Assembly (NCBI GenBank): GCA_001823575.1
Contig: MHUW01000007.1
Coordinates: 24,223-88,222, forward strand
Length of the DNA stretch: 64,000 bases
Direction: 5' to 3'
Source of the DNA: Candidatus Yonathbacteria bacterium RIFCSPLOWO2_01_FULL_47_33b
GTDB lineage: Bacteria; Patescibacteriota; Minisyncoccia; Phycocordibacterales; UBA1550
Shown: in pieces, positions 1 to 64,000 of the stretch
Layout of the letters: each line of letters starts with the position of its first letter
How positions within the stretch are numbered: position 1 is the first letter of the stretch
Notes under the pieces: generated by a model
Databases searched by the model: none
Told to the model about the DNA's origin: nothing
Seen by the model: the letters and a program-made list of their open reading frames with translations, nothing else
Program-made: the position numbers and the translations under genes

Positions 1-1060
1 TTTCGCCGGTGATTTTTACGACATCCTTATCAACTTTCTTGAGCTCTCTGTAGGCTGCAGTGTAGTGGTTGACCGTGGTACCGAGTGCGTTGCCGAGCTT
101 TTTCATATATTCCTCGTAAGCGGTCAGGTGTTTGCGAAGCTCCTCGACGCGACCAATGATGAGCTGTGCCGACTCTTCAATTTTAAACGCACGGAAACCG
201 TAGAGCACCGACTGAAGGTATGCTGAAAATGTGGTTGGAGATACAATGATAACGCGTTTTTCATTTGATGCGTAGTCGATGAGGCTCCTGGTATTGACCT
301 TGACCGCACCCACTTCGTTGATGAGGAGGTCGTAGTAAATACCCTCAGCGGGAATGAACATAAAAGCGAACGGCAGTGTCCCCTCCTCGGGCCGTACATA
401 TTTTGCAGTCTCGTCGATACGTTTTTTAAGATCGTTTCTGAAGTCCTTTTCGAGCTCTTCTTTGCGCGTCTCGTCGGTCTCATTAATGATGCGGTTGTAG
501 TTGTCGAGCGAGAACTTTGCGTCAACCGGTATCATGCCGTCTTTGGTCAAAATGACCGCATCAACGGTTTCCCCGTTTTTGAACTGATGTTGAAGTTTGT
601 AGGCGGTTGGGGGAAGGATATTTGAAAGGATGAGCTCGAGGGCTGCTTCGCCCAAGTTGCCACGTTGCTTTTGGTGCTTGAGGACCTTTTCAAGATTCTG
701 AAGCTGGTCAGCAATGGTGAGCACCTGCTTTGAAGTTTCGTTGGCTGTGGTCATTTCCTTGGCGACATTGGTAAGGTTACGCTCCACCTGTTCGTTGATC
801 TCACGGATGAGCCTTTGTGAATCGCTAAACTGCTCACGTACCGCCTGCTGCATCTCCTTGTTGGACGAGCCGACCTTGGCGTCGACCGTGCGCATAAAGT
901 CGCTCAATTGTGACTGAAAATTACCAATTTGGTTTTGGATGAGGAGGAGCGAATCGTTTTGAGGCTCAGGGGTCGCCGCAGGTGCTTTCTTTAGCAATAG
1001 GAAAAATACAACCGCGACAAGGATAACAATGAGCCCGACGAGGATAAGAGTTGATGACAT
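1..1060 (-). CDS. rmuC: DNA recombination protein RmuC, 3'-truncated by window start
   Basis: Manual minus-strand translation from ATG at 1060..1058 gives MSSTLILVGLIVILVAVVFF...QRGNLGEAALE..., an N-terminal TM segment plus RmuC-like coiled-coil body. It is absent from the ORF track because it runs off the window edge. Confidence 0.75.
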   Translation of the reverse strand, partial: MSSTLILVGLIVILVAVVFFLLLKKAPAATPEPQNDSLLLIQNQIGNFQSQLSDFMRTVDAKVGSSNKEMQQAVREQFSDSQRLIREINEQVERNLTNVAKEMTTANETSKQVLTIADQLQNLEKVLKHQKQRGNLGEAALELILSNILPPTAYKLQHQFKNGETVDAVILTKDGMIPVDAKFSLDNYNRIINETDETRKEELEKDFRNDLKKRIDETAKYVRPEEGTLPFAFMFIPAEGIYYDLLINEVGAVKVNTRSLIDYASNEKRVIIVSPTTFSAYLQSVLYGFRAFKIEESAQLIIGRVEELRKHLTAYEEYMKKLGNALGTTVNHYTAAYRELKKVDKDVVKITGE

Positions 1061-1061
1061 A

Positions 1062-1259
1062 TTACATTCCGTAGGCGGTACCAAGGCTTGATAGCATTGC
1101 AGGGATGGCAAAAAGGAGACCTATGAGGGGCACGACAAAGAGAACAATGCTCGAAATGAGCGTCCACATAAAATACTTGCGGGTCTTTTCCGACGAAACA
1201 TACACTTTCTGTAAAAGCTCTTCTTGTGCTGCGAGACGATTTAAAATTTCTTGTTCCAT
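1062..1259 (-). CDS. small membrane protein (65 aa), translationally coupled upstream of rmuC
   Basis: ORF with one TM helix. Its TAA stop lies 1 nt before the rmuC ATG. Confidence 0.45.
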   Translation of the reverse strand: MEQEILNRLAAQEELLQKVYVSSEKTRKYFMWTLISSIVLFVVPLIGLLFAIPAMLSSLGTAYGM

Positions 1260-1292
1260 TCCCCCATTCTACTACAGTGATTGGTAAAAGAA

Positions 1293-1330
1293 AAACAGAC
1301 TGCCATTACTGACAGTCTGTTTGATTTTTA
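1293..1330 (-). terminator. rho-independent terminator after the GGDEF gene
   Basis: Hairpin acagactg/cagtctgt followed by a U-run on the minus strand. Confidence 0.6.
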
Positions 1331-1335
1331 GAGGT

Positions 1336-1917
1336 TTAGCCCCTCGACGTGCGACCCTTTTCTTTATCCTCGTACATAGCTTTATCGGCCAATGAAAGGA
1401 TTTTTTTGAACGGGCGAATCTCGTAGTCGTCGGGAGTGAGCGCTGTTGCTACCCCAACTGAAGTGCGGAGACTCAAAGTTATACCGTCTGCGTTAAAAGG
1501 ATTTGCTGCCAGTGTGTCCTTAATCTTTCTCTTAACACACTCCGCTTGCTCAAGGTTACTCTCTGGTAGGATAACAATAAACTCATCACCGCTAGGGCGA
1601 GAGATAACATCGTAGTCTTCCCTCAAAAGATCCTTGAGTGTTACTGCAAAGTACTTGATAACTTCATCACCGATATGGTGGCCGTAGGTATCGTTGATGT
1701 CCTTGAAACGATCCAGGTCAAGATTCAGTACAGCGAAGTTGTTTTTCTGGCACGTATCGCGGGACAGGATTGAGAAATGGTGCGCCAATGCTTCTTCCAT
1801 TCCTCTCCGGTTCAATAACCCCGTAAGGTGGTCGTGAGTTACCAGGAGCTCAAGTTCCTTGATTCGTTTTTCTTGAGCCTTAATCTTCGTGCGTGCTTTT
1901 TTAAGAGTCAGTGGCAT
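1336..1917 (-). CDS. GGDEF-domain protein (diguanylate cyclase-like, SGDEF variant) with N-terminal coiled coil
   Basis: HLTGLLNRRG...SRPSGDEF...GVA motifs typical of the GGDEF domain. Strong SD (GGAGG) upstream. Confidence 0.8.
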   Translation of the reverse strand: MPLTLKKARTKIKAQEKRIKELELLVTHDHLTGLLNRRGMEEALAHHFSILSRDTCQKNNFAVLNLDLDRFKDINDTYGHHIGDEVIKYFAVTLKDLLREDYDVISRPSGDEFIVILPESNLEQAECVKRKIKDTLAANPFNADGITLSLRTSVGVATALTPDDYEIRPFKKILSLADKAMYEDKEKGRTSRG

Positions 1918-2065
1918 TATTGCCTCCTTCGAATCGCATGGGTTAGTTAAAGAACACCAATTTCATTACTGGAAGCAAGTATAGCATATTATGTGTAAAA
2001 AGTCAATGTAGACGATGCGCCTTAAAACTCCTATACTGTAAGGGTATTTTTAAACATTTTTCACT

Positions 2066-2521
2066 ATGTCTCTACACGAACAAATCAAAGGCGAAATAAA
2101 AGCGGCAATGCTCGCCAAGGATGCGGTACGCCTTTCTGTGGTGCGCAATATGGTTTCATCTTTTATGAACGAACTCGTTGCAACGGGTAAAACTCCACAG
2201 GATATTCTCGATGATGCAGGGGTTCTCAAAGTCATTAAACGCCTCTCCAACCAACGCAAAGACTCTATCGAGCAGTTTGTAAAAGGTGGCCGCCCTGAGC
2301 TTGCTGAAAGCGAACAAGCGGAGCTCGCTATTCTCGACACCTACCTCCCTACCCTGATGTCACGCGAGGAGATCAAGGTTGTTGCTCTTGCAAAAAAGGC
2401 TGCGCTTGGTGTCACCGACAAAGCAAAAGCAGGCCAGCTCACGGGGATCATCATGAAGGACCTCGCCGGTAAGGCAGGTGGCGGCGACGTGAAGGCGGTG
2501 GTAGATGAACTGTTTGTCTAA
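2066..2521 (+). CDS. yqeY: GatB/YqeY domain protein
   Basis: 151 aa with typical YqeY family composition. TATACT -10 upstream. Confidence 0.8.
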   Translation: MSLHEQIKGEIKAAMLAKDAVRLSVVRNMVSSFMNELVATGKTPQDILDDAGVLKVIKRLSNQRKDSIEQFVKGGRPELAESEQAELAILDTYLPTLMSREEIKVVALAKKAALGVTDKAKAGQLTGIIMKDLAGKAGGGDVKAVVDELFV

Positions 2522-2550
2522 TTGACGAGGTTCTTGTATTTGCGTATAGT
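2522..2550 (+). promoter_or_regulatory. sigma70-like promoter TTGACG-17-TATAGT
   Basis: Hexamers with a 17-bp spacer, followed by AGAGGAG SD and the ATG at 2594. Confidence 0.55.
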
Positions 2551-2593
2551 ACCGTTTAGCATCGTTCTATACTAAACCACAGAGGAGATTGCC

Positions 2594-2962
2594 ATGAATA
2601 AGCTCGTGTTGTTGTGTTTGTTATTTTCAGCAAGTACTGTTTTTGCCGAAGAGTTTTATACTGCGGGCGAGTCCTATCAAGGTCAGCCAATCGCATGTCT
2701 TACTGAGAAGGATGCATCCGACCTTGCGGAGGCCTATGTTCACGAAGGCCTCGAGGAGCTCAACAACGTTCTCGTTCAGAAGAGCGCAAAAAACCTTTGC
2801 GTTGCGGGGGTGCCAGTCACGTTCACGGTCATCAGAAGTGTCTCTACTCATAAGGACAAAGAAACTGTCTATGTGATCGAGATAATGTCGAATGGTATCT
2901 ACTATATTGTCGACCCTCATCCTGTTGCCACCAGGAATCACCGAAAAGTGATTCCGGTATGA
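2594..2962 (+). CDS. secreted hypothetical protein
   Basis: Signal-peptide-like N-terminus MNKLVLLCLLFSASTVFA. Good SD. Confidence 0.6.
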   Translation: MNKLVLLCLLFSASTVFAEEFYTAGESYQGQPIACLTEKDASDLAEAYVHEGLEELNNVLVQKSAKNLCVAGVPVTFTVIRSVSTHKDKETVYVIEIMSNGIYYIVDPHPVATRNHRKVIPV

Positions 2963-2967
2963 GGCAA

Positions 2968-3001
2968 AAGACCCGAGCAAGAAATTGCCCGGGTCTTTTT
3001 T
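2968..3001. terminator. bidirectional rho-independent terminator
   Basis: agacccg...cgggtct hairpin flanked by an A-run and a T-run between convergent genes. Confidence 0.65.
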
Positions 3002-4262
3002 ATGCCTGTTTCTTTGTTGGACGCTTCATTGTTTTGCTTCGTACGGTGCGGTGGTAGGCTATGGAAAAACGGTGTGCCTCGCTGTTGGCGAGGAGAATGG
3101 CGCGCTCTGACACACCAAGGACCGACCTTGAGCCCAAATTCTTAAGGTCGGACCTTTTCCCATACAGAATCTCGCGTGGGCGATGAAACTCATCTTTGAC
3201 AACACCAACAATGGGGATGCCGAGGCCCCATTCAGCAAGGGACTTGCGCGCGGTGTTTACTTGCGCCTTACCTCCATCGACCACGATGAGTTTCGGCATA
3301 GGCCACTCAGTATGCGCAAAACGACGCTCAAGCATTTCACGAAGCGAAGCATTATCGTCGTTGGTGGAGGTTTTTATCTTAAATTTCCGATAGTCACTCT
3401 TTTTTGCTTCCCCGTTTTCGAGCACGACCATTACGCCGACGGTGCTGGTGCCCGAAATGTGTGCTGAATCGTATGCCTCGATACGAAACAATTCCGTACC
3501 TTGTTTGGCTAGTTTCTCGTGGAAGTTTTCTTTAAGGAGTGCAATGTCTTGTATGTGGGTCAGTGCAAAAAGAGTTTTCTTGAGACGTGCAGCTTCTTCA
3601 AATTTTAGTTCTTTTGCAGCTTTGTTCATATCACGCTCAATACTGACGAGGAGTGTTTGTTTCTTACCTTCAAAAAAGAGTTTGATACGCTGAATGGTTT
3701 TGCCATATTCAGCACGTGACATGGTGCCCGCACAGACACCCGGACAGATCCCTAGTTGTGCGTTGAAACATGGCTTCCCTGCCCCAGGCTTGCATTTATC
3801 ACGGAACGGAAAGATTTTGCGCACGAGCGAAAGGGCCTCCCGGAGCACGCTTCCTTGCGGAAATGGTCCGAAGGAATATTTTACTTCATTAGTCCCTGAC
3901 TCTAATTCACGCCCTCTCATTGTTATGACACGCGGAAACTCCTCTTTCGTAATGACAACATAATTAAAGCTTTTGTTATCTTTTTCTTTGGTATTGTAGG
4001 GCGGCTGATGTTTCTTGATGAGGTGTGCTTCAAGAATGAGTGCCTCGAGCACGGAATCAGTCTCTACGAAATCGACTGAGGTTGCTACCTCAACCATCGC
4101 GACCAAAAGCGGCCCGCGGGTGGCGATGAGGTCGCGGCGAAAATAACTCGCGACACGGCTCTTGAGAGAGGTTGCCTTACCAATATACAAAACCGCGCGG
4201 CGAGATCCGCGAAAGATGTAAACGCCAGGGCTGTCAGGGAGTTTTGTATTGAGCTTTTGCAT
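3000..4262 (-). CDS. uvrC: excinuclease ABC subunit C, short form lacking the C-terminal (HhH)2 domain
   Basis: GIY-YIG motif VYIFRG...LYIGKA and an RNaseH-like endonuclease region are present. The ORF track extends to 4619 from an alternative start, but the conserved N-terminus begins at MQKLNTKLPDSPGVYIF (ATG 4262..4260). Confidence 0.85.
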   Translation of the reverse strand: MQKLNTKLPDSPGVYIFRGSRRAVLYIGKATSLKSRVASYFRRDLIATRGPLLVAMVEVATSVDFVETDSVLEALILEAHLIKKHQPPYNTKEKDNKSFNYVVITKEEFPRVITMRGRELESGTNEVKYSFGPFPQGSVLREALSLVRKIFPFRDKCKPGAGKPCFNAQLGICPGVCAGTMSRAEYGKTIQRIKLFFEGKKQTLLVSIERDMNKAAKELKFEEAARLKKTLFALTHIQDIALLKENFHEKLAKQGTELFRIEAYDSAHISGTSTVGVMVVLENGEAKKSDYRKFKIKTSTNDDNASLREMLERRFAHTEWPMPKLIVVDGGKAQVNTARKSLAEWGLGIPIVGVVKDEFHRPREILYGKRSDLKNLGSRSVLGVSERAILLANSEAHRFSIAYHRTVRSKTMKRPTKKQA

Positions 4263-4337
4263 GACAGTTTTTGGGATATTGACCCTTAATACAGGTAAGT
4301 ATATAGTTATAGGAGAGCACTTTACAAGGAGAGAATC

Positions 4338-4706
4338 ATGAATGCGTACCATAAATCGTCCATTCCGGTGGGGATTCTTTTCCCTGAGATCTTTGAAGAT
4401 ATCCTGTGCTCGCTTTTGACGCACATCCCCTTTTTGCAAATGCCGTGCATGCACGAGTTTCTTGTTGCGCGCGCAGAGTTCCTCACGCTGTGGATTGTGG
4501 GAGTACCCAACGAGCGAGGCTGGGAATTTTTGCAAAAGATAAAGGAAGGTCGAGATGTGAACATGTCGGTATCCTTCCCAGACCCCTATACTATTGCAGA
4601 GGATCACATGCGGCGTCAAATGAACTACGTGTTCATCGACAAGCTCATAGAAGACTATGCGACGTCAATCGTTCCGCGTAAAACAAAACTGTTGACCCGC
4701 AAGTAA
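4338..4706 (+). CDS. hypothetical protein
   Basis: Strong SD (AAGGAGAG) 7 nt upstream. Followed by a terminator. Confidence 0.6.
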   Translation: MNAYHKSSIPVGILFPEIFEDILCSLLTHIPFLQMPCMHEFLVARAEFLTLWIVGVPNERGWEFLQKIKEGRDVNMSVSFPDPYTIAEDHMRRQMNYVFIDKLIEDYATSIVPRKTKLLTRK

Positions 4707-4715
4707 TTTTTACCA

Positions 4716-4751
4716 AATAGCTGCCCACCCCGCAGCTATTTCTTTTTTTTG
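4716..4751 (+). terminator. rho-independent terminator
   Basis: aatagctgc-ccacccc-gcagctatt hairpin plus T8. Confidence 0.7.
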
Positions 4752-4835
4752 CCATTGTATTGATTTTTCCTTGTGGGAGTGTAGAGTAAAGTGAGAAGCC
4801 TTATTCCCCCATCAATCTCGTGAAGGAGGTGTGAT

Positions 4836-5153
4836 ATGAGCCCCGCACATCCCATGTTCCTTACCTTTTGCGACATGTTTCCTCGTATCTCCCAGGAGTT
4901 GCAGGAAGAACTTATTGAACAAATTCCCCAGCGTGTTTTTGCCAGAGAGGAAATTGGATTTTTCACCCTTTTGCTGGTCAGGGGGGTTTCAATCAATGGT
5001 TGCACATGTCGAGTATATTTCAATGAAGCATTTTCTCCCTTTGATCTACTAACCATTGCTGACTTCGTTAATCATTACAAGGATGCCTTAATGTGGTTCC
5101 ACCAGCGCGTGCGCATTTTGAAGATAAACCAACAACTCAAAAAACCTCGGTAA
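4836..5153 (+). CDS. hypothetical protein
   Basis: SD GGAGGTG upstream. Terminator downstream. Confidence 0.55.
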   Translation: MSPAHPMFLTFCDMFPRISQELQEELIEQIPQRVFAREEIGFFTLLLVRGVSINGCTCRVYFNEAFSPFDLLTIADFVNHYKDALMWFHQRVRILKINQQLKKPR

Positions 5154-5160
5154 CTTCCCA

Positions 5161-5190
5161 ACTACCCTCGGGGAGGGTAGTTTTATTTTC
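5161..5190 (+). terminator. rho-independent terminator
   Basis: ctaccctc-gggg-agggtag hairpin plus ttttatttt. The uvrA stop codon lies inside the T-tract. Confidence 0.65.
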
Positions 5191-7750
5191 GCTTGAGTAC
5201 TTTTTTCAGATACTTGCCGGTATGCGATGCAGGGTTTGAAGCAATTTGCTCGGGCGTACCGCGGGCGACGATCTGTCCGCCGCCTTCCCCGCCCTCGGGT
5301 CCGATGTCGAGCACATAATCGGCGCTCTTGATAACGTCCATATTGTGCTCAATCAAGAACACGCTATTTCCTTTGTCGACGAGTTTTTGAAGAATCTCAA
5401 TGAGTTTGCGCACATCCTCATAGTGGAGGCCAACGGTCGGCTCATCGAGGAGATAGATAGTACGCTCTGCGTAAGGGCGGTAGAGCTCGGAAGAAATCTT
5501 TACGCGCTGAGCTTCACCGCCAGAAAGTGTCGTCGCTGATTGCCCGAGTTTCAGGTACCCAAGACCCACTTCGTTTAAGGTTTTCAGGCGATCATAGATT
5601 GCAGGAATATCTTCAAAGAACGTAAGCGCCTCTTCAACCGTCATTTCGAGAATGTCGTAGATATTTTTCTTTTTGTACTTAACCTCAAGGGTGTCCTTTT
5701 CGAAACGTTTACCGCGACAGACGTCACAGGTCACATACACGGTTGGGAGAAAGTGCATCTCAACGGCAATCGTCCCGTTACCCTGACACGTCTCACAGCG
5801 CCCACCTTTTACGTTGAACGAAAATCGCCCTGGACCCCAACCGCGCAAGCGGGCCTCTTCGGTTTCAGAAAAAAGATCACGAATAAAGGTAAAGGAGCCA
5901 GTGTAGGTGGCAGGGTTTGAGCGCGGTGTGCGGCCTATCGGTGACTGGTCGATGAGGACCGTGCGTGAAAGATACTCCGTGCCGGTAAAACTCTCGCAGT
6001 TGTAAATGTCGTTGGTGCGGTACTTGTACTCAAGACGCGCTTGGAGATTTTTGTGAATGATCTCGTAAAGGAACGTTGACTTACCAGACCCTGATACACC
6101 CGTAATAACCACCATCTTGCCAAGAGGAATCTCTGCATTCAAATGTTTGATATTGAATGCAGCACCTTCACGAATGCGCAAATGCCCACGGTCCTCCTCT
6201 CGACGCTTGTGGGGTATCTCAACCTCAGTATCTCCACGCAAATAGTCGAGGGTAAGGGATTTGTATTTTTTAGGATTCGTAATGAGATCATCAAGGTATC
6301 CCGACACTACGACTTCTCCGCCGTGTACCCCAGCACCAGGGCCGATGTCCACCATGTAGTCTGAGGCAAAGATGGTGTCCTCATCATGCTCCACCACAAT
6401 AATCGTATTACCAATATCGCGGAGGTCCTTCAATGTTTTAATGAGGCGGTCATTGTCGCGCTGATGCAAGCCGATGGTTGGTTCATCGAGTACGTAGAGT
6501 GCACCCACCAGGCGTGAGCCAAGCTGGGACGCGAGGCGGATACGTTGTGCCTCCCCGCCAGAGAGCGTATTGGCACGGCGGTCGAGGGTCAAGTATTCAA
6601 TACCAACATCAAGCATAAAGCGAAGACGGTTTTCGATTTCCTTTACTACAGGTACGGAGATATCTTTATCGCGCGGAGAGATTTTCAAGTTCGCAAAAAA
6701 GTCGCTGGCGTCTTTGATAGACATGCGCGATACTTCAACAATGTTTTTGCCGGAAACGAGCACCTGTAATGCCTCCTTGCGCAAGCGCGCACCCTCACAG
6801 TCGGGGCAAACCTCTTTGCCAAAGAAATGTTTGCTACCAAGGCCGTTGCAGGCCTCACAAGCACCGTAGGGCGAGTTGAATGAAAACAGACGTGGTTCAA
6901 TCTCAGGATACGAAAATCCATCATTAGGGCAGGCAAAGCGGTTGGACATAATAGAGTCTTTGGTCTCCACTCCCTCTTTCGTAAATACAATACGCACAAG
7001 ACTCTGCGACTCATCAAGTGCTTTTTCTACGGCCTCGCCAAGTCGTTCACGACCTTTTGTGTTCTTTCCCTTAAAATCTTCAAGTGAAATTTCATCAACA
7101 AGAACATCAATCTCATGCTTCTTTGTTTTGGTGAGGACAATTTGCTCACGGAGATTCTTCATGACACCATCAACACGCACCATCAAGTAGCCTTTACTGA
7201 GTAAGTCGTAGAGCAACTGATAGTATTCGCCTTTACGGCCGCGAACCATCGGTGCAAAAATACGCACCGAAGTTGCAGACTTTCCCGAGGCTCCCTTGAT
7301 TTCATCCATAATGAAGTTGATGATCTCTTCATTGCCAAGACGCTTGATTTCCGTTCCACAAACGAGACAGTGTGGCTTGCCGATACGCGCATAGAGGACA
7401 CGGAGGTAATCATAGATTTCGGTGATGGTCGCCACGGTCGAGCGCGGGTTTGAGGAGTGTGATTTCTGGTCAATAGAGATTGCCGGCGAAAGACCCGTAA
7501 TCTCATCGACATCAGGCTTTTGCATTTGGTTCAAGAACTGGCGAGCATACGCCGAGAGTGACTCCACATAGCGGCGCTGACCCTCGGCGAAAATCGTATC
7601 AAAGGCAAGCGAAGACTTTCCCGAGCCAGAGAGGCCCGTGAATACGGTCATCGTGCCACGCGGAATCTCCACACTCACATTTTTGAGGTTGTGGGTGCGT
7701 GCTCCTTTGACGACAATCTTGTCGAGTTCTTTTTCTTTTTTGTTTGCCAT
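5183..7750 (-). CDS. uvrA: excinuclease ABC subunit A
   Basis: Two ABC ATPase modules ([22 protein letters not shown]), zinc-finger Cys pairs and LSGGEAQR signatures. 855 aa. Confidence 0.95.
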
Positions 7751-7885
7751 AGTGATGTGGTGTTGAACGTCATATCATACCATTACTTTTCGATTTAAGC
7801 AATGGTTGTATGGTGAGGGGGCGCATGCTAGCATTATCTCTAGAAGTAGCAGTTCTCCGAAATATCATACAACGAGGAGGTCGCC

Positions 7886-8569
7886 ATGAAGCTATTGCTC
7901 GTAGTCCTTGCTTTGGTCTTCTTACCGTTCGATGTGTTTGCTGACGATGGCAAAAATTGTTCCATCAACCTCGGTGCTGGCCAGATTTCAATCGATGCAA
8001 ATCGCTTTACTATGTCTGCCGCCGAGCAGAGACTTATGCAGGACCCTCATATCGTTGCTTCGCGAACTGTCCACAACAAAACAGATGTGCAGCAAATTTC
8101 CCTTGGCTGCATGGTCACCGAGCACTGGGGTGTTGATGTGGTCGCAACGCGAGGCATCGAGTTTGCCATCGAGAACACGATTGATCTCCCTGACCTCGCC
8201 GCATTTGAAGAGACCAACAACCTTCCTGTTACTCCTACTTCGGCAACCGTCACAAGGAGCGTAAAAGCCAACACCACTCTCGGCGCCGTCGTGAATTACG
8301 TGTTGCCCATCAACGATTCGTTTAGTCTTCGGTTCGGTGTCGGTATTCACCGCATTACCCTTAACGAAACTTCTCAGATTGAAGTGAGCGACGTGACGGG
8401 GCGACATCTCATTATTCCTGGTCCATCAGAAAAGAAAAGTGGGAATATTCCCACCATCACCATCGGTGCGGGAATGAAGGTGGCGCGCGACTTCAGTCTT
8501 GCAGGACAGTTTTATGTCCCCGCCAAAGGTGTCCGCGCGGTGTTCGTTACCCTCAAGTATGATTTTTAG
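7886..8569 (+). CDS. secreted hypothetical protein
   Basis: Signal peptide MKLLLVVLALVFLPFDVFA. SD GAGGAGG. Confidence 0.65.
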   Translation: MKLLLVVLALVFLPFDVFADDGKNCSINLGAGQISIDANRFTMSAAEQRLMQDPHIVASRTVHNKTDVQQISLGCMVTEHWGVDVVATRGIEFAIENTIDLPDLAAFEETNNLPVTPTSATVTRSVKANTTLGAVVNYVLPINDSFSLRFGVGIHRITLNETSQIEVSDVTGRHLIIPGPSEKKSGNIPTITIGAGMKVARDFSLAGQFYVPAKGVRAVFVTLKYDF

Positions 8570-8595
8570 TTTGTAACCCTCCTCCAAGGGTTTAG

Positions 8596-8630
8596 ATCCG
8601 CTTTACCGCGGGTCTTTTTTTGTATAAAAA
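8596..8630 (+). terminator. rho-independent terminator
   Basis: agatccgc...gcgggtct hairpin plus T7. Confidence 0.6.
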
Positions 8631-8635
8631 ATACC

Positions 8636-8672
8636 ACCTTCACAGAGTGTGAAAGTGGTACGTGGTACAGCG
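8636..8672 (-). terminator. rho-independent terminator (minus strand)
   Basis: accactttcaca-ctc-tgtgaaggtggt followed by U6 on the minus strand. Confidence 0.6.
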
Positions 8673-8679
8673 TTCAGAA

Positions 8680-8865
8680 CTATTCGGATGCTTTACCGAT
8701 TGCGCGGTCGATATTTGCTGTCGTATTTTTCTGGGCCTCCTCAAGGTAGTGTTTACCCGCCTGTAAAAGCTGGTAGCCACCGAGTAGCGCTAGGCCAAGA
8801 ATCAAGAACAACAAGACAATCTTAACCTTTTTGCCATCGTTACGTTGTGCCATTCGAGCCTCCAA
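8680..8865 (-). CDS. small membrane protein (61 aa)
   Basis: Single TM helix. Flanked by a terminator. Confidence 0.4.
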   Translation of the reverse strand: MEARMAQRNDGKKVKIVLLFLILGLALLGGYQLLQAGKHYLEEAQKNTTANIDRAIGKASE

Positions 8866-8928
8866 TAGGACGATGAAAGAACAAATATATTATAGCATAC
8901 ATTACATAAAAATGCAAGTTTTTGCTGC

Positions 8929-19839: not shown

Positions 19840-20388
19840 TTATATCCTAAAATATTCTTTGAGTTCACTCACACCCTCAATTTCTTTTGCCTTAATATAA
19901 ATAATGTTATCTCGCACGCCAAAAAATTCTCCAACAAAATCAATCTCATTCTTGCAAAGATAGGGCGACACAAAAACAGATTTCTGGATTGGATAAAGAC
20001 CCAGTTCTTTTATCTTTCGACTCACAGCACTACGAGATCGTCTTTTTGATTCTGGTATATCGAACATCACAATCCGCCACCATCCATCCCACTTCTTTGG
20101 CACATTAAGTTTCAATTCATCAAGGTTATATTCAAGAACTTTTTTCTTTCCTGCCTTAGTAATCTCGATAACCTCATTGCCATTCTTTGTGTATATATTT
20201 ACCAACTTATTTTTCTGGAGGCTTGTTAACGTGCGATTCACTCTGTATTTTTCCTTTACATTTTTGGGGTCAAAAAGCGGTATGATTTTAGTAAGTCCTG
20301 GCATTGCGAGGCATGCAACCAAAAGCCCCGTATTTGCAAGACCTATTAGTATTTCCTTCGCCAACTCACCGTGTTCATAATTTTTCAT
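19840..20388 (-). CDS. PaaX-like putative transcriptional regulator (182 aa)
   Basis: WDGWWRIVMFDIPE...R...LGLYPIQKSVFVSP resembles the PaaX-family core (W.G.W..V...PE..R..L..G....GVWVSP). Identical perfect palindromes flank it. Confidence 0.5.
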   Translation of the reverse strand: MKNYEHGELAKEILIGLANTGLLVACLAMPGLTKIIPLFDPKNVKEKYRVNRTLTSLQKNKLVNIYTKNGNEVIEITKAGKKKVLEYNLDELKLNVPKKWDGWWRIVMFDIPESKRRSRSAVSRKIKELGLYPIQKSVFVSPYLCKNEIDFVGEFFGVRDNIIYIKAKEIEGVSELKEYFRI

Positions 20389-20397
20389 ATATTAAAT

Positions 20398-20439
20398 ATT
20401 ATCACAGAGTTGTATCTATAGATACAACTCTGTGATAAT
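20398..20439. promoter_or_regulatory. perfect palindrome (putative operator), copy 2, sharing a 36-bp core with copy 1
   Basis: ATTATCACAGAGTTGTATCTATAGATACAACTCTGTGATAAT, located 10 bp upstream of the regulator's ATG. Confidence 0.7.
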
Positions 20440-20469
20440 TATCGATACTTAAATATTGATGTATAACCT

Positions 20470-21720
20470 CTACGCGGAAAGATGCCGCACGGGGATTTCT
20501 TTCGGACTCGTATTTTCAGGTGCACGATAGTTATGAATGCGTAATTTCATGTCTTGCAATGCATTCATGTACGCGATAAATGCTTCGTATGGCGTGTTGT
20601 AAGGGTTGAAGTATTTATGCACATCGCCGTCGTTGAACCACTTGGTACACATATAATAAAAGTGGTCCGAGGTCTGCAAACGGCGCCAGTCGTCGATAAG
20701 GCGCACGTCATCGGTTGCAAGAACGTCGTCTTCCATACTGTAGACGCTTTGTATTGCATCGTGCTGCATGGCATTCGAGAGCCATGCGGAGAGATCGCGC
20801 TCGACATCCGCCCATGACATGTAGTTATGCACATCAAGCTCCGCAATCGGCTCATAGCGTTCTATTGCTTCCGACGGAGTAATGAAATCATTGTCAGGGT
20901 GCTTATAAATTTCCTCAGGTAAATGACGAAGGAAATTAAAGATACCCGTGTCCTCCCATTGGTGCTCACCAAATGTCTCATAGTCCATAAAGAGATTGAT
21001 GACCTGGCCGTTGCCGTTAACCTGTGATGCCCATTGCGCAAACTTGGGCGCCGTCAAAGGAAAATCTGCCCAATCTTTTGATGAAAAGCGAAATGCGATG
21101 TCGTCTGAGAGGCGATAATTTTTGAGAAGGAGTTTGATGTTCTCGGTTCCCTGAGGACGATAAAGGAAATTAGGACTTCTCCAGCCGAGCACATGGTCAG
21201 CCCCCTCGGCGATAATCCCCTTGTACCCCATCTTTTCTACTTCATGTGCGAGCGCGTTGTTATAAATGAGCTCGGTGTTGCGGAAAACCGTCGGCGTGAC
21301 GCCAAAAAGTTCTTGTACTTTTGCACGATGCATCGCGACCTGACGTCGAAACTCTTCGGGTGAATACAAAAACGAAAGCGAGTGGTAATACGTCTCTTCA
21401 AGCACTTCCGCACGACCCGTTGCCACCAGTTTCTGAAATGATTCGAGCGTCTCAGGGCTAAACATCTCAAGTTGCTCAAGAAAAACTCCTGAAAAAGAAA
21501 AGCTGATTTTGAATTCAGGATATTTGTTGAGGAGCTCAAGGAGAACTGCATTAGCGGGGAGATAGCACTTCCCTGCTACTTTGTGCAAAATCTTTTTATT
21601 ATTGATCGAGCGGTCAGAGTCGTCGTTAAAGTATTCGCTATCACGACCAACATCAAACACGCGGTAATCTTTTACGCGAAATGGTTGGTGTACTTGAAAA
21701 TAAAAACAGATTGATGCCAT
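20470..21720 (-). CDS. glycoside hydrolase family 57 (alpha-amylase/4-alpha-glucanotransferase/branching-enzyme type)
   Basis: FYFQVHQP and ETFGEH motifs. The track start 21753 is TTG, so the ATG at 21720 is preferred. Confidence 0.85.
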   Translation of the reverse strand: MASICFYFQVHQPFRVKDYRVFDVGRDSEYFNDDSDRSINNKKILHKVAGKCYLPANAVLLELLNKYPEFKISFSFSGVFLEQLEMFSPETLESFQKLVATGRAEVLEETYYHSLSFLYSPEEFRRQVAMHRAKVQELFGVTPTVFRNTELIYNNALAHEVEKMGYKGIIAEGADHVLGWRSPNFLYRPQGTENIKLLLKNYRLSDDIAFRFSSKDWADFPLTAPKFAQWASQVNGNGQVINLFMDYETFGEHQWEDTGIFNFLRHLPEEIYKHPDNDFITPSEAIERYEPIAELDVHNYMSWADVERDLSAWLSNAMQHDAIQSVYSMEDDVLATDDVRLIDDWRRLQTSDHFYYMCTKWFNDGDVHKYFNPYNTPYEAFIAYMNALQDMKLRIHNYRAPENTSPKEIPVRHLSA

Positions 21721-21776
21721 ATGGGTAGTTAATAGCTGGTAGTCATTAGCCAATAGGAAATACAGAACACATTATA

Positions 21777-23009
21777 TCAGATTACGCGCACTTCAGGTGG
21801 CACTCCGCAATCACAAATGAGTTTTGCGTAATAATCAATACACTTTTTGCTGGATGCGTCCCAGGTAACCTTTTTTACTTCCTCACGACTGTTGCTCCAA
21901 AGTGTTTGCCAGAGAGAGCGATGTGACACCACCCCGAGAATCTTGTTCGCCATATCATCGGTATCCCAAAAGTCCGTTTTAAGTGCGTGCGTCAGAACTT
22001 CGGCGACGCCTGATTGCTTTGAGATAAGCACGGGCGCACCGGCAATGATTGACTCGAGTGGGGTAATACCAAAAGGCTCAGAAACCGACGGCATCACAAA
22101 GAGGTCTGCAGCACGATACACAGCACTGAGGTCGTCGCCACGAAGAAAGCCGACGAACATTACGTTGCTCGATATGCCGAGGTGCGCCGCCTCAAGCATC
22201 ATTTGTCGCTCCATATCTCCGCTCCCCGCGACAAGAAACAGTACGTTAGGATTGTGCTCAAGAACGCGTTTTGCCGCGCGAATAAAATACTCAGGCCCTT
22301 TTTGGATAGTGATGCGACCTGCAAAGAGTACAATTTTTTGCCCATTCTTTTTTAGTTCAGAAAGTCTATCTGGAATATCCGCATAGTCACATTCATCAAT
22401 GCCGTTATGTACTACTTCGATTTTTCCCGGAGAGATACCGTAGTGTTTGATAATTTTTTCTTTCGTAAAATTAGAAACGGCTATGATGCCGTCGGCATAT
22501 TCCATTGCCATTTTTTCGATGTCATAGACATCTTGGTTGACCCCCTGCCCTCCCGTGCGGTCAAACTCTGTCGCGTGCACGTGAAGAACAAGGGGTTTGC
22601 CAGAAACTTTTTTAGCTTCGACTCCCGCAAGAAACGAAAGCCAGTCGTGCGCATGAATAACATCAAAGTGTTCTTTTTTTGCAATCTCGCGTGCACGGAG
22701 AGCATAGCGGCGAACCTCTTGAAGAAGCGTATTGCCATAGATATCAGAGATCATTTTGTCACGCTCACGCACATAACCATCAGAAGTAACGTATGGTTTA
22801 AGGTTTGACTCGATCTCGTGGAACTTCACCTTGCGCGTATCAGCAAAAAGAATGTTCATAAACGACGCAGAGACACCAACCTTTTTAGGAAGCACGAAAA
22901 GGACATCGATTTGTCGGTTGGCGAGCGCGCGCGTCAACCCAAAACACGCCGTGCCAAGGCCGCCGCTGTTGTGAGGGGGAAATTCCCAGCCGAACATAAG
23001 TACGCGCAT
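21777..23009 (-). CDS. GT4/GT5 glycosyltransferase (glycogen/alpha-glucan synthase-like)
   Basis: N-terminal GGLGT and C-terminal E-x7-E (EPFGITPLE). Confidence 0.85.
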   Translation of the reverse strand: MRVLMFGWEFPPHNSGGLGTACFGLTRALANRQIDVLFVLPKKVGVSASFMNILFADTRKVKFHEIESNLKPYVTSDGYVRERDKMISDIYGNTLLQEVRRYALRAREIAKKEHFDVIHAHDWLSFLAGVEAKKVSGKPLVLHVHATEFDRTGGQGVNQDVYDIEKMAMEYADGIIAVSNFTKEKIIKHYGISPGKIEVVHNGIDECDYADIPDRLSELKKNGQKIVLFAGRITIQKGPEYFIRAAKRVLEHNPNVLFLVAGSGDMERQMMLEAAHLGISSNVMFVGFLRGDDLSAVYRAADLFVMPSVSEPFGITPLESIIAGAPVLISKQSGVAEVLTHALKTDFWDTDDMANKILGVVSHRSLWQTLWSNSREEVKKVTWDASSKKCIDYYAKLICDCGVPPEVRVI

Positions 23010-23069
23010 AATTAATGTAAAGTATTCATGCGCATTATATCATGACACTGCAAGAAACATGAAAAGAAT

Positions 23070-23342
23070 ATGGGGATAACTCACGGAATCAAGACGCCCG
23101 CATGGTATACTAGTGACAGGTCGAGGAATAACCTAAATAATTTTAATATTATGCTGAATAATCACGTATACAATCTCCTTCTTCAGGCGACACAGGAACA
23201 CAAGAGCCTCTGGCGTATCAAGGATTCATACAAAAAAGATGCTGACGGCTGTGCTGAATGCACTGCTTTCTGGGAGAAGGTGGAAAAAGACAAGGAAGGC
23301 CATGTCGGCGAACTCGAAGAGATGATCAAAAAGCATCTCTAA
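23070..23342 (+). CDS. hypothetical protein
   Basis: ORF only, with no SD. Followed by a strong terminator. Confidence 0.35.
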   Translation: MGITHGIKTPAWYTSDRSRNNLNNFNIMLNNHVYNLLLQATQEHKSLWRIKDSYKKDADGCAECTAFWEKVEKDKEGHVGELEEMIKKHL

Positions 23343-23356
23343 GAGACTTTAGATAA

Positions 23357-23403
23357 CGTGCTCAACAAAAAACCGCAGCAAAGGCGGTTTTTTGTTGAGC
23401 ACT
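23357..23403. terminator. 19-bp-stem perfect hairpin terminator
   Basis: gtgctcaacaaaaaaccgc-agcaaag-gcggttttttgttgagcac. Confidence 0.7.
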
Positions 23404-23430
23404 TGCATTTGTATATCAAATATGGTATAA
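23403..23430 (+). promoter_or_regulatory. sigma70-like promoter TTGCAT-17-TGgTATAAT (extended -10), near-leaderless
   Basis: Hexamers read directly. The ATG lies 13 nt after the -10. Confidence 0.55.
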
Positions 23431-23442
23431 TTGTATCTATCT

Positions 23443-24162
23443 ATGACTCCTGAGCCAATCGAATTTCCTGCACGCATCAACAAATACCTCGCCTACAAGG
23501 GCTTTTCCACGCGTCGCGGGGCCGACGAGCTCATTGAAAAGGGTCTTATCAAAATAAACGGTAAGGTTGCCAAGCTTGGCGACCAAGTAAACGAAGACGA
23601 TCTCGTTGAGGTCGCAGAAAAAGTCCTCACGCAGAACGCTCTTCGCCATCGCTATATCGCCTACCACAAACCACGAGGGGTATCGACTGACGCACAAGAA
23701 GGCTCCCGCGCTATTATGTCAGAGCTCCCCGCACTCCGTGGTCTCTTCCCTCTTGGTCGTCTCGACAAGGATTCTCATGGACTCATCCTCCTTACGAACG
23801 ATGGTCGTCTCACCGAGCGCCTCCTTCATCCTTCACGTATGCACGAAAAGGAATACCTTGTGCGCACAGACAAGCCAGTGTCTGATACCTTTGTTCGTCA
23901 CATGGAGCGCGGTATTTTAATTGAGGATTACAAAACAAAGCCTGCAAAAGCACGCCGTGCAGGAGAAACTATTTTTTATATCACTCTCGTTGAGGGCAAG
24001 AAGCATCAGATTCGCCGCATGTGTGCCGCTGAGGGATACCGAGTACTCGAGCTCACTCGTGTGCGCATCATGAATGTCAAACTTGGTGACCTTAAGGACG
24101 GAGCCTATCGTGACCTCACTAAAGAAGAACTCTCCATTCTCCTGAAAGACATCGGTCTCTAG
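23443..24162 (+). CDS. rsuA: RsuA/RluB-family pseudouridine synthase (S4 domain + PseudoU_synth_2)
   Basis: S4-like N-terminus, HRLDKDSHGLILLTNDG catalytic motif. Confidence 0.85.
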   Translation: MTPEPIEFPARINKYLAYKGFSTRRGADELIEKGLIKINGKVAKLGDQVNEDDLVEVAEKVLTQNALRHRYIAYHKPRGVSTDAQEGSRAIMSELPALRGLFPLGRLDKDSHGLILLTNDGRLTERLLHPSRMHEKEYLVRTDKPVSDTFVRHMERGILIEDYKTKPAKARRAGETIFYITLVEGKKHQIRRMCAAEGYRVLELTRVRIMNVKLGDLKDGAYRDLTKEELSILLKDIGL

Positions 24163-24506
24163 TAAAAATAATTAGAAAAGACTATCCCGCCGACGATAGT
24201 AGTCCCCAAGGCTACCATGAATACAAATCCGCTCATGAGGTCTTTGATTTTGCCAATTACCGGGTCAGTGTTCGGCTCTACTTTATTGCAAAGGTCCTCA
24301 ATAGCGGTATTAACCATTTCGGACGCAAGAACCGCCGTGACGCACCCAGCGATAATAACCCAATCAAGTTTCCCAAAACCAAGATACGTGCCACTTACCA
24401 CCACAACAAAGGCAACCACAACTTCAATACGAAAGTTGATTTCTTCTCGCCATGCGGTACGAAGTCCGCTCATTGCCCATCCAAAACTTTTCATCGTTCT
24501 GTTCAT
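24159..24506 (-). CDS. dgkA: diacylglycerol/undecaprenol kinase
   Basis: 115 aa, three TM helices, DgkA family motifs (EEINFRIE, ASEMVNTAIE). Confidence 0.85.
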   Translation of the reverse strand: MNRTMKSFGWAMSGLRTAWREEINFRIEVVVAFVVVVSGTYLGFGKLDWVIIAGCVTAVLASEMVNTAIEDLCNKVEPNTDPVIGKIKDLMSGFVFMVALGTTIVGGIVFSNYFY

Positions 24507-24514
24507 TATTTTTA

Positions 24515-27193
24515 TTATACCATTTTAATATTCCTGCGGTAAAAGAATTTGCGTATTTCTTCGACGAAAATAATGGACGAAGCGATGGCAATAATGACAA
24601 ACCACTCCTCGCGCCCTAACGGCACCGTGTGCATAAGCTTTTGTGCAACAGGGTTATACAACACGAGCATCTGGAGCGAAATTACCACCAAGGTTGCGCC
24701 AACCAGAAATTTATTTGAAAAAGGATTCATTTGGAATATCGAGCGGTCTTCAGAACGACAGTTCCATGCATTGAACCACTGAAAGACCGCGAGGAGCGTG
24801 AGCGAAACCGTCCATGCTTTTACGAGGTCAGTTTCAAAATAGCCTTTGAATAAGTACAGTGTACCCACCGCCATAGGTACTGCCATCAAAAACATACGCC
24901 ATGCCATAAGTTTATCCACAAGATATTTTTTTGGTCGCTCAAATTTGCGACGGAGGAGGCCTTGCTCTTTTGGCTCCATAGCAAGCGCGGTATCCAGGAA
25001 TCCATCAGTCACAAAATTGAGCCAGATAATCTGTGCGGGCAAAAGAGGTAGCGGGTATGCAAGGAGGAGTGCGCCGACAATAGTGAGTACTTCACCAACA
25101 CTTGTTGAGAACAAATACAAAATCACTTTTTTGATGGTCTTGTAAATATTCCTCCCTTCCTCAATAGCAGCAACAATGCTCCCAAAATTATCATCAAGAA
25201 GCACAATGTCCGATGCTTCCTTGGCGACCTCGGTCCCTATTTTCCCCATCGACACGCCAAGGTTTGCAGCCGAAAGCGATGGTGCGTCATTAACCCCGTC
25301 GCCTGTCATCGCAATAATCTCACCGCGCGCTTTATAGGCATTAACGATACGTAGTTTATGTTCTGGGCTAACCCGCGCAAAGACTGATACCTGTGCGAGC
25401 TTTTCAGAAAGTTCGGTATCTGAAAATCCATCAATCTCTTCACCCGTTAGCACCCCGTCACCTTCGCAAAAAATACCCGCTTCTTTTGCTATTGCTTGCG
25501 CTGTTATTACATGATCGCCGGTAATCATTACGACGCGCACGCCCGCTTCTTTTGCGGTAGTCATTGCCTCACGTACCTCAGAGCGGAGGGGGTCCTTCAT
25601 GGCAAAAAAGCCAACAAACGTGAGGTCGGGTAATGCATCCGTATGAAGTGTTTCTTGTGTATGAGTAGATACCGCTACGGCCAGAACGCGGAGACCTTCC
25701 CCTGAAAGTGTTGAGAAGAGTTCGTGGAGTTTTTGTTTCTCTTCTCTCGACAAAACCTGTCCGTTTCCATCGCTATATATTTTTTGTGTATAACCAAGGA
25801 TAACCTCGGGTGCGCCGACAACCGTGGAAAATATTTCATTGCCGACACGATGCGAGGTTGCATGATACTTGAGGTGATAGTCAAAAGGTATTTCTGCAAC
25901 CATGGGTTGCTCCTGCTCCAAAACATCTTTATGAAACCCGAGCTTGCGTGCGAGTACCAGCATTGCAGCCTCGGTCGGATCACCGGCAACACGCCAGGTA
26001 CAATCTACTTCAGAAAACAGCACTCGTGCATTTGCACAAAAAGCAGCAACCTTACCCATAAGGAGGAGCTCGGGATGATTTGCAGGGTCAACAACTACGC
26101 CCTCGCGACGTACATTCCCTTCCGAACCATACCCAATACCCTCAATTTCAAACACTGTGCCGTCAACGTACACCTTTTGAATCGTCATTTCATTTTGCGT
26201 GACGGTACCGGTCTTGTCTACTGCTATTACGCTCACCTGTCCGAGCGCCTCCACCGCATGCATTTTTTTCACGAGGGCGTTCCGCTTACTCATACGCCAT
26301 ACTCCTGTTGCGAGCACGAGTGTCATCACGATAGGCAACCCCTCGGGGATAATAGAAACCGAGAGAGATACGACGGTGGCAAACATTTCTTTCAAAGGTT
26401 TGCCCTGCAAAAATCCTAGCAAAAAGAGTAGAGCACTTATGCCCAGAACCACCACAATGATACCACGCGACAGATTCCGAATATTGTCCTTGAGCGGAAT
26501 CTCAGTATCAATAGCGGCAACCTCTCGAGCAATCTGTCCAACAACCGTACTCATCCCCACCGCCACAACAACCGCGCGACCATTGCCGCCAACAATATGC
26601 GTTCCTTTGAACACCATATTTTTCTGATCAAGTGTAGAAAGATTTGTTTGTGCAATAGTATCTGCAATTTTATGTACAGGCTCTGACTCGCCCGTCAACG
26701 CTGCTTCATCGAGATTGAGCGTGTTCGAAATGATGATACGCGCATCAGCGGGAACCTTTTCTCCCTCAAATAACATAATGATGTCCCCCGAAACAATCTC
26801 AGAATCTGGAATAATAAGCTCACGTCCATCACGCACAACGGTAGCCTTGGTCTCTACAAACCGTCGCAACGCGCGAAGCGTATTTTGCGCACGACCCTCT
26901 TGTATCGTTCCAACAATCGCATTAAAAAAGAGCACCGCAAGAATGATTAAGCCATCGACTACTTCACCTATCACAAACACCGTAGCGCTTGCCGCAAGGA
27001 GGATATAAATAAGCGGGCTCTGAAATTGGCGCAAAAAAACAACCACCAAGCTATCAGTTTTGGGTTCTGGTAATTTATTAAGCGTGCCTTCTTGCAGGCG
27101 CCGAAGAACATCTTCTTCACTCAAGCCCTCATCAGAGGTGCGCAAAAGCGCAAGTACTTCAGGGATTGTTTTTGTATACCAATTGTCTTTCAT
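24515..27193 (-). CDS. P2-type cation-transporting P-type ATPase (Ca2+/Mg2+-like)
   Basis: DKTGTVT, PEGLP, MTGDHV and GDGVNDAPSL motifs. Confidence 0.9.
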   Translation of the reverse strand: MKDNWYTKTIPEVLALLRTSDEGLSEEDVLRRLQEGTLNKLPEPKTDSLVVVFLRQFQSPLIYILLAASATVFVIGEVVDGLIILAVLFFNAIVGTIQEGRAQNTLRALRRFVETKATVVRDGRELIIPDSEIVSGDIIMLFEGEKVPADARIIISNTLNLDEAALTGESEPVHKIADTIAQTNLSTLDQKNMVFKGTHIVGGNGRAVVVAVGMSTVVGQIAREVAAIDTEIPLKDNIRNLSRGIIVVVLGISALLFLLGFLQGKPLKEMFATVVSLSVSIIPEGLPIVMTLVLATGVWRMSKRNALVKKMHAVEALGQVSVIAVDKTGTVTQNEMTIQKVYVDGTVFEIEGIGYGSEGNVRREGVVVDPANHPELLLMGKVAAFCANARVLFSEVDCTWRVAGDPTEAAMLVLARKLGFHKDVLEQEQPMVAEIPFDYHLKYHATSHRVGNEIFSTVVGAPEVILGYTQKIYSDGNGQVLSREEKQKLHELFSTLSGEGLRVLAVAVSTHTQETLHTDALPDLTFVGFFAMKDPLRSEVREAMTTAKEAGVRVVMITGDHVITAQAIAKEAGIFCEGDGVLTGEEIDGFSDTELSEKLAQVSVFARVSPEHKLRIVNAYKARGEIIAMTGDGVNDAPSLSAANLGVSMGKIGTEVAKEASDIVLLDDNFGSIVAAIEEGRNIYKTIKKVILYLFSTSVGEVLTIVGALLLAYPLPLLPAQIIWLNFVTDGFLDTALAMEPKEQGLLRRKFERPKKYLVDKLMAWRMFLMAVPMAVGTLYLFKGYFETDLVKAWTVSLTLLAVFQWFNAWNCRSEDRSIFQMNPFSNKFLVGATLVVISLQMLVLYNPVAQKLMHTVPLGREEWFVIIAIASSIIFVEEIRKFFYRRNIKMV

Positions 27194-27195
27194 GT

Positions 27196-27819
27196 TTATG
27201 TTCGTTTAAAATACCAATACACGATGGCACTCAAAATCGCTGCAAAGAAACACCAAGTAGAAGCGAATGCTGCGGTGTAAAAATAGTACGCCGCTGCAAA
27301 GGATAGTAATACTAGGGTACCAAATATATTGAGTATTTTATTACTCGAAAAAAAGAAGCTTACTGAAGTTGCAAGCAAGTAGAGACCCATCGTGAAGGCC
27401 CCATACTGTGCCGGTAAAGGATACACAATGCTTTTATTTACCACATGAGCAGTCATAGGATGACTGAGTATAAAATAGAGGAGATATAAACTCACCCCCA
27501 CCCCAAGCCCCAGGAATACCGAGAGTATTTGCTTGCGATGGGGGTCTTTTTCTATCGAGCGTATTGAAAATGGCACAAATGTTGGCCACAGAACATAGGC
27601 AAAAAACACAAATGCATACGTCGCGACCTGACCAAAAAATGGCGTGCCGTAACCAAACGAAAGCCACACCACACCTTCGACAGCTTGCTGAATACCAAAC
27701 AAAAGAGGAATCGCCGCAAAAGGAACCTCGTTTTTTGTCCTGGCTTTTTTAATTGTTACCGCTCCCGTTGCGGACAACACGGCCCCGGCTGCAAAACTTG
27801 CGGTTGCTGAAAAACACAT
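27196..27819 (-). CDS. polytopic membrane protein, unknown function
   Basis: 6-7 predicted TM helices. Tightly linked to the ATPase. Confidence 0.5.
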   Translation of the reverse strand: MCFSATASFAAGAVLSATGAVTIKKARTKNEVPFAAIPLLFGIQQAVEGVVWLSFGYGTPFFGQVATYAFVFFAYVLWPTFVPFSIRSIEKDPHRKQILSVFLGLGVGVSLYLLYFILSHPMTAHVVNKSIVYPLPAQYGAFTMGLYLLATSVSFFFSSNKILNIFGTLVLLSFAAAYYFYTAAFASTWCFFAAILSAIVYWYFKRT

Positions 27820-27852
27820 ATTGAATATTGTAGCACAATCAATCGCGCTATT

Positions 27853-30030
27853 TTACAAACTAATAATCTGCCTCCTAAGGAGGAGCGCATTAAACGCTAC
27901 AATCACCGTAGATACACTCATGAGCACGGCTGCCACCGCAGGTTCGAGCACGATACCTCGCGAAGCAAGCACTCCCGCAGCAAGCGGTATCGCAAGAATG
28001 TTGTACCCCGTTGCCCAAAAAAGATTTTGCATCATTTTTGAATAGGTAAGTTGTGAAAGTTTAATGATTTTGGGAATATCGCGCGGGTCGTTTTTTACGA
28101 GGATGATACCCGCAGACTCAATGGCAACATTAGTTCCCGCACCAATGGCGATACCAAGGTCTGCTTGGGTGAGCGCGGGCGCGTCGTTTATCCCATCCCC
28201 AACCATGGCGACCTTGTTCCCTTTCCCTTGAAGCAGCTTTACCTTCTCAGCTTTTTCGTGAGGAAGCACGCGAGCAAAATATTCATCAATACCAAGCTCG
28301 CGAGCGACCCACGCCGCGACATCGGGCGCATCTCCCGTAATCATTGCGGTGCGTATACCAAGCGAACGCAACACACGAATGGCCTCGCGGGATTCTTCAC
28401 GAATAGTATCGGCAAGAGCAATAGAGCCCATCAAAACGCCATCTGATGCGACAAATATCACCGTCTTACCCTCGTTTTCAAGCGCCCGTGTTTTCCCGAG
28501 TATTTCGTGAGAGACTACTACCTTTGCATCAGCCATAAGCGATTCATTTCCTACTACAGTCATATGACCCGCAATCATGCCACGAGCACCCTTGCCGGGA
28601 ACGCGTTCGAAATCTTTAATATCAGAAAGTTTTTGCCCACGTTTGTGTGATTCAGCGACGATTGCTTTTCCGAGCGGATGTTCGGAACCATAATTCAGCG
28701 ATGCTGCCCTTGAGAGAACCTCGTTCTCGGTAGACGACGGAAGTGCCATAACCGCGTGAACGCCAAACATTCCCAGCGTCAAGGTCCCGGTTTTATCAAA
28801 GAGCACGGTATCAACAGAGCGTGCCACTTCAAGAGCAATGCGCTGCCGTATGAGAAATCCATTTCGTGCTGCCATGGTGGTTGATATCGATGCGACGAGC
28901 GGCACCGCGAGGCCAAGCGCGTGCGGGCAGGTGATCACGAGCACGGCAACAAGTCGTTCGGTTGCGGTTACTATCCCTGCGCCCACCAAAAGCCATACGG
29001 CAAAGGTTGTTGCCCCTACGACAAGGGCAATCATCGTCAAATACAGTGCCGCGCGGTCTGAAATAGCCTGTAGGCGCGACTTTGACGCCTGTGCTTCGGC
29101 AACCAGACGCATTACCCCCGCAAGAAATGTCGCCTCGCCAATCTTGTCTACCCGCACCGTGAGGCTGCCGTCACCATTTATTGAACCGGCAATTACGGTG
29201 TCCCCTATTTTTTTGTTCACGGGCTTAGATTCTCCGGTAATGATCGATTCATTTATCTCAGATTGTCCCTCAACGACGGTTCCGTCAGCGGGGATATTAC
29301 TCCCCGGACGTACCAACACCATATCTCCTGAAACAAGTTCAGAGAGGGTAATCGTTTGCGTTTTTCCATCGCGCAACACCTCGGCCGTGTCAGGTAAAAG
29401 TTTAGCGAGCTCCTTGAGCGCCCCTTGTGCACTCTGCACTGATTTCATTTCAATCCAGTGCCCGAGGAGCATAATGGTGATAAGCGATGCAAGCTCAAAC
29501 AAGAGATCGTGCCCAACGCCCTGCACGATGGAAAAAACGCTGTAGGAATATGCGGCCGTGATCGCAAGAGCGATGAGCGTCATCATCCCAGGAAGCCTTG
29601 CCCGTATCTCGCGGTATGCGCTCGTGAGAAATATCAACCCCGGATAAAAAAAGACAACGCTCGCCAACATGAGCGTGACATACTGATATCCCCAAAACAT
29701 CGTGACATGGATATCAAACACCTCCATCGCCATATCTGAATAAATAAAAATAGGGATGGTAAGCACCAGGGACACCCAGAACTTCACGAGAAATGATGAG
29801 GTTTTGTGTCCAGCATGTTTATCATCTGCCCCGTGTCCCTGCGCGGGCCCTGTTTTCTTTTTCTTGGGAATCAGACTCATTCCGCACTCGGGACACATGC
29901 CTGGCATCGTACGTACGATGTTGGGGTGCATAGGGCACGTATAGGCAGCATCCTCAGAGCCTACTATTTGCGGCACCAACACATCTCCTGATGGTTCTTT
30001 TTTATTATTGGTGCAACATTCGTGACTCAT
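27853..30030 (-). CDS. copB: P1B-type heavy-metal ATPase with CPH motif (CopB-like, Cu2+ type)
   Basis: N-terminal CPMHP...CPECG metal-binding domain, TM6 CPH, DKTGTLT and [10 protein letters not shown] motifs. Confidence 0.9.
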
Positions 30031-30039
30031 GATTGTAGA

Positions 30040-30435
30040 TTATGCGGCTGTGTGGCCAAACTCCTCGTCCGCATCGTCGGCATCCGCGTTGGCCTTGGTG
30101 ACATGAATGCGTCCATCAATATGATTTGCGGGAGCATAAACGGTGTACACCTTGAGGGGCTCGCTGCCCGTGTTTATAAAATTATGCTCAGTGCTCGGAG
30201 TAACCACCACCACGTCACCCGCAGAGATATCTGCCTCCACGCCATTCAAAATTGCCTTACCGGTCCCACTCAAAAAGAATAGCGTCTGTTCAACATGCCC
30301 GTGTTTTTCCTGGCCGATTTCGCCCCCAACAGGAATATTCATAACGACAAGCTGGCTTCGGTCGCCGGTAAACACTACTTTACGAAAATTCGTATTCTCT
30401 TCTGTCTCCTTAATAATATTTTTAATGTATGGCAT
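30040..30435 (-). CDS. cupin-domain protein
   Basis: Cupin_2 His cluster HGHVEQTLFFLSG...H. Confidence 0.7.
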   Translation of the reverse strand: MPYIKNIIKETEENTNFRKVVFTGDRSQLVVMNIPVGGEIGQEKHGHVEQTLFFLSGTGKAILNGVEADISAGDVVVVTPSTEHNFINTGSEPLKVYTVYAPANHIDGRIHVTKANADADDADEEFGHTAA

Positions 30436-30469
30436 ATCTTTATAGTATACGAGAACAAACTATTTTTAC

Positions 30470-30865
30470 CTATCGGTTCATAAACGTTATCGTGAGTTGT
30501 AATACCGTCGCAAAAGAAACCCAAGCAAGGTACGGAATATTCGCCAGCGCTGCCCATTTTATATAAGGATAAATAGCGACAAGCGCCCACACGAGCGTTC
30601 CTAGCACGAGCACGATATCAAGGCTCGCGAGGGGGAGATTTTTTAGACCAAACTGTAGTGGCGTAAATGCGAAATTAAAAACAAGGTTCAAAGCAAACGG
30701 AAGAGCAACGATGAATGGGATCTTTTTTATGGCAAATAAATAAAAAACATATCCGTATGAAATAGCAATAACGACATACAGCACCGTCCACACCGGCCCA
30801 AATATCCACGCGGGAGGCGACCATGTTGGCTTCAGAAGCTCCTGATATGATTCGTATGTTTTCAT
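30470..30865 (-). CDS. tspO: TspO/MBR family protein
   Basis: KPTWSPPAWIFGPVWTVLY motif and Trp-rich helices. Confidence 0.7.
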   Translation of the reverse strand: MKTYESYQELLKPTWSPPAWIFGPVWTVLYVVIAISYGYVFYLFAIKKIPFIVALPFALNLVFNFAFTPLQFGLKNLPLASLDIVLVLGTLVWALVAIYPYIKWAALANIPYLAWVSFATVLQLTITFMNR

Positions 30866-30882
30866 ACATTAAGTATACCAAT

Positions 30883-31143
30883 TTATGATGCACAAGTCCC
30901 CAATTTGATGAGCGAAAGTTTCTCTTCCTTACTCAATCTTTTTATCTCACCCTCACGAGCGCGAGACTCGGCAAATGTCTCAACCGTCTCAGAGTATCTC
31001 AAAACTACTGGACGGCGGATTTTGGTATAGTGTGCGCCGCTTTTGAGATGGTTATGTTTATGAAGCCTCTTTTCAAGATCGTTGGTCGACCCAGTATAGA
31101 GCGACCCGTCTGAGCATTCAAGTATGTATACAAAATAAGGCAT
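30883..31143 (-). CDS. GIY-YIG nuclease-family small protein (UPF0213-like)
   Basis: FVYILECSDGSLYTGSTNDLEKRLHKHN. The track start 31161 adds 6 aa. Confidence 0.8.
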   Translation of the reverse strand: MPYFVYILECSDGSLYTGSTNDLEKRLHKHNHLKSGAHYTKIRRPVVLRYSETVETFAESRAREGEIKRLSKEEKLSLIKLGTCAS

Positions 31144-31280
31144 TAATAGGTATTCTACCATGAATATCTGTCGGCTTTACAAGAAATATTTGAAGGTGTA
31201 CAGTAAGCACTTGATGCAAAAAACTCCGCATGGGCGGATATTTTTTGTTAATAAATTTCATAATAAACTTACCCACCGCC

Positions 31281-33059
31281 ACTATGCAGTTTCAATCTCC
31301 CGTCATCCACCTCAACAGAGTTTTTCCTTTTTTAGAGTGGAAGAAAAACGTAACGAAGGAAACCCTTCGTAAGGATACGATTGCAGGACTCATCGGGGCA
31401 TTTGCCGTACTCCCGCAAGCCGTTGCATTTGCCACCATCGCCGGCCTGCCACCACAATACGGTATTTATGCCGCGATTGTCCCTGCAATCATTGCGGCGC
31501 TGTTTGGGTCATCGAAACACCTCGTATCGGGGCCAACAACAGCAATATCCCTTGTCGTGTTTGCATCTCTCGTTCCCCACGCAACACCGGGAACGAATGA
31601 GTTTATCAGCCTCGCCATCACCCTCTCGTTTCTCGTAGGAGCAATACAGCTCCTCATGGGGTGGATGCGTCTTGGTTCACTCCTCAATTTCATTTCGCAT
31701 ACCGTTATTGTTGGTTTCACCGCGGGCGCAGCAATTCTCATTGCATCAAGTCAACTCAAAAACTTCCTCGGGATTGCCGTTCCGCAAGGAAGTTCTTTTT
31801 ATGAGACAATCGCGACCGTCCTTGCTCATATAAAGGAAACCAACCCGTACATTTTGCTCGTCGCAATGGCAACCTTACTCACGGGGATTCTTTTCCGTCG
31901 CTACTTCAAAAAAATACCGTATATGCTTCCCGCGATCCTGGTCGGCAGTCTCTTGGGTCTCGCACTCAACCACTTCTTAACCCCCGCCATTACGGGACTC
32001 AAAACAATTGGCGCAATACCCGCATCACTTCCTCCGCTTTCTTTCCCCAACCTTGACCTCAAGACAATCTCCCTCCTTGCGTCGTCAGCATTTGCGGTCA
32101 CCCTCCTTGCACTCACCGAGGCCGCAGCGATTGCCCACGCTATCGCCCTGCGTTCCGGCGATCGCATCAACACCAATCGTGAATTTGTCGGACAAGGCCT
32201 TTCAAACGTATTCGGTAGTTTCTTTTCTGCATACCCTGCAAGCGGTTCATTCAACCGCAGTGGCCTCAACTATGAAGCAGGAGCGCAAACTCCCCTTGCA
32301 TCAGTATTTGCGGCACTGGCACTTATTGTTATTGTGCTTTTCGTCTCACCACTTGCTGCCTACCTCCCGCTCGCGGTAATGGCGGCCATTCTTTTCCTCG
32401 TTGCCTGGGGCCTTATTGATTTTCATCACATTCGTGGCATTTGGCGCGCAAGTTACCGTGAGTTTGCTCTCCTCCTCGTCACCTTCCTTTCCACCCTCTT
32501 CATCGAGCTTGAATTCGCTATCTTCATCGGTACCTTTTTCTCAATCGCACTTTACTTGCATCGCTCGTCAATGCCAGCAGTGCTTACCTATCTCCCCGAC
32601 CCTCTTCACAACCAGCCGCGCTTCTCGACTAATATTCAGGGGCCCCGCTGTCCGCAACTTTCGGTAGTGCGTATCGAGGGTGCATTGTTCTTTGGCTCCG
32701 TAAATGACGTGGAGACAAAATTGCACCACATTAAAGAAAAGCATCCGAGTGAGAAAAATCTCCTTCTTGTTCTTGATAGTATGCCCGTTATTGACCTTGC
32801 TGGTTTGGATATGTTGGTACGTGAAAAAGAATCGCGCAAGAAACAAGGCGGCGATCTTTTCCTTACCAACCTCAGCACAAAAACTCTTGAAGCACTTGAG
32901 AGTTCAGGACACATAGAAAAAATTGGGCGTGCAAACATCTTCAGGTCAAAGAATGAAGCTCTCAAAACTATTGTCCCCCTCCTCAGTCAGGACATCTGTA
33001 GCACCTGCCCTGCGCGCATCTTTAGAGAGTGCCCAAAGAGAATCTCAGACAATGCATAA
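31281..33059 (+). CDS. SulP-family anion permease with C-terminal STAS domain
   Basis: SulP TM signature region plus a STAS-like C-terminus and a Cys-rich tail. The track starts at 31230, but the ATG at 31281 is preferred. Confidence 0.85.
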   Translation, partial: TMQFQSPVIHLNRVFPFLEWKKNVTKETLRKDTIAGLIGAFAVLPQAVAFATIAGLPPQYGIYAAIVPAIIAALFGSSKHLVSGPTTAISLVVFASLVPHATPGTNEFISLAITLSFLVGAIQLLMGWMRLGSLLNFISHTVIVGFTAGAAILIASSQLKNFLGIAVPQGSSFYETIATVLAHIKETNPYILLVAMATLLTGILFRRYFKKIPYMLPAILVGSLLGLALNHFLTPAITGLKTIGAIPASLPPLSFPNLDLKTISLLASSAFAVTLLALTEAAAIAHAIALRSGDRINTNREFVGQGLSNVFGSFFSAYPASGSFNRSGLNYEAGAQTPLASVFAALALIVIVLFVSPLAAYLPLAVMAAILFLVAWGLIDFHHIRGIWRASYREFALLLVTFLSTLFIELEFAIFIGTFFSIALYLHRSSMPAVLTYLPDPLHNQPRFSTNIQGPRCPQLSVVRIEGALFFGSVNDVETKLHHIKEKHPSEKNLLLVLDSMPVIDLAGLDMLVREKESRKKQGGDLFLTNLSTKTLEALESSGHIEKIGRANIFRSKNEALKTIVPLLSQDICSTCPARIFRECPKRISDNA

Positions 33060-33123
33060 AAGCGTTTGACGCCTCCGCCACCCTATGGTAGCCTGCAAAC
33101 AGATAGTTAACCAATAGGAGGCA

Positions 33124-33624
33124 ATGATGAGCAATCGCTGGAGTTTGATTAAAAGGTTTGGCCCTATAACGCATAAAGATTTTATGTTGATAGGTGGCAA
33201 TTTTTGTCATCTGGTAGAGTATTATCATCAGAGAACCTCAGAGACCATCGTGACGCTCTACAAAGAGCTTCCCTACTCTGTAACTGCTCCCGAGGATGGG
33301 ATTAGTGAGTGGGTAGATGAGGAAAACAGCAAGAAAGAGCTTGCAGTAATCGCAGGGATTCAAAACGTACCGCGAGATCTTTTTGATCTTGCAGAAAATG
33401 TGCAAGTAATCGTCGTCCCTAACTTGATGGACAGCAGTAGTAATGTCTGCGGATATATGGAATGCAAAGGACTCCTCTCTCGTCATATGGTGTTCAGTGT
33501 TTCGCCGGACCTTACGGGCAAATACTTACGTAGTCTCTGCCTCAGCAAAGAAAACCGCCCCTCAAAGCTCTGGTTCGGTCAAGGCGACGGTTTCGAGAAA
33601 CTCCATCATTACTCCCTCTCATAG
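33124..33624 (+). CDS. hypothetical protein
   Basis: Strong SD AGGAGG. Confidence 0.55.
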   Translation: MMSNRWSLIKRFGPITHKDFMLIGGNFCHLVEYYHQRTSETIVTLYKELPYSVTAPEDGISEWVDEENSKKELAVIAGIQNVPRDLFDLAENVQVIVVPNLMDSSSNVCGYMECKGLLSRHMVFSVSPDLTGKYLRSLCLSKENRPSKLWFGQGDGFEKLHHYSLS

Positions 33625-33639
33625 CAAGTGCTTCAAATC

Positions 33640-33675
33640 AAAAGGCTTCCTCACGGAAGCCTTTTTTCTTTTTAC
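33640..33675 (+). terminator. rho-independent terminator
   Basis: aaaaggcttcc-tcac-ggaagcctttttt. Confidence 0.7.
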
Positions 33676-35144
33676 CCCCTCCTCAGCACCTCAAAGATCT
33701 CTACCATCGCCATCGTGTCGAGGGCGCAGTATTTGAGAAGGTTTGCTTTTGTTTTTTCAATATCTTCATCACTCATACCACCCCTGATCATCTTTTCCCA
33801 TTCGCTGAGCGCCATGGTGCCATTTTGAATATCGAGCGTCTTGTATGAGAGTTCGGGCAAAAGCACGGGCAATACTTTTTTAATAGATGCACTTCCCTGA
33901 AAATCTGGATGTTGATAGTCATCCTTAAAAATTTTCATCAAGTCAAAAACTCTACTGTTGATATCTTCGAGAAAACCGCGATGCTCGGGGTGCAGCTCAG
34001 CGAGCTCCATATTGCGCCCCTTCTCAAATGACTCATACCACACAATGACGCTGCCCACGGGCCCTACACAGCCTCGCAGGGCATCTAGGAGGCCATTTGT
34101 TGCGCCAGGCAGTCCACCCGCAAGGTATTCAAAGTGCTCAAGCGTGCCATCCGCATCAAGCTTGTGCACCGACACCTGAAAGACAATTTGCTGGTTTGTT
34201 TTGTACCCGTCGAGAAGTGGTATGGGCGTGCCGTAGGTTTCGTAGTCGAGAAAGTACAGTGGAAAGGTGAGCTGCGAAAGTGTTTCATCTATTCCTTCTG
34301 TATTGATAATCGGCCGACCCGTTTTTTGTAACGTAACCTTGTCACGCTGTATGTCGGTCAAGTCAAAGTCTTCGGGAATATCTGCAATCTCTAAAACACC
34401 CATATCTAAAAGTTGACGGAGTTTATTCCCCTGCACAATGTGATGCACCGAGTACTCCGGCACCTGCGGATTGAATTTATGGAAACAATCACACCGCTGA
34501 CCGTGGCTCTTATACAAACAGTCACACCCCACGAGCGAAATTTCATCCTTTGCAAGCATTACGAGTGCCCGTTCAATCTCTGCTCGCACCACCTCCTTTT
34601 CCTCATGTATCTGCTCGGTGACGTTCTCAATAATAAAAAGCTGGTTGATATCTACCTCGCCTGCACGGCGATATTCTTTGTTGATATAAATGATGTAACT
34701 ATCGCCCACGTTCACCCCTGCATCCTCGGCGACAATCGTCTGAAACCCGACATCCTTTATATGATTATGCTTGAGGTCGGTCTTGATCTCCGAGCTCGCC
34801 TTTACTTCATAAATATCCCACTTCCCTGTCTCGGCGTTAAAATTCAAAATATCTATTTTTGCAAAGAGCCCTTGCTTGGTCTCAAACGTCGCTTGAAAAA
34901 TCGAGTTGCTCCCCTGCAAAAGCTCCTGCGTACGCGCAAGCAGTGTCTCTTTGTTCCCCGTCACAAACACGCCGTCAGGAAAAAGCTTTTGCACATACTC
35001 CTCCACCTCGTACCCGTCCTTGATGAGCTTTTGCAGAAACAGCGAAAACTCGCCAGGGGTATATTCCTCCGGTCGCTTTTTCTTGAGCCACAAACACTTG
35101 TCGCACAAAAGAAATTCCTTAAAATCGGTTTTGGTGAGGGTCAT
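33672..35144 (-). CDS. DUF2779-like protein (Cas4-like PD-(D/E)XK nuclease N-terminus with Cys cluster + RNaseH-like/DEDD exonuclease-like C-terminus)
   Basis: CDKCLW...C, YEVK, GCDCLYKSHGQRCDC and FLDYETYGTPIPL motifs. The ATG abuts the upstream gene's stop. Confidence 0.65.
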   Translation of the reverse strand: MTLTKTDFKEFLLCDKCLWLKKKRPEEYTPGEFSLFLQKLIKDGYEVEEYVQKLFPDGVFVTGNKETLLARTQELLQGSNSIFQATFETKQGLFAKIDILNFNAETGKWDIYEVKASSEIKTDLKHNHIKDVGFQTIVAEDAGVNVGDSYIIYINKEYRRAGEVDINQLFIIENVTEQIHEEKEVVRAEIERALVMLAKDEISLVGCDCLYKSHGQRCDCFHKFNPQVPEYSVHHIVQGNKLRQLLDMGVLEIADIPEDFDLTDIQRDKVTLQKTGRPIINTEGIDETLSQLTFPLYFLDYETYGTPIPLLDGYKTNQQIVFQVSVHKLDADGTLEHFEYLAGGLPGATNGLLDALRGCVGPVGSVIVWYESFEKGRNMELAELHPEHRGFLEDINSRVFDLMKIFKDDYQHPDFQGSASIKKVLPVLLPELSYKTLDIQNGTMALSEWEKMIRGGMSDEDIEKTKANLLKYCALDTMAMVEIFEVLRRG

Positions 35145-36149
35145 TTAAGCTGTTTTCTTTTTCTTGCCACTCACAAGCATCGTAAGAATGAGCCCTACCA
35201 TTTTATCCTTGTGTGCAGGGTCGCTCTCGGCAACGAGGAGTGTGATTGCCGTAAGTGCTGGTGGTGTAATGCGCGACGTATCAAGTGCTTTCGCTTTCGC
35301 AAGGAACCATACAAACGCATATGCGCCACTTCTTTTGTTGCCGTCGATGAACGGATGATTTTTGATAACAAAATAGAGGAGGTGTGCTGCCTTTTCCTCA
35401 ACCGTTGGGTACATATCACTACCACCAAACGACTGCATCACATTCCCCACAATACCCGCCACGCTTCCTCGTTCGCGTTCGGTCGCAAAAAGATCTGTCG
35501 CCTCTCCTTTTACAACGAGGGACTCTTTGAGTGTCGCGAGGGCACTCCCAAAAGTCTCGGCTGTAATTTTAACCGATTTCTTGGTAGCACCATTGGTGAC
35601 CAGAGTGTCTTTATCGTAAGCATCAAGCGAAAGCCAAGTATCAGCAAAGAGCGAGATGAGTTCAAGGATTCCCTCAGTGTCCACGGTCGCACCCTTGGGG
35701 AGTAGTGCCTTCACGTCGGCCACCGTCTTCAAAAACGCATCATAATTTTGTGAAATACGAGACTTGTTTATCGTGTAGCCGTCAACGATATGAGCACGGA
35801 GGGTTTTGGTTGCCCATTGGCGGAATTTTGTACCAACTACCGAATTTATTCGATACCCCACGGCAATCAAAATATCGAGATTATAAATATCAACCTCACG
35901 GCGAACCTCTCTGCCTGACTCATTTTGAACTAGTTCCATTTTGGAACTAGTTGCTCCCCGAGCCAGCTCCTTTCCCTTATAGATATTTTGGATATGCTTT
36001 GAAATTGCTTGCGGATTTACCTCAAACATTTCGGCCATCTGCATACGTGTCGCCCACACCGTTTCCTTACCAAAATCACCCCGAAGCTCAATAGCTCCAG
36101 ATTTTGCTTGATAGATTACCACTTCTTTTTTAATTTCTTTCGCTTTCAT
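35145..36149 (-). CDS. RhuM-domain / Doc(Fic)-family fusion protein
   Basis: N-terminal RhuM-like region (YQAKSGAIELRGDF...ILIAVGYRINS) and C-terminal Doc motif HPFIDGNKR. Confidence 0.75.
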   Translation of the reverse strand: MKAKEIKKEVVIYQAKSGAIELRGDFGKETVWATRMQMAEMFEVNPQAISKHIQNIYKGKELARGATSSKMELVQNESGREVRREVDIYNLDILIAVGYRINSVVGTKFRQWATKTLRAHIVDGYTINKSRISQNYDAFLKTVADVKALLPKGATVDTEGILELISLFADTWLSLDAYDKDTLVTNGATKKSVKITAETFGSALATLKESLVVKGEATDLFATERERGSVAGIVGNVMQSFGGSDMYPTVEEKAAHLLYFVIKNHPFIDGNKRSGAYAFVWFLAKAKALDTSRITPPALTAITLLVAESDPAHKDKMVGLILTMLVSGKKKKTA

Positions 36150-36235
36150 TGTAGTGTATTATACCATACCATTTCAGCACACTGTATAAAAAAGCCCATG
36201 CGGAGGCATGGGCTGAATTTCTTTATGTTTTTAAA

Positions 36236-36598
36236 TTATATTTTTGCTGTTGGGCGCTTAGGGAGTCCTTCAATCTTTTTCGCAACCCGTTTTACTTCGG
36301 CCGTGCGACTGAGTTTTTTGTGATTACCAAAGGGCCACATGCGCATGGCACTTTCGCCTTCTACGTGGGTGAATATCCGAAATTTGTGCTCGAACTTTGC
36401 CGCGTTGCATTCCATACGCACAATGAATCGATAAGAGACTTCCACGACATCATGGGGAACATCCTCATTGTCCAACTTGCCACGATAAATCTTGTCATCA
36501 GTGGCGCCACATGATTGCACCAAATCCATCATCGCGGACTCATTGGTCTTTGCATCCTTTGGCTCTACGAACCATGTTGTTACGCGTTCCTTTTTCAT
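36236..36598 (-). CDS. hypothetical protein
   Basis: SD GGGGAG. No recognisable domain. Confidence 0.5.
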   Translation of the reverse strand: MKKERVTTWFVEPKDAKTNESAMMDLVQSCGATDDKIYRGKLDNEDVPHDVVEVSYRFIVRMECNAAKFEHKFRIFTHVEGESAMRMWPFGNHKKLSRTAEVKRVAKKIEGLPKRPTAKI

Positions 36599-36682
36599 CG
36601 CGCTTCTCCCCTGTTAAATATGTTATTGAAAACAACCAACCTGCCCACAACCCTACCACAAAAGCGCAGGAAATCAAGATGC

Positions 36683-36717
36683 CTATCATTTGGAAGCTTC
36701 GCTTCCAAATGATAGGA
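36683..36717. repeat. 15-bp-arm perfect inverted repeat (cctatcatttggaag / cttccaaatgatagg)
   Basis: Read directly. Lies in the 5' leader of the 36598 gene, next to a terminator. Confidence 0.6.
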
Positions 36718-36758
36718 AAAGCCCCCGCCATTAGAAAATGGCGGGGGCTTTTGTCTCG
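36716..36758. terminator. bidirectional terminator with a perfect 15-bp stem
   Basis: aaaagcccccgccat-tagaaa-atggcgggggctttt. Confidence 0.75.
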
Positions 36759-36763
36759 AGAAA

Positions 36764-37189
36764 TTAACTAAGTGATGCTACTTCACGCATGATTTGATCA
36801 AGCTTGGTGTTGATAGCTTCTAGTTGTTTCAGAACTGCATCATTGCTGGTGCCGCTTTCAGCGCGAGGAGCGTACGGAGCGCGGGGGCTGAAATCCTTTT
36901 TAGGAAATCTGTCTCCACCTCTATCCTTATTGAAACTTCCTCCTGCTACATTGAAACAATCCTTGCAGTACACAGGCTTTGCTCCCGTAGGGCGAAACGG
37001 TACTTCGCACGCCTTGTGGCACTCTGAACACGTTGCCTTATAGAGCGTAAACGGCGCATCGCTTGATTTACGATCTCCCCAATTCTTCTTGCCATAACTC
37101 GGCGCACCCGAGCGATTAGCACCAAATGAAGGTTTTCCTCCTCTTGCTCCATAACTCCCACTACCCCCTCGTTTGTTGTATTCTGTCAT
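36764..37189 (-). CDS. Gly/Arg-rich zinc-ribbon protein (CxxC...CxxC)
   Basis: CSECHKACEVPFRPTGAKPVYCKDCF with a low-complexity G/R/S-rich N-terminus. Confidence 0.6.
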   Translation of the reverse strand: MTEYNKRGGSGSYGARGGKPSFGANRSGAPSYGKKNWGDRKSSDAPFTLYKATCSECHKACEVPFRPTGAKPVYCKDCFNVAGGSFNKDRGGDRFPKKDFSPRAPYAPRAESGTSNDAVLKQLEAINTKLDQIMREVASLS

Positions 37190-37282
37190 AAGTACGTGGA
37201 CTATGCACTATATATGAAGAAATAGCAAGGGCGATACTGAAAAGGTCAATTATTCTTAATTAATCTCACCTGTGGATAACTT

Positions 37283-37310
37283 TTGACTTTTTTTACAAAA
37301 AAGTTATAAT
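37283..37310 (+). promoter_or_regulatory. sigma70-like promoter TTGACT-16-TATAAT
   Basis: Hexamers read directly on the plus strand. Confidence 0.5.
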
Positions 37311-37317
37311 ATATAGG

Positions 37318-37395
37318 TCTTTCGGTTTTACCATTAAACCGTAAGGGTATTACATCCTAGGGTAGCCCTCCGCAAGGAGGGCTACTTTGTTTTCT
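37318..37395 (+). ncRNA. candidate small RNA (approx. 78 nt) between a consensus promoter and an intrinsic terminator
   Basis: Promoter at 37283-37310, terminator gtagccctcc-gcaa-ggagggctac + tttgttttc. No ORF. Confidence 0.3.
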
Positions 37396-37972
37396 CTTCT
37401 CGGTGTTTCAAATCACGTCCCCAGATATCTTCTTCGATTTTGAGAACATCAACGTACCCGTCCCCTCCTGTGCGTAATTCTTCAGAGACGTTGTTCTTTG
37501 AGGAATAAGCATACACCTTTTTACCATCTCGCTTCAAATAGGTCACCAAGGCGAGAAAATCAGAATCCCCAGAGAAAAAGATAGCCGTATCATATTTATT
37601 CTTGTAATGAATAACATCAATAGTCATCTCTACGTCCATGTTTCCTTTTTCCTCCACAATATCCCCGTCATCTGAATGAACAGTGATACGTTTGAGTTCT
37701 TTTTTGCGAACAGTAAAACCTAAACCTTTCTTAAGGTAAGTAAAAAATTTATGCTTACCGTCCAATGAATAATCGCGAGTTCCTTCTGCTGGATATGCTG
37801 TGTAATAAAATACATCAATAGTATCCGCTCCATGCTTTTCCTTCAAAAATTTCTTCAATTTTTCAAAATCAAACACCCGTCCCTTCACCTTTTGCGCAGC
37901 CCAAAGGTTCGACGCGTCAATGAAGACGTACACGGCATGCGGTTTCTTTTCATCAGCTGTCATAACAATCAT
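37382..37972 (-). CDS. NYN-domain (LabA-like, PIN-fold) protein
   Basis: VFIDASNLW...IFFSGDSDF signature. Confidence 0.8.
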   Translation of the reverse strand: MIVMTADEKKPHAVYVFIDASNLWAAQKVKGRVFDFEKLKKFLKEKHGADTIDVFYYTAYPAEGTRDYSLDGKHKFFTYLKKGLGFTVRKKELKRITVHSDDGDIVEEKGNMDVEMTIDVIHYKNKYDTAIFFSGDSDFLALVTYLKRDGKKVYAYSSKNNVSEELRTGGDGYVDVLKIEEDIWGRDLKHREEKTK

Positions 37973-38075
37973 TCTACCACATTCTCTGCGAACGCCTCCC
38001 TTAAATATGCTTTTTCGAGAAATTTGAGGTCGGCGAGTTTGGTGGTTTGGAGGGTGCGGAAGATGATAAAAATCC

Positions 38076-38576
38076 TTACTTCAACACAACCCCGAGGTCG
38101 TAGATATCAAGTTTTCCATCGTTGTTTAGGTCACCGCTGTCGAGTGTCCCTTGTTTTTTGTGCAGGTCGTAGATGAGTTTTAGGTATTTCCCAAGCACGA
38201 TGCGCGGAATCTCATACTGTCGTTCCTTGCCATACCATTCAAATGGGTCTCGGCCGCTCTTTTTGGCGTTACAACCGCGACATGCAAGCACTTGGTTATC
38301 AAACGTATCTATCGCGATTTTTACCTTAGGAATAATATGCTCCCATTCAAGCCCCTCCTCAGCGCTAGCACAATATGCACAAGCTTTTTCTTCGTTAAAG
38401 AATTTCTTGTTCTCTCGCAAAATGTTCGATGGTTGCATCTGTCCATCTTTCAATTTTTTATACGAATGCATAACAAACCCGTAATTCTTTCGGTCACCAA
38501 CCGTGCTCCCCGCAATGAGCTTTGCGTATTCCCAATAAATAAGGTCCCGAATTGTTTTTACTGAAGCGTGAGGCAT
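38076..38576 (-). CDS. HNH endonuclease with a dockerin-like C-terminal motif
   Basis: CAYC...EWEHIIP...LACRGCNAKK HNH motif. C-terminal DLNNDGKLDIYDL. Confidence 0.8.
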   Translation of the reverse strand: MPHASVKTIRDLIYWEYAKLIAGSTVGDRKNYGFVMHSYKKLKDGQMQPSNILRENKKFFNEEKACAYCASAEEGLEWEHIIPKVKIAIDTFDNQVLACRGCNAKKSGRDPFEWYGKERQYEIPRIVLGKYLKLIYDLHKKQGTLDSGDLNNDGKLDIYDLGVVLK

Positions 38577-38590
38577 GATATTTTAAATTC

Positions 38591-38962
38591 TCAGTCTGCT
38601 TTTTTGTTTCTCGGGATCTCACTTCGGGGTTCTCTTCGAGATTTATCAAAAATATTTTCCAGCCATCTTACTAGGAAATTATGATGGTCACCACCAACCT
38701 CATCATAACGCCTGCCTGTAAGGTTTCTTGTAACTGCCTTTAAAAATTCGGCTAGATGCTCGATTTGTAACTTAATATTAACATCCTTTGTAGAAGTAGC
38801 CAGGGAGCGCGTCGCTCTATATTCTGAATTAAATATATTCGCAAGCTCCTGTTTATGTTTTCTCTCCTTAATAAAGACTGAGAATTCGTAGGTAATAAAA
38901 ATAACATTAACAACAAATGAGACTATCTGGAGCCACTCTGGGCTTGGAATTATATTTGGCAT
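38591..38962 (-). CDS. hypothetical membrane-anchored protein
   Basis: N-terminal TM. Same operon as the HNH gene. Confidence 0.5.
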   Translation of the reverse strand: MPNIIPSPEWLQIVSFVVNVIFITYEFSVFIKERKHKQELANIFNSEYRATRSLATSTKDVNIKLQIEHLAEFLKAVTRNLTGRRYDEVGGDHHNFLVRWLENIFDKSRREPRSEIPRNKKAD

Positions 38963-38966
38963 AATT

Positions 38967-39140
38967 TTAGTGTTTGGTTGGGTCTACTAATTTATAAGAA
39001 GATCCTAGTTTTAAGATTGGCGGTAATGTTTTCCCTTTTACACACGTGACTTCAATTCCTGTTTCGCCTCCTCTTGGTCCTATTACTTCATACTGCCCTG
39101 ATCTTGGCACCGCTTGCCCTGGTTTAAATGTATTCTTCAT
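38967..39140 (-). CDS. small YjzC-like protein (57 aa), absent from the ORF track
   Basis: Manual translation MKNTFKPGQAVPRSGQYEVIGPRGGETGIEVTCVKGKTLPPI... matches the YjzC-like pattern KPG.KAP.SG.Y...G..GG...LPP. 4-5 nt intergenic gaps on both sides. Confidence 0.45.
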   Translation of the reverse strand: MKNTFKPGQAVPRSGQYEVIGPRGGETGIEVTCVKGKTLPPILKLGSSYKLVDPTKH

Positions 39141-39145
39141 AATTA

Positions 39146-39709
39146 TTATTCAGCTTCATTAAGTTCTTCCTTTTCCTTGCAATATTTTTCAGAAAAGTCC
39201 TTTAGCGCCACCTTGATGTCTTTAAGTTCACCATCCATTACTGCATCGTTTGTTTCTGGTGTTTTGGGAATAAGTAATTTTACTCCACCACCAAATTTAA
39301 ATTCAAAATTATGAGCAGAGTTATCGATTTCAGCAGAAAAACCTGTTTTATCCTTAGAAACAGCTACATTGGTTGATATTTTTTTAGAGCGAGAAATCAC
39401 TTTGGGTGACCAGTTTGCCATTTTTGTTGGATCAACCCCATATTTTTCATAATCAGAAAGAACTTTAGTTACACGTGACTTATAAGTTGCCAGTGAGCTT
39501 GCGCTGAAGTTTTTGTTTTTTGAAAATACGTTCTGGTAAATTTGCTCGATGTTTTTGCTAAATACGTCTATCGAATTGCGCTCCTCTTCATTTAATACTG
39601 CCTCAAACAGCTTCAGTGCTGTTTTAAGTGCCATACCTGTATTGTCAGGGTATTTTCTGCTCTTGACCGCTCTGTCTATAAACTCATATAGATCTTGAAT
39701 TTTTTTCAT
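39146..39709 (-). CDS. hypothetical protein
   Basis: First gene of a 4-gene minus-strand operon downstream of the RM gene. Confidence 0.5.
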   Translation of the reverse strand: MKKIQDLYEFIDRAVKSRKYPDNTGMALKTALKLFEAVLNEEERNSIDVFSKNIEQIYQNVFSKNKNFSASSLATYKSRVTKVLSDYEKYGVDPTKMANWSPKVISRSKKISTNVAVSKDKTGFSAEIDNSAHNFEFKFGGGVKLLIPKTPETNDAVMDGELKDIKVALKDFSEKYCKEKEELNEAE

Positions 39710-39851
39710 GATATTTTTGGGGTTAATTAGTAACTCCTAAATGCTATCACAACTCAACAATATAAGTCAAGTGATAATATAAACAGATTTGTGTATAATC
39801 TGTTTATATGTGGTTTTTAAAGGGTTTTATGTTATTAAAGTTTTATTTGGA

Positions 39852-42800
39852 CTACTTATCAACATTTTTAATTGCAATCATAATCCTATCCGTTTCAACC
39901 AGTGCTACAATCATTTTTTGATAGTGTTCGATGTCTGTGTTGGAGAGTTTGCGGGATTGGCGGTCCTTGAGCCATTTTTGAGCAGGCTGATAGCCACCGA
40001 TGTAGAAATTCCAGGCGACTTCAGGAACATTGCCAAAATACTGCGTGTCATTGATGTACACATTGCCATCTTTGTATTTTGGATATTTCGCCTCGACGGT
40101 GTCGCTTCCCGCCTGAGGAAATGTCGTGATGAAGTTTTTGAGCTTTGGTGATTCCAAAAGATGTAGTGCGCGGAGTTCACCACCGAGCGCAACAAGCTTT
40201 TTGAACGACTCAGTATCTTGAGGATAAGGAACACGCGGAAAATTAATCTTCAAAAACTCTTTATATTTTTCGCGGTAACTTGGTGAGTGCAAAGCGGCAT
40301 AGATGTAATCAAAAATATCTTCGGGGGTTGTCTTGCCGACAATCTTTTCTATTTCATCAACAATTTCTTTTTTGAGGTTCGGTGTTTTTAAGCCGTCTTC
40401 GGTGTAGAGATAGAGGGGGAAAGTATAAGCACCTTCCTTCGTCTGCAAAGAAACGGTACATCTATCAACGAGTGTTTTTGTTAAAAAAATGTGTTTAAAA
40501 TCAGAGCTGCTTTGCTGCTTGGAAACCAGCAGGGCTAAATTATCTTTACCAACCAAATGTTTGTAAACTTTATATCCAGAACGACTAATCAGCTCTGGGT
40601 CATAATAGATCCACACAAAACCAAACGGTCTATACTGCTCTAACTGTATGTAATTTTCATCAAACAACTTCCCTTTAATTCGTTCCGTTAATTTATATCC
40701 ACTTGAGTCGACCACTCGATAAGTAGATTTAAAACTACCACTGTAATTATTTGATAGAAGTTCTTGAATTTTCTTTGTGAGTTTACTTTTATCAAAATCT
40801 GTGAAGAGCGGGTCTCGATCAGTCTGAACACCAGAATTCGAAATCTGAAATAACTCATCAACCTTAAAACCTTTCTCATATTCTTCATTCGCACCAAAAT
40901 CTTTCGGCACAAAAAAATAGTACGGCTCAGAATATTCAAGTTTCTGCCATTTAATATTTTCTACCGACCCAGCATCAAGTGCCTCGAACTTTACTTTTTG
41001 TTTTCCGTAGAGTTCGGTGTGGTACATATCTGCCAACCGCTTTTTCTTTCCGCTTTTCTTTACGAACAGAGAGATAGATACACCCTGTTGAATAGCGAAA
41101 ACGTTTTCGTCCTTCCCTCCGTCAGGTGCTACTTCTTTCTTTTTTGCATTGCCGTGCAGGTCGATAATATAAATCGAGTCAAATGTTTCGAGCAAGTGTT
41201 TGCGCATTTGACGGTGCGTGATTCCGTCGATGAATGAGTTGTTCGTAATCATACCAACAATCCCCTCACCATTTTTCTCAATTAAGTCCTCAGTAAAACG
41301 AATGAATTTTATATAATCATCGTCAAGGTTGATTTTACGCTCGTTCAAATCTTTTTTGTATTCCTTGATCAATTCTGAAATATGTTCACCCTTGTTTTGC
41401 GAGCTGACATTATAGGGCGGGTTGCCCATCACGACCATGATCGGCAATTCGTTTTTTACGCGGTTTGCTTGGTTGGACTCTTCAGTGATTGCTTTACCGA
41501 GACCGATGCTTGAAAATAAGGTGTTTTCTTCTGACTCGCCTTTTTCGAGCGAGTTGGTTAGGTACACACCGAGGCGCGTACTCTCGTTAATATTTGCGCC
41601 AGACTCTTTGATCGTCGAAGAAAGTTTGAGGTGTGCGATAGTGTACGACGCCATCATAAGTTCAAAGCCATGAAGGCGCGGGAGTAGGTCTTCGTTCACA
41701 TAATTGTTCCACCTCCCCTCTTGCCCTGCAAATGATTTTTGGATGTGCTGTATCGCTTCATTCAAAAATGTCCCCGTGCCTGTTGCGGGGTCGAGTACTT
41801 GGACTTTGTGCACCGACACTTTGTGTTTCTTGCCTTGCACCTCTTTCATTATTTCGATTTTTGAATTTTCGGCGAGGCCTTGCGCAAGACCAAACTCTTT
41901 TTTCAAAATGTCATCTACGGCGCGAACAATGAACCGCACCACAGGGAGTGGGGTGTAGAACACGCCCATCTTTTTGCGCTCGGCAGGGTCATACTCCTGC
42001 AAGAAGTCTTCGTAAAAATGAATGATGGGGTCGCGACTGTCGTCCTTGCCCACTTTGTAGTAGTTATGCACGATTGCCTCTACGTCGGCATTAGTAAACT
42101 CTTCACAAAGTTCGTTTACAATAAACTCAATACGTGGGTCAAACGACGAGCCGGCGATGTGGTCAAAAAAATGGCGAAGAAACGGATTGGACGCTGGGAC
42201 TAAATCACGCGCTTCCCTGCGCGAAAAATCCTCTGGTGTATCGTCATAGTACCTTGCAACAAAAAGCCCGTACACGAGCGTCTGTGCATACATATCGGCA
42301 AACTTTTCCTTGTCGAGGTCGGCAAGTAAGAGCTTTTTGATAACCTCGTAGACAGAGAGTAGGTTTTCATTTTTTGCGTTGTCTTCTTGCGCAAGAAAAA
42401 CCTTTACATTGTCGCGGATACGGCGCGCCTTGCCAGCCATCACCTTTGCCAAGACTGAGCCAGACTTTATCGGCTCTTTTGATTCGGTGATGAAGCCGCT
42501 AATTGTGTCCTCGAGAAGCTTGAACGTTTCCTCGTTTGAAACTATTTCTTTTTTGTCGAGCTTTGCGATAACAACCGCCTCGCCGTATCGTGTAGCATTT
42601 TGATAAAAACGAAACTCAAGACAGTTGGTAAGAATAATATTTGAGTATCCGTAATACCTACCCATTTGTTCGCTTTTTTCTATCTCGTCAAGTGAAATAT
42701 TAAGGTCCTTTGCTTCTGCATATGCAACAACGGTCTTCCCTTTAGTAAAGACGAAATCCGGTGCGCCATACTCGCTTCGTTTTGGTTCGTTGTGAACTTT

Positions 42801-42920
42801 TAATTCGGTGATTTTTTCAAACAACTCTTGAAGCGCGGGGCGGTACGAGTGCTCGGTAGCATGTCCGCTTGCGTGCGTTTCAGCGACTTTTTGTATGAAA
42901 TTTTTTACAGTTTGACTCAT
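39852..42920 (-). CDS. Type IIG restriction-modification enzyme, MmeI-like (nuclease + gamma-class N6-adenine MTase + TRD)
   Basis: N-terminal PDFVF...AYAEAKD nuclease motif. MTase motif I VLDPATGTGTFL and motif IV NPPY. Length about 1000 aa. The track start 42959 is not ATG, so the ATG at 42920 is preferred. Confidence 0.85.
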   Translation of the reverse strand: MSQTVKNFIQKVAETHASGHATEHSYRPALQELFEKITELKVHNEPKRSEYGAPDFVFTKGKTVVAYAEAKDLNISLDEIEKSEQMGRYYGYSNIILTNCLEFRFYQNATRYGEAVVIAKLDKKEIVSNEETFKLLEDTISGFITESKEPIKSGSVLAKVMAGKARRIRDNVKVFLAQEDNAKNENLLSVYEVIKKLLLADLDKEKFADMYAQTLVYGLFVARYYDDTPEDFSRREARDLVPASNPFLRHFFDHIAGSSFDPRIEFIVNELCEEFTNADVEAIVHNYYKVGKDDSRDPIIHFYEDFLQEYDPAERKKMGVFYTPLPVVRFIVRAVDDILKKEFGLAQGLAENSKIEIMKEVQGKKHKVSVHKVQVLDPATGTGTFLNEAIQHIQKSFAGQEGRWNNYVNEDLLPRLHGFELMMASYTIAHLKLSSTIKESGANINESTRLGVYLTNSLEKGESEENTLFSSIGLGKAITEESNQANRVKNELPIMVVMGNPPYNVSSQNKGEHISELIKEYKKDLNERKINLDDDYIKFIRFTEDLIEKNGEGIVGMITNNSFIDGITHRQMRKHLLETFDSIYIIDLHGNAKKKEVAPDGGKDENVFAIQQGVSISLFVKKSGKKKRLADMYHTELYGKQKVKFEALDAGSVENIKWQKLEYSEPYYFFVPKDFGANEEYEKGFKVDELFQISNSGVQTDRDPLFTDFDKSKLTKKIQELLSNNYSGSFKSTYRVVDSSGYKLTERIKGKLFDENYIQLEQYRPFGFVWIYYDPELISRSGYKVYKHLVGKDNLALLVSKQQSSSDFKHIFLTKTLVDRCTVSLQTKEGAYTFPLYLYTEDGLKTPNLKKEIVDEIEKIVGKTTPEDIFDYIYAALHSPSYREKYKEFLKINFPRVPYPQDTESFKKLVALGGELRALHLLESPKLKNFITTFPQAGSDTVEAKYPKYKDGNVYINDTQYFGNVPEVAWNFYIGGYQPAQKWLKDRQSRKLSNTDIEHYQKMIVALVETDRIMIAIKNVDK

Positions 42921-42957
42921 AAAAAGTAGGAGTGTTAACAGTTCCCAGTATACCTCC

Positions 42958-42990
42958 AATCAATCTTTAATACAAAAGCCCCAATCGGGG
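42958..42990 (-). terminator. terminator after the MazG-like gene
   Basis: gccccgattggggc followed by ttttgtatt on the minus strand. Confidence 0.55.
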
Positions 42991-42997
42991 CGCTTGT

Positions 42998-43348
42998 TTA
43001 CAGCTTCGTATACTTCGTATGCTTCCCTTTGGCTTTTTCGACGGGGTATTTGGCTTTGTTTTTCTCTATCTTTTTCTCGTGGGCGTCGGCGATGTCGATG
43101 CCGAGGTCGTGACTCATCAAAAGGACCCACGAGAGCACATCCGCGAGCTCCTCGCCTATCTCCTCTTTACCCTCTTTTACATACACCTCTATTTCCTCTT
43201 TGTTTTTCCACTGGAAATGCTCCAGCACCTCGGCTGCCTCGAGCGAGAGCGATATTGCGCAGTCCTTGGGGTTGTGGAACTGCTGCCAGTCGCGTTCATC
43301 CCGAAACTTGGTAATCTCCTCCGTTAATTTTTGAATTGAATTAGGCAT
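42998..43348 (-). CDS. MazG-like nucleotide pyrophosphohydrolase (small all-alpha NTP-PPase)
   Basis: EEI..F...R.W..FH.PK...SL..E..E.LE and EE..D MazG-type motifs. 2-nt gap from the upstream gene. Confidence 0.8.
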   Translation of the reverse strand: MPNSIQKLTEEITKFRDERDWQQFHNPKDCAISLSLEAAEVLEHFQWKNKEEIEVYVKEGKEEIGEELADVLSWVLLMSHDLGIDIADAHEKKIEKNKAKYPVEKAKGKHTKYTKL

Positions 43349-43350
43349 TT

Positions 43351-44409
43351 TTATTGTAGGGATTTTTTTGCTTCATTTTTTGCACGCTCAACCATAAATT
43401 TAACGGCTTCGTTCATATTGGTGTCCTGGATTACAATATCCGGCCGTTTTTCCTGAAATACGCGGTAGACCTCATCAGCAAATGCTTGCCCAATCATCGG
43501 AACACGATCATAATCCATCACGATTATTCTGAATTTCTCAAGCCCCGACAATACACGCCGAGCCTGAGAACGAGAAATATGCACACCACCCATAGTGTAC
43601 AAGCGGACTCGAATCTCTGTTTTATCAAACCCATAATCGCTATCTTCAGCAAGGTTAGTATACTTCTTAAAAATATCGTTCAAATGGTGTTTGTCTTTTA
43701 TATTGATCTTGAAACTCACCTTCGTCCCTTTTTTGATTCCCTTTATTTTTTTAACGAAGATGTCTTTAATTTTGTTATCCGCAATATATTGATACCCGTA
43801 GCTATCAAGTACAAAAAGGTCCCCGACTTTTGATGTGAAGAAAATACCCTCACCTGAATGAAGTTTGGGCGCTGTGGTCATTTTTCCTTTTAAAAGGTCC
43901 TGAATTGCTTCAATCTCAGAGTTAAGGTTGCGTTTACGCATAATGTTACGGTATACACCAACGCCGTAGTCATCAATAACAAAAGAAAGCTCGTTGTCTT
44001 TCAGTAGTACCGTAACCTGAATTATTTCTGACTTGGAATGTTCGATAGCATTATTCAACATTTCTGAAAATGCGAACGTAAAAATACTTTTTATATTTTC
44101 TGGAAGTTTTTTAAACGGTAAAAATGAGCGCTCAACATCATCAAGGACTTTGTGCTCCTCGAGAGATTTGTTTTCTAATTTTTTGGTGTACCTATTTTCA
44201 ATAGTGTCTGGATGGGAATCAGCGTATTCTGGCAAAACATACGCGGCATTGCGAGTCGATCCTATTTTTATAAGTTTTCCTTCGGCGACAAGTTCAGACA
44301 GCATTTTTGAAACATACTGCCTCGTAACACTAAAAGCCGCCACAAAATAGGCACTTTTAAGAAGCCCTTTCTGTTTTGCTATCTTGAGTATCTTTTCCTT
44401 GTTCAGCAT
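43351..44409 (-). CDS. wHTH - GHKL ATPase-like - DUF4325 (STAS-like) protein
   Basis: N-terminal HTH, central FSEMLNNAIEHS (HATPase_c-like) and C-terminal RIIVMDYDRV...GQAFADEV (DUF4325-like). The track starts at TTG 44421. Confidence 0.6.
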   Translation of the reverse strand: MLNKEKILKIAKQKGLLKSAYFVAAFSVTRQYVSKMLSELVAEGKLIKIGSTRNAAYVLPEYADSHPDTIENRYTKKLENKSLEEHKVLDDVERSFLPFKKLPENIKSIFTFAFSEMLNNAIEHSKSEIIQVTVLLKDNELSFVIDDYGVGVYRNIMRKRNLNSEIEAIQDLLKGKMTTAPKLHSGEGIFFTSKVGDLFVLDSYGYQYIADNKIKDIFVKKIKGIKKGTKVSFKINIKDKHHLNDIFKKYTNLAEDSDYGFDKTEIRVRLYTMGGVHISRSQARRVLSGLEKFRIIVMDYDRVPMIGQAFADEVYRVFQEKRPDIVIQDTNMNEAVKFMVERAKNEAKKSLQ

Positions 44410-44462
44410 ATTGTAAACCAATTGTAAACCAATGCTTTTTAATTGTCAACTAATTGTCAACC
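44410..44462 (-). promoter_or_regulatory. promoter built from tandem 11-bp repeats (2x TTGACAATTAG, 2x TTTACAATTGG) giving TTGACA-17-TACAAT, leaderless
   Basis: Repeats read directly. The -10 lies immediately upstream of the ATG. Confidence 0.55.
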
Positions 44463-44513
44463 AGCAAAATAAGGCTTATTTTCAGTGTTATTTTGCTAAT
44501 TTGTGGATGTTAT

Positions 44514-45769
44514 TTAAAGAAACAACAAATCCCTATCCAAATCATCGGACTCGGTGCCTTTTGTTTTGTGTTTGAGGGCGGTGTGAGTTGAAGCGAGGTA
44601 CACCACGCGCTTGCCGAGTTTGTCTTCTAGTGTATCAATGCGTTTGTGGATGGCATCAAACTTGTCGGCCTTGATCGTCCCACCGAACAAATCCGCCTGT
44701 GAAGCATGTCCGGGAACAAGGTCGTGGAGGGTTACTCCTGTGGTGCGGTACAGAACGCCTCCTGTATGTATTTTTTCAAGCTCCGCATGCGCGAGCGCCA
44801 TGAGAATCTCGGGGGAATTTGAAGGTACGGAAAGTGGTATCGAACACGTTACGATTTTGAAATTTTGTGTCTTCAGAAAAATAGAGATTTTCTTGGGCAC
44901 CAATTCATAGTGTCGCGCTTTTTTGCAGGCGTCCTCTATGTTTTTTGAAAGCTGCGACCAGAGAAATGTTTTGTCATTGGTCGCGGGGTGAAATGTTAGC
45001 GTCTTTTGTATGGACGAGTAAACTGTTTTAACCTCTGGGTCTACCTCCATAACCGACTCGCCGCCCAACTCGCGCCAGATAGCTTCGTAGGGTTTTGAGA
45101 GATTTTGTCTGACCCAAGAAATATCTTTCATACTAAAATCTTTGGCAGTATACACGGCCCTCTTGGTGAGAAACTCTGCTGTTTTGGGTCCAATGCCCCA
45201 AACTTTCTTGATTGGTGTCTTTGTGAGGAAATCCGGCGCCGTACTTGTCTCGATGACGGTCAGACCATTTGGCTTGACCCAGTTGGATGCAACCTTGGCA
45301 AGCACTTTTGTTGGCGCGAGACCAATCGACACCGAGAGCCCGAGCTCTTCGTTTACTTCTTTTTTAATACGCTCCGCCATTTGCAGATAGGTCATCTTGA
45401 GTGGTGGCTCGAGTCCCGTGAGATCGGCAAAGCATTCATCAATACTATATTCCTCGACATCATCGGCATACCTGCGCACAATATCAAACATCTTGCTCGA
45501 ATAAAGTGCATATGACTTGTAGTCTCCTGGCAGAATGATGACGCTCGGGAAGTCTCTTTTGACTTTGAATATCGGCATACCGCGAATGATGCCGAGCGCT
45601 TTTGCTTCGTACGACAGCGCCGATACAATCCCCGCTCCTCGCCCGTCACCACCGGCAGACCCTTTAGCGTCGGGTCCTTTGCGACCTCCACCCCCACAAA
45701 AAACGCATCTCCATCAATATGGAAAATCACCTTTTGTTTTATGAGATTATTTTGAGCGAGTGTCTTCAC
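44514..45769 (-). pseudogene. dinB: DNA polymerase IV (Y-family) interrupted by a -1 frameshift in a C4/G4 homopolymer
   Basis: The N-terminal frame (IFHIDGDAFFVGVEV...GEERG) and the downstream frame (IVSALSYEAKALGIIRGMPIFKVK...) are both DinB-like. The junction is at cccc 45630-45633. One extra C/G would fuse the frames. Confidence 0.75.
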
Positions 45770-45793
45770 TCACTGTATTATACCAAATTCTCT

Positions 45794-45814
45794 GACTGGG
45801 GAACTTGGTCCAAG
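45794..45814. repeat. degenerate direct repeat of the tRNA-Gln 3' end (14/14 bp ACTGGGGAACTTGG, then a T-loop-deleted remainder)
   Basis: Identical 14-mer at 45794-45807 and 45998-46011. Confidence 0.6.
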
Positions 45815-45957
45815 AGTCTGCGGCCAAGCCGTGAATTTTGTAATTCAGAATCTGCTGATTCAGGATCGCCTCTCGCTCTGCTGAGCTCGAAACCTACGTC
45901 CTCTCTTCGAGGACTGCGGCCCGCGGTTCAATCCCAAGTTCTTCAACCGTTGTAAAT

Positions 45958-45992
45958 AAAAAGCACCCTCATGACAAGGGTGCTTTTTATTT
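45958..45992 (-). terminator. terminator downstream of tRNA-Gln
   Basis: aaaaagcaccc-ttgtcatga-gggtgcttttt. Confidence 0.7.
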
Positions 45993-45998
45993 ACAAAA

Positions 45999-46069
45999 CT
46001 GGGGAACTTGGGATCGAACCAAGATTGACGGCTTCAAAGGCCGCTGTCCTACCATTAGACGATTCCCCA
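45999..46069 (-). tRNA. tRNA-Gln (anticodon TTG)
   Basis: Manual cloverleaf: acceptor UGGGGAA/UUCCCCA with U1-A72, D-arm GUCU-AAUGGUA-GGAC, anticodon arm GCGGC-CUUUGAA-GCCGU, T-arm CUUGG-UUCGAUC-CCAAG, discriminator G. CCA is not encoded. Confidence 0.85.
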
Positions 46070-46122
46070 ATATTTAAAACAGCACTTGTGCAGAATACAC
46101 CAAAAGAGATACTTCGGCAACG

Positions 46123-47154
46123 CTATTCCCCAATGACACGCAGGAGTGCAAGTTCAAGAGGAAGCGTCGGGATAGCCGCTGTGCGGAGGTCGGCGTAGGC
46201 GCCAAGGAGCGCTACGAGCTCCTTGGACGCGAGGGTTTTGCCAGCTTCTTTGGAGAGCTTCTCGAGGAACACAAAATCCTCCTCTGATGAATTCTCACGC
46301 ACCTCGGCCTTCATCGCTGTTGCAAAGCGTAGGATGAGAACAAAGCGCACTTTGCGTACGACGAGGTCGAGGAAAATCTTCATATCCCCTATTGTTTCAC
46401 TCGCTTGCGCAAGGACTTGCGCCCCCTTGGCAAAATCACGCTCGGTGATGGCGAGAATAAAATCATTGACCATGCGCGTGCTTGGCGCACCGAGGGTTAC
46501 CGCAACTTCTTCGGGTGTTATTTTTTTATCCGTTGACGCAGCGATGACTTTTTGAAGCGTACCGAGCGTGTCACGGAATGATCCGTCACCGAGGAGCGCA
46601 ATGAGGTCCGACGATGACGGCTCGAGTTTGTAGCCCTCTTTTTTTGAAACGGTCTCGACGAGCTTTTGTAATGTCGCGTGCGAAGGGCGCTTGAAACGGA
46701 ACGACTGACAGCGCGAGACAATAGTCTCGGGGAGCTTTTCCTCCTCAGTCGTCGCGAGGATAAAGATGACATGCTTTGGGGGCTCCTCAAGGGTCTTCAA
46801 GAGTGCGTTGAATGCCTCCTTGGTCAGCATGTGCACCTCGTCCACAATGTACACTTTAAATTTCGAATCGAACGGCAAGGTGTGTACCGCATCGCGGAGG
46901 GCGCGAATATCATCAACACCACGGTTGGACGCTGCATCAATCTCGTAGGTGTCATTATCCGACGAACCAATCTCGCGGGCAAAGATGCGAGCAATGGAAG
47001 TCTTGCCCGTACCGCGCGAACCAGAAAAAAGGTACGCATGCGCGATAGAATCATTTTGGAGTGCGCCCTTGAGTGTTGCCACCACCGCATCCTGGCCAAT
47101 GACCTCGTCAAACGACTGTGGGCGATATTTGCGGTAGAGAGTTACTTCTGACAT
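46123..47154 (-). CDS. dnaX: DNA polymerase III subunit gamma/tau, short form
   Basis: GSRGTGKTS Walker A, DEVHML and clamp-loader motifs. The track starts at 47205 upstream. Confidence 0.85.
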   Translation of the reverse strand: MSEVTLYRKYRPQSFDEVIGQDAVVATLKGALQNDSIAHAYLFSGSRGTGKTSIARIFAREIGSSDNDTYEIDAASNRGVDDIRALRDAVHTLPFDSKFKVYIVDEVHMLTKEAFNALLKTLEEPPKHVIFILATTEEEKLPETIVSRCQSFRFKRPSHATLQKLVETVSKKEGYKLEPSSSDLIALLGDGSFRDTLGTLQKVIAASTDKKITPEEVAVTLGAPSTRMVNDFILAITERDFAKGAQVLAQASETIGDMKIFLDLVVRKVRFVLILRFATAMKAEVRENSSEEDFVFLEKLSKEAGKTLASKELVALLGAYADLRTAAIPTLPLELALLRVIGE

Positions 47155-47189
47155 TTCCCTAGTATAGCAAAAAAGTATGCGGTTCAAAA

Positions 47190-47225
47190 ATAAAACCCCC
47201 TGCAATGTTTTGCGGGGGTTTTAAG
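47190..47225. terminator. terminator hairpin
   Basis: aaaaccccctgc...gcgggggtttt. Confidence 0.55.
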
Positions 47226-47226
47226 G

Positions 47227-47448
47227 CTAGGCACGTACCGAAATACTCGGTTTCCGGTAGTAGCCAAGCGCACGGTTCAGGATCTCGATCTCGCGCGAAA
47301 GCTGATCGATCTCGGTGTTGAGGAAAACCAAACTTTGATGCGGTAATCCACCTTTTTTCAAAAGAGATTCAAGGTAAGCAACCACCACCCTTTTAGCATT
47401 CAAGCTTTCTATTACCTGGTATTGCGCAAGTGCTTTGCAAATGTTCAT
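47227..47448 (-). CDS. small hypothetical protein (73 aa)
   Basis: ORF preceded by a strong promoter. Confidence 0.4.
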   Translation of the reverse strand: MNICKALAQYQVIESLNAKRVVVAYLESLLKKGGLPHQSLVFLNTEIDQLSREIEILNRALGYYRKPSISVRA

Positions 47449-47472
47449 TCTCTACTCCAGAGTAATTATCTA

Positions 47473-47507
47473 CGCACATTATAGCACCTTTTGGTACTAA
47501 TTGTCAA
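47473..47507 (-). promoter_or_regulatory. sigma70 promoter TTGACA-17-TATAAT
   Basis: Consensus hexamers on the minus strand, upstream of the 47448 start. Confidence 0.6.
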
Positions 47508-48522
47508 TGTTGTGAGTTTTCAAAAATTCACGAGCAATACCCTCAATCTCATCGGCATTCTTGGCGTCCATAAGCTGCACGCGGAGTTCCTTTGCTCCGT
47601 CAAAGCCGTTTACGTACGCCTTGTAGTGTTTTTTCATAATGGCGAAGTTTTTGATGTCGCCGAGAAGTTTTTCGTAGAGATGCGTGTGCTCAATCATAAT
47701 CTCAAACTTTTCTGCGAGGGTGGGCGGTGTTGTACGAGCACGGTCAAAGAGCCACGGTGTACCAAACACGCCACGACCAATCATCACCCCGTCAGCACCC
47801 GAAGCATCAGCCTTTGCTTGTGCGTCAGCAAGATCCTGCACATCACCGTTACCGATGATGAGCGTCCCTGTCCCCTCTGCGAGCTCCTTTGCGCGCTTCA
47901 CCAGCTCCCATCGCGCAGGTACGAGAGAGAGCTCCTTCCTGGTACGTGCGTGCACTGTAATGACCGCGGGCTTTGTTTCAAGGATGGCACCGAGCCATCC
48001 TTCGAGATCTTCTTTGTTGTAGCCTACACGCGTTTTGACCGAGACTGGCAAACCCCCTGCGCCCTCCATCACCGCACGAATGACCTCCTGTGCAAGCTTT
48101 GGGTCTTTAATATGTGCAGCGCCGGCTCCTTGCTTCTCGATGCTTTTGTCAGGGCAACCCATATTGATATCGATACCGTCAAAGCCCAGCTCCTTGACGA
48201 GCGCGGCCGTCTGGCGCATGTGCTCAGGATGTGAACCAAAAATCTGCGCCACAATAGGATGCTCGCGCTCCGTGAAAGCGAGGTCACGCAAAAGCACTTC
48301 GCGCCCCTGCGAGCAAAGCCCATCCGCAGAAACAAACTCAGTCCAAAATACATCAGGACCACCCCCCGGCTCCCCGTGACGGCTGTACTTTGCAATCATC
48401 TGGCGAAATGCCGCGTCAGTCACATCGGCCATCGGCGCCAAGACGAAAAAGGGCTTCTTGAGATCCGCCCAAAAACCCATCACAGGTCCGTCGTTGTTTG
48501 TTTGTTCCTTTGCCTTCTTCAT
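47497..48522 (-). CDS. dus: tRNA-dihydrouridine synthase
   Basis: FVLAPMADVTD and DINMGCP motifs. The track start 48540 is GTG, so the ATG at 48522 is preferred. Confidence 0.85.
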   Translation of the reverse strand: MKKAKEQTNNDGPVMGFWADLKKPFFVLAPMADVTDAAFRQMIAKYSRHGEPGGGPDVFWTEFVSADGLCSQGREVLLRDLAFTEREHPIVAQIFGSHPEHMRQTAALVKELGFDGIDINMGCPDKSIEKQGAGAAHIKDPKLAQEVIRAVMEGAGGLPVSVKTRVGYNKEDLEGWLGAILETKPAVITVHARTRKELSLVPARWELVKRAKELAEGTGTLIIGNGDVQDLADAQAKADASGADGVMIGRGVFGTPWLFDRARTTPPTLAEKFEIMIEHTHLYEKLLGDIKNFAIMKKHYKAYVNGFDGAKELRVQLMDAKNADEIEGIAREFLKTHNIDN

Positions 48523-48560
48523 TGAATTGCACTCTAGCACAAAATATTATGCATTAAAAA

Positions 48561-48606
48561 CAACTAACATGTATTCTTAGCTATAGCTAAGAATACATGT
48601 TAGTTG
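48561..48606. repeat. 46-bp perfect palindrome
   Basis: caactaacatgtattcttagcta|tagctaagaatacatgttagttg, further flanked by gcatta/taatgc. Confidence 0.7.
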
Positions 48607-48620
48607 TAATGCTAGGCAAT

Positions 48621-49481
48621 CTAATTTTCAAACCCAAAAAATATTTTGTTACCGAAGCGCATATCTATGTAGAGGAGTTTCTTTTTCGGGGTGACATCAG
48701 GAGGAAATTGTACGGGAAGCGCGGCAAGGAGATTTTTCATAATCGTTTCTGCGCTGGCAGTATCTTTGAAGCGAAGTTCGACACCAGCAAGCATCGGGTA
48801 TTTATCACTCTTTTTCATCGTTACCACCATTTCACCTTCTGGCTTCATTATGATGCGCAGCGGGTCACCGAGTTCGCGCATGAGAGAGGAAACCAACGTG
48901 TGAGTAAGAATGAATTGTGCTGGTGGAATGTGGGCGCGAAGTATTCCTTCCTCGCTCGCCCCCAAAAGGGCACCATATATTTCGAGATATACACCCTCAG
49001 AAAAAGTCGGGGCACGATCAAATACAAAACCGGTATTATCGACAAAAAAACAACCTATGAGCTCGCGTATGTCGGGCGAGTACACCTCACCACACCACAG
49101 TGCATACGGTTTACGCTCGGAGACCTTTACCGAGATAGTGTGTGCGTCTATCCGTTCTACATAAGCACTCGCAAGGCGGGGAAACACATTCAACAATCCC
49201 TCTTCAATCTCGCGGCTCGGAAAAATCTGACTGTTCTCACGTGCATACGCTATATAATAATTACCTTTGAGTTTTTCACGCACGAGAGCCTCGACGGTGT
49301 CGCTGTCGACGGTTTGTGTGCCTACGACCTCTACGCGTGTTATCTTCCACTTATCATTTTGCGAAATACCGCCAATAGCAATAAAAAATAAAAACGCGAG
49401 GATGAGCACTGCTATCCCGCGCATAAACCAGAGCCTGCCGTGCTCACGAAGCCCTGTAATAATAGAGGCGATTTTTGCCAT
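48621..49481 (-). CDS. ftsQ: FtsQ/DivIB-like POTRA-domain membrane protein
   Basis: N-terminal TM plus a POTRA-like ITRVEVVGTQ region. Confidence 0.55.
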   Translation of the reverse strand: MAKIASIITGLREHGRLWFMRGIAVLILAFLFFIAIGGISQNDKWKITRVEVVGTQTVDSDTVEALVREKLKGNYYIAYARENSQIFPSREIEEGLLNVFPRLASAYVERIDAHTISVKVSERKPYALWCGEVYSPDIRELIGCFFVDNTGFVFDRAPTFSEGVYLEIYGALLGASEEGILRAHIPPAQFILTHTLVSSLMRELGDPLRIIMKPEGEMVVTMKKSDKYPMLAGVELRFKDTASAETIMKNLLAALPVQFPPDVTPKKKLLYIDMRFGNKIFFGFEN

Positions 49482-49502
49482 ATTAAAAAATGAGAAGCAG
49501 TG

Positions 49503-50765
49503 CTACCCGATGATGTCCTTGCCCATGTAGGGACGCAGGACCTCGGGAACGGTGATTGTCCCATCAGCGTTCTGGTAGTTTTCTAGCAGAGGTACAAGAA
49601 TACGCGGTGTAGCTATTGCGGTATTGTTGAGTGAATGCGCAAAATGCATCTTGCCCTCCTTGTCACGATAGCGAATATTCAAACGGCGTGTCTGAAAGTC
49701 GTGGAAGTACGATGCTGAGTGTGTCTCGCGATACTTACCCTCGGAAGGCACCCATGCCTCGATGTCGTATTTTTTCACCTGACCGAGACCGAGGTCGCCA
49801 CCGCAGTTGAGGACGACATGGTAAGGAATCTTGAGCTTTTGCATCAAACGCTCCGACATCTGAAGGAGGAACTCGTGATACTTCACACTCTCCTCGTGGC
49901 TCGCCTCGCAGAGAATGACCTGCTCCCATTTGTAAAACTCGTGCACGCGAATGAGGCCTTTGACGTCTTTACTGTGACTGCCCGCTTCGCGACGAAATGC
50001 TGATGAGAATGAAATATATTTTTTAGGAAGTTCTTCAAGAGGAAGCACCTCGTCCATATGGTAACCCATCGTCGCCACCTCGGCAGTGCCTGCAAGAAAA
50101 TCGCCGTCCTGTGTTTTATAGAGATCAGGTTCGCCTTGAGGAAGGAAGCCGGTACCGAGAAGCGACTCGCGACGCACGAGTGATGGCACGATCATCGGCG
50201 TGAAGCCCTCTGCACAAAGCTCGTTCAATACAAACTGTGAAAGAGCAAAGATGAGGCGCGCCCCATCGTTCTTTAACACGTAACCACGAAAACCAGCAAT
50301 CTTGGTGCCACGCTCAAAGTCCGCCATATCGTGCATCTCGAGGAGCTCCATCTGACCCTTGGGCGTAAAAGAAAACTGTGGTATGTCGCCCCATGTTTTT
50401 ATTTCTGCATTATCCGCATCATCTGAACCTTCGGGCACCGACATATCAGGAATGTTGGGAACACTGAGCATCATAAGCTGCCACTTTTTCATTACCTCCC
50501 CAAGCTCCTCCTCTTTTTTCTGGAGCTCCTCTTTGACGAGCTTTGAAGCGGTAATCATCCGCTCGCGCTCTGTCTGGTCGCTCGCACGCGCAACCGCCGA
50601 AGCAGTCTCGTTTTGCTTACCCCGCATTGCCTCTACTTCTAAAAGGAGGGCTCGACGAGTGTCGTCAACTGCGAGGAGCTCGTCAACATTGAAATCAATG
50701 TGTTTTTTCGTGGCGCCGGCGGCAACGAGGTCTTTATTTTCGCGGATGAATTTGATGTCTAACAT
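49503..50765 (-). CDS. serS: serine--tRNA ligase
   Basis: N-terminal coiled-coil and class II aaRS motifs. The track start 50816 is upstream of the conserved MLDIKFIREN. Confidence 0.95.
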   Translation of the reverse strand: MLDIKFIRENKDLVAAGATKKHIDFNVDELLAVDDTRRALLLEVEAMRGKQNETASAVARASDQTERERMITASKLVKEELQKKEEELGEVMKKWQLMMLSVPNIPDMSVPEGSDDADNAEIKTWGDIPQFSFTPKGQMELLEMHDMADFERGTKIAGFRGYVLKNDGARLIFALSQFVLNELCAEGFTPMIVPSLVRRESLLGTGFLPQGEPDLYKTQDGDFLAGTAEVATMGYHMDEVLPLEELPKKYISFSSAFRREAGSHSKDVKGLIRVHEFYKWEQVILCEASHEESVKYHEFLLQMSERLMQKLKIPYHVVLNCGGDLGLGQVKKYDIEAWVPSEGKYRETHSASYFHDFQTRRLNIRYRDKEGKMHFAHSLNNTAIATPRILVPLLENYQNADGTITVPEVLRPYMGKDIIG

Positions 50766-50805
50766 ATAGCTATGAGTATACCAGACGTGATAGAATGAGT
50801 AAAAT

Positions 50806-51696
50806 ATGAACAGCACACCAAAAGGAATTCAGGAGCTCGCACCCGAGGACTTCCCTCTCGCGCTCCTTGAAATCCCCCAGCCACCTGAAACACTCTACGT
50901 GCGCGGTACGCTCCCCGATCCTACACAATTTTACTATCTCGCGGTCGTCGGTTCACGAAAATTTACGAATTATGGTCGTGAAGCAGTCGAGCGTATCATC
51001 GGTGGGCTCGCTGGCTATCCTATATGCATCGTCTCCGGCCTCGCCATGGGTATCGACGCTATCGCCCATCGTGTGGCACTCGACGCCGGCCTCCCTACGG
51101 TCGCTATTCCTGGCTCAGGGCTCGACAGTAGTGTCATCTATCCGCGATCCAATCTCGCCCTCGCGCGCGAGATTATCGAGAACGGTGGTGCACTCCTTTC
51201 TGAGTTTGCCCCCGACCTCCGCGCTGCACCGTGGACATTTCCTCAGCGCAACCGCATTATGGCAGGCATCTCACAAAGTACGCTCGTTATCGAAGCCGAA
51301 GAAAAATCCGGCACCCTCATCACCGCGCGTCTCGCGGTCGACTACAACAGAAATGTCTTCGCTGTTCCCGGCTCTATTTTTTCGGCGTCATCAAAGGGCA
51401 CCAACAAACTCATCCGCCAAGGCGCGACCCCCATCACGAGTGCACAGGACCTCCTTGAAGAGCTCGGCCTTGTAGAGCAAGCATTCGGCCCCGACACAAA
51501 ACAAGAACCTCTCGACCTCACCCTCTACAGCCCCGATGAGCAAGCGATTCTCATACTATTAGATGAACCTATGTCTCGCGAAGATATTCTCTCGGCCGTA
51601 TCTCTTCCATCTGCCTCAACCCTCTCAACCCTCACTATTCTCGAGATTAAAGGCGTGGTTTGCGAGAAAATGGGTAAAATTATGCGTATTCTATAG
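50806..51696 (+). CDS. dprA: DNA processing protein DprA (Smf)
   Basis: AVVGSRKFTNYG...GLAMGIDAIAHR Rossmann-like DprA core and C-terminal wH. Confidence 0.9.
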   Translation: MNSTPKGIQELAPEDFPLALLEIPQPPETLYVRGTLPDPTQFYYLAVVGSRKFTNYGREAVERIIGGLAGYPICIVSGLAMGIDAIAHRVALDAGLPTVAIPGSGLDSSVIYPRSNLALAREIIENGGALLSEFAPDLRAAPWTFPQRNRIMAGISQSTLVIEAEEKSGTLITARLAVDYNRNVFAVPGSIFSASSKGTNKLIRQGATPITSAQDLLEELGLVEQAFGPDTKQEPLDLTLYSPDEQAILILLDEPMSREDILSAVSLPSASTLSTLTILEIKGVVCEKMGKIMRIL

Positions 51697-51790
51697 GGTG
51701 TTTGGCGTTTTTAAGGTTTTATGCTATAATTCACCTCGACGCACAAAGAGTGCGTTTTGTACATTTAGACAATAAAATAAGGGATAATTT

Positions 51791-52108
51791 ATGATTGCAA
51801 GATTGCTTCAAAAACAGCCTGGTACTGCAGATGTTATTAAACAAGGGCTCAATGATGGGTATCAACCGTCAACACGCACAATGCTTAATATCGGACCCAA
51901 CCTTTGCTCGCACATGAGAGAAAACGGCATAAAAACTGTCCGCGACCTCGCTTTGCTTCGCAAGGAGAAACTCTACGAGATTTTGTCAAAGCGCGATAAT
52001 CCACCAGAAGATCTGGCGGTTATTGAAAAAGCTCTCACTGAAGTCGGACTCAAGATGGGGATGACCCGCGACGAGTTCAATCGCTACAAAAAAGCATCAC
52101 AACCATAA
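51791..52108 (+). CDS. RpoA C-terminal-domain-like (HhH) small protein
   Basis: IGPNLCSHMRENGIKTVRDL...GLKMGM resembles the alphaCTD fold signature. Confidence 0.5.
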   Translation: MIARLLQKQPGTADVIKQGLNDGYQPSTRTMLNIGPNLCSHMRENGIKTVRDLALLRKEKLYEILSKRDNPPEDLAVIEKALTEVGLKMGMTRDEFNRYKKASQP

Positions 52109-52204
52109 TATAGGCCTATATTAGCTCCTCGGCTCGAAAATGGAAAAGATTACTGTTCCATTTCTCTCGCTCTACGTCGCTAATAACCAACAAGAACCCA
52201 AGTT

Positions 52205-52240
52205 TAACGCCTACTTTATTGTAGGCGTTTTCTGTTGCAG
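52205..52240 (+). terminator. rho-independent terminator
   Basis: aacgcctac-tttatt-gtaggcgtt plus a T-run. Confidence 0.65.
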
Positions 52241-52316
52241 GAGTGTCCCGATAAATTACTTTTCCACACCCCCTTAGTTTGCAAAATATACTACTATATA
52301 GTACTACTGTACCTTA

Positions 52317-54527
52317 ATGGCTGTTAAACAATACAAATTACTCATTGTCGAGTCGCCCTCAAAAGCAAAGACTATCGGCAAATACCTTGGCGATGGATAC
52401 ATCGTTAAGGCGAGCGTCGGGCACGTCCGCGACCTCCCTAAAAGCAACAAAAAGGCAATCGACATCCCTGCGGGATTCGTCCCTTTTTATGAAATTTCAA
52501 AAGGTAAGGCTGAGGTAATATCCGAGATTGACAGTCTCGCAAAAAAGGCAAGCGAGGTCCTACTCGCCACCGACCCCGACCGTGAAGGAGAGGCTATTGC
52601 GTGGCATATCAAGGAGGCTTGCGGCTTAAAGAAACCAAAGCGTATTGTCTTTCATGAGATTACCAAGGGCGCTATCGAAGAGGCGCTCAAGCATCCGCGT
52701 GTGATAGATGAGAACTTGCGTATCGCGCAGGAGGCGCGTCGTGTCCTTGATCGTCTCGTGGGCTATGACCTCTCAGGCCTCATTTGGAAAAAAGTTCGCT
52801 ATGGCCTTTCTGCTGGTCGCGTGCAGTCCCCCGCGCTCCGCATCATTATGGAGCGCGAACGCGAGATTCGCGCATTTATTCCTGAGGCATACTGGACGCT
52901 CACTGCAAAAGTAAAAACGCAAGGCAACGCCGAGCTCGAACTTTCTTGTGTAGAAGAACCACGCGATGAATTAGTCGTAAAAAATATTCTCAAAGTTGGC
53001 CGTGCCAATCAGTGGGTTGTGCGCGAAGTAAAAGAAAGCGAGGTGAGCCGTACCCCAAAGGCGCCCTTCATTACCTCTACTCTGCAACAGGCAGGCTCTT
53101 CGCGTTTTGGCTTTGCGCCATCACGTACGATGGGTATCGCGCAAAAACTCTACGAAAAAGGTTTTATCACCTATATGCGTACCGACAGCACGGTGCTTTC
53201 TCTTGATGCACAAAAGGCTGCCATCGCCGAGATTGCCAAGCGTTACGGGGCAGCATCGGCTGAAGCGCGCGTCTTTAAAACAAAAAGTAAAAATGCTCAA
53301 GAGGCGCATGAGGCTATCCGCCCTACCGATATGAGCAAGGACAATCTAGGCATCAACCCTGAGGAGCAAAAACTTTACAAACTTATTTGGGCACGCACCA
53401 TTGCATCACAAATGATCGATGCTAAACTTGCAAGGACAACGATTCTTGCAAACGTGCGAGAAAACTTGATACCAAACTTTTCCGTCACGGGTTCACGCGT
53501 TATTCTTCCCGGCTGGCTTGCGGCTGATCCTGACTCGCGTGGTGAGGATGTACAGCTCCCCAAGGTTTCTGAAGGCGAGCCACTTATTCTCCTTAGTCTT
53601 ACCGATGAAGCGAAGTTCACGGAGCCACCATCACGCTACTCTGAGGCAGGCCTTGTGAAAGAGCTCGAGAAACGTGACATTGGTCGCCCTTCTACATACG
53701 CGTCTATTATCAAGACCATCATCGACCGTGGGTATGTTATTAAAGAAGGCAAAGCGCTCAAACCAACCGATACGGGTGACGTGGTGAGCTCGTTCCTCGA
53801 GGAAAATTTTGCAAACTACATCTCGGATACTTTTACCGCAGAGATGGAAAATAAACTTGATGACATCGCCAACGGCGAACGTGATTATGTTAAAACCCTC
53901 AAAGAATTTTACGGACCGTTTACAAAAGAGGTAAAAGCAAAAGACAAGCTCGACAAGATCACCACCCTTGGTGACGCAGACCCTCAGCACAAGTGCCCCA
54001 AGTGTAACAGTTCGATGATCATCAAGCTTGGTCGCACCGGTAAATTCCTTTCGTGTAAAAAATATCCTGATTGCGATGGCGCACGCACTATTGAAGGACT
54101 CGAGCTCGCTGGTCCGCGCGATACGGGGGAGCTCTGCCCAAAGTGTGGCAAAGCAAACCTCGTTGAGCGTGAAGGGCGTTTTGGGCGCTTCATTGCCTGT
54201 GGCAGCTACCCTAAATGTAAGCACATTAAAAAGGACGACACCGCAGCCCTCCTCAATCATACGGGCGTCCCCTGCCCTATGTGTAAAAAAGGTTTTATGA
54301 CCGAACGCAAAGGCCGCTTTGGTATTTTTTATAGCTGTACCGACTACCCTGACTGCAAGAACGCTATCAAGGCAAAGCCTACCGGGAATTTCTGTACGTA
54401 CCCCAAAGCAGATGGCACAACCCCCTGCGGAGCCCTCATGATGGAAGGTACAAAAACGATTCCAGAACGCTGCTCAGATAAACTTTGTCCAAACCATAAT
54501 CCACATAAACTCAATAAGCCAGAATAA
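52317..54527 (+). CDS. topA: DNA topoisomerase I with C-terminal zinc ribbons
   Basis: Toprim VESPSKAKTI, active-site region and multiple CxxC...CxxC repeats. Confidence 0.95.
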   Translation: MAVKQYKLLIVESPSKAKTIGKYLGDGYIVKASVGHVRDLPKSNKKAIDIPAGFVPFYEISKGKAEVISEIDSLAKKASEVLLATDPDREGEAIAWHIKEACGLKKPKRIVFHEITKGAIEEALKHPRVIDENLRIAQEARRVLDRLVGYDLSGLIWKKVRYGLSAGRVQSPALRIIMEREREIRAFIPEAYWTLTAKVKTQGNAELELSCVEEPRDELVVKNILKVGRANQWVVREVKESEVSRTPKAPFITSTLQQAGSSRFGFAPSRTMGIAQKLYEKGFITYMRTDSTVLSLDAQKAAIAEIAKRYGAASAEARVFKTKSKNAQEAHEAIRPTDMSKDNLGINPEEQKLYKLIWARTIASQMIDAKLARTTILANVRENLIPNFSVTGSRVILPGWLAADPDSRGEDVQLPKVSEGEPLILLSLTDEAKFTEPPSRYSEAGLVKELEKRDIGRPSTYASIIKTIIDRGYVIKEGKALKPTDTGDVVSSFLEENFANYISDTFTAEMENKLDDIANGERDYVKTLKEFYGPFTKEVKAKDKLDKITTLGDADPQHKCPKCNSSMIIKLGRTGKFLSCKKYPDCDGARTIEGLELAGPRDTGELCPKCGKANLVEREGRFGRFIACGSYPKCKHIKKDDTAALLNHTGVPCPMCKKGFMTERKGRFGIFYSCTDYPDCKNAIKAKPTGNFCTYPKADGTTPCGALMMEGTKTIPERCSDKLCPNHNPHKLNKPE

Positions 54528-54640
54528 TTGCACCCTTGCGTCTATTCTAGGTTTATGGCAGAGTGCAGATAGCAAGCAACACGGTTGCGACTGGTCCAGC
54601 AGAACTGGAATCGTAGTACCTTCAAAAAGGAACAGCTATC

Positions 54641-55300
54641 ATGAATGATAGAACACCCTTACCTCCAAAACAGGTCCCTGGCTGGTTTATTGCACTACAG
54701 GTTGCGGTTCTTCAACAGCTACCTCGCCCCGAAGACGGCATGGATAAAGTCACGGCGCTCAGATGGACAGACAATCAGGGGGACCTCAAACAAAATCTTG
54801 CTTCGCTGGTTACCCCTCCAAGGATTCAACTCAGTAACAAGGGCATCGGCATCCTTCATACTTTTGATATTTTTGTACCCAATGATATCGACGAGCTGCG
54901 CACAAAATACTCGTCCGACAAAAACATTGCCGTGCAAAAACTCACCCCCGGACAAAAGCTCAAGGTTGACCTCATTATGAACGGTCACCATCTACCAATT
55001 CGGGACTGCATTAACGTTCTCAGAAGTAGCGGCGCATTATTTCTTGGAGAGGTTGGCTCTATGCTTATTATCAACGCCCAGGCAGAGTTGAACAAGAAAC
55101 AGATGCGTATTCCTTTGAGCGACCAATGGATGGCATCCTTTGACGAGAAAAATGCTGCTCTCGAGCCAGCCTCAAAAGGCCCTTTGGTTCCGGGTATTAT
55201 TGGGCCGCTTTACTCCAACTATGGACGTATGGTCAAAACGACCGAGGAACTCGACCAGGATGGATTAACTTTCTTTTTCTCTTTCCATGATGCTAGCTAA
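54641..55300 (+). CDS. hypothetical protein
   Basis: SD AAGGAA. No domain recognised. Confidence 0.5.
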   Translation: MNDRTPLPPKQVPGWFIALQVAVLQQLPRPEDGMDKVTALRWTDNQGDLKQNLASLVTPPRIQLSNKGIGILHTFDIFVPNDIDELRTKYSSDKNIAVQKLTPGQKLKVDLIMNGHHLPIRDCINVLRSSGALFLGEVGSMLIINAQAELNKKQMRIPLSDQWMASFDEKNAALEPASKGPLVPGIIGPLYSNYGRMVKTTEELDQDGLTFFFSFHDAS

Positions 55301-55311
55301 TGTGTTCCTTT

Positions 55312-55345
55312 CAAATCCCCGCAAAGTATTGCGGGGATTTTATTT
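55312..55345 (+). terminator. rho-independent terminator
   Basis: atccccgcaa-agta-ttgcggggat plus tttatttt. Confidence 0.7.
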
Positions 55346-55431
55346 TGATTCAGAACATGCAGGTTGACAAAAGGCTCAAAAATTGTAGTGTTCACTTAGA
55401 AGTTATTTATATTTAGCCAAAGGAGGTCATC

Positions 55432-55800
55432 GTGCGCCATACATTACCTTCAATACCACTTGAAAAGTTCACCGAGGAAGTATTCGTTAGCATCTTAAAA
55501 ATCTACGGCGATGTTGCGGAAATAAGAAATCCCTGCGAGACGAGCGCTGACCCGCGGGGCACTATTGAATTCATCTGGGTGGACTTATCGAATCACCTTT
55601 GGTGCGAATTCCGCTTCGGATCTTCTTTGACTCATCACTCGAAACTTTTTCTCCGTCCTGTCATGGGAAAAGACTGCCTGCATGTGGGGTTTGATTTTGA
55701 CCCCAACACGTCTGACGATTCACAAGCACGCGCCGTAACGATGCGAGAAAATTTTCACCATGAAGTTCAAAAATATCTCGACACCCTAAAAATTGACTGA
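55432..55800 (+). CDS. hypothetical protein (GTG start)
   Basis: Strong SD AAGGAGGT 5 nt before the GTG. Confidence 0.55.
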   Translation: MRHTLPSIPLEKFTEEVFVSILKIYGDVAEIRNPCETSADPRGTIEFIWVDLSNHLWCEFRFGSSLTHHSKLFLRPVMGKDCLHVGFDFDPNTSDDSQARAVTMRENFHHEVQKYLDTLKID

Positions 55801-55809
55801 GGAGGTTTT

Positions 55810-56118
55810 ATGTTTGATTATCTGTTTGTTATAAAGTTTAACCTCGCGGCGTTTCTTATACTGTTTGGGATGTTCCTTCTGGTGTTTGCCATTGCGATGA
55901 CGTTCATCCTGTGGCGCGCCGACCCCGAACAACTCGCAGAAGCTCGTCGTTTGATAGACCTTGCCAAAAGAGCAAACAAGGGGGATACGCATGCATGCGA
56001 TCAATGTAACAGGGAACCCGATATTAAAAAAAGGATGGTATTCAAAAACGGTGATTATGGAGCTTGCTATACAGTCCGTCGAGACGTAATCTACCGAATA
56101 TTCGGCTATAGCACATGA
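55810..56118 (+). CDS. hypothetical membrane-anchored protein
   Basis: SD GAGGAGG overlapping the upstream stop. N-terminal TM helix. Confidence 0.55.
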   Translation: MFDYLFVIKFNLAAFLILFGMFLLVFAIAMTFILWRADPEQLAEARRLIDLAKRANKGDTHACDQCNREPDIKKRMVFKNGDYGACYTVRRDVIYRIFGYST

Positions 56119-56124
56119 TTTTTT

Positions 56125-56165
56125 CATACCGCATACAAACGTTGTTTGTATGCGGTATTTGCTTT
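56125..56165 (+). terminator. terminator with a 15-bp perfect stem
   Basis: ataccgcatacaaac-gtt-gtttgtatgcggtat plus ttgctttt. Confidence 0.7.
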
Positions 56166-56193
56166 TCAGTCATTCTTCGCCTACTATGGATAG

Positions 56194-57681
56194 ATGAGTC
56201 ATCCTCCCTACCCCAGCGCAAAAGAAATCATCGCCCTGATGAAATCGCCAACAAAAGAAGACAAGGCGCTCATTGAAAAAGCGTACGCGTTCGCTGAAAA
56301 GGCACACGCGGAGCAAAAACGCTACTCAGGTGAGCCGTATTTTAACCATGTGGCACACGTAGGCTACACCCTTGCGGGCATTCACGTTGATGCGACCACC
56401 ATCGCCGCAGGACTCCTCCATGACACCATAGAAGACGCCGATGTGCCGCCAAAAACTATCGAGCAAGAGTTTAGTAAAGAAGTGCGCATACTTGTTGAAG
56501 GGGTCACCAAATTAGGTAAATTGAAGTACCGCGGTGTTGAGCGTCACGTCGAGAGCCTTCGCAAATTTTTTATTGCCGTATCGCAGGATATCCGCGTGCT
56601 TCTCATTAAACTCGCTGACCGTCTCCATAATATTCAAACCCTTGAGCACGTGCCAGAGGCAAAGAGAAAGCGTATTGCCCTTGAGACCCTCGAGATTCAC
56701 TCGCGCCTCGCCGATCGCTTTGGTATGGGTAAATGGAAAAGTATTTTTGAAGATGCAGCCTTCCCCTACGCCTATCCCGAGGACTACGAAAAAGTTCTCG
56801 CTATCATAAAAAAGAAACGGGTTGTTGATGAAAAATATGCCGAAAAAATTCATCACTCTCTCCAGAGAGAGCTCGTGGATAACGGCATCAAAACGGCAAA
56901 GGTCGACTACCGCGTTAAAACACTATACAGCCTCTGGCACAAACTCGCCCGCAAGGACATGGATGCTGATAAAGTCTACGATATTCTCGCCGTACGCGTC
57001 ATCGTAAAATCCATTGACGACTGCTACAAAGCGCTCGGTATCATTCACAAACACTGGCGTCCCGTTCCTGGCCGTGTAAAGGACTATATCGCGGTACCCA
57101 AACCTAATGGCTACCGTTCGCTCCACACCACCATTTTCCGCGGTGACGGCGGTATCATAGAGATACAGATACGCACCCCTGAAATGCACGAGGAAGCACA
57201 GTACGGGATTGCTTCACATTTGGCGTACAAAGAAAAAGGCTCCAATAGTGGTGACCTTGAAAAAAATACCGCATGGCTCAAAGAGGTTGCCAAATGGCAA
57301 GGCGATGTTGCCAAGTCCGATGAATTCCTCGAGGACCTCAAAATGGACTTCTTTCGTGAGCGTGTATTTGCCTTTACCCCCAAGGGTGACATCATCGACC
57401 TTCCCGAAGAGTCTACACCGATTGACTTTGCGTATGCCATTCACTCCGACATCGGCAACCATATTGCCGGTACCAAAATAAATGGCAAGCTCGTATCACT
57501 CGACACCAAACTCAAAAACGGCGACATTGTTGATATTGAGACCAAAGAAAGTGCAACCCCAAAGCGCAAGTGGCTTGACTATGCAAAGACTACGATGGCA
57601 AAGCGTCACATAAAATCCTACCTCGACAAAAACAGCCCCGTCGAACTCCTCGCACAAAAGTTTTTTGGGAAAAAGAAATAG
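56194..57681 (+). CDS. rel: bifunctional (p)ppGpp synthetase/hydrolase, short RSH (HD + synthetase + TGS, no ACT/RRM C-terminus)
   Basis: HD motif LLHDTIED, synthetase GYRSLHTTI...IEIQIRT and TGS domain. Confidence 0.9.
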   Translation: MSHPPYPSAKEIIALMKSPTKEDKALIEKAYAFAEKAHAEQKRYSGEPYFNHVAHVGYTLAGIHVDATTIAAGLLHDTIEDADVPPKTIEQEFSKEVRILVEGVTKLGKLKYRGVERHVESLRKFFIAVSQDIRVLLIKLADRLHNIQTLEHVPEAKRKRIALETLEIHSRLADRFGMGKWKSIFEDAAFPYAYPEDYEKVLAIIKKKRVVDEKYAEKIHHSLQRELVDNGIKTAKVDYRVKTLYSLWHKLARKDMDADKVYDILAVRVIVKSIDDCYKALGIIHKHWRPVPGRVKDYIAVPKPNGYRSLHTTIFRGDGGIIEIQIRTPEMHEEAQYGIASHLAYKEKGSNSGDLEKNTAWLKEVAKWQGDVAKSDEFLEDLKMDFFRERVFAFTPKGDIIDLPEESTPIDFAYAIHSDIGNHIAGTKINGKLVSLDTKLKNGDIVDIETKESATPKRKWLDYAKTTMAKRHIKSYLDKNSPVELLAQKFFGKKK

Positions 57682-57688
57682 TCCGCTC

Positions 57689-57783
57689 GGCAAGCTCCTT
57701 TTTAGGGTACGGATTTTTTGAAGCTTAAAAAATCCTGAAGTGTTCGCGTCGCCACGCTCTCAACCCCCTAAAAAGGACTTGCC
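57689..57783. repeat. nested inverted-repeat structure (outer 18-bp stem enclosing a 9-bp-stem hairpin)
   Basis: ggcaagctcctttttaggg ... ggattttttg-aagctt-aaaaaatcc ... ccctaaaaaggacttgcc. Confidence 0.55.
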
Positions 57784-57956
57784 TCGCTCCAAGGTTAAAT
57801 GCGTGGGTTAATTTTATTGATTACATTTCCACGGGTGTATCTTGCACTCACGTATTGCTGCACGTTTACCAGATAGATCAAAAACACTCGACAAAATAGT
57901 AAAGCCGAGTATTATCAAAAAAAATACTAGGAAGATATTTTTAAATTTTGACATTT

Positions 57957-58985
57957 TTACAGTGAGAAATTCTTTACGTTGTAGAGGTCTTCTTCGGGTT
58001 CCTCCATCATCTTTTCTTCGTCGGCTTCTGCAAGCTCTCCAATCTCTGCGGGCTGTGCCGCTTCTTCGGCTGTCTCGCCGAGAGGTATCCCGCTTTCGAC
58101 TTTTGACTTTTGACCTTCGACTGAATTCTCAAGCTCTGCGTGCAAACGCTTGAGGAAGTTGCGGACATCATCGTTTGAAAAGAAGTCAATAACAATCTTA
58201 CCGCCCACTTCGCGCTTTTCAATCTGTACGCGCGTACCGAGACGCTCGGTGAGCTCCTGTTCAAACTCCATCATTTCAGGATCAAACCCACGCTCTGGCT
58301 TGCGGACCTTGTCCACGGCGATACGGCGTGCGATACGCTCTGCCTCGCGTACATTGAGCTTCTTGAAAATAATCTCCTTAAACAGCGTCATCTGCTCTTC
58401 CTTGCGGTCGTTCAACATAAGGAGGGGGCGTGAGTGACCTTCGTTGATACGGCGCTCTGAGAGTGCAGTAAGCATTTCTTCAGGAAGACCTAGGAGACGC
58501 AACGTGTTTGAAACATACTCACGACTCTTGCCCACCTTTTGTGCAATCTGCACATGCTTGAAACCAAAATCATCAACGAGGCGTTGGAACGCCTTGGCGC
58601 GATCAACCGGATTCAAGTCCTCGCGCTGAAGGTTTTCGATAATAGCGAGCTCGAGCTTGATGCGGTCTTCTTCTTCCCTGCCTTCCTCGCCGATACGAAT
58701 GAGCACCGGTACCTGAGTGAGTCCTGCAAGCTTTGATGCACGCAAGCGACGCTCTCCGGCAATCAATTCATACTCAACCGCAAGCCCCCCTTCAGGCTTT
58801 TCGATTTCACGACGCGTAACGACAAGCGGCTGCAAAATACCATACTGCTTGATAGAGTCCGCGAGGTCGCGGAGTTTGTGTTCGTCAAACTCTTTACGCG
58901 GTTGAAATGGGTTCGGTTTGATCTTTTCAACTTCAATCCAAAAGATTGCGTTCTGGTACATTTGGTTGGGTGGTTGCTGTGACAT
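57957..58985 (-). CDS. parB: ParB/Spo0J-family protein with no adjacent parA
   Basis: ParB box GERRLRA and HTH region. Acidic C-tail. The track start 59006 is upstream, so the ATG at 58985 is preferred. Confidence 0.85.
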   Translation of the reverse strand: MSQQPPNQMYQNAIFWIEVEKIKPNPFQPRKEFDEHKLRDLADSIKQYGILQPLVVTRREIEKPEGGLAVEYELIAGERRLRASKLAGLTQVPVLIRIGEEGREEEDRIKLELAIIENLQREDLNPVDRAKAFQRLVDDFGFKHVQIAQKVGKSREYVSNTLRLLGLPEEMLTALSERRINEGHSRPLLMLNDRKEEQMTLFKEIIFKKLNVREAERIARRIAVDKVRKPERGFDPEMMEFEQELTERLGTRVQIEKREVGGKIVIDFFSNDDVRNFLKRLHAELENSVEGQKSKVESGIPLGETAEEAAQPAEIGELAEADEEKMMEEPEEDLYNVKNFSL

Positions 58986-58988
58986 TAT

Positions 58989-59006
58989 GTGATTTTGCAA
59001 AATCAC
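58989..59006. promoter_or_regulatory. 18-bp perfect palindrome GTGATTTTGCAAAATCAC abutting the parB start
   Basis: Read directly. Does not match the canonical parS. Confidence 0.45.
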
Positions 59007-59175
59007 GTCGCGCAGTGTCCATTAAAGCGCGACGCAAAAATTAATTTCGTGTGCACTCATCTTACCATAAGAAATCTCTCGCGCAAAAAATTTCTTTTCA
59101 TGTGTTGACTGTCCACTGAAATCGTGATACTTTAACGGCAGGTTAGTTGTTCTTAAAAATTCTGAGGAGGTTCCC

Positions 59176-60063
59176 ATGGACCACCCTAATCCCAAAACGG
59201 TCCAACGAATGCTGGACCGCAGTGTTGCTATGATTAAAAATCATGCGCGCTTCGTGATTGTCATCGACAAACACGGCTTACCCATCTCGTATTCAAAAAA
59301 GGAGTCCTATGGTTTGAACATCATTGCCATAATTGGTGAGAGCGTTATCAACGATACACTCTTTCCAGAGGCTGTTCTCATGGAAATCGGCATCTGGCGC
59401 ACAAAACCTTATCGTTCAGCAAACGCCCCTATGGGTTATGCAGAAAAAAGGCTAAATCTCAGGTACCGCACAAAGGGGGGCGACCTCACTGCGGAACAAT
59501 TTGGCAACCTTGCTCCGTTCCTTAATGACATCATTACAGCAGAAGCAACGCGGGTTATAGAACGTTGGAAATCAACCGAACCATGGGTCGTCCCTGTTGG
59601 CGACACCTGGAAAACATACGAACGAGGAGTTTGTTTCTCATGTTCGTACGCAGACCAGGCATTATTTGCGGCAGTTCTTCGTGCAGACAGGCGACATCGG
59701 GATAACCTTGCAGACCGGTCAAAGTTCATCAACGACGTGCTTCGACCGCTGAAATATGTAGTCTATCCTGATAATGCACTTAAACGCATGACCTCGGTAA
59801 GAAAAGTAATTGACTCACTAAAAGACAATCCTGTTCCACCGTATCATTTTTCATTTCTTGAGAAACGAATACAAAAGCAGGTTCTCTTTCGCGATATCGC
59901 CGAGCTTTTCAAGCTTGTTGATTTTGAGAAAGTCCATTACTTTGACCAGCTGTTTAAAGAGTACCCTAACAAGGTGCGCTTTACTGACGGATCTATTCGT
60001 GTAAAAACAGAGCGTGAACAAAAAGGCTATCTGGTCTTTGAGTTCATTCCCCCAAAAATGTAA
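59176..60063 (+). CDS. hypothetical protein (295 aa)
   Basis: SD GAGGAGG. Preceded by a TTGACT promoter-like box. No domain recognised. Confidence 0.55.
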   Translation: MDHPNPKTVQRMLDRSVAMIKNHARFVIVIDKHGLPISYSKKESYGLNIIAIIGESVINDTLFPEAVLMEIGIWRTKPYRSANAPMGYAEKRLNLRYRTKGGDLTAEQFGNLAPFLNDIITAEATRVIERWKSTEPWVVPVGDTWKTYERGVCFSCSYADQALFAAVLRADRRHRDNLADRSKFINDVLRPLKYVVYPDNALKRMTSVRKVIDSLKDNPVPPYHFSFLEKRIQKQVLFRDIAELFKLVDFEKVHYFDQLFKEYPNKVRFTDGSIRVKTEREQKGYLVFEFIPPKM

Positions 60064-60072
60064 GGAGGTTGT

Positions 60073-61002
60073 ATGGCTCTCAAACTCACCTGGGACGAAG
60101 GAAAGGCCCGAAGCCTTGTACTTGGGTTTCATGCTGCATACCAGACACACACGCACCTTTTTAAAAATGTGCATGCAATGAATGGCGATGCACCGCAGCA
60201 CAAGTATCTTCCTTCGGGTGTTGCAAAAGGATCTCCCGAGCATGTCTTGTTTCTCTTTTTTGCAACAATGCTCACGTATCGTTCTCTTAGCGAAATGGGA
60301 TTCAAACAGGCAGTAGATCTCTACGAGAAAAAGCTACATCTTTTTTCTGGAGCTGCAGCTAATCTTTCGGAAAAGGAACTTTATGCAGTGTTCAAGGAAG
60401 TTGGTTTTGTTCATCCATCGCAGGTAGCAAAAAACTGGCCTCGCGTTGCGGGTGAACTCTTTCAGATGTATGAGGGAAATCCACTTACCATATTCACAAA
60501 AGGAGTGACCATAGATGGCGTGATGAAACTCAAAAAAGGTCCGAAAGGCACCATGCTCTTCCCTGGATATGGACCGAAGCTTTTCAGCCTTCTCTCTATC
60601 TTTTACGAGGAGCTGGGAGTTATGCCTCATATCCGTGGTGCATTCCCGGTGGACTTGCATGTTCAACGCATTTTTATTTCTTCTAATGTCGTTACGGGTG
60701 CAGGAACGATGGATGCAGCAGAGATTGCCGAATTCATTCGTGTCCGCCTGAGTGAGCTCTGTTACGAGCTTGATATCAAGCCGCTCGACCTGTCTCACGC
60801 ACTCTGGTTTCTTGGAAATAAATTATGCACAAAATGCGACAAGGTCAAGGGTATCAAATCTGGCTGTCCTGTTGAAGAAATGTGTAGCGGCGGTATCCCA
60901 TCGCTTAGCTACAACAAAACCGGCAGATGGGAGCTCGATGTTCCGCGAAAAGAAAAAGGGCATCCGTTTCATGGATCGCACCAAGTCATATTGTTCTCTT
61001 AA
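60073..61002 (+). CDS. divergent HhH-GPD superfamily DNA glycosylase-like protein with C-terminal Cys4 cluster and a 170-aa N-terminal extension
   Basis: FPGYGPK (HhH hairpin), FPVDLHVQRI, LDLSHALWFLG and CTKC...C.....C resemble the EndoIII-type layout. Confidence 0.5.
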   Translation: MALKLTWDEGKARSLVLGFHAAYQTHTHLFKNVHAMNGDAPQHKYLPSGVAKGSPEHVLFLFFATMLTYRSLSEMGFKQAVDLYEKKLHLFSGAAANLSEKELYAVFKEVGFVHPSQVAKNWPRVAGELFQMYEGNPLTIFTKGVTIDGVMKLKKGPKGTMLFPGYGPKLFSLLSIFYEELGVMPHIRGAFPVDLHVQRIFISSNVVTGAGTMDAAEIAEFIRVRLSELCYELDIKPLDLSHALWFLGNKLCTKCDKVKGIKSGCPVEEMCSGGIPSLSYNKTGRWELDVPRKEKGHPFHGSHQVILFS

Positions 61003-61067
61003 GCACAGCAGGGCCTAAAAACCCTGCTGTTTTTATATAAAACCCTTACCATATGGGCTTTTCTAGC

Positions 61068-61098
61068 CCTTGACTTTTTCACAAAAAGGTGCTATCAT
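61068..61098 (+). promoter_or_regulatory. sigma70 promoter TTGACT-16-TATCAT
   Basis: Read directly. Followed by SD AGGAGGG and the ATG at 61130. Confidence 0.55.
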
Positions 61099-61129
61099 AT
61101 ATATAGTCAATTCTTTATAGGAGGGTGTC

Positions 61130-61426
61130 ATGCCCGACATCTATCGCACGGTAGCAGATGCCGTATCCACAGTACTTCGTGAAAACAACTGCACATTTGA
61201 TGCAGCATTCTCGGCGGTAATGCAGAACTACAAACACCTTGACTGGACAACTACTCGCCGTGAAGTTGGAAGCATGCTTGGCAAACGAAAAAAACGCAAG
61301 CCAAGCAAGGTGAAAATACCCAAGCAGTTAGATCTTTTGTTCGGCCGCCCACGAGATGAAGTTCTCGCCGACGCAGCAGAACAAGAAGCAAACCTAACCC
61401 GCGGAATCCCCGCACACGACCTTTAA
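61130..61426 (+). CDS. hypothetical protein (98 aa)
   Basis: Strong promoter plus SD. Confidence 0.55.
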   Translation: MPDIYRTVADAVSTVLRENNCTFDAAFSAVMQNYKHLDWTTTRREVGSMLGKRKKRKPSKVKIPKQLDLLFGRPRDEVLADAAEQEANLTRGIPAHDL

Positions 61427-61481
61427 GCGGCACCCCTGGTGTCGCTTTTTTCTTTCCGTTCCCCGTGCTATTCTTGTCATT

Positions 61482-61730
61482 ATGTCAGGGCAAATTGCAA
61501 CCACATTTCTCGGTAATGACCTCGTTTGGTGGACGGGTATTTTGGGAGGGGTATTTTTTCTCCTCCTCCTCGTTACCGCGCTCGTCAAACAATACAACTG
61601 GAATATTTTTATGAAGTGGCAGATCCCCCTCACCCCGCTCCATCACTGGTTCGGCTGGCTCACGATGGGGTTTCTCTTTGTGCATTTCCTCCTCGCCATC
61701 TTCCAATTTAATTTCCATGTCTTTTTTTAG
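61482..61730 (+). CDS. small membrane protein with conserved His residues (possible ferric-reductase-like heme-binding stub)
   Basis: Two TM helices with HHWFGW...H. The stop overlaps the start of the next gene. Confidence 0.45.
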   Translation: MSGQIATTFLGNDLVWWTGILGGVFFLLLLVTALVKQYNWNIFMKWQIPLTPLHHWFGWLTMGFLFVHFLLAIFQFNFHVFF

Positions 61731-62439
61731 TATCATCAAGAACTGGTTCACCGAAGCACCTCATTTCGAGGGCACTATTACCGCAACCGAGCTCATAGGC
61801 TCACGCATTCAAAAAGTCACCATCAGCCTCCCTTCCCCCGTTGCTACACAATTCCCCGTCGGGTGCTATGTGCAAGCGATGACTTCAGGTGTCGTTCCCC
61901 GAGCATACTCTGTTGCGACGGCGGACACTACTTCATTCACCCTTTTGGTGAGCTTTGGTGGACGGGGTGCAGGGGCACGTTTTTTTGCCGATACTCCTGT
62001 TGGTACAGTAGTAAAATGTTATGGCCCTTTTGATGATTTCCCGTATCGTGCAGGTACTGGCCGTTCAAAAATATTTTTTGCCACCTCGACCGGCGTCGCA
62101 CCGTTTCGTCGTATGGTTGAAGAAGCACTGAATGAGGGTCTCGAAGCAACGCTCATTCTTGGTACCCCAAAAGAATCTGATATTGCGTTCAGAAGTGATT
62201 TTGAGGAAATTGCGCGTACTAATCCTTACTTTCATTTCATCCCCGTCCTCTCGGCGAGCGACCCCTTATGGCAAGGAGCCCGAGGTTATGTAACTGACCA
62301 AGTTAGCGGCAAAACAGAGCTTCTCCGTAAGTCTGACATCTATATCTGCGGAGTACCCATGATGACCTTGAGTGTCCTTAACATCCTTAAAAAAGAAGGA
62401 GTACCGGAAGCGCAGATATTTGTGCAAAAATTTGGCTAG
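61717..62439 (+). CDS. FNR-like FAD/NAD(P)-binding oxidoreductase domain protein
   Basis: RAYSVA (RxYS FAD motif), ATSTGVAPF (NAD motif) and YICGVPMM. The track start 61678 is upstream, so the ATG at 61717 is preferred. Confidence 0.7.
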   Translation: MSFFSIIKNWFTEAPHFEGTITATELIGSRIQKVTISLPSPVATQFPVGCYVQAMTSGVVPRAYSVATADTTSFTLLVSFGGRGAGARFFADTPVGTVVKCYGPFDDFPYRAGTGRSKIFFATSTGVAPFRRMVEEALNEGLEATLILGTPKESDIAFRSDFEEIARTNPYFHFIPVLSASDPLWQGARGYVTDQVSGKTELLRKSDIYICGVPMMTLSVLNILKKEGVPEAQIFVQKFG

Positions 62440-62443
62440 CAGG

Positions 62444-62529
62444 GTATACCCCCACACCTATTTTTTGCACTATCAAATCGCTAACGTTCGACAAAAAGTG
62501 CTATGCAAAAAATAGGTGTGGGGGTATAC
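62444..62529. repeat. MITE-like element, copy B (TIR GTATACCCCCACACCTATTTTTT, 40-bp spacer)
   Basis: Same TIRs as 17586-17678 with different internal sequence. Confidence 0.7.
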
Positions 62530-62538
62530 TTATCACAT

Positions 62539-63006
62539 ATGGAACACTCAAAAGAAACAATCTACGAAGGGATTCTGCGCGTGAGGCAGTACGGGGTCTT
62601 TTTAGCCCTCGCATTTGCAGTACTTCATATTCTAGCATTTCTTTCCATACAATGGATCGAGCGCAACGAGATTCGCCAAGAACTCGTCCAATGGTCGCAG
62701 ACACTTCCCAAAGTAGACCCGGCTGAACCTGCAAAGGAGCTTCATCTCCCCGAGGACATCCTTGCTCTTCATGTAGACAAACTTGAACGCACCGGTTTTT
62801 ATGAAATGAAGACTGACAAAGAATATCTCGCATACGCAAACCCAAACAACAACTACATCCTCGCAAAATCAGAAGAGTCCGCCAAACACGAGGTATTACA
62901 CTTTGCAACCATATTGGGCATGCTTTTCGTCGGTGACCTCCTTCTTCTCCTTGGGTGGTGGAGATTCACCCGCTCGAAGGTTCAGGAATTATTTGAAGTA
63001 GCATAA
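62539..63006 (+). CDS. hypothetical membrane protein (2 TM)
   Basis: The track start 62503 lies inside the repeat element, so the ATG at 62539 is preferred. Confidence 0.45.
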   Translation: MEHSKETIYEGILRVRQYGVFLALAFAVLHILAFLSIQWIERNEIRQELVQWSQTLPKVDPAEPAKELHLPEDILALHVDKLERTGFYEMKTDKEYLAYANPNNNYILAKSEESAKHEVLHFATILGMLFVGDLLLLLGWWRFTRSKVQELFEVA

Positions 63007-63010
63007 TCAC

Positions 63011-63586
63011 ATGACCCCTTTCAAAAAAAATCTTCAACGTTTCTTTATTCTCTTTTTCTCGACACTGTCTGTGGGTATTATTATCGTCGGCGTAAACCGC
63101 GCAAAAAAAGTACCGACACTTGGTGAAGCCCCAACACCACTCACCCCAACACCTGACCAAGGCACAGCAGGAACTCCTGGGACCATGGTTGCTGGTACAA
63201 CGGTTTCTATAACTGGCAAAACATATCAGACGCCGTACGGCAACGTCACCGCTGCTATCCAAGTAAAAGACGGTAAAGTTGTTGGTGTGACCATGCCTCA
63301 GGTTCCCAATTCCCCACCATCAATCTACGCAGAGTCTTACCTCGTCGACCAAGCTATTAAAGCAGGTGGAGCAAATATCCAGGGTGTTTCTGGCGCCACC
63401 TACACAAGCCTTGCTTTCAAGTCATCGCTCGAAAGTGCAATAGCACAAGCAAAAACACAGGGACAGACCATTACCACAGGCACCGCATCTACTGGGTCGA
63501 GCGCTGTCGCTCCAGGACCCAAGCCTTCAGTTCCTCTACAGTATCGTGGTGACGATGACGATGAGGGCGAAGAGTGGGACGACTAA
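63011..63586 (+). CDS. membrane-anchored FMN_bind-domain protein with acidic C-tail
   Basis: N-terminal TM. Flavinylation-type motif GVSGATYTS. Confidence 0.75.
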   Translation: MTPFKKNLQRFFILFFSTLSVGIIIVGVNRAKKVPTLGEAPTPLTPTPDQGTAGTPGTMVAGTTVSITGKTYQTPYGNVTAAIQVKDGKVVGVTMPQVPNSPPSIYAESYLVDQAIKAGGANIQGVSGATYTSLAFKSSLESAIAQAKTQGQTITTGTASTGSSAVAPGPKPSVPLQYRGDDDDEGEEWDD

Positions 63587-63604
63587 TTTCGTCGCCCTGT
63601 CTCT

Positions 63605-64000
63605 ATGGAAAATAAAATCTTACATCGCCTCTTTCACACAATGGGTATCGCTGTGCATTGCACATTCATCGGCATCAGTGACAAAGATGCCGACATACGC
63701 ACCGCCGAAGCAGAGAAAATTTTTAGTTCCTACGACGAGCGCTTTAGTCGCTTCAAAGAAACGAGTGAGCTTCATCGCTTAAATACAAGCAATGGTATAC
63801 CACAAAAAGTAAGCATCGAGATGTTTCAGGTAATCAAGGAATGCGTCATGCTTTCCAAAGAAACGAGTGGCGCCTTTGATCCGTCGGTCGGTAGCATCCT
63901 CGCCTCGTACGGATACGGGCTCCCTGCAAATTTTATCCTGCCCGATACCATCCCTACCTACGAGAGTATTGTATTTAACAATCAAGACCTCGAGATTACC
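63605..64000 (+). CDS. apbE: ApbE-family FAD:protein FMN transferase, 3'-truncated by window end
   Basis: Manual translation MENKILHRLFHTMGIAVHCTFIG...AFDPSVG matches the ApbE N-terminus. Continues past the window end. Confidence 0.7.
   Translation, partial: MENKILHRLFHTMGIAVHCTFIGISDKDADIRTAEAEKIFSSYDERFSRFKETSELHRLNTSNGIPQKVSIEMFQVIKECVMLSKETSGAFDPSVGSILASYGYGLPANFILPDTIPTYESIVFNNQDLEIT

What the first reader, a model, noticed from the sequence alone, without database searches (positions are those of the whole stretch)
45578..45769. dinB split by a -1 frameshift inside a C4/G4 homopolymer
Both reading frames flanking cccc 45630-45633 encode contiguous DinB sequence (GEERG | IVSALSYEAKALGIIRGMPIFKVK). 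A fifth C/G would restore a full-length Y-family polymerase. This could be a sequencing or assembly homopolymer error, a recent pseudogenisation inside the accessory island, or slippage-based phase variation of an error-prone polymerase.
Basis: seen in the sequence. Interest (0 to 1): 0.5.

Follow-up and report, generated by a model that had tools for sequence, protein, structure and literature searches.

The report
Frameshifted dinB pseudogene in Yonathbacteria
A translesion DNA polymerase gene (dinB-like, Y family) in an uncultured groundwater bacterium has lost one base in a short run of G, which breaks the gene; the lesion is real and recent, but this is an ordinary pseudogene and not a switch.

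Summary
On the minus strand a Y-family (DinB/Pol IV-like) polymerase gene runs from GTG 45769 to the stop at 44514. It changes frame at GGGG (cccc 45630-45633). Adding one base gives a 418-aa protein with complete IMS, IMS_HHH and IMS_C domains. That is the length of most of its closest relatives, and the junction peptide (VVTGEERG|IVSALSYEAK) is identical in the 14 cluster relatives that cover the site.

It is not an assembly error. All eight contigs of this strain that I read, each from a different data set and from several assemblers, carry G4. The restored protein is absent from a 15-billion-protein collection.

It is not a phase-variation tract. Two Yonathbacteria relatives have CGG GGG ATT (G5). 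Across 77 species the run is 2-5 G, set only by synonymous codon choice. All 80 representative orthologues are intact.

There is no canonical slippery heptamer and no downstream structure (z = 0.15), so programmed frameshifting is unsupported.

dN/dS of the restored gene (0.04-0.06) is close to that among intact genes (0.038), and there is no second lesion, so the loss is recent.

dinB is syntenic and has the genome's GC. It lies beside the low-GC defence island, not inside it.

Verdict: a real, recent one-base deletion; ordinary.

The parts
44514..45769 (-). Whole dinB-like (Y-family DNA polymerase IV-like) pseudogene, from GTG start 45769 to stop 44514. It is 1256 nt, one base short of the 1257 nt of intact orthologues.
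   Evidence: The restored translation is 418 aa with IMS, IMS_HHH and IMS_C. Its best NCBIfam and PDB matches are all DNA polymerase IV.
45630..45633 (-). GGGG run (cccc on the + strand) at the Arg46-Gly47 junction, the site of the one-base deletion. Sister Yonathbacteria have GGGGG here (CGG GGG ATT).
45629..45769 (-). In-frame N-terminal part (residues 1-47). It carries HIDGDAFF, which aligns with the conserved HVDMDAFF motif of solved Pol IV (7yll).
   Evidence: and the alignment to 7yll_A.
45392..45628 (-). Out-of-frame tail (78 codons, LYRRCRTKQ...) that a ribosome starting at the native GTG would read before its stop at 45392.
44514..45578 (-). The 354-aa ORF that gene callers report, deposited as OHA84098.1, locus tag A2937_02790, 'hypothetical protein' / UmuC domain-containing protein. 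It starts at internal Met65 and lacks the first 64 residues, including HIDGDAFF and SYEAK.
45777..45788 (-). ATTTGGTATAAT, an extended -10-like box that ends 7 nt before the GTG start. It is invariant in three Yonathbacteria. It is a probable dinB promoter and suggests a (near-)leaderless mRNA (inferred).
   Evidence: The simple sigma-70 scan did not list it, because there is no -35 match.

Best explanation
This is a genuine, recently fixed one-base deletion in the dinB-like gene of one Candidatus Yonathbacteria population. The most likely event is replication slippage that shortened an ancestral G5 run (CGG GGG ATT) to G4. Translation from the native GTG now yields 47 correct residues followed by 78 out-of-frame residues. 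The only long remaining ORF, 354 aa from Met65, lacks the N-terminal 64 residues. Those residues carry the HIDGDAFF motif, which aligns with the conserved HVDMDAFF motif of solved Pol IV, and the SYEAK segment. The polymerase is therefore expected to be inactive.

Shown: the lesion, its presence in every assembly of this strain that was read, intact orthologues in all relatives examined, and the lack of any second lesion. Inferred: the direction G5 to G4, slippage as the cause, and loss of activity. Assigning a catalytic role to the aspartates in HIDGDAFF rests on established Y-family polymerase knowledge, not on a test here.
For: The frame change and the exact restoration with one base are shown. 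The same G4 allele is present in all 8 contigs of this strain that were read, from 8 data sets built with different assemblers. The exact restored 418-aa protein is absent from the 15-billion-protein collection, while the truncated 354-aa product is present on 11 contigs. Sister Yonathbacteria (RIFOXYC2_FULL_47_9 and RIFCSPHIGHO2_02_FULL_44_14) have G5 at the site. All 80 species-representative orthologues and all 14 cluster members that cover the site are intact there. Pairwise dN/dS of the restored gene against relatives is 0.039-0.064, compared with 0.038 among intact genes, and there is no further stop or indel in 1257 nt. No other split gene is seen in the window. The motifs upstream of the break align with conserved Pol IV motifs.
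Against: No reads could be inspected, so a minority G5 subpopulation below assembly sensitivity cannot be excluded. Some of the eight assemblies may share read sets; only the three Logan runs are certainly separate libraries. dS to the nearest relatives is large (0.7-1.3), so 'recent' is relative to species divergence and cannot be dated. Loss of activity is inferred, not measured.
Confidence: 0.85

Rival explanations
1. Sequencing or assembly error: the real genome has G5 and an intact dinB, and the consensus dropped one base in the homopolymer.
For: Homopolymers are a classic site of indel errors, and this is the only broken gene seen in the window, as a single random error would be.
Against: G4 is present in all 8 contigs read, from 8 data sets and at least three assembly pipelines: k141-named contigs (a naming typical of MEGAHIT), JGI, the ANAN16 scaffolds and Logan. 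Three of these are separate SRA runs. No G5 version of this allele was ever called as a protein. A 4-5 nt run is short for a systematic short-read indel error (my own knowledge).
Confidence: 0.03
2. Phase variation: the G tract is a contingency locus that switches dinB on and off by slipped-strand mispairing.
For: The lesion lies in a homopolymer, and one base restores the frame. Switching an error-prone polymerase would be a plausible way to modulate mutation rate.
Against: The tract is 4-5 nt. In a Neisseria survey, tracts of 8 nt or more were the ones predominantly variable, and C5 was below that study's search cut-off (PMC5084427). The tract is not conserved: at this Arg-Gly junction, 77 species have runs of 2 (31 species), 3 (22), 4 (16) or 5 (8) G by synonymous codon choice. 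The two closest relatives whose DNA was read have CGC GGT and CGC GGG. Only the OFF state was found for this strain in 8 data sets, and no ON allele is in the collection.
Confidence: 0.04
3. Programmed -1 ribosomal frameshifting or transcriptional slippage: full-length DinB is still made from the G4 allele, for example by P-site tRNA-Gly slipping from GGA back onto GGG.
For: A -1 shift at CGG GGA would give exactly the ancestral protein (read from the sequence). tRNA-Gly could re-pair on GGG. A GAGGAG Shine-Dalgarno-like stretch lies just upstream. The gene has no further decay.
Against: There is no canonical X XXY YYZ heptamer (G CGG GGA fails). The downstream 113 nt fold no better than shuffled sequence (z = 0.15). 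The zero frame stays open for 78 more codons. All relatives encode the protein in one frame, so there is no conservation of a recoding site. A Shine-Dalgarno-like element this close to the site is the geometry known to stimulate +1, not -1, shifting (my knowledge of prfB and dnaX). G4 is far shorter than the long A/T runs known for transcriptional slippage (my knowledge).
Confidence: 0.04
4. A functional truncated or split protein: the 354-aa product from Met65 has a new role, for example as a clamp-binding or DNA-binding protein without polymerase activity.
For: The 354-aa ORF is intact and keeps the IMS C-terminal half, HHH and little-finger domains and the conserved C-terminal DLDRDLLFL.
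Against: No Shine-Dalgarno-like sequence precedes ATG 45578. The ORF sits inside the transcript of the broken gene. The same sequence conservation is expected simply from recent pseudogenisation. No relative encodes such a short form: the 394-aa and 325-aa cluster members are alternative start calls on unaltered DNA.
Confidence: 0.03

Closest known systems
DNA polymerase IV (DinB), Y-family translesion polymerase (Pfam IMS PF00817 + IMS_HHH PF11798 + IMS_C PF11799)
   Same: The restored protein covers the whole IMS domain (1-148 of 148), the HHH motif and the little-finger domain. Its best NCBIfam and PDB matches are all Pol IV (7yll_A E 1.6e-39, plus Dbh/Dpo4 and E. coli DinB structures). The conserved HIDGDAFF and SIDECF motifs align with those of solved Pol IV.
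   Different: In this genome the gene is interrupted by a one-base deletion. Even when restored, it scores below every NCBIfam Pol IV equivalog cut-off (239 bits against 399). It is therefore a divergent Patescibacteria branch of the DinB group, not a curated equivalog.
Homopolymer-tract contingency loci (slipped-strand phase variation, e.g. Neisseria, Haemophilus, Campylobacter)
   Same: It is a frameshift located in a G/C homopolymer within a coding region.
   Different: The tract is only 4-5 nt, against 8 nt or more for tracts found predominantly variable (PMC5084427). The tract is not conserved among relatives, and only one state is observed in 8 data sets.
Programmed -1 frameshifting (e.g. 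dnaX, IS element transposases)
   Same: A -1 shift would regenerate the full protein.
   Different: There is no slippery heptamer, no stimulatory structure and no conservation in relatives.
Young single-lesion pseudogenes in bacterial genomes
   Same: There is one disabling indel in a short mononucleotide run, otherwise intact sequence, a dN/dS close to that of functional orthologues, and intact orthologues in the relatives read.
   Different: Nothing notable. The only unusual point is that the host is a small-genome Patescibacteria (CPR) bacterium.

Membership tests
Y-family DNA polymerase, DinB/Pol IV branch | Complete IMS (palm/fingers/thumb) catalytic domain | tested here: met
   For the restored sequence, PF00817 matches residues 18-163 to profile positions 1-148 of 148, E 3.4e-43. 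In the genome as it stands, the domain is split between two frames.
Y-family DNA polymerase, DinB/Pol IV branch | Little-finger (IMS_C) domain and HHH motif | tested here: met
   PF11799 E 3.7e-15 and PF11798 E 6.6e-06, both above the gathering scores.
Y-family DNA polymerase, DinB/Pol IV branch | Conserved acidic active-site motifs (DxD near the N terminus; D-E in SIDE) | tested here: met
   HIDGDAFF aligns with HVDMDAFF, and SIDECF with SIDEAY, of 7yll_A. The catalytic role of these residues is from established knowledge. The first motif lies upstream of the frameshift and the second downstream, so no single product carries both.
Y-family DNA polymerase, DinB/Pol IV branch | Closer to Pol IV than to UmuC; reaches NCBIfam equivalog cut-off | tested here: inconclusive
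   The top seven NCBIfam hits are Pol IV models (best 239 bits) and UmuC scores 158 bits, but no model's curated cut-off (256-431 bits) is reached.
Y-family DNA polymerase, DinB/Pol IV branch | Uninterrupted reading frame encoding an active enzyme | tested here: not met
   There is a one-base deletion at 45630-45633. Enzyme activity itself cannot be tested with these tools.
Phase-variable contingency locus | Hypermutable repeat tract, long enough to slip at high rate (about 8 nt or more for homopolymers) | tested here: not met
   The tract is G4 here and G5 in the sister species. The threshold is from PMC5084427.
Phase-variable contingency locus | Both ON and OFF tract lengths observed within the population or among close strains | tested here: not met
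   All 8 contigs read are G4, and the restored allele is not in the collection. Minority variants in reads cannot be tested here.
Programmed -1 ribosomal frameshift site | Slippery heptamer X XXY YYZ in the zero frame | tested here: not met
   The sequence G CGG GGA does not fit the pattern.
Programmed -1 ribosomal frameshift site | Downstream stimulatory structure and conservation of the two-frame arrangement in relatives | tested here: not met
   The downstream fold has z-score 0.15. All 80 representative orthologues are single-frame.

The most novel reading that the evidence does not exclude
The G4 allele is not dead. Either low-level -1 slippage of tRNA-Gly on CGG-GGA (or rare G4-to-G5 reversion) provides a trickle of full-length error-prone polymerase, so this population runs a down-tuned mutator. 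Alternatively, loss of DinB was selected as an antimutator adaptation in a small-genome CPR bacterium.
Probability: 0.05. Interest if true: 0.5.

Novelty: already known. Interest (0 to 1): 0.12.

Why it matters
It matters little beyond bookkeeping. The GenBank record (OHA84098.1, 'hypothetical protein', 354 aa) should be read as the C-terminal remnant of a frameshifted Pol IV-like gene. Metabolic or repair reconstructions of this Yonathbacteria population should not count a functional translesion polymerase, while its sister species have one. It is also a clean example that a homopolymer frameshift in a metagenome-assembled genome can be validated without reads, by comparing independent assemblies of the same strain.

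Tried and rejected
1. I scanned JGI metagenome contigs and GTDB genome contigs for the site with a G4/G5-tolerant pattern. Both gave 0 hits.

2. A protein-based scan of metagenome contigs and of genome contigs showed that these collections simply do not hold this strain. The best hit was the 90%-identical sister species. They therefore say nothing about a G5 variant of this allele. The genome scan was still useful as a survey of 80 orthologues.

3. The 394-aa (P0124, P0128) and 325-aa (P0122) members of the protein cluster looked like possible further truncations. The DNA of P0124 (L011) and of P0122 (L095) shows they are only alternative start calls. L011 matches the intact L007 over the N-terminal region that was read, and L095 is the same G4 allele. 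P0128 has the same N-terminus as P0124, but its DNA was not read.

4. L003 seemed to be a 99%-identical sub-strain sharing the frameshift. Its 21 mismatches all lie at the two contig ends, outside dinB, so it gives no evidence of divergence after the break.

5. The overlapping ORF pair 16138-17727 / 17684-19789 was checked as a possible second frameshift. They are two different genes, G6PD and a GH15 glycosidase.

6. An Rfam search of the tRNA-dinB spacer found nothing beyond the tRNA.

7. P0132's contig, one of the two nearest relatives at 93% identity, could not be read because no DNA was available.

Full report
**Observation**

The + strand has cccc at exactly 45630-45633. The gene lies on the minus strand.

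- From GTG 45769 the frame reads VKTLAQNNLIKQKVIFHIDGDAFFVGVEVAKDPTLKGLPVVTGEERG. It then continues out of frame (LYRRCRTKQ...) for 78 codons to a stop at 45392.
- The frame offset by -1 reads ...IVSALSYEAKALGIIRGMPIFKVK... and stays open to the stop at 44514.
- A local tblastn of the restored protein against the window returns two segments: residues 1-48 in frame -1 and residues 24-408 in frame -3. There is no second copy in the window.
- Adding one G to the run gives a 1257-nt, 418-aa ORF. It matches Pfam IMS over the full profile (1-148 of 148, E 3.4e-43), IMS_HHH and IMS_C.

One refinement applies. The deleted base could formally be a G of an ancestral CGG GGG ATT or an A of an ancestral CGG GGA ATT, because both restore the same protein.

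**What the gene is**

- The restored protein's best NCBIfam hits are all DNA polymerase IV models. The best scores 239 bits and UmuC scores only 158 bits, but none reaches its curated equivalog cut-off.
- The best solved relatives are Pol IV/Dbh/Dpo4 structures, led by 7yll_A at E 1.6e-39.
- In that alignment HIDGDAFF pairs with HVDMDAFF, and SIDECF pairs with SIDEAY. These are the conserved acidic motifs of Y-family polymerases; their catalytic role is established knowledge, not tested here.
- The frameshift lies between the two motifs, so no single translation product carries both.
- The 354-aa ORF from Met65 (44514-45578) is what gene callers report. It is deposited as OHA84098.1, locus tag A2937_02790, 'hypothetical protein', from a Candidatus Yonathbacteria bacterium MAG.

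**Relatives**

- A search of 5.8 billion protein clusters found thousands of homologues, typically 401-437 aa. The nearest are 90-93% identical, and most of these are exactly 418 aa.
- The 14 members of the two 90% clusters that cover the site read VVTGEERGIVSALSYEAKALG across the junction.
- The short cluster members are not further truncations. P0124 (394 aa) is an alternative start call on DNA that matches the intact sister allele over the N-terminal region read. P0128 has the same N-terminus, but its DNA was not read. P0122 (325 aa) and P0125 (354 aa, one substitution) are the same G4 allele as the window.

**Is the lesion real?**

- The truncated product is on record on 11 contigs.
- I read eight contigs of this strain from eight data sets: ENA ERZ4903072, ERZ4903125, ERZ27254767 and ERZ28563641 (ANAN16-1 SAMN03842439); JGI 3300002105; and Logan assemblies of SRR2090153, SRR3989342 and SRR3989344.
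- All eight read GAGGAGCGGGGATTG, with four G. Within dinB seven are identical to the window, and L094 differs by the single base behind the one substitution in P0125.
- The exact restored 418-aa sequence is not in the 15-billion-sequence collection. No assembly therefore ever produced a G5 version of this allele.
- The window shows no other split gene. The one suspicious overlapping pair is G6PD next to a GH15 hydrolase.
- A consensus error is therefore very unlikely. What remains untested is a minority G5 subpopulation within the reads.

**Ancestral state and tract conservation**

- The sister species (RIFOXYC2_FULL_47_9; L007-L011, L014) and another Yonathbacteria (RIFCSPHIGHO2_02_FULL_44_14; L090) read CGG GGG ATT, which is G5.
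- The two closest relatives whose DNA could be read have CGC GGT ATA (L012) and CGC GGG ATT (L013).
- Across 77 GTDB species representatives in which the motif was located, the G run at this Arg-Gly junction is 2 nt in 31 species, 3 in 22, 4 in 16 and 5 in 8. The length is set only by synonymous codon choice.
- All 80 representatives are intact through the site.
- The tract is therefore short, is not conserved as a tract and never exceeds 5 nt. For comparison, a Neisseria survey found that homopolymers of 8 nt or more were the ones predominantly variable, and it treated C5 as below its search cut-off (PMC5084427).
- This argues against a contingency locus. The simple reading is one slippage deletion, G5 to G4.

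**Age of the lesion**

- Nei-Gojobori dN/dS of the restored gene against three relatives is 0.039-0.064.
- Among the three intact genes it is 0.038.
- dS is 0.7-1.3.
- There is no additional stop or indel.
- Almost all of the lineage's history was thus spent under strong purifying selection, so the break is recent on that scale.

**Recoding rival**

- A -1 shift at CGG GGA would regenerate the ancestral protein.
- However, G CGG GGA is not an X XXY YYZ heptamer.
- The downstream 113 nt fold no better than shuffled sequence (z = 0.15).
- The zero frame stays open for 78 codons.
- No relative uses two frames.
- I give this about 4%.

**Genomic context**

- The order Dus - small ORF - DnaX - tRNA-Gln - DinB is conserved in the sister species.
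- A MazG-like gene lies downstream of DinB in both species.
- The main dinB ORF has GC 0.47, close to that of most of the window.
- The genes just downstream have GC 0.35-0.44: an HATPase/DUF4325 protein, a Type ISP restriction-modification enzyme, and HNH and NYN proteins.
- The restriction-modification content of that block differs between relatives.
- dinB therefore sits at the border of a variable defence island and is not part of it.

**Verdict**

This is a real, recent, single-base deletion that inactivates a DinB-like translesion polymerase in one Yonathbacteria population. It is an ordinary young pseudogene, and the deposited record lists its C-terminal remnant as an ordinary protein. 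My confidence is about 0.85. The rivals are sequencing error at about 0.03, phase variation at about 0.04, recoding at about 0.04 and a functional truncated product at about 0.03. Interest is low.

Noticed in passing
window 45796-45808 and 45999-46011: The 13-nt 3' end of tRNA-Gln (CTGGGGAACTTGG on the + strand) is repeated 203 nt away, directly upstream of the dinB promoter box (2 matches against 0.05 expected). The sister species has the same arrangement, and there the second copy also keeps part of the T-arm. It looks like a partial tRNA duplication, an att-like scar of a former integration. The ~190-nt spacer matches no Rfam family.
   Followed up: partly
window 45777-45788 (minus strand): ATTTGGTATAAT is invariant in three Yonathbacteria and ends only 7 nt before the GTG start of dinB. 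This suggests an extended -10 promoter and a leaderless or near-leaderless mRNA.
   Followed up: no
window 42998-43348: The MazG-like gene is 91% nt identical to the sister species, while dinB and the flanking core genes are 80-85%. In relatives the MazG-like gene lies downstream of DinB and just ahead of a different restriction-modification type: Type ISP here, Type I in L007-L010 and Type III on the P0132 contig. This is a possibly conserved DinB / MazG-like anchor of a variable defence slot.
   Followed up: partly
window ~37300-44420: A low-GC block (0.35-0.44, against about 0.47 elsewhere) encodes an NYN-domain protein, an HNH endonuclease, hypothetical proteins, a 1035-aa Type ISP restriction-modification enzyme and an HATPase + DUF4325 (STAS-like) protein. 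It is probably a horizontally acquired defence island.
   Followed up: partly
window 45955-45995: A strong hairpin followed by a T-run (aaaaagcaccct-catgac-aagggtgcttttt) lies immediately 3' of tRNA-Gln on the minus strand. It reads as a terminator on either strand. It was seen in the sequence but was not listed by the simple terminator scan.
   Followed up: no
window 44514-45578 (public record OHA84098.1): The public record lists the 354-aa C-terminal remnant as an ordinary 'hypothetical protein' / UmuC domain-containing protein, not as a pseudogene. Other gene callers give a 325-aa version of the same DNA.
   Followed up: yes

What the first reader, a model, noticed from the sequence alone, without database searches (positions are those of the whole stretch)
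45794..46069. tRNA-Gln followed by a degenerate copy of its own 3' end
The tRNA 3' 14-mer ACTGGGGAACTTGG is repeated about 200 bp away on the same strand. It is then followed by TCCAAG, which is the tRNA sequence with the T-loop deleted. Nearby is a GCGGC-CAA-GCCGT arm resembling the anticodon stem with a collapsed loop. The intervening 200 bp is highly structured and lies upstream of the frameshifted dinB. Integrative elements that target tRNA 3' ends leave this kind of remnant, and the region borders the accessory island.
Basis: seen in the sequence. Interest (0 to 1): 0.5.

Follow-up and report, generated by a model that had tools for sequence, protein, structure and literature searches.

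The report
Leftover tRNA-Gln end beside dinB
Next to a normal glutamine tRNA gene in a candidate-phyla-radiation bacterium sits a real leftover copy of that tRNA's tail plus a back-to-front partial copy; this is a rearrangement scar built like the RtT repeats beside the E. coli tyrosine tRNA genes, not the edge of a mobile island.

Summary
tRNA-Gln(UUG) lies on the minus strand at 46070..45998. Its last 14 nt recur exactly 203 bp downstream (45795-45808) and nowhere else in the window (0 of 2000 shuffles). The copy reads CTTGG-A-CCAAG-TTCCCCAGT, a T stem without its loop.

Related Yonathbacteria genomes have the same copy at the same place, just before the dinB promoter, so it is an old remnant of a displaced tRNA-Gln 3' end. 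The DNA between tRNA and remnant differs in each lineage:
- here, a perfect 20-bp bidirectional terminator plus an inverted partial tRNA copy;
- in one relative, colinear tRNA-Gln fragments and a conserved 90-nt element;
- in another, an MliC gene.

No integrase is present among the larger ORFs scanned. dinB is syntenic in relatives, so the remnant does not border the accessory island.

The inverted copy (45925-45948) and the direct copy pair into a 12-bp acceptor/T-stem helix enclosing about 130 nt. I found the same geometry downstream of a Patescibacteria tRNA-Tyr, a Eubacteriaceae tRNA-Ser and the E. coli tyrT/tyrV RtT repeats. The window element does not match the Rfam RtT model.

Verdict: a scar at a tRNA-linked recombination hotspot with RtT-like architecture. 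Function is unproven. Interest is modest.

The parts
45998..46070 (-). Functional tRNA-Gln(UUG) gene, directly 3' of dnaX (47205..46123)
   Evidence: ARAGORN; Rfam tRNA 62.7 bits. It is 100% identical to the tRNA-Gln of L091-L094 and L095. Its position after dnaX is conserved in all relatives examined.
45950..45996 (.). Perfect 20-bp palindrome with a 7-nt loop: GC-rich core GCACCCT/AGGGTGC followed by T-runs on both strands. Inferred to be a bidirectional intrinsic terminator.
   Evidence: the repeat finder I1, 100% complementary. It dominates the minimum-free-energy folds of both strands. The simple terminator scan did not call it, because the T-run lies inside the extended stem. The terminator role is therefore an inference from the sequence.
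45925..45948 (+). Inverted partial tRNA-Gln copy, GGTTCAATCCCAAGTTCTTCA-A. Read on the + strand it gives T loop, T-stem 3' half and acceptor 3' strand. Together with the terminator it forms a long palindrome with the real tRNA 3' end.
   Evidence: the repeat finder I2, 17 nt at 94%. Alignment score 29, reached by 0 of 2000 shuffles. Absent from the orthologous region in L091.
45898..45921 (+). Hairpin GTCCTC-TCTTC-GAGGAC overlapping AGGACTGCGGCC, which resembles the tRNA D-stem 3' half plus anticodon-stem 5' half in inverted orientation.
   Evidence: the repeat finder I7. On its own it is only marginal (p about 0.08). It is colinear with the inverted T-arm copy, consistent with an inverted tRNA copy that lacks positions 33-50.
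45846..45868 (-). CGATCC (end of a T loop) followed by the conserved hairpin CTGAATC-AGCA-GATTCTG
   Evidence: A 21-nt exact match to L091-L094 and L114. The 12-mer AATCAGCAGATT occurs among 119 loci only in these modules and in the tRNA-Tyr module of L012, always in tRNA-sense orientation. It has one exact copy in the window.
45817..45847 (+). Window-lineage-specific 31-nt stretch containing GCGGCC-AAGCCGT-GAAT-TTTG.
   Evidence: the repeat finder I5. Gapped antisense match, p about 0.03. It appears as an insertion relative to L091.
45795..45814 (-). Direct remnant of a tRNA-Gln 3' end, CTTGG-A-CCAAG-TTCCCCA-G-T: T-stem halves without the T loop, acceptor 3' strand and discriminator.
   Evidence: Exact 14-mer, 0 of 2000 shuffles. 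The orthologous copy CTTGGACCAAAAGTTCCCCAGC lies at L091:3956-3977, and a decayed CCAGTCA at L095:3972.
45797..45948 (.). RtT-like module. A 12-bp closing helix (45797-45808 with 45937-45948) encloses about 128 nt of small hairpins. The helix has two G.U pairs on the + strand and two A.C mismatches on the tRNA-sense strand.
   Evidence: Folds and helix check. ARAGORN -ps70 -i calls exactly 45797-45948 (+) as an intron-containing 'tRNA'. The same geometry occurs in L012, L015 and E. coli RtT.
45776..45787 (-). TTTGGTATAATA, an extended -10 (TGnTATAAT) promoter element lying 6 nt before the dinB GTG start at 45769.
   Evidence: Conserved in the window, L091 (3984-3995) and L095. Promoter function is inferred from the consensus.
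45626..45630 (-). Site of the dinB -1 frameshift: a G4 run where relatives have G5.
   Evidence: tblastn frame switch between 45626 and 45629. Sequence comparison with L091, L095 and L117. The same sequence occurs in assemblies L121 and L122.

Best explanation
The region is a scar of rearrangements at a tRNA-Gln-linked hotspot, not a working mobile element.

Shown:
- An older tRNA-Gln 3' end (CTTGG-A-CCAAG-TTCCCCAGT) was displaced about 190 bp downstream of the working gene before the window lineage split from two sister Yonathbacteria lineages. It now sits immediately upstream of the dinB extended -10 promoter.
- The DNA between the tRNA and this remnant has been replaced independently in each lineage.
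- In the window lineage the filler is a perfect bidirectional terminator hairpin plus inverted pieces of the tRNA. The tRNA 3' half, the hairpin and the inverted copy form one long palindrome.
- The inverted copy and the old direct copy can pair into a 12-bp acceptor/T-stem-like helix around about 130 nt. This is the architecture of the E. coli tyrT/tyrV RtT repeats.

Inferred:
- The displaced end arose when DNA carrying a replacement tRNA segment recombined into the gene, either by site-specific integration followed by loss of the element or by unequal or illegitimate recombination between tRNA copies.
- The inverted copy arose by template-switch extension of the terminator palindrome.
- Present-day roles are incidental: the hairpin terminates dnaX/tRNA-Gln transcription and insulates dinB.
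For: - Exact, unique 14-mer with 0 of 2000 shuffles.
- The orthologous remnant lies just before the conserved TTTGGTATAATA in L091-L094/L114 and, decayed, in L095.
- The content between tRNA and remnant differs by lineage: terminator plus inverted fragments here; colinear sense fragments 25-40, 44-59 and 61-72 plus element E in L091; an MliC gene in L095.
- Partial tRNA-Gln copies occur at this locus in L002, L010, L011, L083, L091 and L117. One is bracketed by a 32-nt direct repeat around a GIY-YIG gene.
- No recombinase was found among the larger window ORFs scanned.
- The palindrome I1 plus I2 is centred on the hairpin loop.
- Partial tRNAs are documented remnants of degraded integrated elements (bioRxiv 10.1101/2020.12.28.424599).
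- The sequence is reproduced in two other assemblies.
Against: - No empty site, excised form or integrase-bearing relative was found, so the insertion mechanism is not demonstrated.
- A simple att scar does not predict inverted tRNA fragments.
- The [inverted copy at +45 to +59 nt, direct copy at +153 to +189 nt] geometry recurs at four unrelated tRNA genes. A shared hairpin motif adds to this. Both hint at a constrained, possibly functional, module rather than random debris.
- The remnant's identity between the window and L091 is compatible with neutrality, so it says nothing for or against selection.
Confidence: 0.6

Rival explanations
1. Functional RtT-like RNA. The module is transcribed on the tRNA-sense strand, by read-through or from its own promoter. 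tRNA-processing enzymes recognise its acceptor/T-stem minihelix and tRNA-identical 3' end and release a stable tRNA-mimic RNA, as reported for RtT RNA of the E. coli tyrT operon.
For: - The architecture and spacing match E. coli RtT units, whose curated Rfam structure closes with the same kind of helix, and modules at L012 tRNA-Tyr and L015 tRNA-Ser.
- The AATC-AGCA-GATT hairpin is shared with L012, with a compensating change at the adjoining stem pair.
- RtT RNA comes from a repeat unit of the tyrT operon (PMC3318445, citing Bosl and Kersten 1991).
Against: - A perfect 20-bp terminator separates the tRNA from the module.
- On the sense strand the closing helix has two A.C mismatches, and the sense fold is 6 kcal/mol weaker than the antisense fold.
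- The inverted arm is absent in the sister lineage L091.
- There is no match to Rfam RtT even at E = 10, while the model finds all four E. coli copies.
Confidence: 0.2
2. A small RNA gene on the + strand, convergent with tRNA-Gln. Transcription would start near 45790 and run through the tRNA-like 45797-45948 structure (G3.U70, G4.U69, A73-like end) to the shared bidirectional terminator. Its first 14 nt would be perfectly antisense to the tRNA-Gln 3' end.
For: - A + strand sigma-70-like site TTGAGC-18-TATTAT at 45752-45781.
- G.U rather than A.C pairs on this strand.
- The strongest fold z-score, -8.7.
- ARAGORN at a 70% threshold calls 45797-45948 (+).
- The terminator lies immediately after the 3' end.
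Against: - The -10 is simply the reverse reading of the conserved dinB TATAAT.
- The -35 lies inside dinB codons and, by eye on alignment A2, has no counterpart in L091.
- No Rfam, tmRNA or tRNA model supports it.
- The element is lineage-specific.
- Two C-to-T transitions have about an even chance of giving G.U on one strand or the other.
Confidence: 0.08
3. A live attachment site. The tRNA 3' end and the remnant are attL/attR-like sites still used in trans by an integrase encoded elsewhere, and the accessory genes beyond dinB arrived through them.
For: A direct repeat covering T stem and acceptor, the classic T-loop/3'-end sublocation of integrases. The cargo between tRNA and remnant varies between lineages, including one gene in L095.
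Against: - No integrase among the larger ORFs scanned.
- The T loop, the usual crossover segment, is deleted in the remnant.
- The accessory region lies outside the repeat pair, beyond syntenic dinB.
- No further repeat in the window.
- Viral-contig scans gave nothing for the inverted copy, and only a chance hit inside a phage coding gene for the direct copy.
Confidence: 0.08
4. Chance similarity or an assembly artefact.
For: Palindromic and repeated sequence can be produced by assembly errors. Contigs of two close relatives break at the 3' end of dnaX.
Against: - 0 of 2000 shuffles for both the direct and the inverted copy.
- The remnant is orthologous in independent genomes.
- The window sequence is identical in two other assemblies.
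- The inverted arms have diverged, which is not the pattern of a chimeric read.
Confidence: 0.02

Closest known systems
RtT RNA / 178-bp repeats of the E. coli tyrT-tyrV operon (rttR; Rfam RF00391)
   Same: - The unit lies 3' of a tRNA gene and ends with a copy of that tRNA's 3' terminal nucleotides.
- An inverted complement of the T-stem/acceptor segment lies about 55-60 nt after the tRNA. It pairs with the terminal copy to close a multi-hairpin body of about 105-130 nt.
- Spacing: inverted copy at +59 and direct copy at +159 in E. coli, against +56 and +189 here.
   Different: - No sequence or covariance-model match (against the positive control).
- A single unit rather than a tandem array.
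- A strong terminator lies between the tRNA and the unit.
- The copy lacks the T-loop part and CCA.
- The tRNA is Gln in a Patescibacterium, not Tyr in an enterobacterium.
- The helix is imperfect on the tRNA-sense strand.
Partial-tRNA att scars left by elements that integrate into tRNA genes (for example the degraded tycheposon remnants of Prochlorococcus islands)
   Same: A direct repeat of a tRNA 3' segment downstream of the intact gene. The DNA between the repeats varies across related genomes. Multiple fragments accumulate at one tRNA (for the documented pattern; here).
   Different: No integrase or integrase fragment. The repeats enclose 189 bp without a gene. There are additional inverted fragments. 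Relatives also carry 5' fragments upstream of the gene, which 3'-end integration does not produce.
Free-standing homing-endonuclease insertions near tRNA genes
   Same: In relative L011 a small GIY-YIG gene sits between a duplicated 32-nt segment (upstream flank plus tRNA-Gln positions 1-13) and the intact tRNA-Gln. This shows one concrete agent that remodels this locus.
   Different: There is no nuclease gene at the window's site. The duplication in the window concerns the 3' end, not the 5' end.

Membership tests
Bacterial tRNA gene (tRNA-Gln) | Cloverleaf detected by a tRNA covariance model and ARAGORN, with a UUG anticodon | tested here: met
   Met for 45998-46070 (-) only: (62.7 bits against a gathering score of 29).
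tRNA pseudogene / second tRNA gene | Recognisable by a covariance model or by ARAGORN pseudogene mode | tested here: not met
   No second RF00005 hit at E up to 10 in 45650-46150. ARAGORN default and -ps find nothing. Only -ps70 with introns calls 45797-45948 (+), together with other calls that look spurious.
Integrative-element att scar | Direct repeat of the tRNA 3' segment downstream, in the same orientation | tested here: met
   14 nt exact, 20 nt counting the T-stem halves.
Integrative-element att scar | Integrase or recombinase gene, or a fragment of one, next to a repeat | tested here: not met
   No recombinase domain in the 40 larger window ORFs scanned with Pfam. The two small ORFs overlapping the spacer have no Pfam match.
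Integrative-element att scar | Foreign cargo between the repeats, and an empty site in relatives | tested here: inconclusive
   The window has 189 bp of non-coding DNA. L095 has an MliC gene at the same place. No relative with a clean empty site was recovered.
RtT RNA (Rfam RF00391) | Match to the RtT covariance model | tested here: not met
   No RtT hit at E up to 10. The same tool finds four copies in E. coli at 133-137 bits.
RtT RNA (Rfam RF00391) | Unit 3' of a tRNA gene that ends in a copy of the tRNA 3' end, closed by pairing with an upstream inverted complement | tested here: met
   for the window; for E. coli.
RtT RNA (Rfam RF00391) | Co-transcribed with the tRNA and released by processing | not testable with these tools
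   No expression data. The perfect terminator hairpin between tRNA and module argues against efficient co-transcription.
tmRNA / other curated tRNA-like RNAs | ARAGORN tmRNA call or an Rfam family hit | tested here: not met
   (-m mode).
MITE (miniature inverted-repeat element) | Terminal inverted repeats plus a target-site duplication and multiple genomic copies | tested here: not met
   Inverted ends are present. By eye the flanks show no target-site duplication. No other copy was found in the window or in the fetched loci. Only 64 kb of this genome was available.

The most novel reading that the evidence does not exclude
RtT-type modules may not be an E. coli oddity. They could be a widespread class of tRNA-trailer elements, built as tRNA, about 50 nt (usually a terminator hairpin), an inverted copy of the T-stem/acceptor strand, a structured body of about 110-130 nt, and a direct copy of the tRNA 3' end. 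They would be generated by palindrome extension across the tRNA terminator plus retention of a displaced 3' end. They would be either processed into tRNA-mimicking minihelix RNAs or used as folded hairpin recombination sites. The Patescibacteria examples (tRNA-Gln here, tRNA-Tyr in L012) would be related through the shared AATC-AGCA-GATT hairpin.
Probability: 0.15. Interest if true: 0.65.

Novelty: new variant of a known kind. Interest (0 to 1): 0.35.

Why it matters
On its own this is a small evolutionary scar, and it corrects the idea that it marks an island border.

Its wider interest is twofold. First, the dnaX-tRNA-Gln locus of Parcubacteria is a recombination hotspot in genomes that otherwise show few classical mobile elements. 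It carries nested tRNA fragments, toxin-antitoxin pairs, a GIY-YIG gene and single cargo genes.

Second, the architecture matches the long-unexplained RtT repeats of E. coli. It recurs beside other tRNAs in distant phyla. That makes the origin and role of such tRNA-end-mimicking modules testable by comparative genomics and RNA sequencing.

Tried and rejected
1. The genome-contig scan with a DnaX alignment used patterns that were too generic and returned only distant relatives, at most 56% identity. The useful relatives came from the look-up of encoding contigs.
2. Viral-contig scans. The inverted-copy 21-mer had no hit. The 19-mer CTGGGGAACTTGGTCCAAG hit three contigs, all the same phage coding gene (...GDWGTWSK...), so this is effectively one chance match. 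The element E core had no hit.
3. The metagenome scan for the remnant pattern gave 19 hits, of which only L114 is a true homologue, of the L091 type. The rest lie in unrelated sequence with none of the locus features and look like chance matches.
4. tmRNA or another known tRNA-like RNA: no ARAGORN or Rfam support.
5. A group I or other intron in a + strand tRNA: about 80 nt is too short, and the only 'intron' call comes from ARAGORN at a 70% threshold.
6. Homology of the window's body to element E of L091/L117: MAFFT aligns them, but neither local alignment nor blastn detects it, so I make no claim.
7. A conserved -35 inside the remnant: the equivalent region in L095 is different, so selection on the remnant as promoter DNA is not supported.
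8. Protein-coding explanation: the 78-aa and 75-aa + strand ORFs have no Pfam match, and the sequence they cover is not conserved in L091.
9. The primary RtT paper (PMC329039) is not held. It is cited indirectly through PMC3318445.

Full report
**What is in the sequence.** ARAGORN and Rfam find one tRNA in the 64-kb window: tRNA-Gln(UUG) at 45998-46070 on the minus strand. It lies directly 3' of dnaX (47205..46123). In tRNA orientation the second copy lies 189 nt downstream of the gene. It reads CTTGG-A-CCAAG-TTCCCCA-G-T: both T-stem halves, no T loop, then the acceptor 3' strand and discriminator. In a dinucleotide-shuffle test of the 228-nt spacer, none of 2000 shuffles reached its alignment score.

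The spacer also holds tRNA-Gln pieces in the opposite orientation.
- GGTTCAATCCCAAGTTCTTCA (45925-45945, + strand) matches the T loop, T stem and acceptor in 16 of 17 aligned positions (0 of 2000 shuffles).
- AGGACTGCGGCC (45910-45921) matches the junction of D stem and anticodon stem (p about 0.08).

Between the tRNA and the inverted T-arm copy lies a perfect 20-bp palindrome with a 7-nt loop (45950-45996). Its GC core and flanking T runs make it look like a bidirectional terminator. The tRNA 3' half, the hairpin and the inverted copy thus form one long imperfect palindrome.

The inverted copy (45937-45948) and the direct copy (45797-45808) can pair into a 12-bp acceptor-plus-T-stem helix that closes a multi-hairpin body of about 128 nt. 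This helix has two G.U pairs on the + strand and two A.C mismatches on the tRNA-sense strand. Rfam at E up to 10 reports nothing but the true tRNA and meaningless hairpin hits. ARAGORN finds nothing at default or -ps settings. Only at a 70% threshold with introns does it call 45797-45948 (+) a 'tRNA with a 79-nt intron', alongside calls that look spurious.

**Organism and reproducibility.** DnaX and DinB homologues place the window in Patescibacteria, Candidatus Yonathbacteria. Two other public assemblies are identical to window 44000-48000, including the palindrome and the dinB frameshift. An assembly artefact is therefore unlikely.

**Comparative evidence.** tRNA-Gln follows dnaX in every relative examined.
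- *L091-L094 and L114* (Yonathbacteria RIFOXYC2_FULL_47_9 type; DinB 90% identical). The order dnaX, tRNA-Gln, dinB is the same and the tRNA is 100% identical. Just before the conserved TTTGGTATAATA of dinB these genomes carry CTTGGACCAAAAGTTCCCCAGC. This is the same loop-less remnant, preceded by the same CGATCC-TGAATCAGCAGATTC hairpin. The remnant therefore predates the split of these lineages.
- *Same genomes, between tRNA and remnant.* The content differs entirely from the window. L091 has colinear sense fragments of a tRNA-Gln (positions 25-40, 44-59, 61-72) interrupted by a 90-nt two-hairpin element E. It also has a 5' fragment (positions 1-22) upstream of the intact gene.
- *L095* (DinB 91% identical). 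An MliC-family gene sits between the tRNA and a decayed remnant, CCAGTCA-AGGATTTGGTATAATA.
- *L117* (DinB 73% identical to the window's; its DnaX is 64% identical to that of L091). A 5' tRNA fragment plus element E lie upstream of the tRNA, and another gene lies between the tRNA and dinB.
- *More distant relatives.* Toxin-antitoxin pairs, other genes or further partial tRNA-Gln copies occur at the locus.
- *L011.* A 32-nt direct repeat, made of upstream flank plus tRNA positions 1-13, brackets a small GIY-YIG nuclease gene.

The locus is a genuine hotspot, and the 14-mer copy is the distal, displaced tRNA end.

None of the 40 larger ORFs of the window scanned with Pfam has an integrase, transposase or other recombinase domain. 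The repeat pair encloses only 189 bp with no credible gene. dinB is part of the conserved dnaX-tRNA-Gln-dinB neighbourhood. The restriction-modification and defence genes beyond it (Type ISP enzyme, MazG-like, HNH, NYN, Fic) therefore lie outside the repeat pair, and the remnant is not the island border. No further copy of the tRNA end exists in the window.

**A recurring architecture.** I scanned all 50 tRNAs in the fetched loci for partial copies. The window's pattern is an inverted copy of the T-stem/acceptor strand about 50 nt downstream and a direct copy of the 3' end about 150-190 nt downstream. The same pattern appeared at a Patescibacteria tRNA-Tyr (L012: +45 and +153) and at a Eubacteriaceae tRNA-Ser (L015: +58 and +187).
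- In both, the segment before the inverted copy is a terminator-like hairpin.
- L012 carries two tandem modules, the distal one decayed.
- The L012 module shares the 12-mer AATCAGCAGATT with the window and L091. It is a hairpin with loop AGCA, and the stem pair next to the shared 12-mer differs in a compensating way. Among 119 loci this 12-mer occurs only in these modules, always in tRNA-sense orientation. My rough post-hoc estimate of chance is about 0.003.

I then examined the classical E. coli tyrT-tyrV locus. Each 178-bp RtT repeat has GGGGAAGGAT, the inverted complement of T stem and acceptor, at +59. Each has the last 19 nt of tRNA-Tyr at +159. The same core lies between tyrT and tyrV. 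Rfam's curated RtT structure closes with exactly this helix. RtT RNA is known to derive from one of these repeat units (PMC3318445, citing Bosl and Kersten 1991; also bioRxiv 10.1101/2024.07.17.603846). The window module is thus built like an RtT unit. It is not a sequence member of that family: there is no hit at E up to 10, whereas the positive control scores 133-137 bits.

**Most likely explanation** (confidence about 0.6). This is a scar at a tRNA-linked recombination hotspot.
- *Shown:* an old displaced tRNA-Gln 3' end; lineage-specific replacement of the intervening DNA; a window-lineage-specific palindrome that includes an inverted tRNA copy.
- *Inferred:* the displacement arose by recombination of DNA carrying a replacement tRNA segment, either by site-specific integration followed by loss of the element or by unequal or illegitimate recombination between tRNA copies. 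Partial tRNAs are documented remnants of degraded integrated elements. The inverted copy arose by template-switch extension of the terminator palindrome. Today the hairpin probably terminates dnaX/tRNA-Gln transcription, and the remnant merely abuts the dinB extended -10 promoter. The region that would hold a -35 differs in L095, so I see no evidence of selection on the remnant.

**Rivals.**
- *A functional RtT-like processed RNA on the sense strand* (about 0.2). The recurrent geometry and the shared hairpin favour it. The intervening terminator, the A.C mismatches, the absence of the inverted arm in L091 and the lack of a model match count against it.
- *A + strand small RNA convergent with the tRNA* (about 0.08). 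G.U pairs, a promoter-like site and the shared terminator favour it. However, the -10 is just the reverse of the dinB TATAAT, and the -35 lies inside dinB codons that differ in L091.
- *A still-active att site used in trans* (about 0.08).
- *Chance or artefact* (about 0.02), excluded.

**Novelty and interest.** tRNA-end remnants and RtT repeats are both known, so this is a new variant of a known kind. The modestly novel points are these:
- an RtT-like architecture in a candidate-phyla-radiation bacterium, beside a different tRNA and with a terminator inside it;
- its recurrence in distant phyla;
- the density of nested tRNA-Gln fragments at the Parcubacteria dnaX-tRNA-Gln locus.

Function remains unproven, and I rate the interest as modest (0.35).

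Noticed in passing
window 45626-45630 (dinB, minus strand 45769..44514): dinB carries a -1 frameshift in a G run: GAGCGGGGATT, where L091, L095 and L117 have GAGCGGGGGATT. The N-terminal 47 codons are in one frame and the remaining 371 in another. The same G4 is present in two other assemblies, so it is either a real pseudogene or phase variant, or a shared homopolymer error.
   Followed up: partly
L091:3829-3918 and L117:1958-2046: A roughly 90-nt element with two hairpins (element E) is 91.6% identical between genomes whose DnaX proteins are only 64% identical, and it shows a compensatory T:A to C:G change in the long hairpin. It lies downstream of the tRNA-Gln in one genome and upstream in the other. 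There is no Rfam match. It is either strongly constrained or recently transferred.
   Followed up: partly
L002:5770-5793, L010:2965-2988, L083:4834-4858, L091:3680-3701, L117:1937-1957: A 5' fragment of tRNA-Gln (about positions 1-24) lies 19-150 nt upstream of the intact tRNA-Gln in several divergent Parcubacteria, usually followed by a hairpin. In L091 and L117 it directly follows the conserved upstream region that precedes the intact tRNA in the window. L002 and L083 share the hairpin GGGAATGAAAnATAAACTGCTTTATnTTTCAT with a compensatory change.
   Followed up: partly
L011:5193-5546 (OZ246398.1, complete chromosome): A 32-nt direct repeat (19 nt of upstream flank plus tRNA-Gln positions 1-13) brackets a 78-aa GIY-YIG nuclease gene (Pfam E = 6e-18) inserted just before the intact tRNA-Gln. 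The ORF just after the tRNA looks, by eye only, like a second small nuclease of the same kind. This resembles a free-standing homing-endonuclease insertion.
   Followed up: partly
L083:4925-5065: An intact tRNA-Gln flanked by an 11-bp inverted repeat that extends its acceptor stem (GAATTCAGTGC / GCACTGAATTC) sits inside the remains of a different tRNA-Gln allele, of the type found in L084 and L086. L091 shows the same arrangement with an 8-bp repeat (TTTTAAGC / GCTTAAAA). tRNA-Gln sequences differ unusually strongly between close relatives.
   Followed up: no
L012:3435-3810 (minus strand): Two tandem RtT-like modules follow a tRNA-Tyr. The distal one has its inverted arm split by an inserted hairpin and its direct arm truncated, as expected if newer units push older ones outward.
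   Followed up: partly
L082:1418-2031, L083:4166-4791, L085:4146-4689: A RelB/YafQ toxin-antitoxin pair is inserted between dnaX and tRNA-Gln in three relatives but not in the window.
   Followed up: no
L081 and L087 (contig ends): Contigs of two close relatives (DnaX 93% and 96% identical) end inside dnaX or 16 nt after it. This is consistent with assembly breaking at the repeat-rich tRNA-Gln region.
   Followed up: no
window 33672-44421: Downstream of dinB lies a defence-type cluster, all on the minus strand: a DUF4325/HATPase protein, a MazG-like protein, a 1035-aa Type ISP restriction-modification enzyme, HNH and NYN domain proteins, a RhuM/Fic protein and a DUF2779 protein. Relatives have a MazG-like gene next to a type I HsdR at the equivalent position.
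   Followed up: partly
window 46116-46130 (dnaX stop region): The last codons of dnaX read ATTGGGGAATAG, which resembles the tRNA-Gln 5' end ATTGGGGAATCG. This is a 9-mer match and probably chance.
   Followed up: no

What the first reader, a model, noticed from the sequence alone, without database searches (positions are those of the whole stretch)
61482..64000. Putative extracytosolic flavinylation/electron-transfer module: His-rich membrane stub + FNR-like reductase + FMN_bind protein + ApbE
An 82-aa His-rich two-TM protein is translationally coupled to an FNR-like FAD/NAD(P) domain, which together resemble a split NOX/ferric-reductase. They are followed by a 2-TM protein, a membrane-anchored FMN_bind protein carrying the [S/T]GAT flavinylation motif (GVSGATYTS) and an ApbE flavin transferase. 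ApbE plus FMN_bind clusters are the hallmark of extracytosolic flavin-based redox systems. Finding one with a NOX-like partner in a minimal, CPR-like genome would be notable for its energy or redox metabolism.
Basis: partly seen in the sequence, partly recalled or inferred. Interest (0 to 1): 0.6.

Follow-up and report, generated by a model that had tools for sequence, protein, structure and literature searches.

The report
Minimal split NAD(P)H-to-flavin membrane electron module
A small-genome Parcubacteria (CPR) bacterium carries a conserved five-gene operon that looks like a stripped-down, split relative of the known flavin-tagged "ferric-reductase-like" electron conduits, with an 82-residue two-helix protein apparently standing in for the usual six-helix membrane cytochrome; it is a new variant of a known kind, not a new kind.

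Summary
Window 61482-64000 (+) encodes:
- an 82-aa two-TM protein ("stub");
- a 240-aa FNR-type FAD/NAD(P)H reductase that overlaps it by 14 nt;
- a two-TM protein, probably 155 aa rather than 167;
- a membrane-anchored FMN_bind protein with the GVSGATYTS flavinylation motif;
- the first 132 aa of ApbE.

The same five genes recur with different flanks in relatives down to 43% FNR identity. The named relatives are Yonathbacteria or other Parcubacteria.

The stub is sequence-isolated, with only 9 hits among 1.84 billion representative proteins. It keeps two invariant histidines 14 residues apart in TM2. Its members give consistent but sub-threshold Pfam matches to Ferric_reduct, Ni_hydr_CYTB and DUF4405. 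One relative is a natural tandem duplication (4 TM) coupled to an FNR alone. Another sits with FMN_bind and ApbE but no FNR.

Best reading: a stub homodimer binds two b hemes and passes electrons from NAD(P)H via FAD to covalently bound FMN on the FMN_bind protein.

This matches the published "MsrQ-like" flavinylation systems in logic but fails their formal definition. One point is unresolved: ApbE has no export signal in any family member, and the FMN_bind anchor has positive charges on both sides, so outward orientation is not established. The acceptor (Fe(III) or another extracellular oxidant) is inferred. New variant of a known kind; moderate interest.

The parts
61425..61447 (+). Terminator-like hairpin followed by a T-run, directly after the unrelated 98-aa ORF. 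It marks the upstream boundary of the operon.
   Evidence: The 98-aa ORF is absent from the relatives' clusters.
61482..61730 (+). The 'stub': an 82-aa two-TM protein. The predicted topology is N-out/C-out with a conserved cytoplasmic loop (K36, Q37, N39, Q47). H54 and H68 in TM2 are invariant. Proposed to be a homodimeric di-heme b-type cytochrome.
61717..62439 (+). A 240-aa cytosolic FNR-type FAD/NAD(P)H oxidoreductase. It carries the R62-x-Y64-S65, G126/P129/F130 and C211-G212 motifs. Its start overlaps the stub stop by 14 nt.
62444..62529 (.). Perfect 26-nt inverted repeat (arms 62444-62469 and 62504-62529) within the operon. It is a repeated palindromic element specific to this strain and is probably not part of the mechanism.
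62539..63006 (+). A 155-aa two-TM protein (an alternative start at 62503 would give 167 aa). It has a roughly 60-residue four-stranded beta ectodomain between the helices and belongs to no known family. Proposed scaffold or docking subunit.
63011..63586 (+). A 191-aa FMN_bind protein. It has an N-terminal TM anchor, a Pro/Thr-rich linker, an FMN_bind domain with S127-G-A-T130 (T130 is the predicted flavinylation site, codon at 63398), and an acidic C-terminal tail.
63605..64000 (+). The N-terminal 132 aa of ApbE (FAD:protein FMN transferase). The full length is 305 aa in L001 10595-11512. There is no signal peptide or lipobox.

Best explanation
The five genes encode one membrane complex that carries electrons from cytosolic NAD(P)H to a covalently flavinylated protein, and most likely onward to an acceptor outside the cell.

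Proposed path:
1. The soluble FNR-like protein oxidises NAD(P)H on its FAD.
2. It docks on the conserved cytoplasmic loop of the 82-aa stub.
3. Two stubs pair in parallel into a four-helix bundle. The two H54 ligate an inner heme b and the two H68 an outer heme b.
4. The outer heme reduces the FMN that ApbE has attached to T130 of the anchored FMN_bind protein.
5. That FMN reduces an extracellular acceptor. In some relatives, extra proteins with 2-4 FMN_bind domains may extend the path.

The acceptor is most plausibly Fe(III), for iron uptake, or any available oxidant serving as a quinone-independent outlet for excess reducing equivalents in a fermentative cell. The 155-aa two-TM protein is proposed to complete the membrane bundle and position the FMN_bind domain.

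Status of each step:
- Shown: domain identities, operon conservation, the invariant His pair, the tandem-fusion relative and the modular co-occurrence.
- Inferred: heme binding, dimerisation, direction and sidedness of electron flow, the acceptor, and the role of the 155-aa protein.
For: (1) Component identities. FNR has the complete FAD/NAD(P)H motif set, and its nearest solved relatives are MmoC, NqrF, BenC and cytochrome b5 reductase. FMN_bind matches PDB 8p2a, an FMN-binding domain protein, at E=2e-9 with an identical VSGATYTS. ApbE matches solved FAD:protein FMN transferases (best 6nxi) at E=3e-25.

(2) The five genes stay together, in order, with different flanks down to 43% FNR identity. 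The stub-FNR pair overlaps by 14 nt in the window and 7 of the 11 close-family loci examined, and is adjacent in the other four.

(3) The stub is under strong constraint: 59-88% identity where FNR ranges 43-89%. It has 16 invariant positions, including H54, H55 and H68 and the loop residues K36, Q37, N39 and Q47. Across all 30 relatives only W17, G19, H54, H68 and L71 are invariant.

(4) Per-member Pfam scans hit the three b-type cytochrome membrane families and little else: Ferric_reduct 26/30, Ni_hydr_CYTB 18/30, DUF4405 15/30.

(5) P0172 is a natural tandem duplication of the stub. Each repeat keeps the His pair and the basic loop, and the gene overlaps a 228-aa FNR by 8 nt, with no FMN_bind or ApbE nearby. 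This supports a two-hairpin functional unit with both loops inside and direct FNR-stub coupling.

(6) P0173, an 85-aa stub, sits in an operon with FMN_bind and ApbE but no FNR. This supports stub-FMN_bind coupling.

(7) More distant stub-like proteins (E about 1e-3) sit next to a cupredoxin gene and next to a Ccm heme-handling cluster.

(8) There is a published precedent. DUF4405 and FezC are experimentally heme-b-binding proteins, and FezC is modelled to form its heme sites by homodimerisation (PMC11334425). MsrQ-like proteins that often carry a C-terminal PF00175 domain, clustered with FMN_bind and ApbE, are a described class (PMC8238504).

(9) S/T/P-rich linkers, poly-Asp/His tails and multi-FMN_bind paralogs in relatives fit an envelope-spanning role.
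Against: - No family member's ApbE has a signal peptide, lipobox or TM segment; the protein starts directly at the ApbE fold. This holds for the L175 relative too. That conflicts with flavinylation outside the membrane.
- The FMN_bind anchor has about +3 charge on each flank, so its orientation cannot be called.
- The stub reaches no Pfam gathering score and has no PDB sequence hit at E<=10.
- Patescibacteria are reported to lack electron transport chains (PMC7507113). From general knowledge they usually lack heme synthesis, so the heme supply is unexplained.
- No iron transporter or terminal reductase lies in any of the clusters examined.
- No multimer model, cofactor measurement or expression data exists.
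Confidence: 0.5

Rival explanations
1. Inward-facing flavin model. The FMN_bind domain stays in the cytoplasm, where the signal-less ApbE flavinylates it. It acts as a one-electron FMN shuttle between the FNR's FAD and the stub's hemes, giving a FAD to FMN to heme order as in diflavin reductases. Only the hemes span the membrane.
For: ApbE lacks any export signal in every family member. A conserved R-x-K-K follows the FMN_bind anchor directly; from general knowledge of Sec export, positive charges just after a hydrophobic segment disfavour translocation. Cytosolic ApbEs acting on cytosolic FMN_bind-type substrates are documented (PMC12052999).
Against: The N-terminal flank is equally positive, so N-out insertion is also disfavoured. 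The L175 relative has a conventional N-in anchor (KK before, one R after) yet also has a signal-less ApbE. S/T/P-rich linkers, poly-Asp tails and 2-4-domain FMN_bind paralogs look like envelope proteins. The tandem stub works with FNR without any FMN_bind, so FMN is not needed between FAD and the stub.
Confidence: 0.25
2. The stub is not a cytochrome. It is only a small membrane tether or assembly factor for FNR. The FMN_bind/ApbE pair receives electrons some other way, for example directly from FNR at the membrane surface.
For: No match to a heme-protein family reaches significance, and the fold search was non-specific. CPR organisms are reported to lack respiratory cytochromes.
Against: A mere tether would not need two invariant intramembrane His 14 residues apart, conserved across relatives at 25-39% identity. 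It also would not give consistent weak hits to three b-type cytochrome membrane families only. Tandem duplication preserves both His pairs. Distant relatives sit next to cupredoxin and Ccm genes.
Confidence: 0.15
3. The chain runs as proposed but supplies a dedicated extracytoplasmic repair or reductase enzyme encoded elsewhere (an MsrPQ-like logic), or it reduces O2 (NOX-like), rather than reducing iron or serving as a general electron outlet.
For: MsrQ, the closest named relative of such membrane modules, feeds the periplasmic methionine sulfoxide reductase MsrP. A PMSR (MsrA) gene lies about 4 kb upstream in L007 and L009.
Against: The PMSR gene is on the opposite strand, is separated from the cluster by four other genes, and is absent from the window and from L011 and L012. 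No MsrP-like or other terminal enzyme co-occurs consistently.
Confidence: 0.1

Closest known systems
MsrQ-like flavinylation-associated electron transfer systems (Meheust et al. 2021, PMC8238504; Huang et al. 2024, PMC11334425)
   Same: The parts list and logic match: a His-ligated b-type membrane module, a PF00175 NAD-binding reductase, an FMN_bind protein and ApbE in one gene cluster. The proposed flow runs from NAD(P)H across the membrane to a flavinylated domain.
   Different: In those systems the membrane part is a six-TM PF01794 domain, often fused to the NAD-binding domain, and they occur mainly in Actinobacteria. Here it is an 82-aa two-TM protein below the PF01794 threshold, encoded separately from the reductase. 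There is an extra 155-aa two-TM subunit of unknown family, ApbE has no export signal, and the host is a Parcubacteria (CPR) lineage.
FezC / DUF4405 cytochromes (Huang et al. 2024, PMC11334425)
   Same: These are small His-bearing membrane proteins shown to bind heme b. FezC is modelled to build its heme sites by homodimerisation, and DUF4405 genes co-localise with apbE. Of the 30 stub relatives, 15 give weak DUF4405 hits.
   Different: No significant sequence match: best E=6e-4, below the gathering score. DUF4405 is described as six-TM, and FezC belongs to ferrosome gene clusters, not to FNR/FMN_bind clusters.
NADPH oxidase / ferric reductase (FRD) superfamily
   Same: The order NAD(P)H, FAD, two stacked hemes, outside. 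In both, two His spaced about 13-14 residues apart lie on a helix that follows a cytosolic loop (from general knowledge of NOX2 TM3, H101/H115, and its B-loop; not tested here). The Pfam alignment places stub residues 19-76 on Ferric_reduct profile positions 2-59 of 121.
   Different: NOX has six TMs in one chain with four His on two helices, and its dehydrogenase domain is of the FAD_binding_8/NAD_binding_6 type. Here there are two TMs per chain, and the reductase is FAD_binding_6/NAD_binding_1 and is a separate protein.
NQR/RNF-like systems reported in Actinobacteria and CPR (Meheust et al. 2021)
   Same: A one-way path from NAD(P)H through a PF00175 domain to an FMN_bind subunit, reported in CPR genomes.
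   Different: Those use an NqrB/RnfD-like (PF03116) membrane domain. No such domain is present here.
Listeria-type flavin-based extracellular electron transfer (Ndh2, EetA/B, PplA, FmnB)
   Same: An ApbE-type transferase plus a membrane-anchored flavinylated FMN_bind protein as the outer electron carrier (abstracts).
   Different: That pathway passes through a dedicated NADH dehydrogenase and a quinone pool (general knowledge). No Ndh2, Eet or quinone-synthesis genes lie in this locus. This module would bypass quinones.

Membership tests
MsrQ-like flavinylated system (operational definition of Meheust 2021) | A PF01794 (Ferric_reduct) protein encoded within a flavinylation gene cluster | tested here: not met
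   The window stub scores 13.9 bits against a 28-bit cut-off. The best E among 30 relatives is 9.6e-5, with none at the gathering score.
MsrQ-like flavinylated system | Six TM helices with two heme sites (four His) in one polypeptide | tested here: not met
   There are two hydrophobic segments and two superfamily-invariant His per chain.
MsrQ-like flavinylated system | apbE and an FMN_bind gene in the same cluster | tested here: met
   PF04205 and PF02424 both score above their cut-offs and the genes are adjacent. The arrangement is conserved in relatives.
MsrQ-like flavinylated system | A PF00175 NAD-binding domain (often a C-terminal fusion) | tested here: met
   PF00175 E=2.8e-16, but on a separate, translationally coupled protein. 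No fused form occurs among 111 homologs.
Extracytosolic flavinylation (Meheust 2021 criterion) | A signal peptide or lipidation site on ApbE or on the FMN-binding protein | tested here: inconclusive
   ApbE has none; it aligns from residue 11 to the solved ApbE chain 6nxi. FMN_bind has one N-terminal hydrophobic segment with +3 charge on both flanks. No dedicated predictor was available.
ApbE (FAD:protein FMN transferase, PF02424) | Full-length ApbE fold with conserved active-site region | tested here: met
   The window fragment scores 56.6 bits. The full protein from L001 aligns over residues 11-285 to 6nxi at E=3e-25, including the ATSG and H-x-I-(D/N) segments. Catalytic residues were not checked individually.
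FMN_bind (PF04205) ApbE substrate | An FMN_bind domain carrying the [S/T]GA[S/T] flavinylation motif | tested here: met
   28.8 bits against a 22-bit cut-off; SGAT at residues 127-130. The motif is conserved in all relatives and identical to that in PDB 8p2a.
FNR-like flavoenzyme (FAD_binding_6 / NAD_binding_1) | The RxYS FAD motif, the GxGxxP-type NAD(P)H motif, the C-G motif and a C-terminal aromatic residue | tested here: met
   R62, Y64, S65, G126, P129, F130, C211, G212 and F239 are invariant in 23 sequences. PDB profile hits reach E=6e-26.
NOX / ferric reductase superfamily | A dehydrogenase domain of the FAD_binding_8 / NAD_binding_6 type | tested here: not met
   The window FNR matches only FAD_binding_6 and NAD_binding_1. 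The L172 FNR shows a marginal NAD_binding_6 hit, 22.3 bits against 22.2.
DUF4405 / FezC cytochromes | A PF14358 match; experimentally, heme b binding | tested here: not met
   13.6 bits against a 26.7-bit cut-off; 15 of 30 relatives hit weakly. Heme binding cannot be tested with these tools.
PepSY-like (PF03929/PF16357; FoxB fold), considered for the 155-aa protein | A PepSY_TM sequence match or a FoxB-like fold with conserved heme-ligating His | tested here: not met
   No Pfam hit. The AF2 model (pLDDT 84) has no PDB Foldseek match below E=0.06. The TM1 His is replaced by N or Y in several homologs.
NQR/RNF-like system | An NqrB/RnfD-like PF03116 membrane domain fused to PF00175 | tested here: not met
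   No PF03116 hit in any of the five proteins.

The most novel reading that the evidence does not exclude
The 82-aa stub is the smallest natural transmembrane di-heme cytochrome module. A parallel homodimer of one His-pair hairpin, together with a separately encoded FNR, would form a minimal NOX/ferric-reductase-type NAD(P)H:acceptor oxidoreductase. It is reused modularly: with FNR only, with FMN_bind/ApbE only, and possibly with cupredoxin partners. In Parcubacteria it would give cells that lack quinones and respiratory chains a transmembrane electron outlet. Its flavoprotein would be flavinylated by a cytosolic ApbE before export, a maturation route not described for extracytosolic flavinylation.
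Probability: 0.3. Interest if true: 0.75.

Novelty: new variant of a known kind. Interest (0 to 1): 0.55.

Why it matters
- **CPR physiology.** Patescibacteria/CPR are described as lacking electron transport chains and being poor in oxidoreductases (PMC7507113). Extracytosolic flavinylation was reported as strikingly under-represented in them (PMC8238504). A conserved, quinone-independent NAD(P)H-to-outside electron conduit in Yonathbacteria-type genomes would qualify that picture. It would also offer a concrete handle on how these cells obtain iron or dispose of reducing equivalents.
- **Why surveys may have missed it.** The module would escape domain-based surveys because its membrane parts fall below Pfam thresholds and its ApbE has no signal peptide.
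- **Evolution and protein design.** The 2-TM hairpin, its tandem-fused relative and the six-TM ferric-reductase domain form a plausible series for how di-heme membrane cytochromes are built. An 82-residue unit would also be an attractive minimal scaffold.
- **Known logic.** The overall logic is already established for MsrQ-like systems, which limits the surprise.

Tried and rejected
1. **The 155-aa protein as a minimal PepSY-like cytochrome: rejected.** No Pfam hit, no PDB sequence hit below E=0.4, no Foldseek match to FoxB or anything else below E=0.06, and the TM1 His is not conserved.
2. **The 155-aa protein as a detached histidine-kinase sensor module: rejected.** An HMM of the family found nothing in the neighbouring kinases of L007, L009 and L175.
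3. **Programmed +1 frameshift at TTT TTT TAG (61722-61730) giving a fused stub-FNR: rejected.** The last sense codon and the stop are not conserved (TTC TGA, TTC TAA and others), and four loci have non-overlapping genes.
4. **Fused stub-FNR proteins in relatives: none found.** The one long FNR homolog (P0052, 297 aa) is an out-of-frame upstream extension.
5. **The upstream 98-aa ORF and the downstream 171-aa ORF as operon members: rejected.** Neither is conserved in relatives, and a terminator-like hairpin separates the 98-aa ORF from the stub.
6. **Direct homology of the stub to solved structures:** no PDB sequence hit at E<=10.
8. **AlphaFold-DB fold search for the 155-aa model:** the library was unavailable.
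9. **Distant FNR homologs in Acidobacteriota and other phyla (26-36% identity):** none carried stub, FMN_bind or ApbE neighbours detectable with family HMMs.
10. **Literature:** no paper in the searched library combines Patescibacteria with ApbE. The held supplement text of Meheust 2021 has no Yonathbacteria or Patescibacteria entries, though that text may be truncated.
Full report
**1. What is in the sequence**

Window 61482-64000 carries five consecutive + strand genes.

- **Stub, 61482-61730.** This 82-aa protein has two hydrophobic segments at residues 17-35 and 56-74. Its only basic residues lie in the connecting loop, which predicts N-out/C-out with the loop inside.
- **FNR-type reductase.** It is 240 aa counted from ATG 61717, which overlaps the stub stop by 14 nt. 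Pfam gives NAD_binding_1 at E=2.8e-16 and FAD_binding_6 at 20.8 bits, just under the 21.1-bit cut-off. NCBIfam gives partial matches to MmoC, BenC, Fre and NqrF.
- **Two-TM protein, 62503/62539-63006.** It matches no Pfam or NCBIfam family. Nearly all homologs are 154-158 aa and begin at the second Met. The extra 12 codons fall inside a palindromic repeat. I therefore take 62539 as the start.
- **FMN_bind protein, 63011-63586.** It scores 28.8 bits on PF04205 against a 22-bit cut-off. It has one N-terminal hydrophobic segment, a Pro/Thr-rich linker, SGAT at residues 127-130 and an acidic tail.
- **ApbE, from 63605.** The window holds the first 132 residues (PF02424 E=3.7e-15).

Identical contigs from other samples extend the locus. 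ApbE there is 305 aa and aligns over residues 11-285 to the solved ApbE chain 6nxi at E=3e-25. The next ORF (171 aa) is not conserved elsewhere, and the genes after it are on the opposite strand (DUF5654, HAD, RecQ). The operon therefore ends with ApbE. A terminator-like hairpin at 61425-61447 closes the preceding, unrelated 98-aa ORF.

**2. It is a conserved unit in one lineage**

The FNR protein has 111 homologs of 186-297 aa at E<=2e-53. The next hit is at E=6e-7. Those that carry source names are Candidatus Yonathbacteria, Paceibacterota, Minisyncoccia or Parcubacteria, all in the Patescibacteria group.

I read the loci of members at 43-70% FNR identity (L007, L009, L011, L012, L013, L092, L094, L098). 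All have the same five genes in the same order, while the flanking genes differ. Family HMMs find the four partner genes only next to this FNR clade. They find none beside the 26-36%-identical stand-alone reductases of Acidobacteriota and other phyla. Within the window there is one copy of each gene. Four relatives add a sixth gene between FMN_bind and ApbE. It encodes a protein with two to four FMN_bind domains, each with its own [S/T]GAT motif.

**3. The FNR, FMN_bind and ApbE assignments are secure**

- In 23 aligned FNR sequences, R62, Y64, S65, G126, P129, F130, C211, G212 and F239 are invariant. The nearest solved relatives are the FAD/NADH domains of MmoC, NqrF and BenC, and cytochrome b5 reductase. 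There is no iron-sulfur domain. The FAD must therefore hand electrons directly to its partner, as in cytochrome b5 reductase or NOX (general knowledge).
- The FMN_bind domain matches PDB 8p2a, an FMN-binding domain protein, at E=2e-9 with an identical VSGATYTS segment.

**4. The stub**

It is better conserved than the reductase it accompanies: 59-88% identity with 16 invariant positions. These include H54, H55 and H68 and the loop residues K36, Q37, N39 and Q47.

A profile search of 1.84 billion representative proteins returned only nine hits at E<=1e-3, so the family is small and isolated. There is no PDB sequence hit. Three observations indicate what it is.

- **Weak but consistent family signal.** I scanned each of 30 relatives against Pfam. 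The recurring families were Ferric_reduct (26/30, best E=9.6e-5), Ni_hydr_CYTB (18/30) and DUF4405 (15/30). All three are His-ligated b-type cytochrome membrane families. No hit reaches the gathering score.
- **Minimal invariant core.** Across all 30 sequences, including members at 25-39% identity, only W17, G19, H54, H68 and L71 are invariant. The two His are 14 residues apart on TM2. From general knowledge this is close to the 13-14-residue spacing of heme-ligating His pairs in NOX-type helices, but I did not test that comparison.
- **A natural tandem duplication.** P0172 is a 151-aa, four-TM tandem copy of the stub. Both repeats keep the His pair and a basic K-K-F-N-x-K loop, joined by a short acidic linker. 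That arrangement is what a parallel dimer with both loops inside would look like if fused.

Published work gives a precedent. DUF4405 and FezC were purified as heme-b proteins, and FezC is modelled to form its heme sites by homodimerisation (PMC11334425).

**5. Context shows who the stub works with**

- P0172 overlaps a 228-aa FAD_binding_6/NAD_binding_1 gene by 8 nt, in loci that contain no FMN_bind or ApbE.
- P0173, an 85-aa stub, closes an operon of response regulator, histidine kinase, FMN_bind, ApbE and stub, with no FNR.
- The stub is thus the shared element. It pairs independently with the cytosolic reductase and with the flavinylated protein, which is what a membrane relay between them would do.
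- More distant stub-like proteins (E=6e-4 to 9e-4, so to be treated cautiously) lie immediately downstream of a cupredoxin gene, and one gene upstream of a CcmA-B-C-E/F heme-handling cluster.

**6. The 155-aa protein**

AF2 (pLDDT 84) predicts a long TM helix that extends beyond the membrane, a four-stranded sheet of about 40 residues, and a second TM helix with a conserved basic/acidic tail. The charge distribution fits N-in/C-in with the sheet outside.

It has no fold match in the PDB (best Foldseek E=0.06). Its single TM1 His is not conserved. It is unrelated to the neighbouring kinase sensors. It occurs only in the five-gene version of the system. I propose, by inference only, that it completes the membrane bundle (4+2 helices) and positions the FMN_bind domain.

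**7. Sidedness: the unresolved point**

ApbE begins directly with the first strand of the ApbE fold in the window and in every relative read, including the L175 relative. There is no room for a signal peptide or lipobox.

The FMN_bind anchor has three basic residues before it and a conserved R-x-K-K after it, so the positive-inside rule gives no answer.

Several features argue for an outward-facing domain:
- the S/T/P-rich linkers, the poly-Asp/His tails and the multi-domain paralogs;
- the conventional N-in anchor of the L175 protein;
- the fact that FNR and the tandem stub pair without any FMN_bind.

Two facts argue for an inward-facing domain: the cytosolic ApbE, and documented cytosolic ApbE/substrate pairs (PMC12052999). 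I favour the outward model at roughly 2:1, and I regard flavinylation before export as a real open question.

**8. Mechanism and function**

The most likely path is NAD(P)H, then FAD (FNR), then inner heme (H54 pair), then outer heme (H68 pair), then covalent FMN (T130), then an external acceptor.

Moving electrons outward does not build a proton-motive force. The likely purpose is therefore ferric iron reduction for uptake, as proposed for many MsrQ-like and PepSY-like clusters, or a redox outlet for a fermentative cell. Neither purpose is tested. No iron transporter or terminal enzyme is linked.

A glucose-6-phosphate dehydrogenase gene elsewhere in the window (16138-17727) shows the organism can make NAD(P)H. 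That is context only.

Heme supply is unexplained. Patescibacteria are reported to lack electron transport chains (PMC7507113).

**9. Comparison and novelty**

The parts list and logic match the published 'MsrQ-like' class. That class has a PF01794 membrane cytochrome, often fused to PF00175, with FMN_bind and ApbE. It comprises 1797 clusters, mostly actinobacterial.

This locus fails that class's formal criterion, because there is no PF01794 match at threshold. It also differs in architecture:
- a two-TM subunit, presumably dimeric, in place of six TMs;
- a separate reductase;
- an extra subunit of unknown family;
- ApbE without an export signal;
- a CPR host.

The same paper reports extracytosolic flavinylation as strikingly under-represented in CPR. 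No paper in the searched library links Patescibacteria with ApbE.

I classify it as a new variant of a known kind. Its interpretation is right in outline but overstated on novelty and unproven on 'extracytosolic'.

Noticed in passing
window 62444-62529 and 17586-~17680: A perfect 26-nt inverted repeat (arms 62444-62469 and 62504-62529, 34-nt loop; RNA fold -46 kcal/mol, z=-8.4) sits inside the operon between the FNR gene and the 155-aa gene. A second palindromic element with near-identical termini (GTATACCCCCACACCTA...TAGGTGTGGGGGTATAC) lies at 17586-17680. It looks like a REP/MITE-like repeat family. Relatives have little or no spacer at this position.
   Followed up: partly
window 63605-64000; L001 10595-11512; L007, L009, L011-L013, L092, L094, L096, L098, L175: Every ApbE in this family and in the L175 relative starts directly at the ApbE fold, with no signal peptide or lipobox. 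Yet their FMN_bind substrates carry N-terminal membrane anchors and envelope-like linkers. How and where flavinylation happens is unexplained.
   Followed up: partly
L013 6789-7814; L092 5814-6926; L098 5786-6844; L094 5935-7689: Some relatives insert an extra gene between FMN_bind and ApbE. It encodes two to four FMN_bind domains, each with [S/T]GAT, plus S/T/P-rich linkers and poly-Asp/His C-terminal tails that might bind metal.
   Followed up: partly
L172 5001-6135 and L173 1695-2829: A 151-aa tandem duplication of the stub (4 TM) overlaps a 228-aa FNR gene by 8 nt in an AT-rich (32% GC) genome, with no FMN_bind or ApbE nearby. This would be a two-gene minimal version of the module.
   Followed up: yes
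L175 439-3534 and L176 2163-5258; L007/L009 1618-3520: A response regulator and histidine kinase pair is translationally coupled to FMN_bind-ApbE-stub in L175/L176. A similar pair lies about 2.3 kb upstream of the five-gene cluster in L007/L009. This may indicate regulation by a two-component system.
   Followed up: no
L178 2-600; L179 4657-10125: Distant stub-like 79-81-aa proteins (E about 1e-3) lie just downstream of a cupredoxin/COX2-like gene (L178), and one gene upstream of a CcmA-B-C-E and CcmF cytochrome c maturation cluster (L179, 58% GC).
   Followed up: partly
L009 1-337 and L010/L011 12701-12723: A second NAD_binding_1 gene of about 240 aa lies within 6 kb of the five-gene cluster in two relatives. 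It may be a paralogous reductase or a second system, but it is cut by the locus ends.
   Followed up: no
window 38000-46100: A low-GC stretch (0.38-0.44 against about 0.47 elsewhere) holds a Type ISP restriction-modification enzyme (39852-42959) and a DUF4325 protein. A Fic/RhuM protein lies just upstream of it and a DinB-like polymerase toward its far end. The stretch ends near the only tRNA gene in the window (45999-46069, - strand). It looks like an acquired island.
   Followed up: no
window 16138-23009: A carbohydrate-metabolism block: glucose-6-phosphate dehydrogenase (16138-17727), GH15, GH57 and a GT4/GT5 starch-synthase-like transferase. G6PD is a possible source of the NAD(P)H used by the reductase. 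Two P-type ATPases follow at 24515-30030, one with a heavy-metal-binding domain.
   Followed up: no
window 63584-63607: The FMN_bind and ApbE genes are in the same reading frame, separated only by a TAA stop and six codons. I made no test for readthrough, and relatives with an inserted gene argue against any significance.
   Followed up: no
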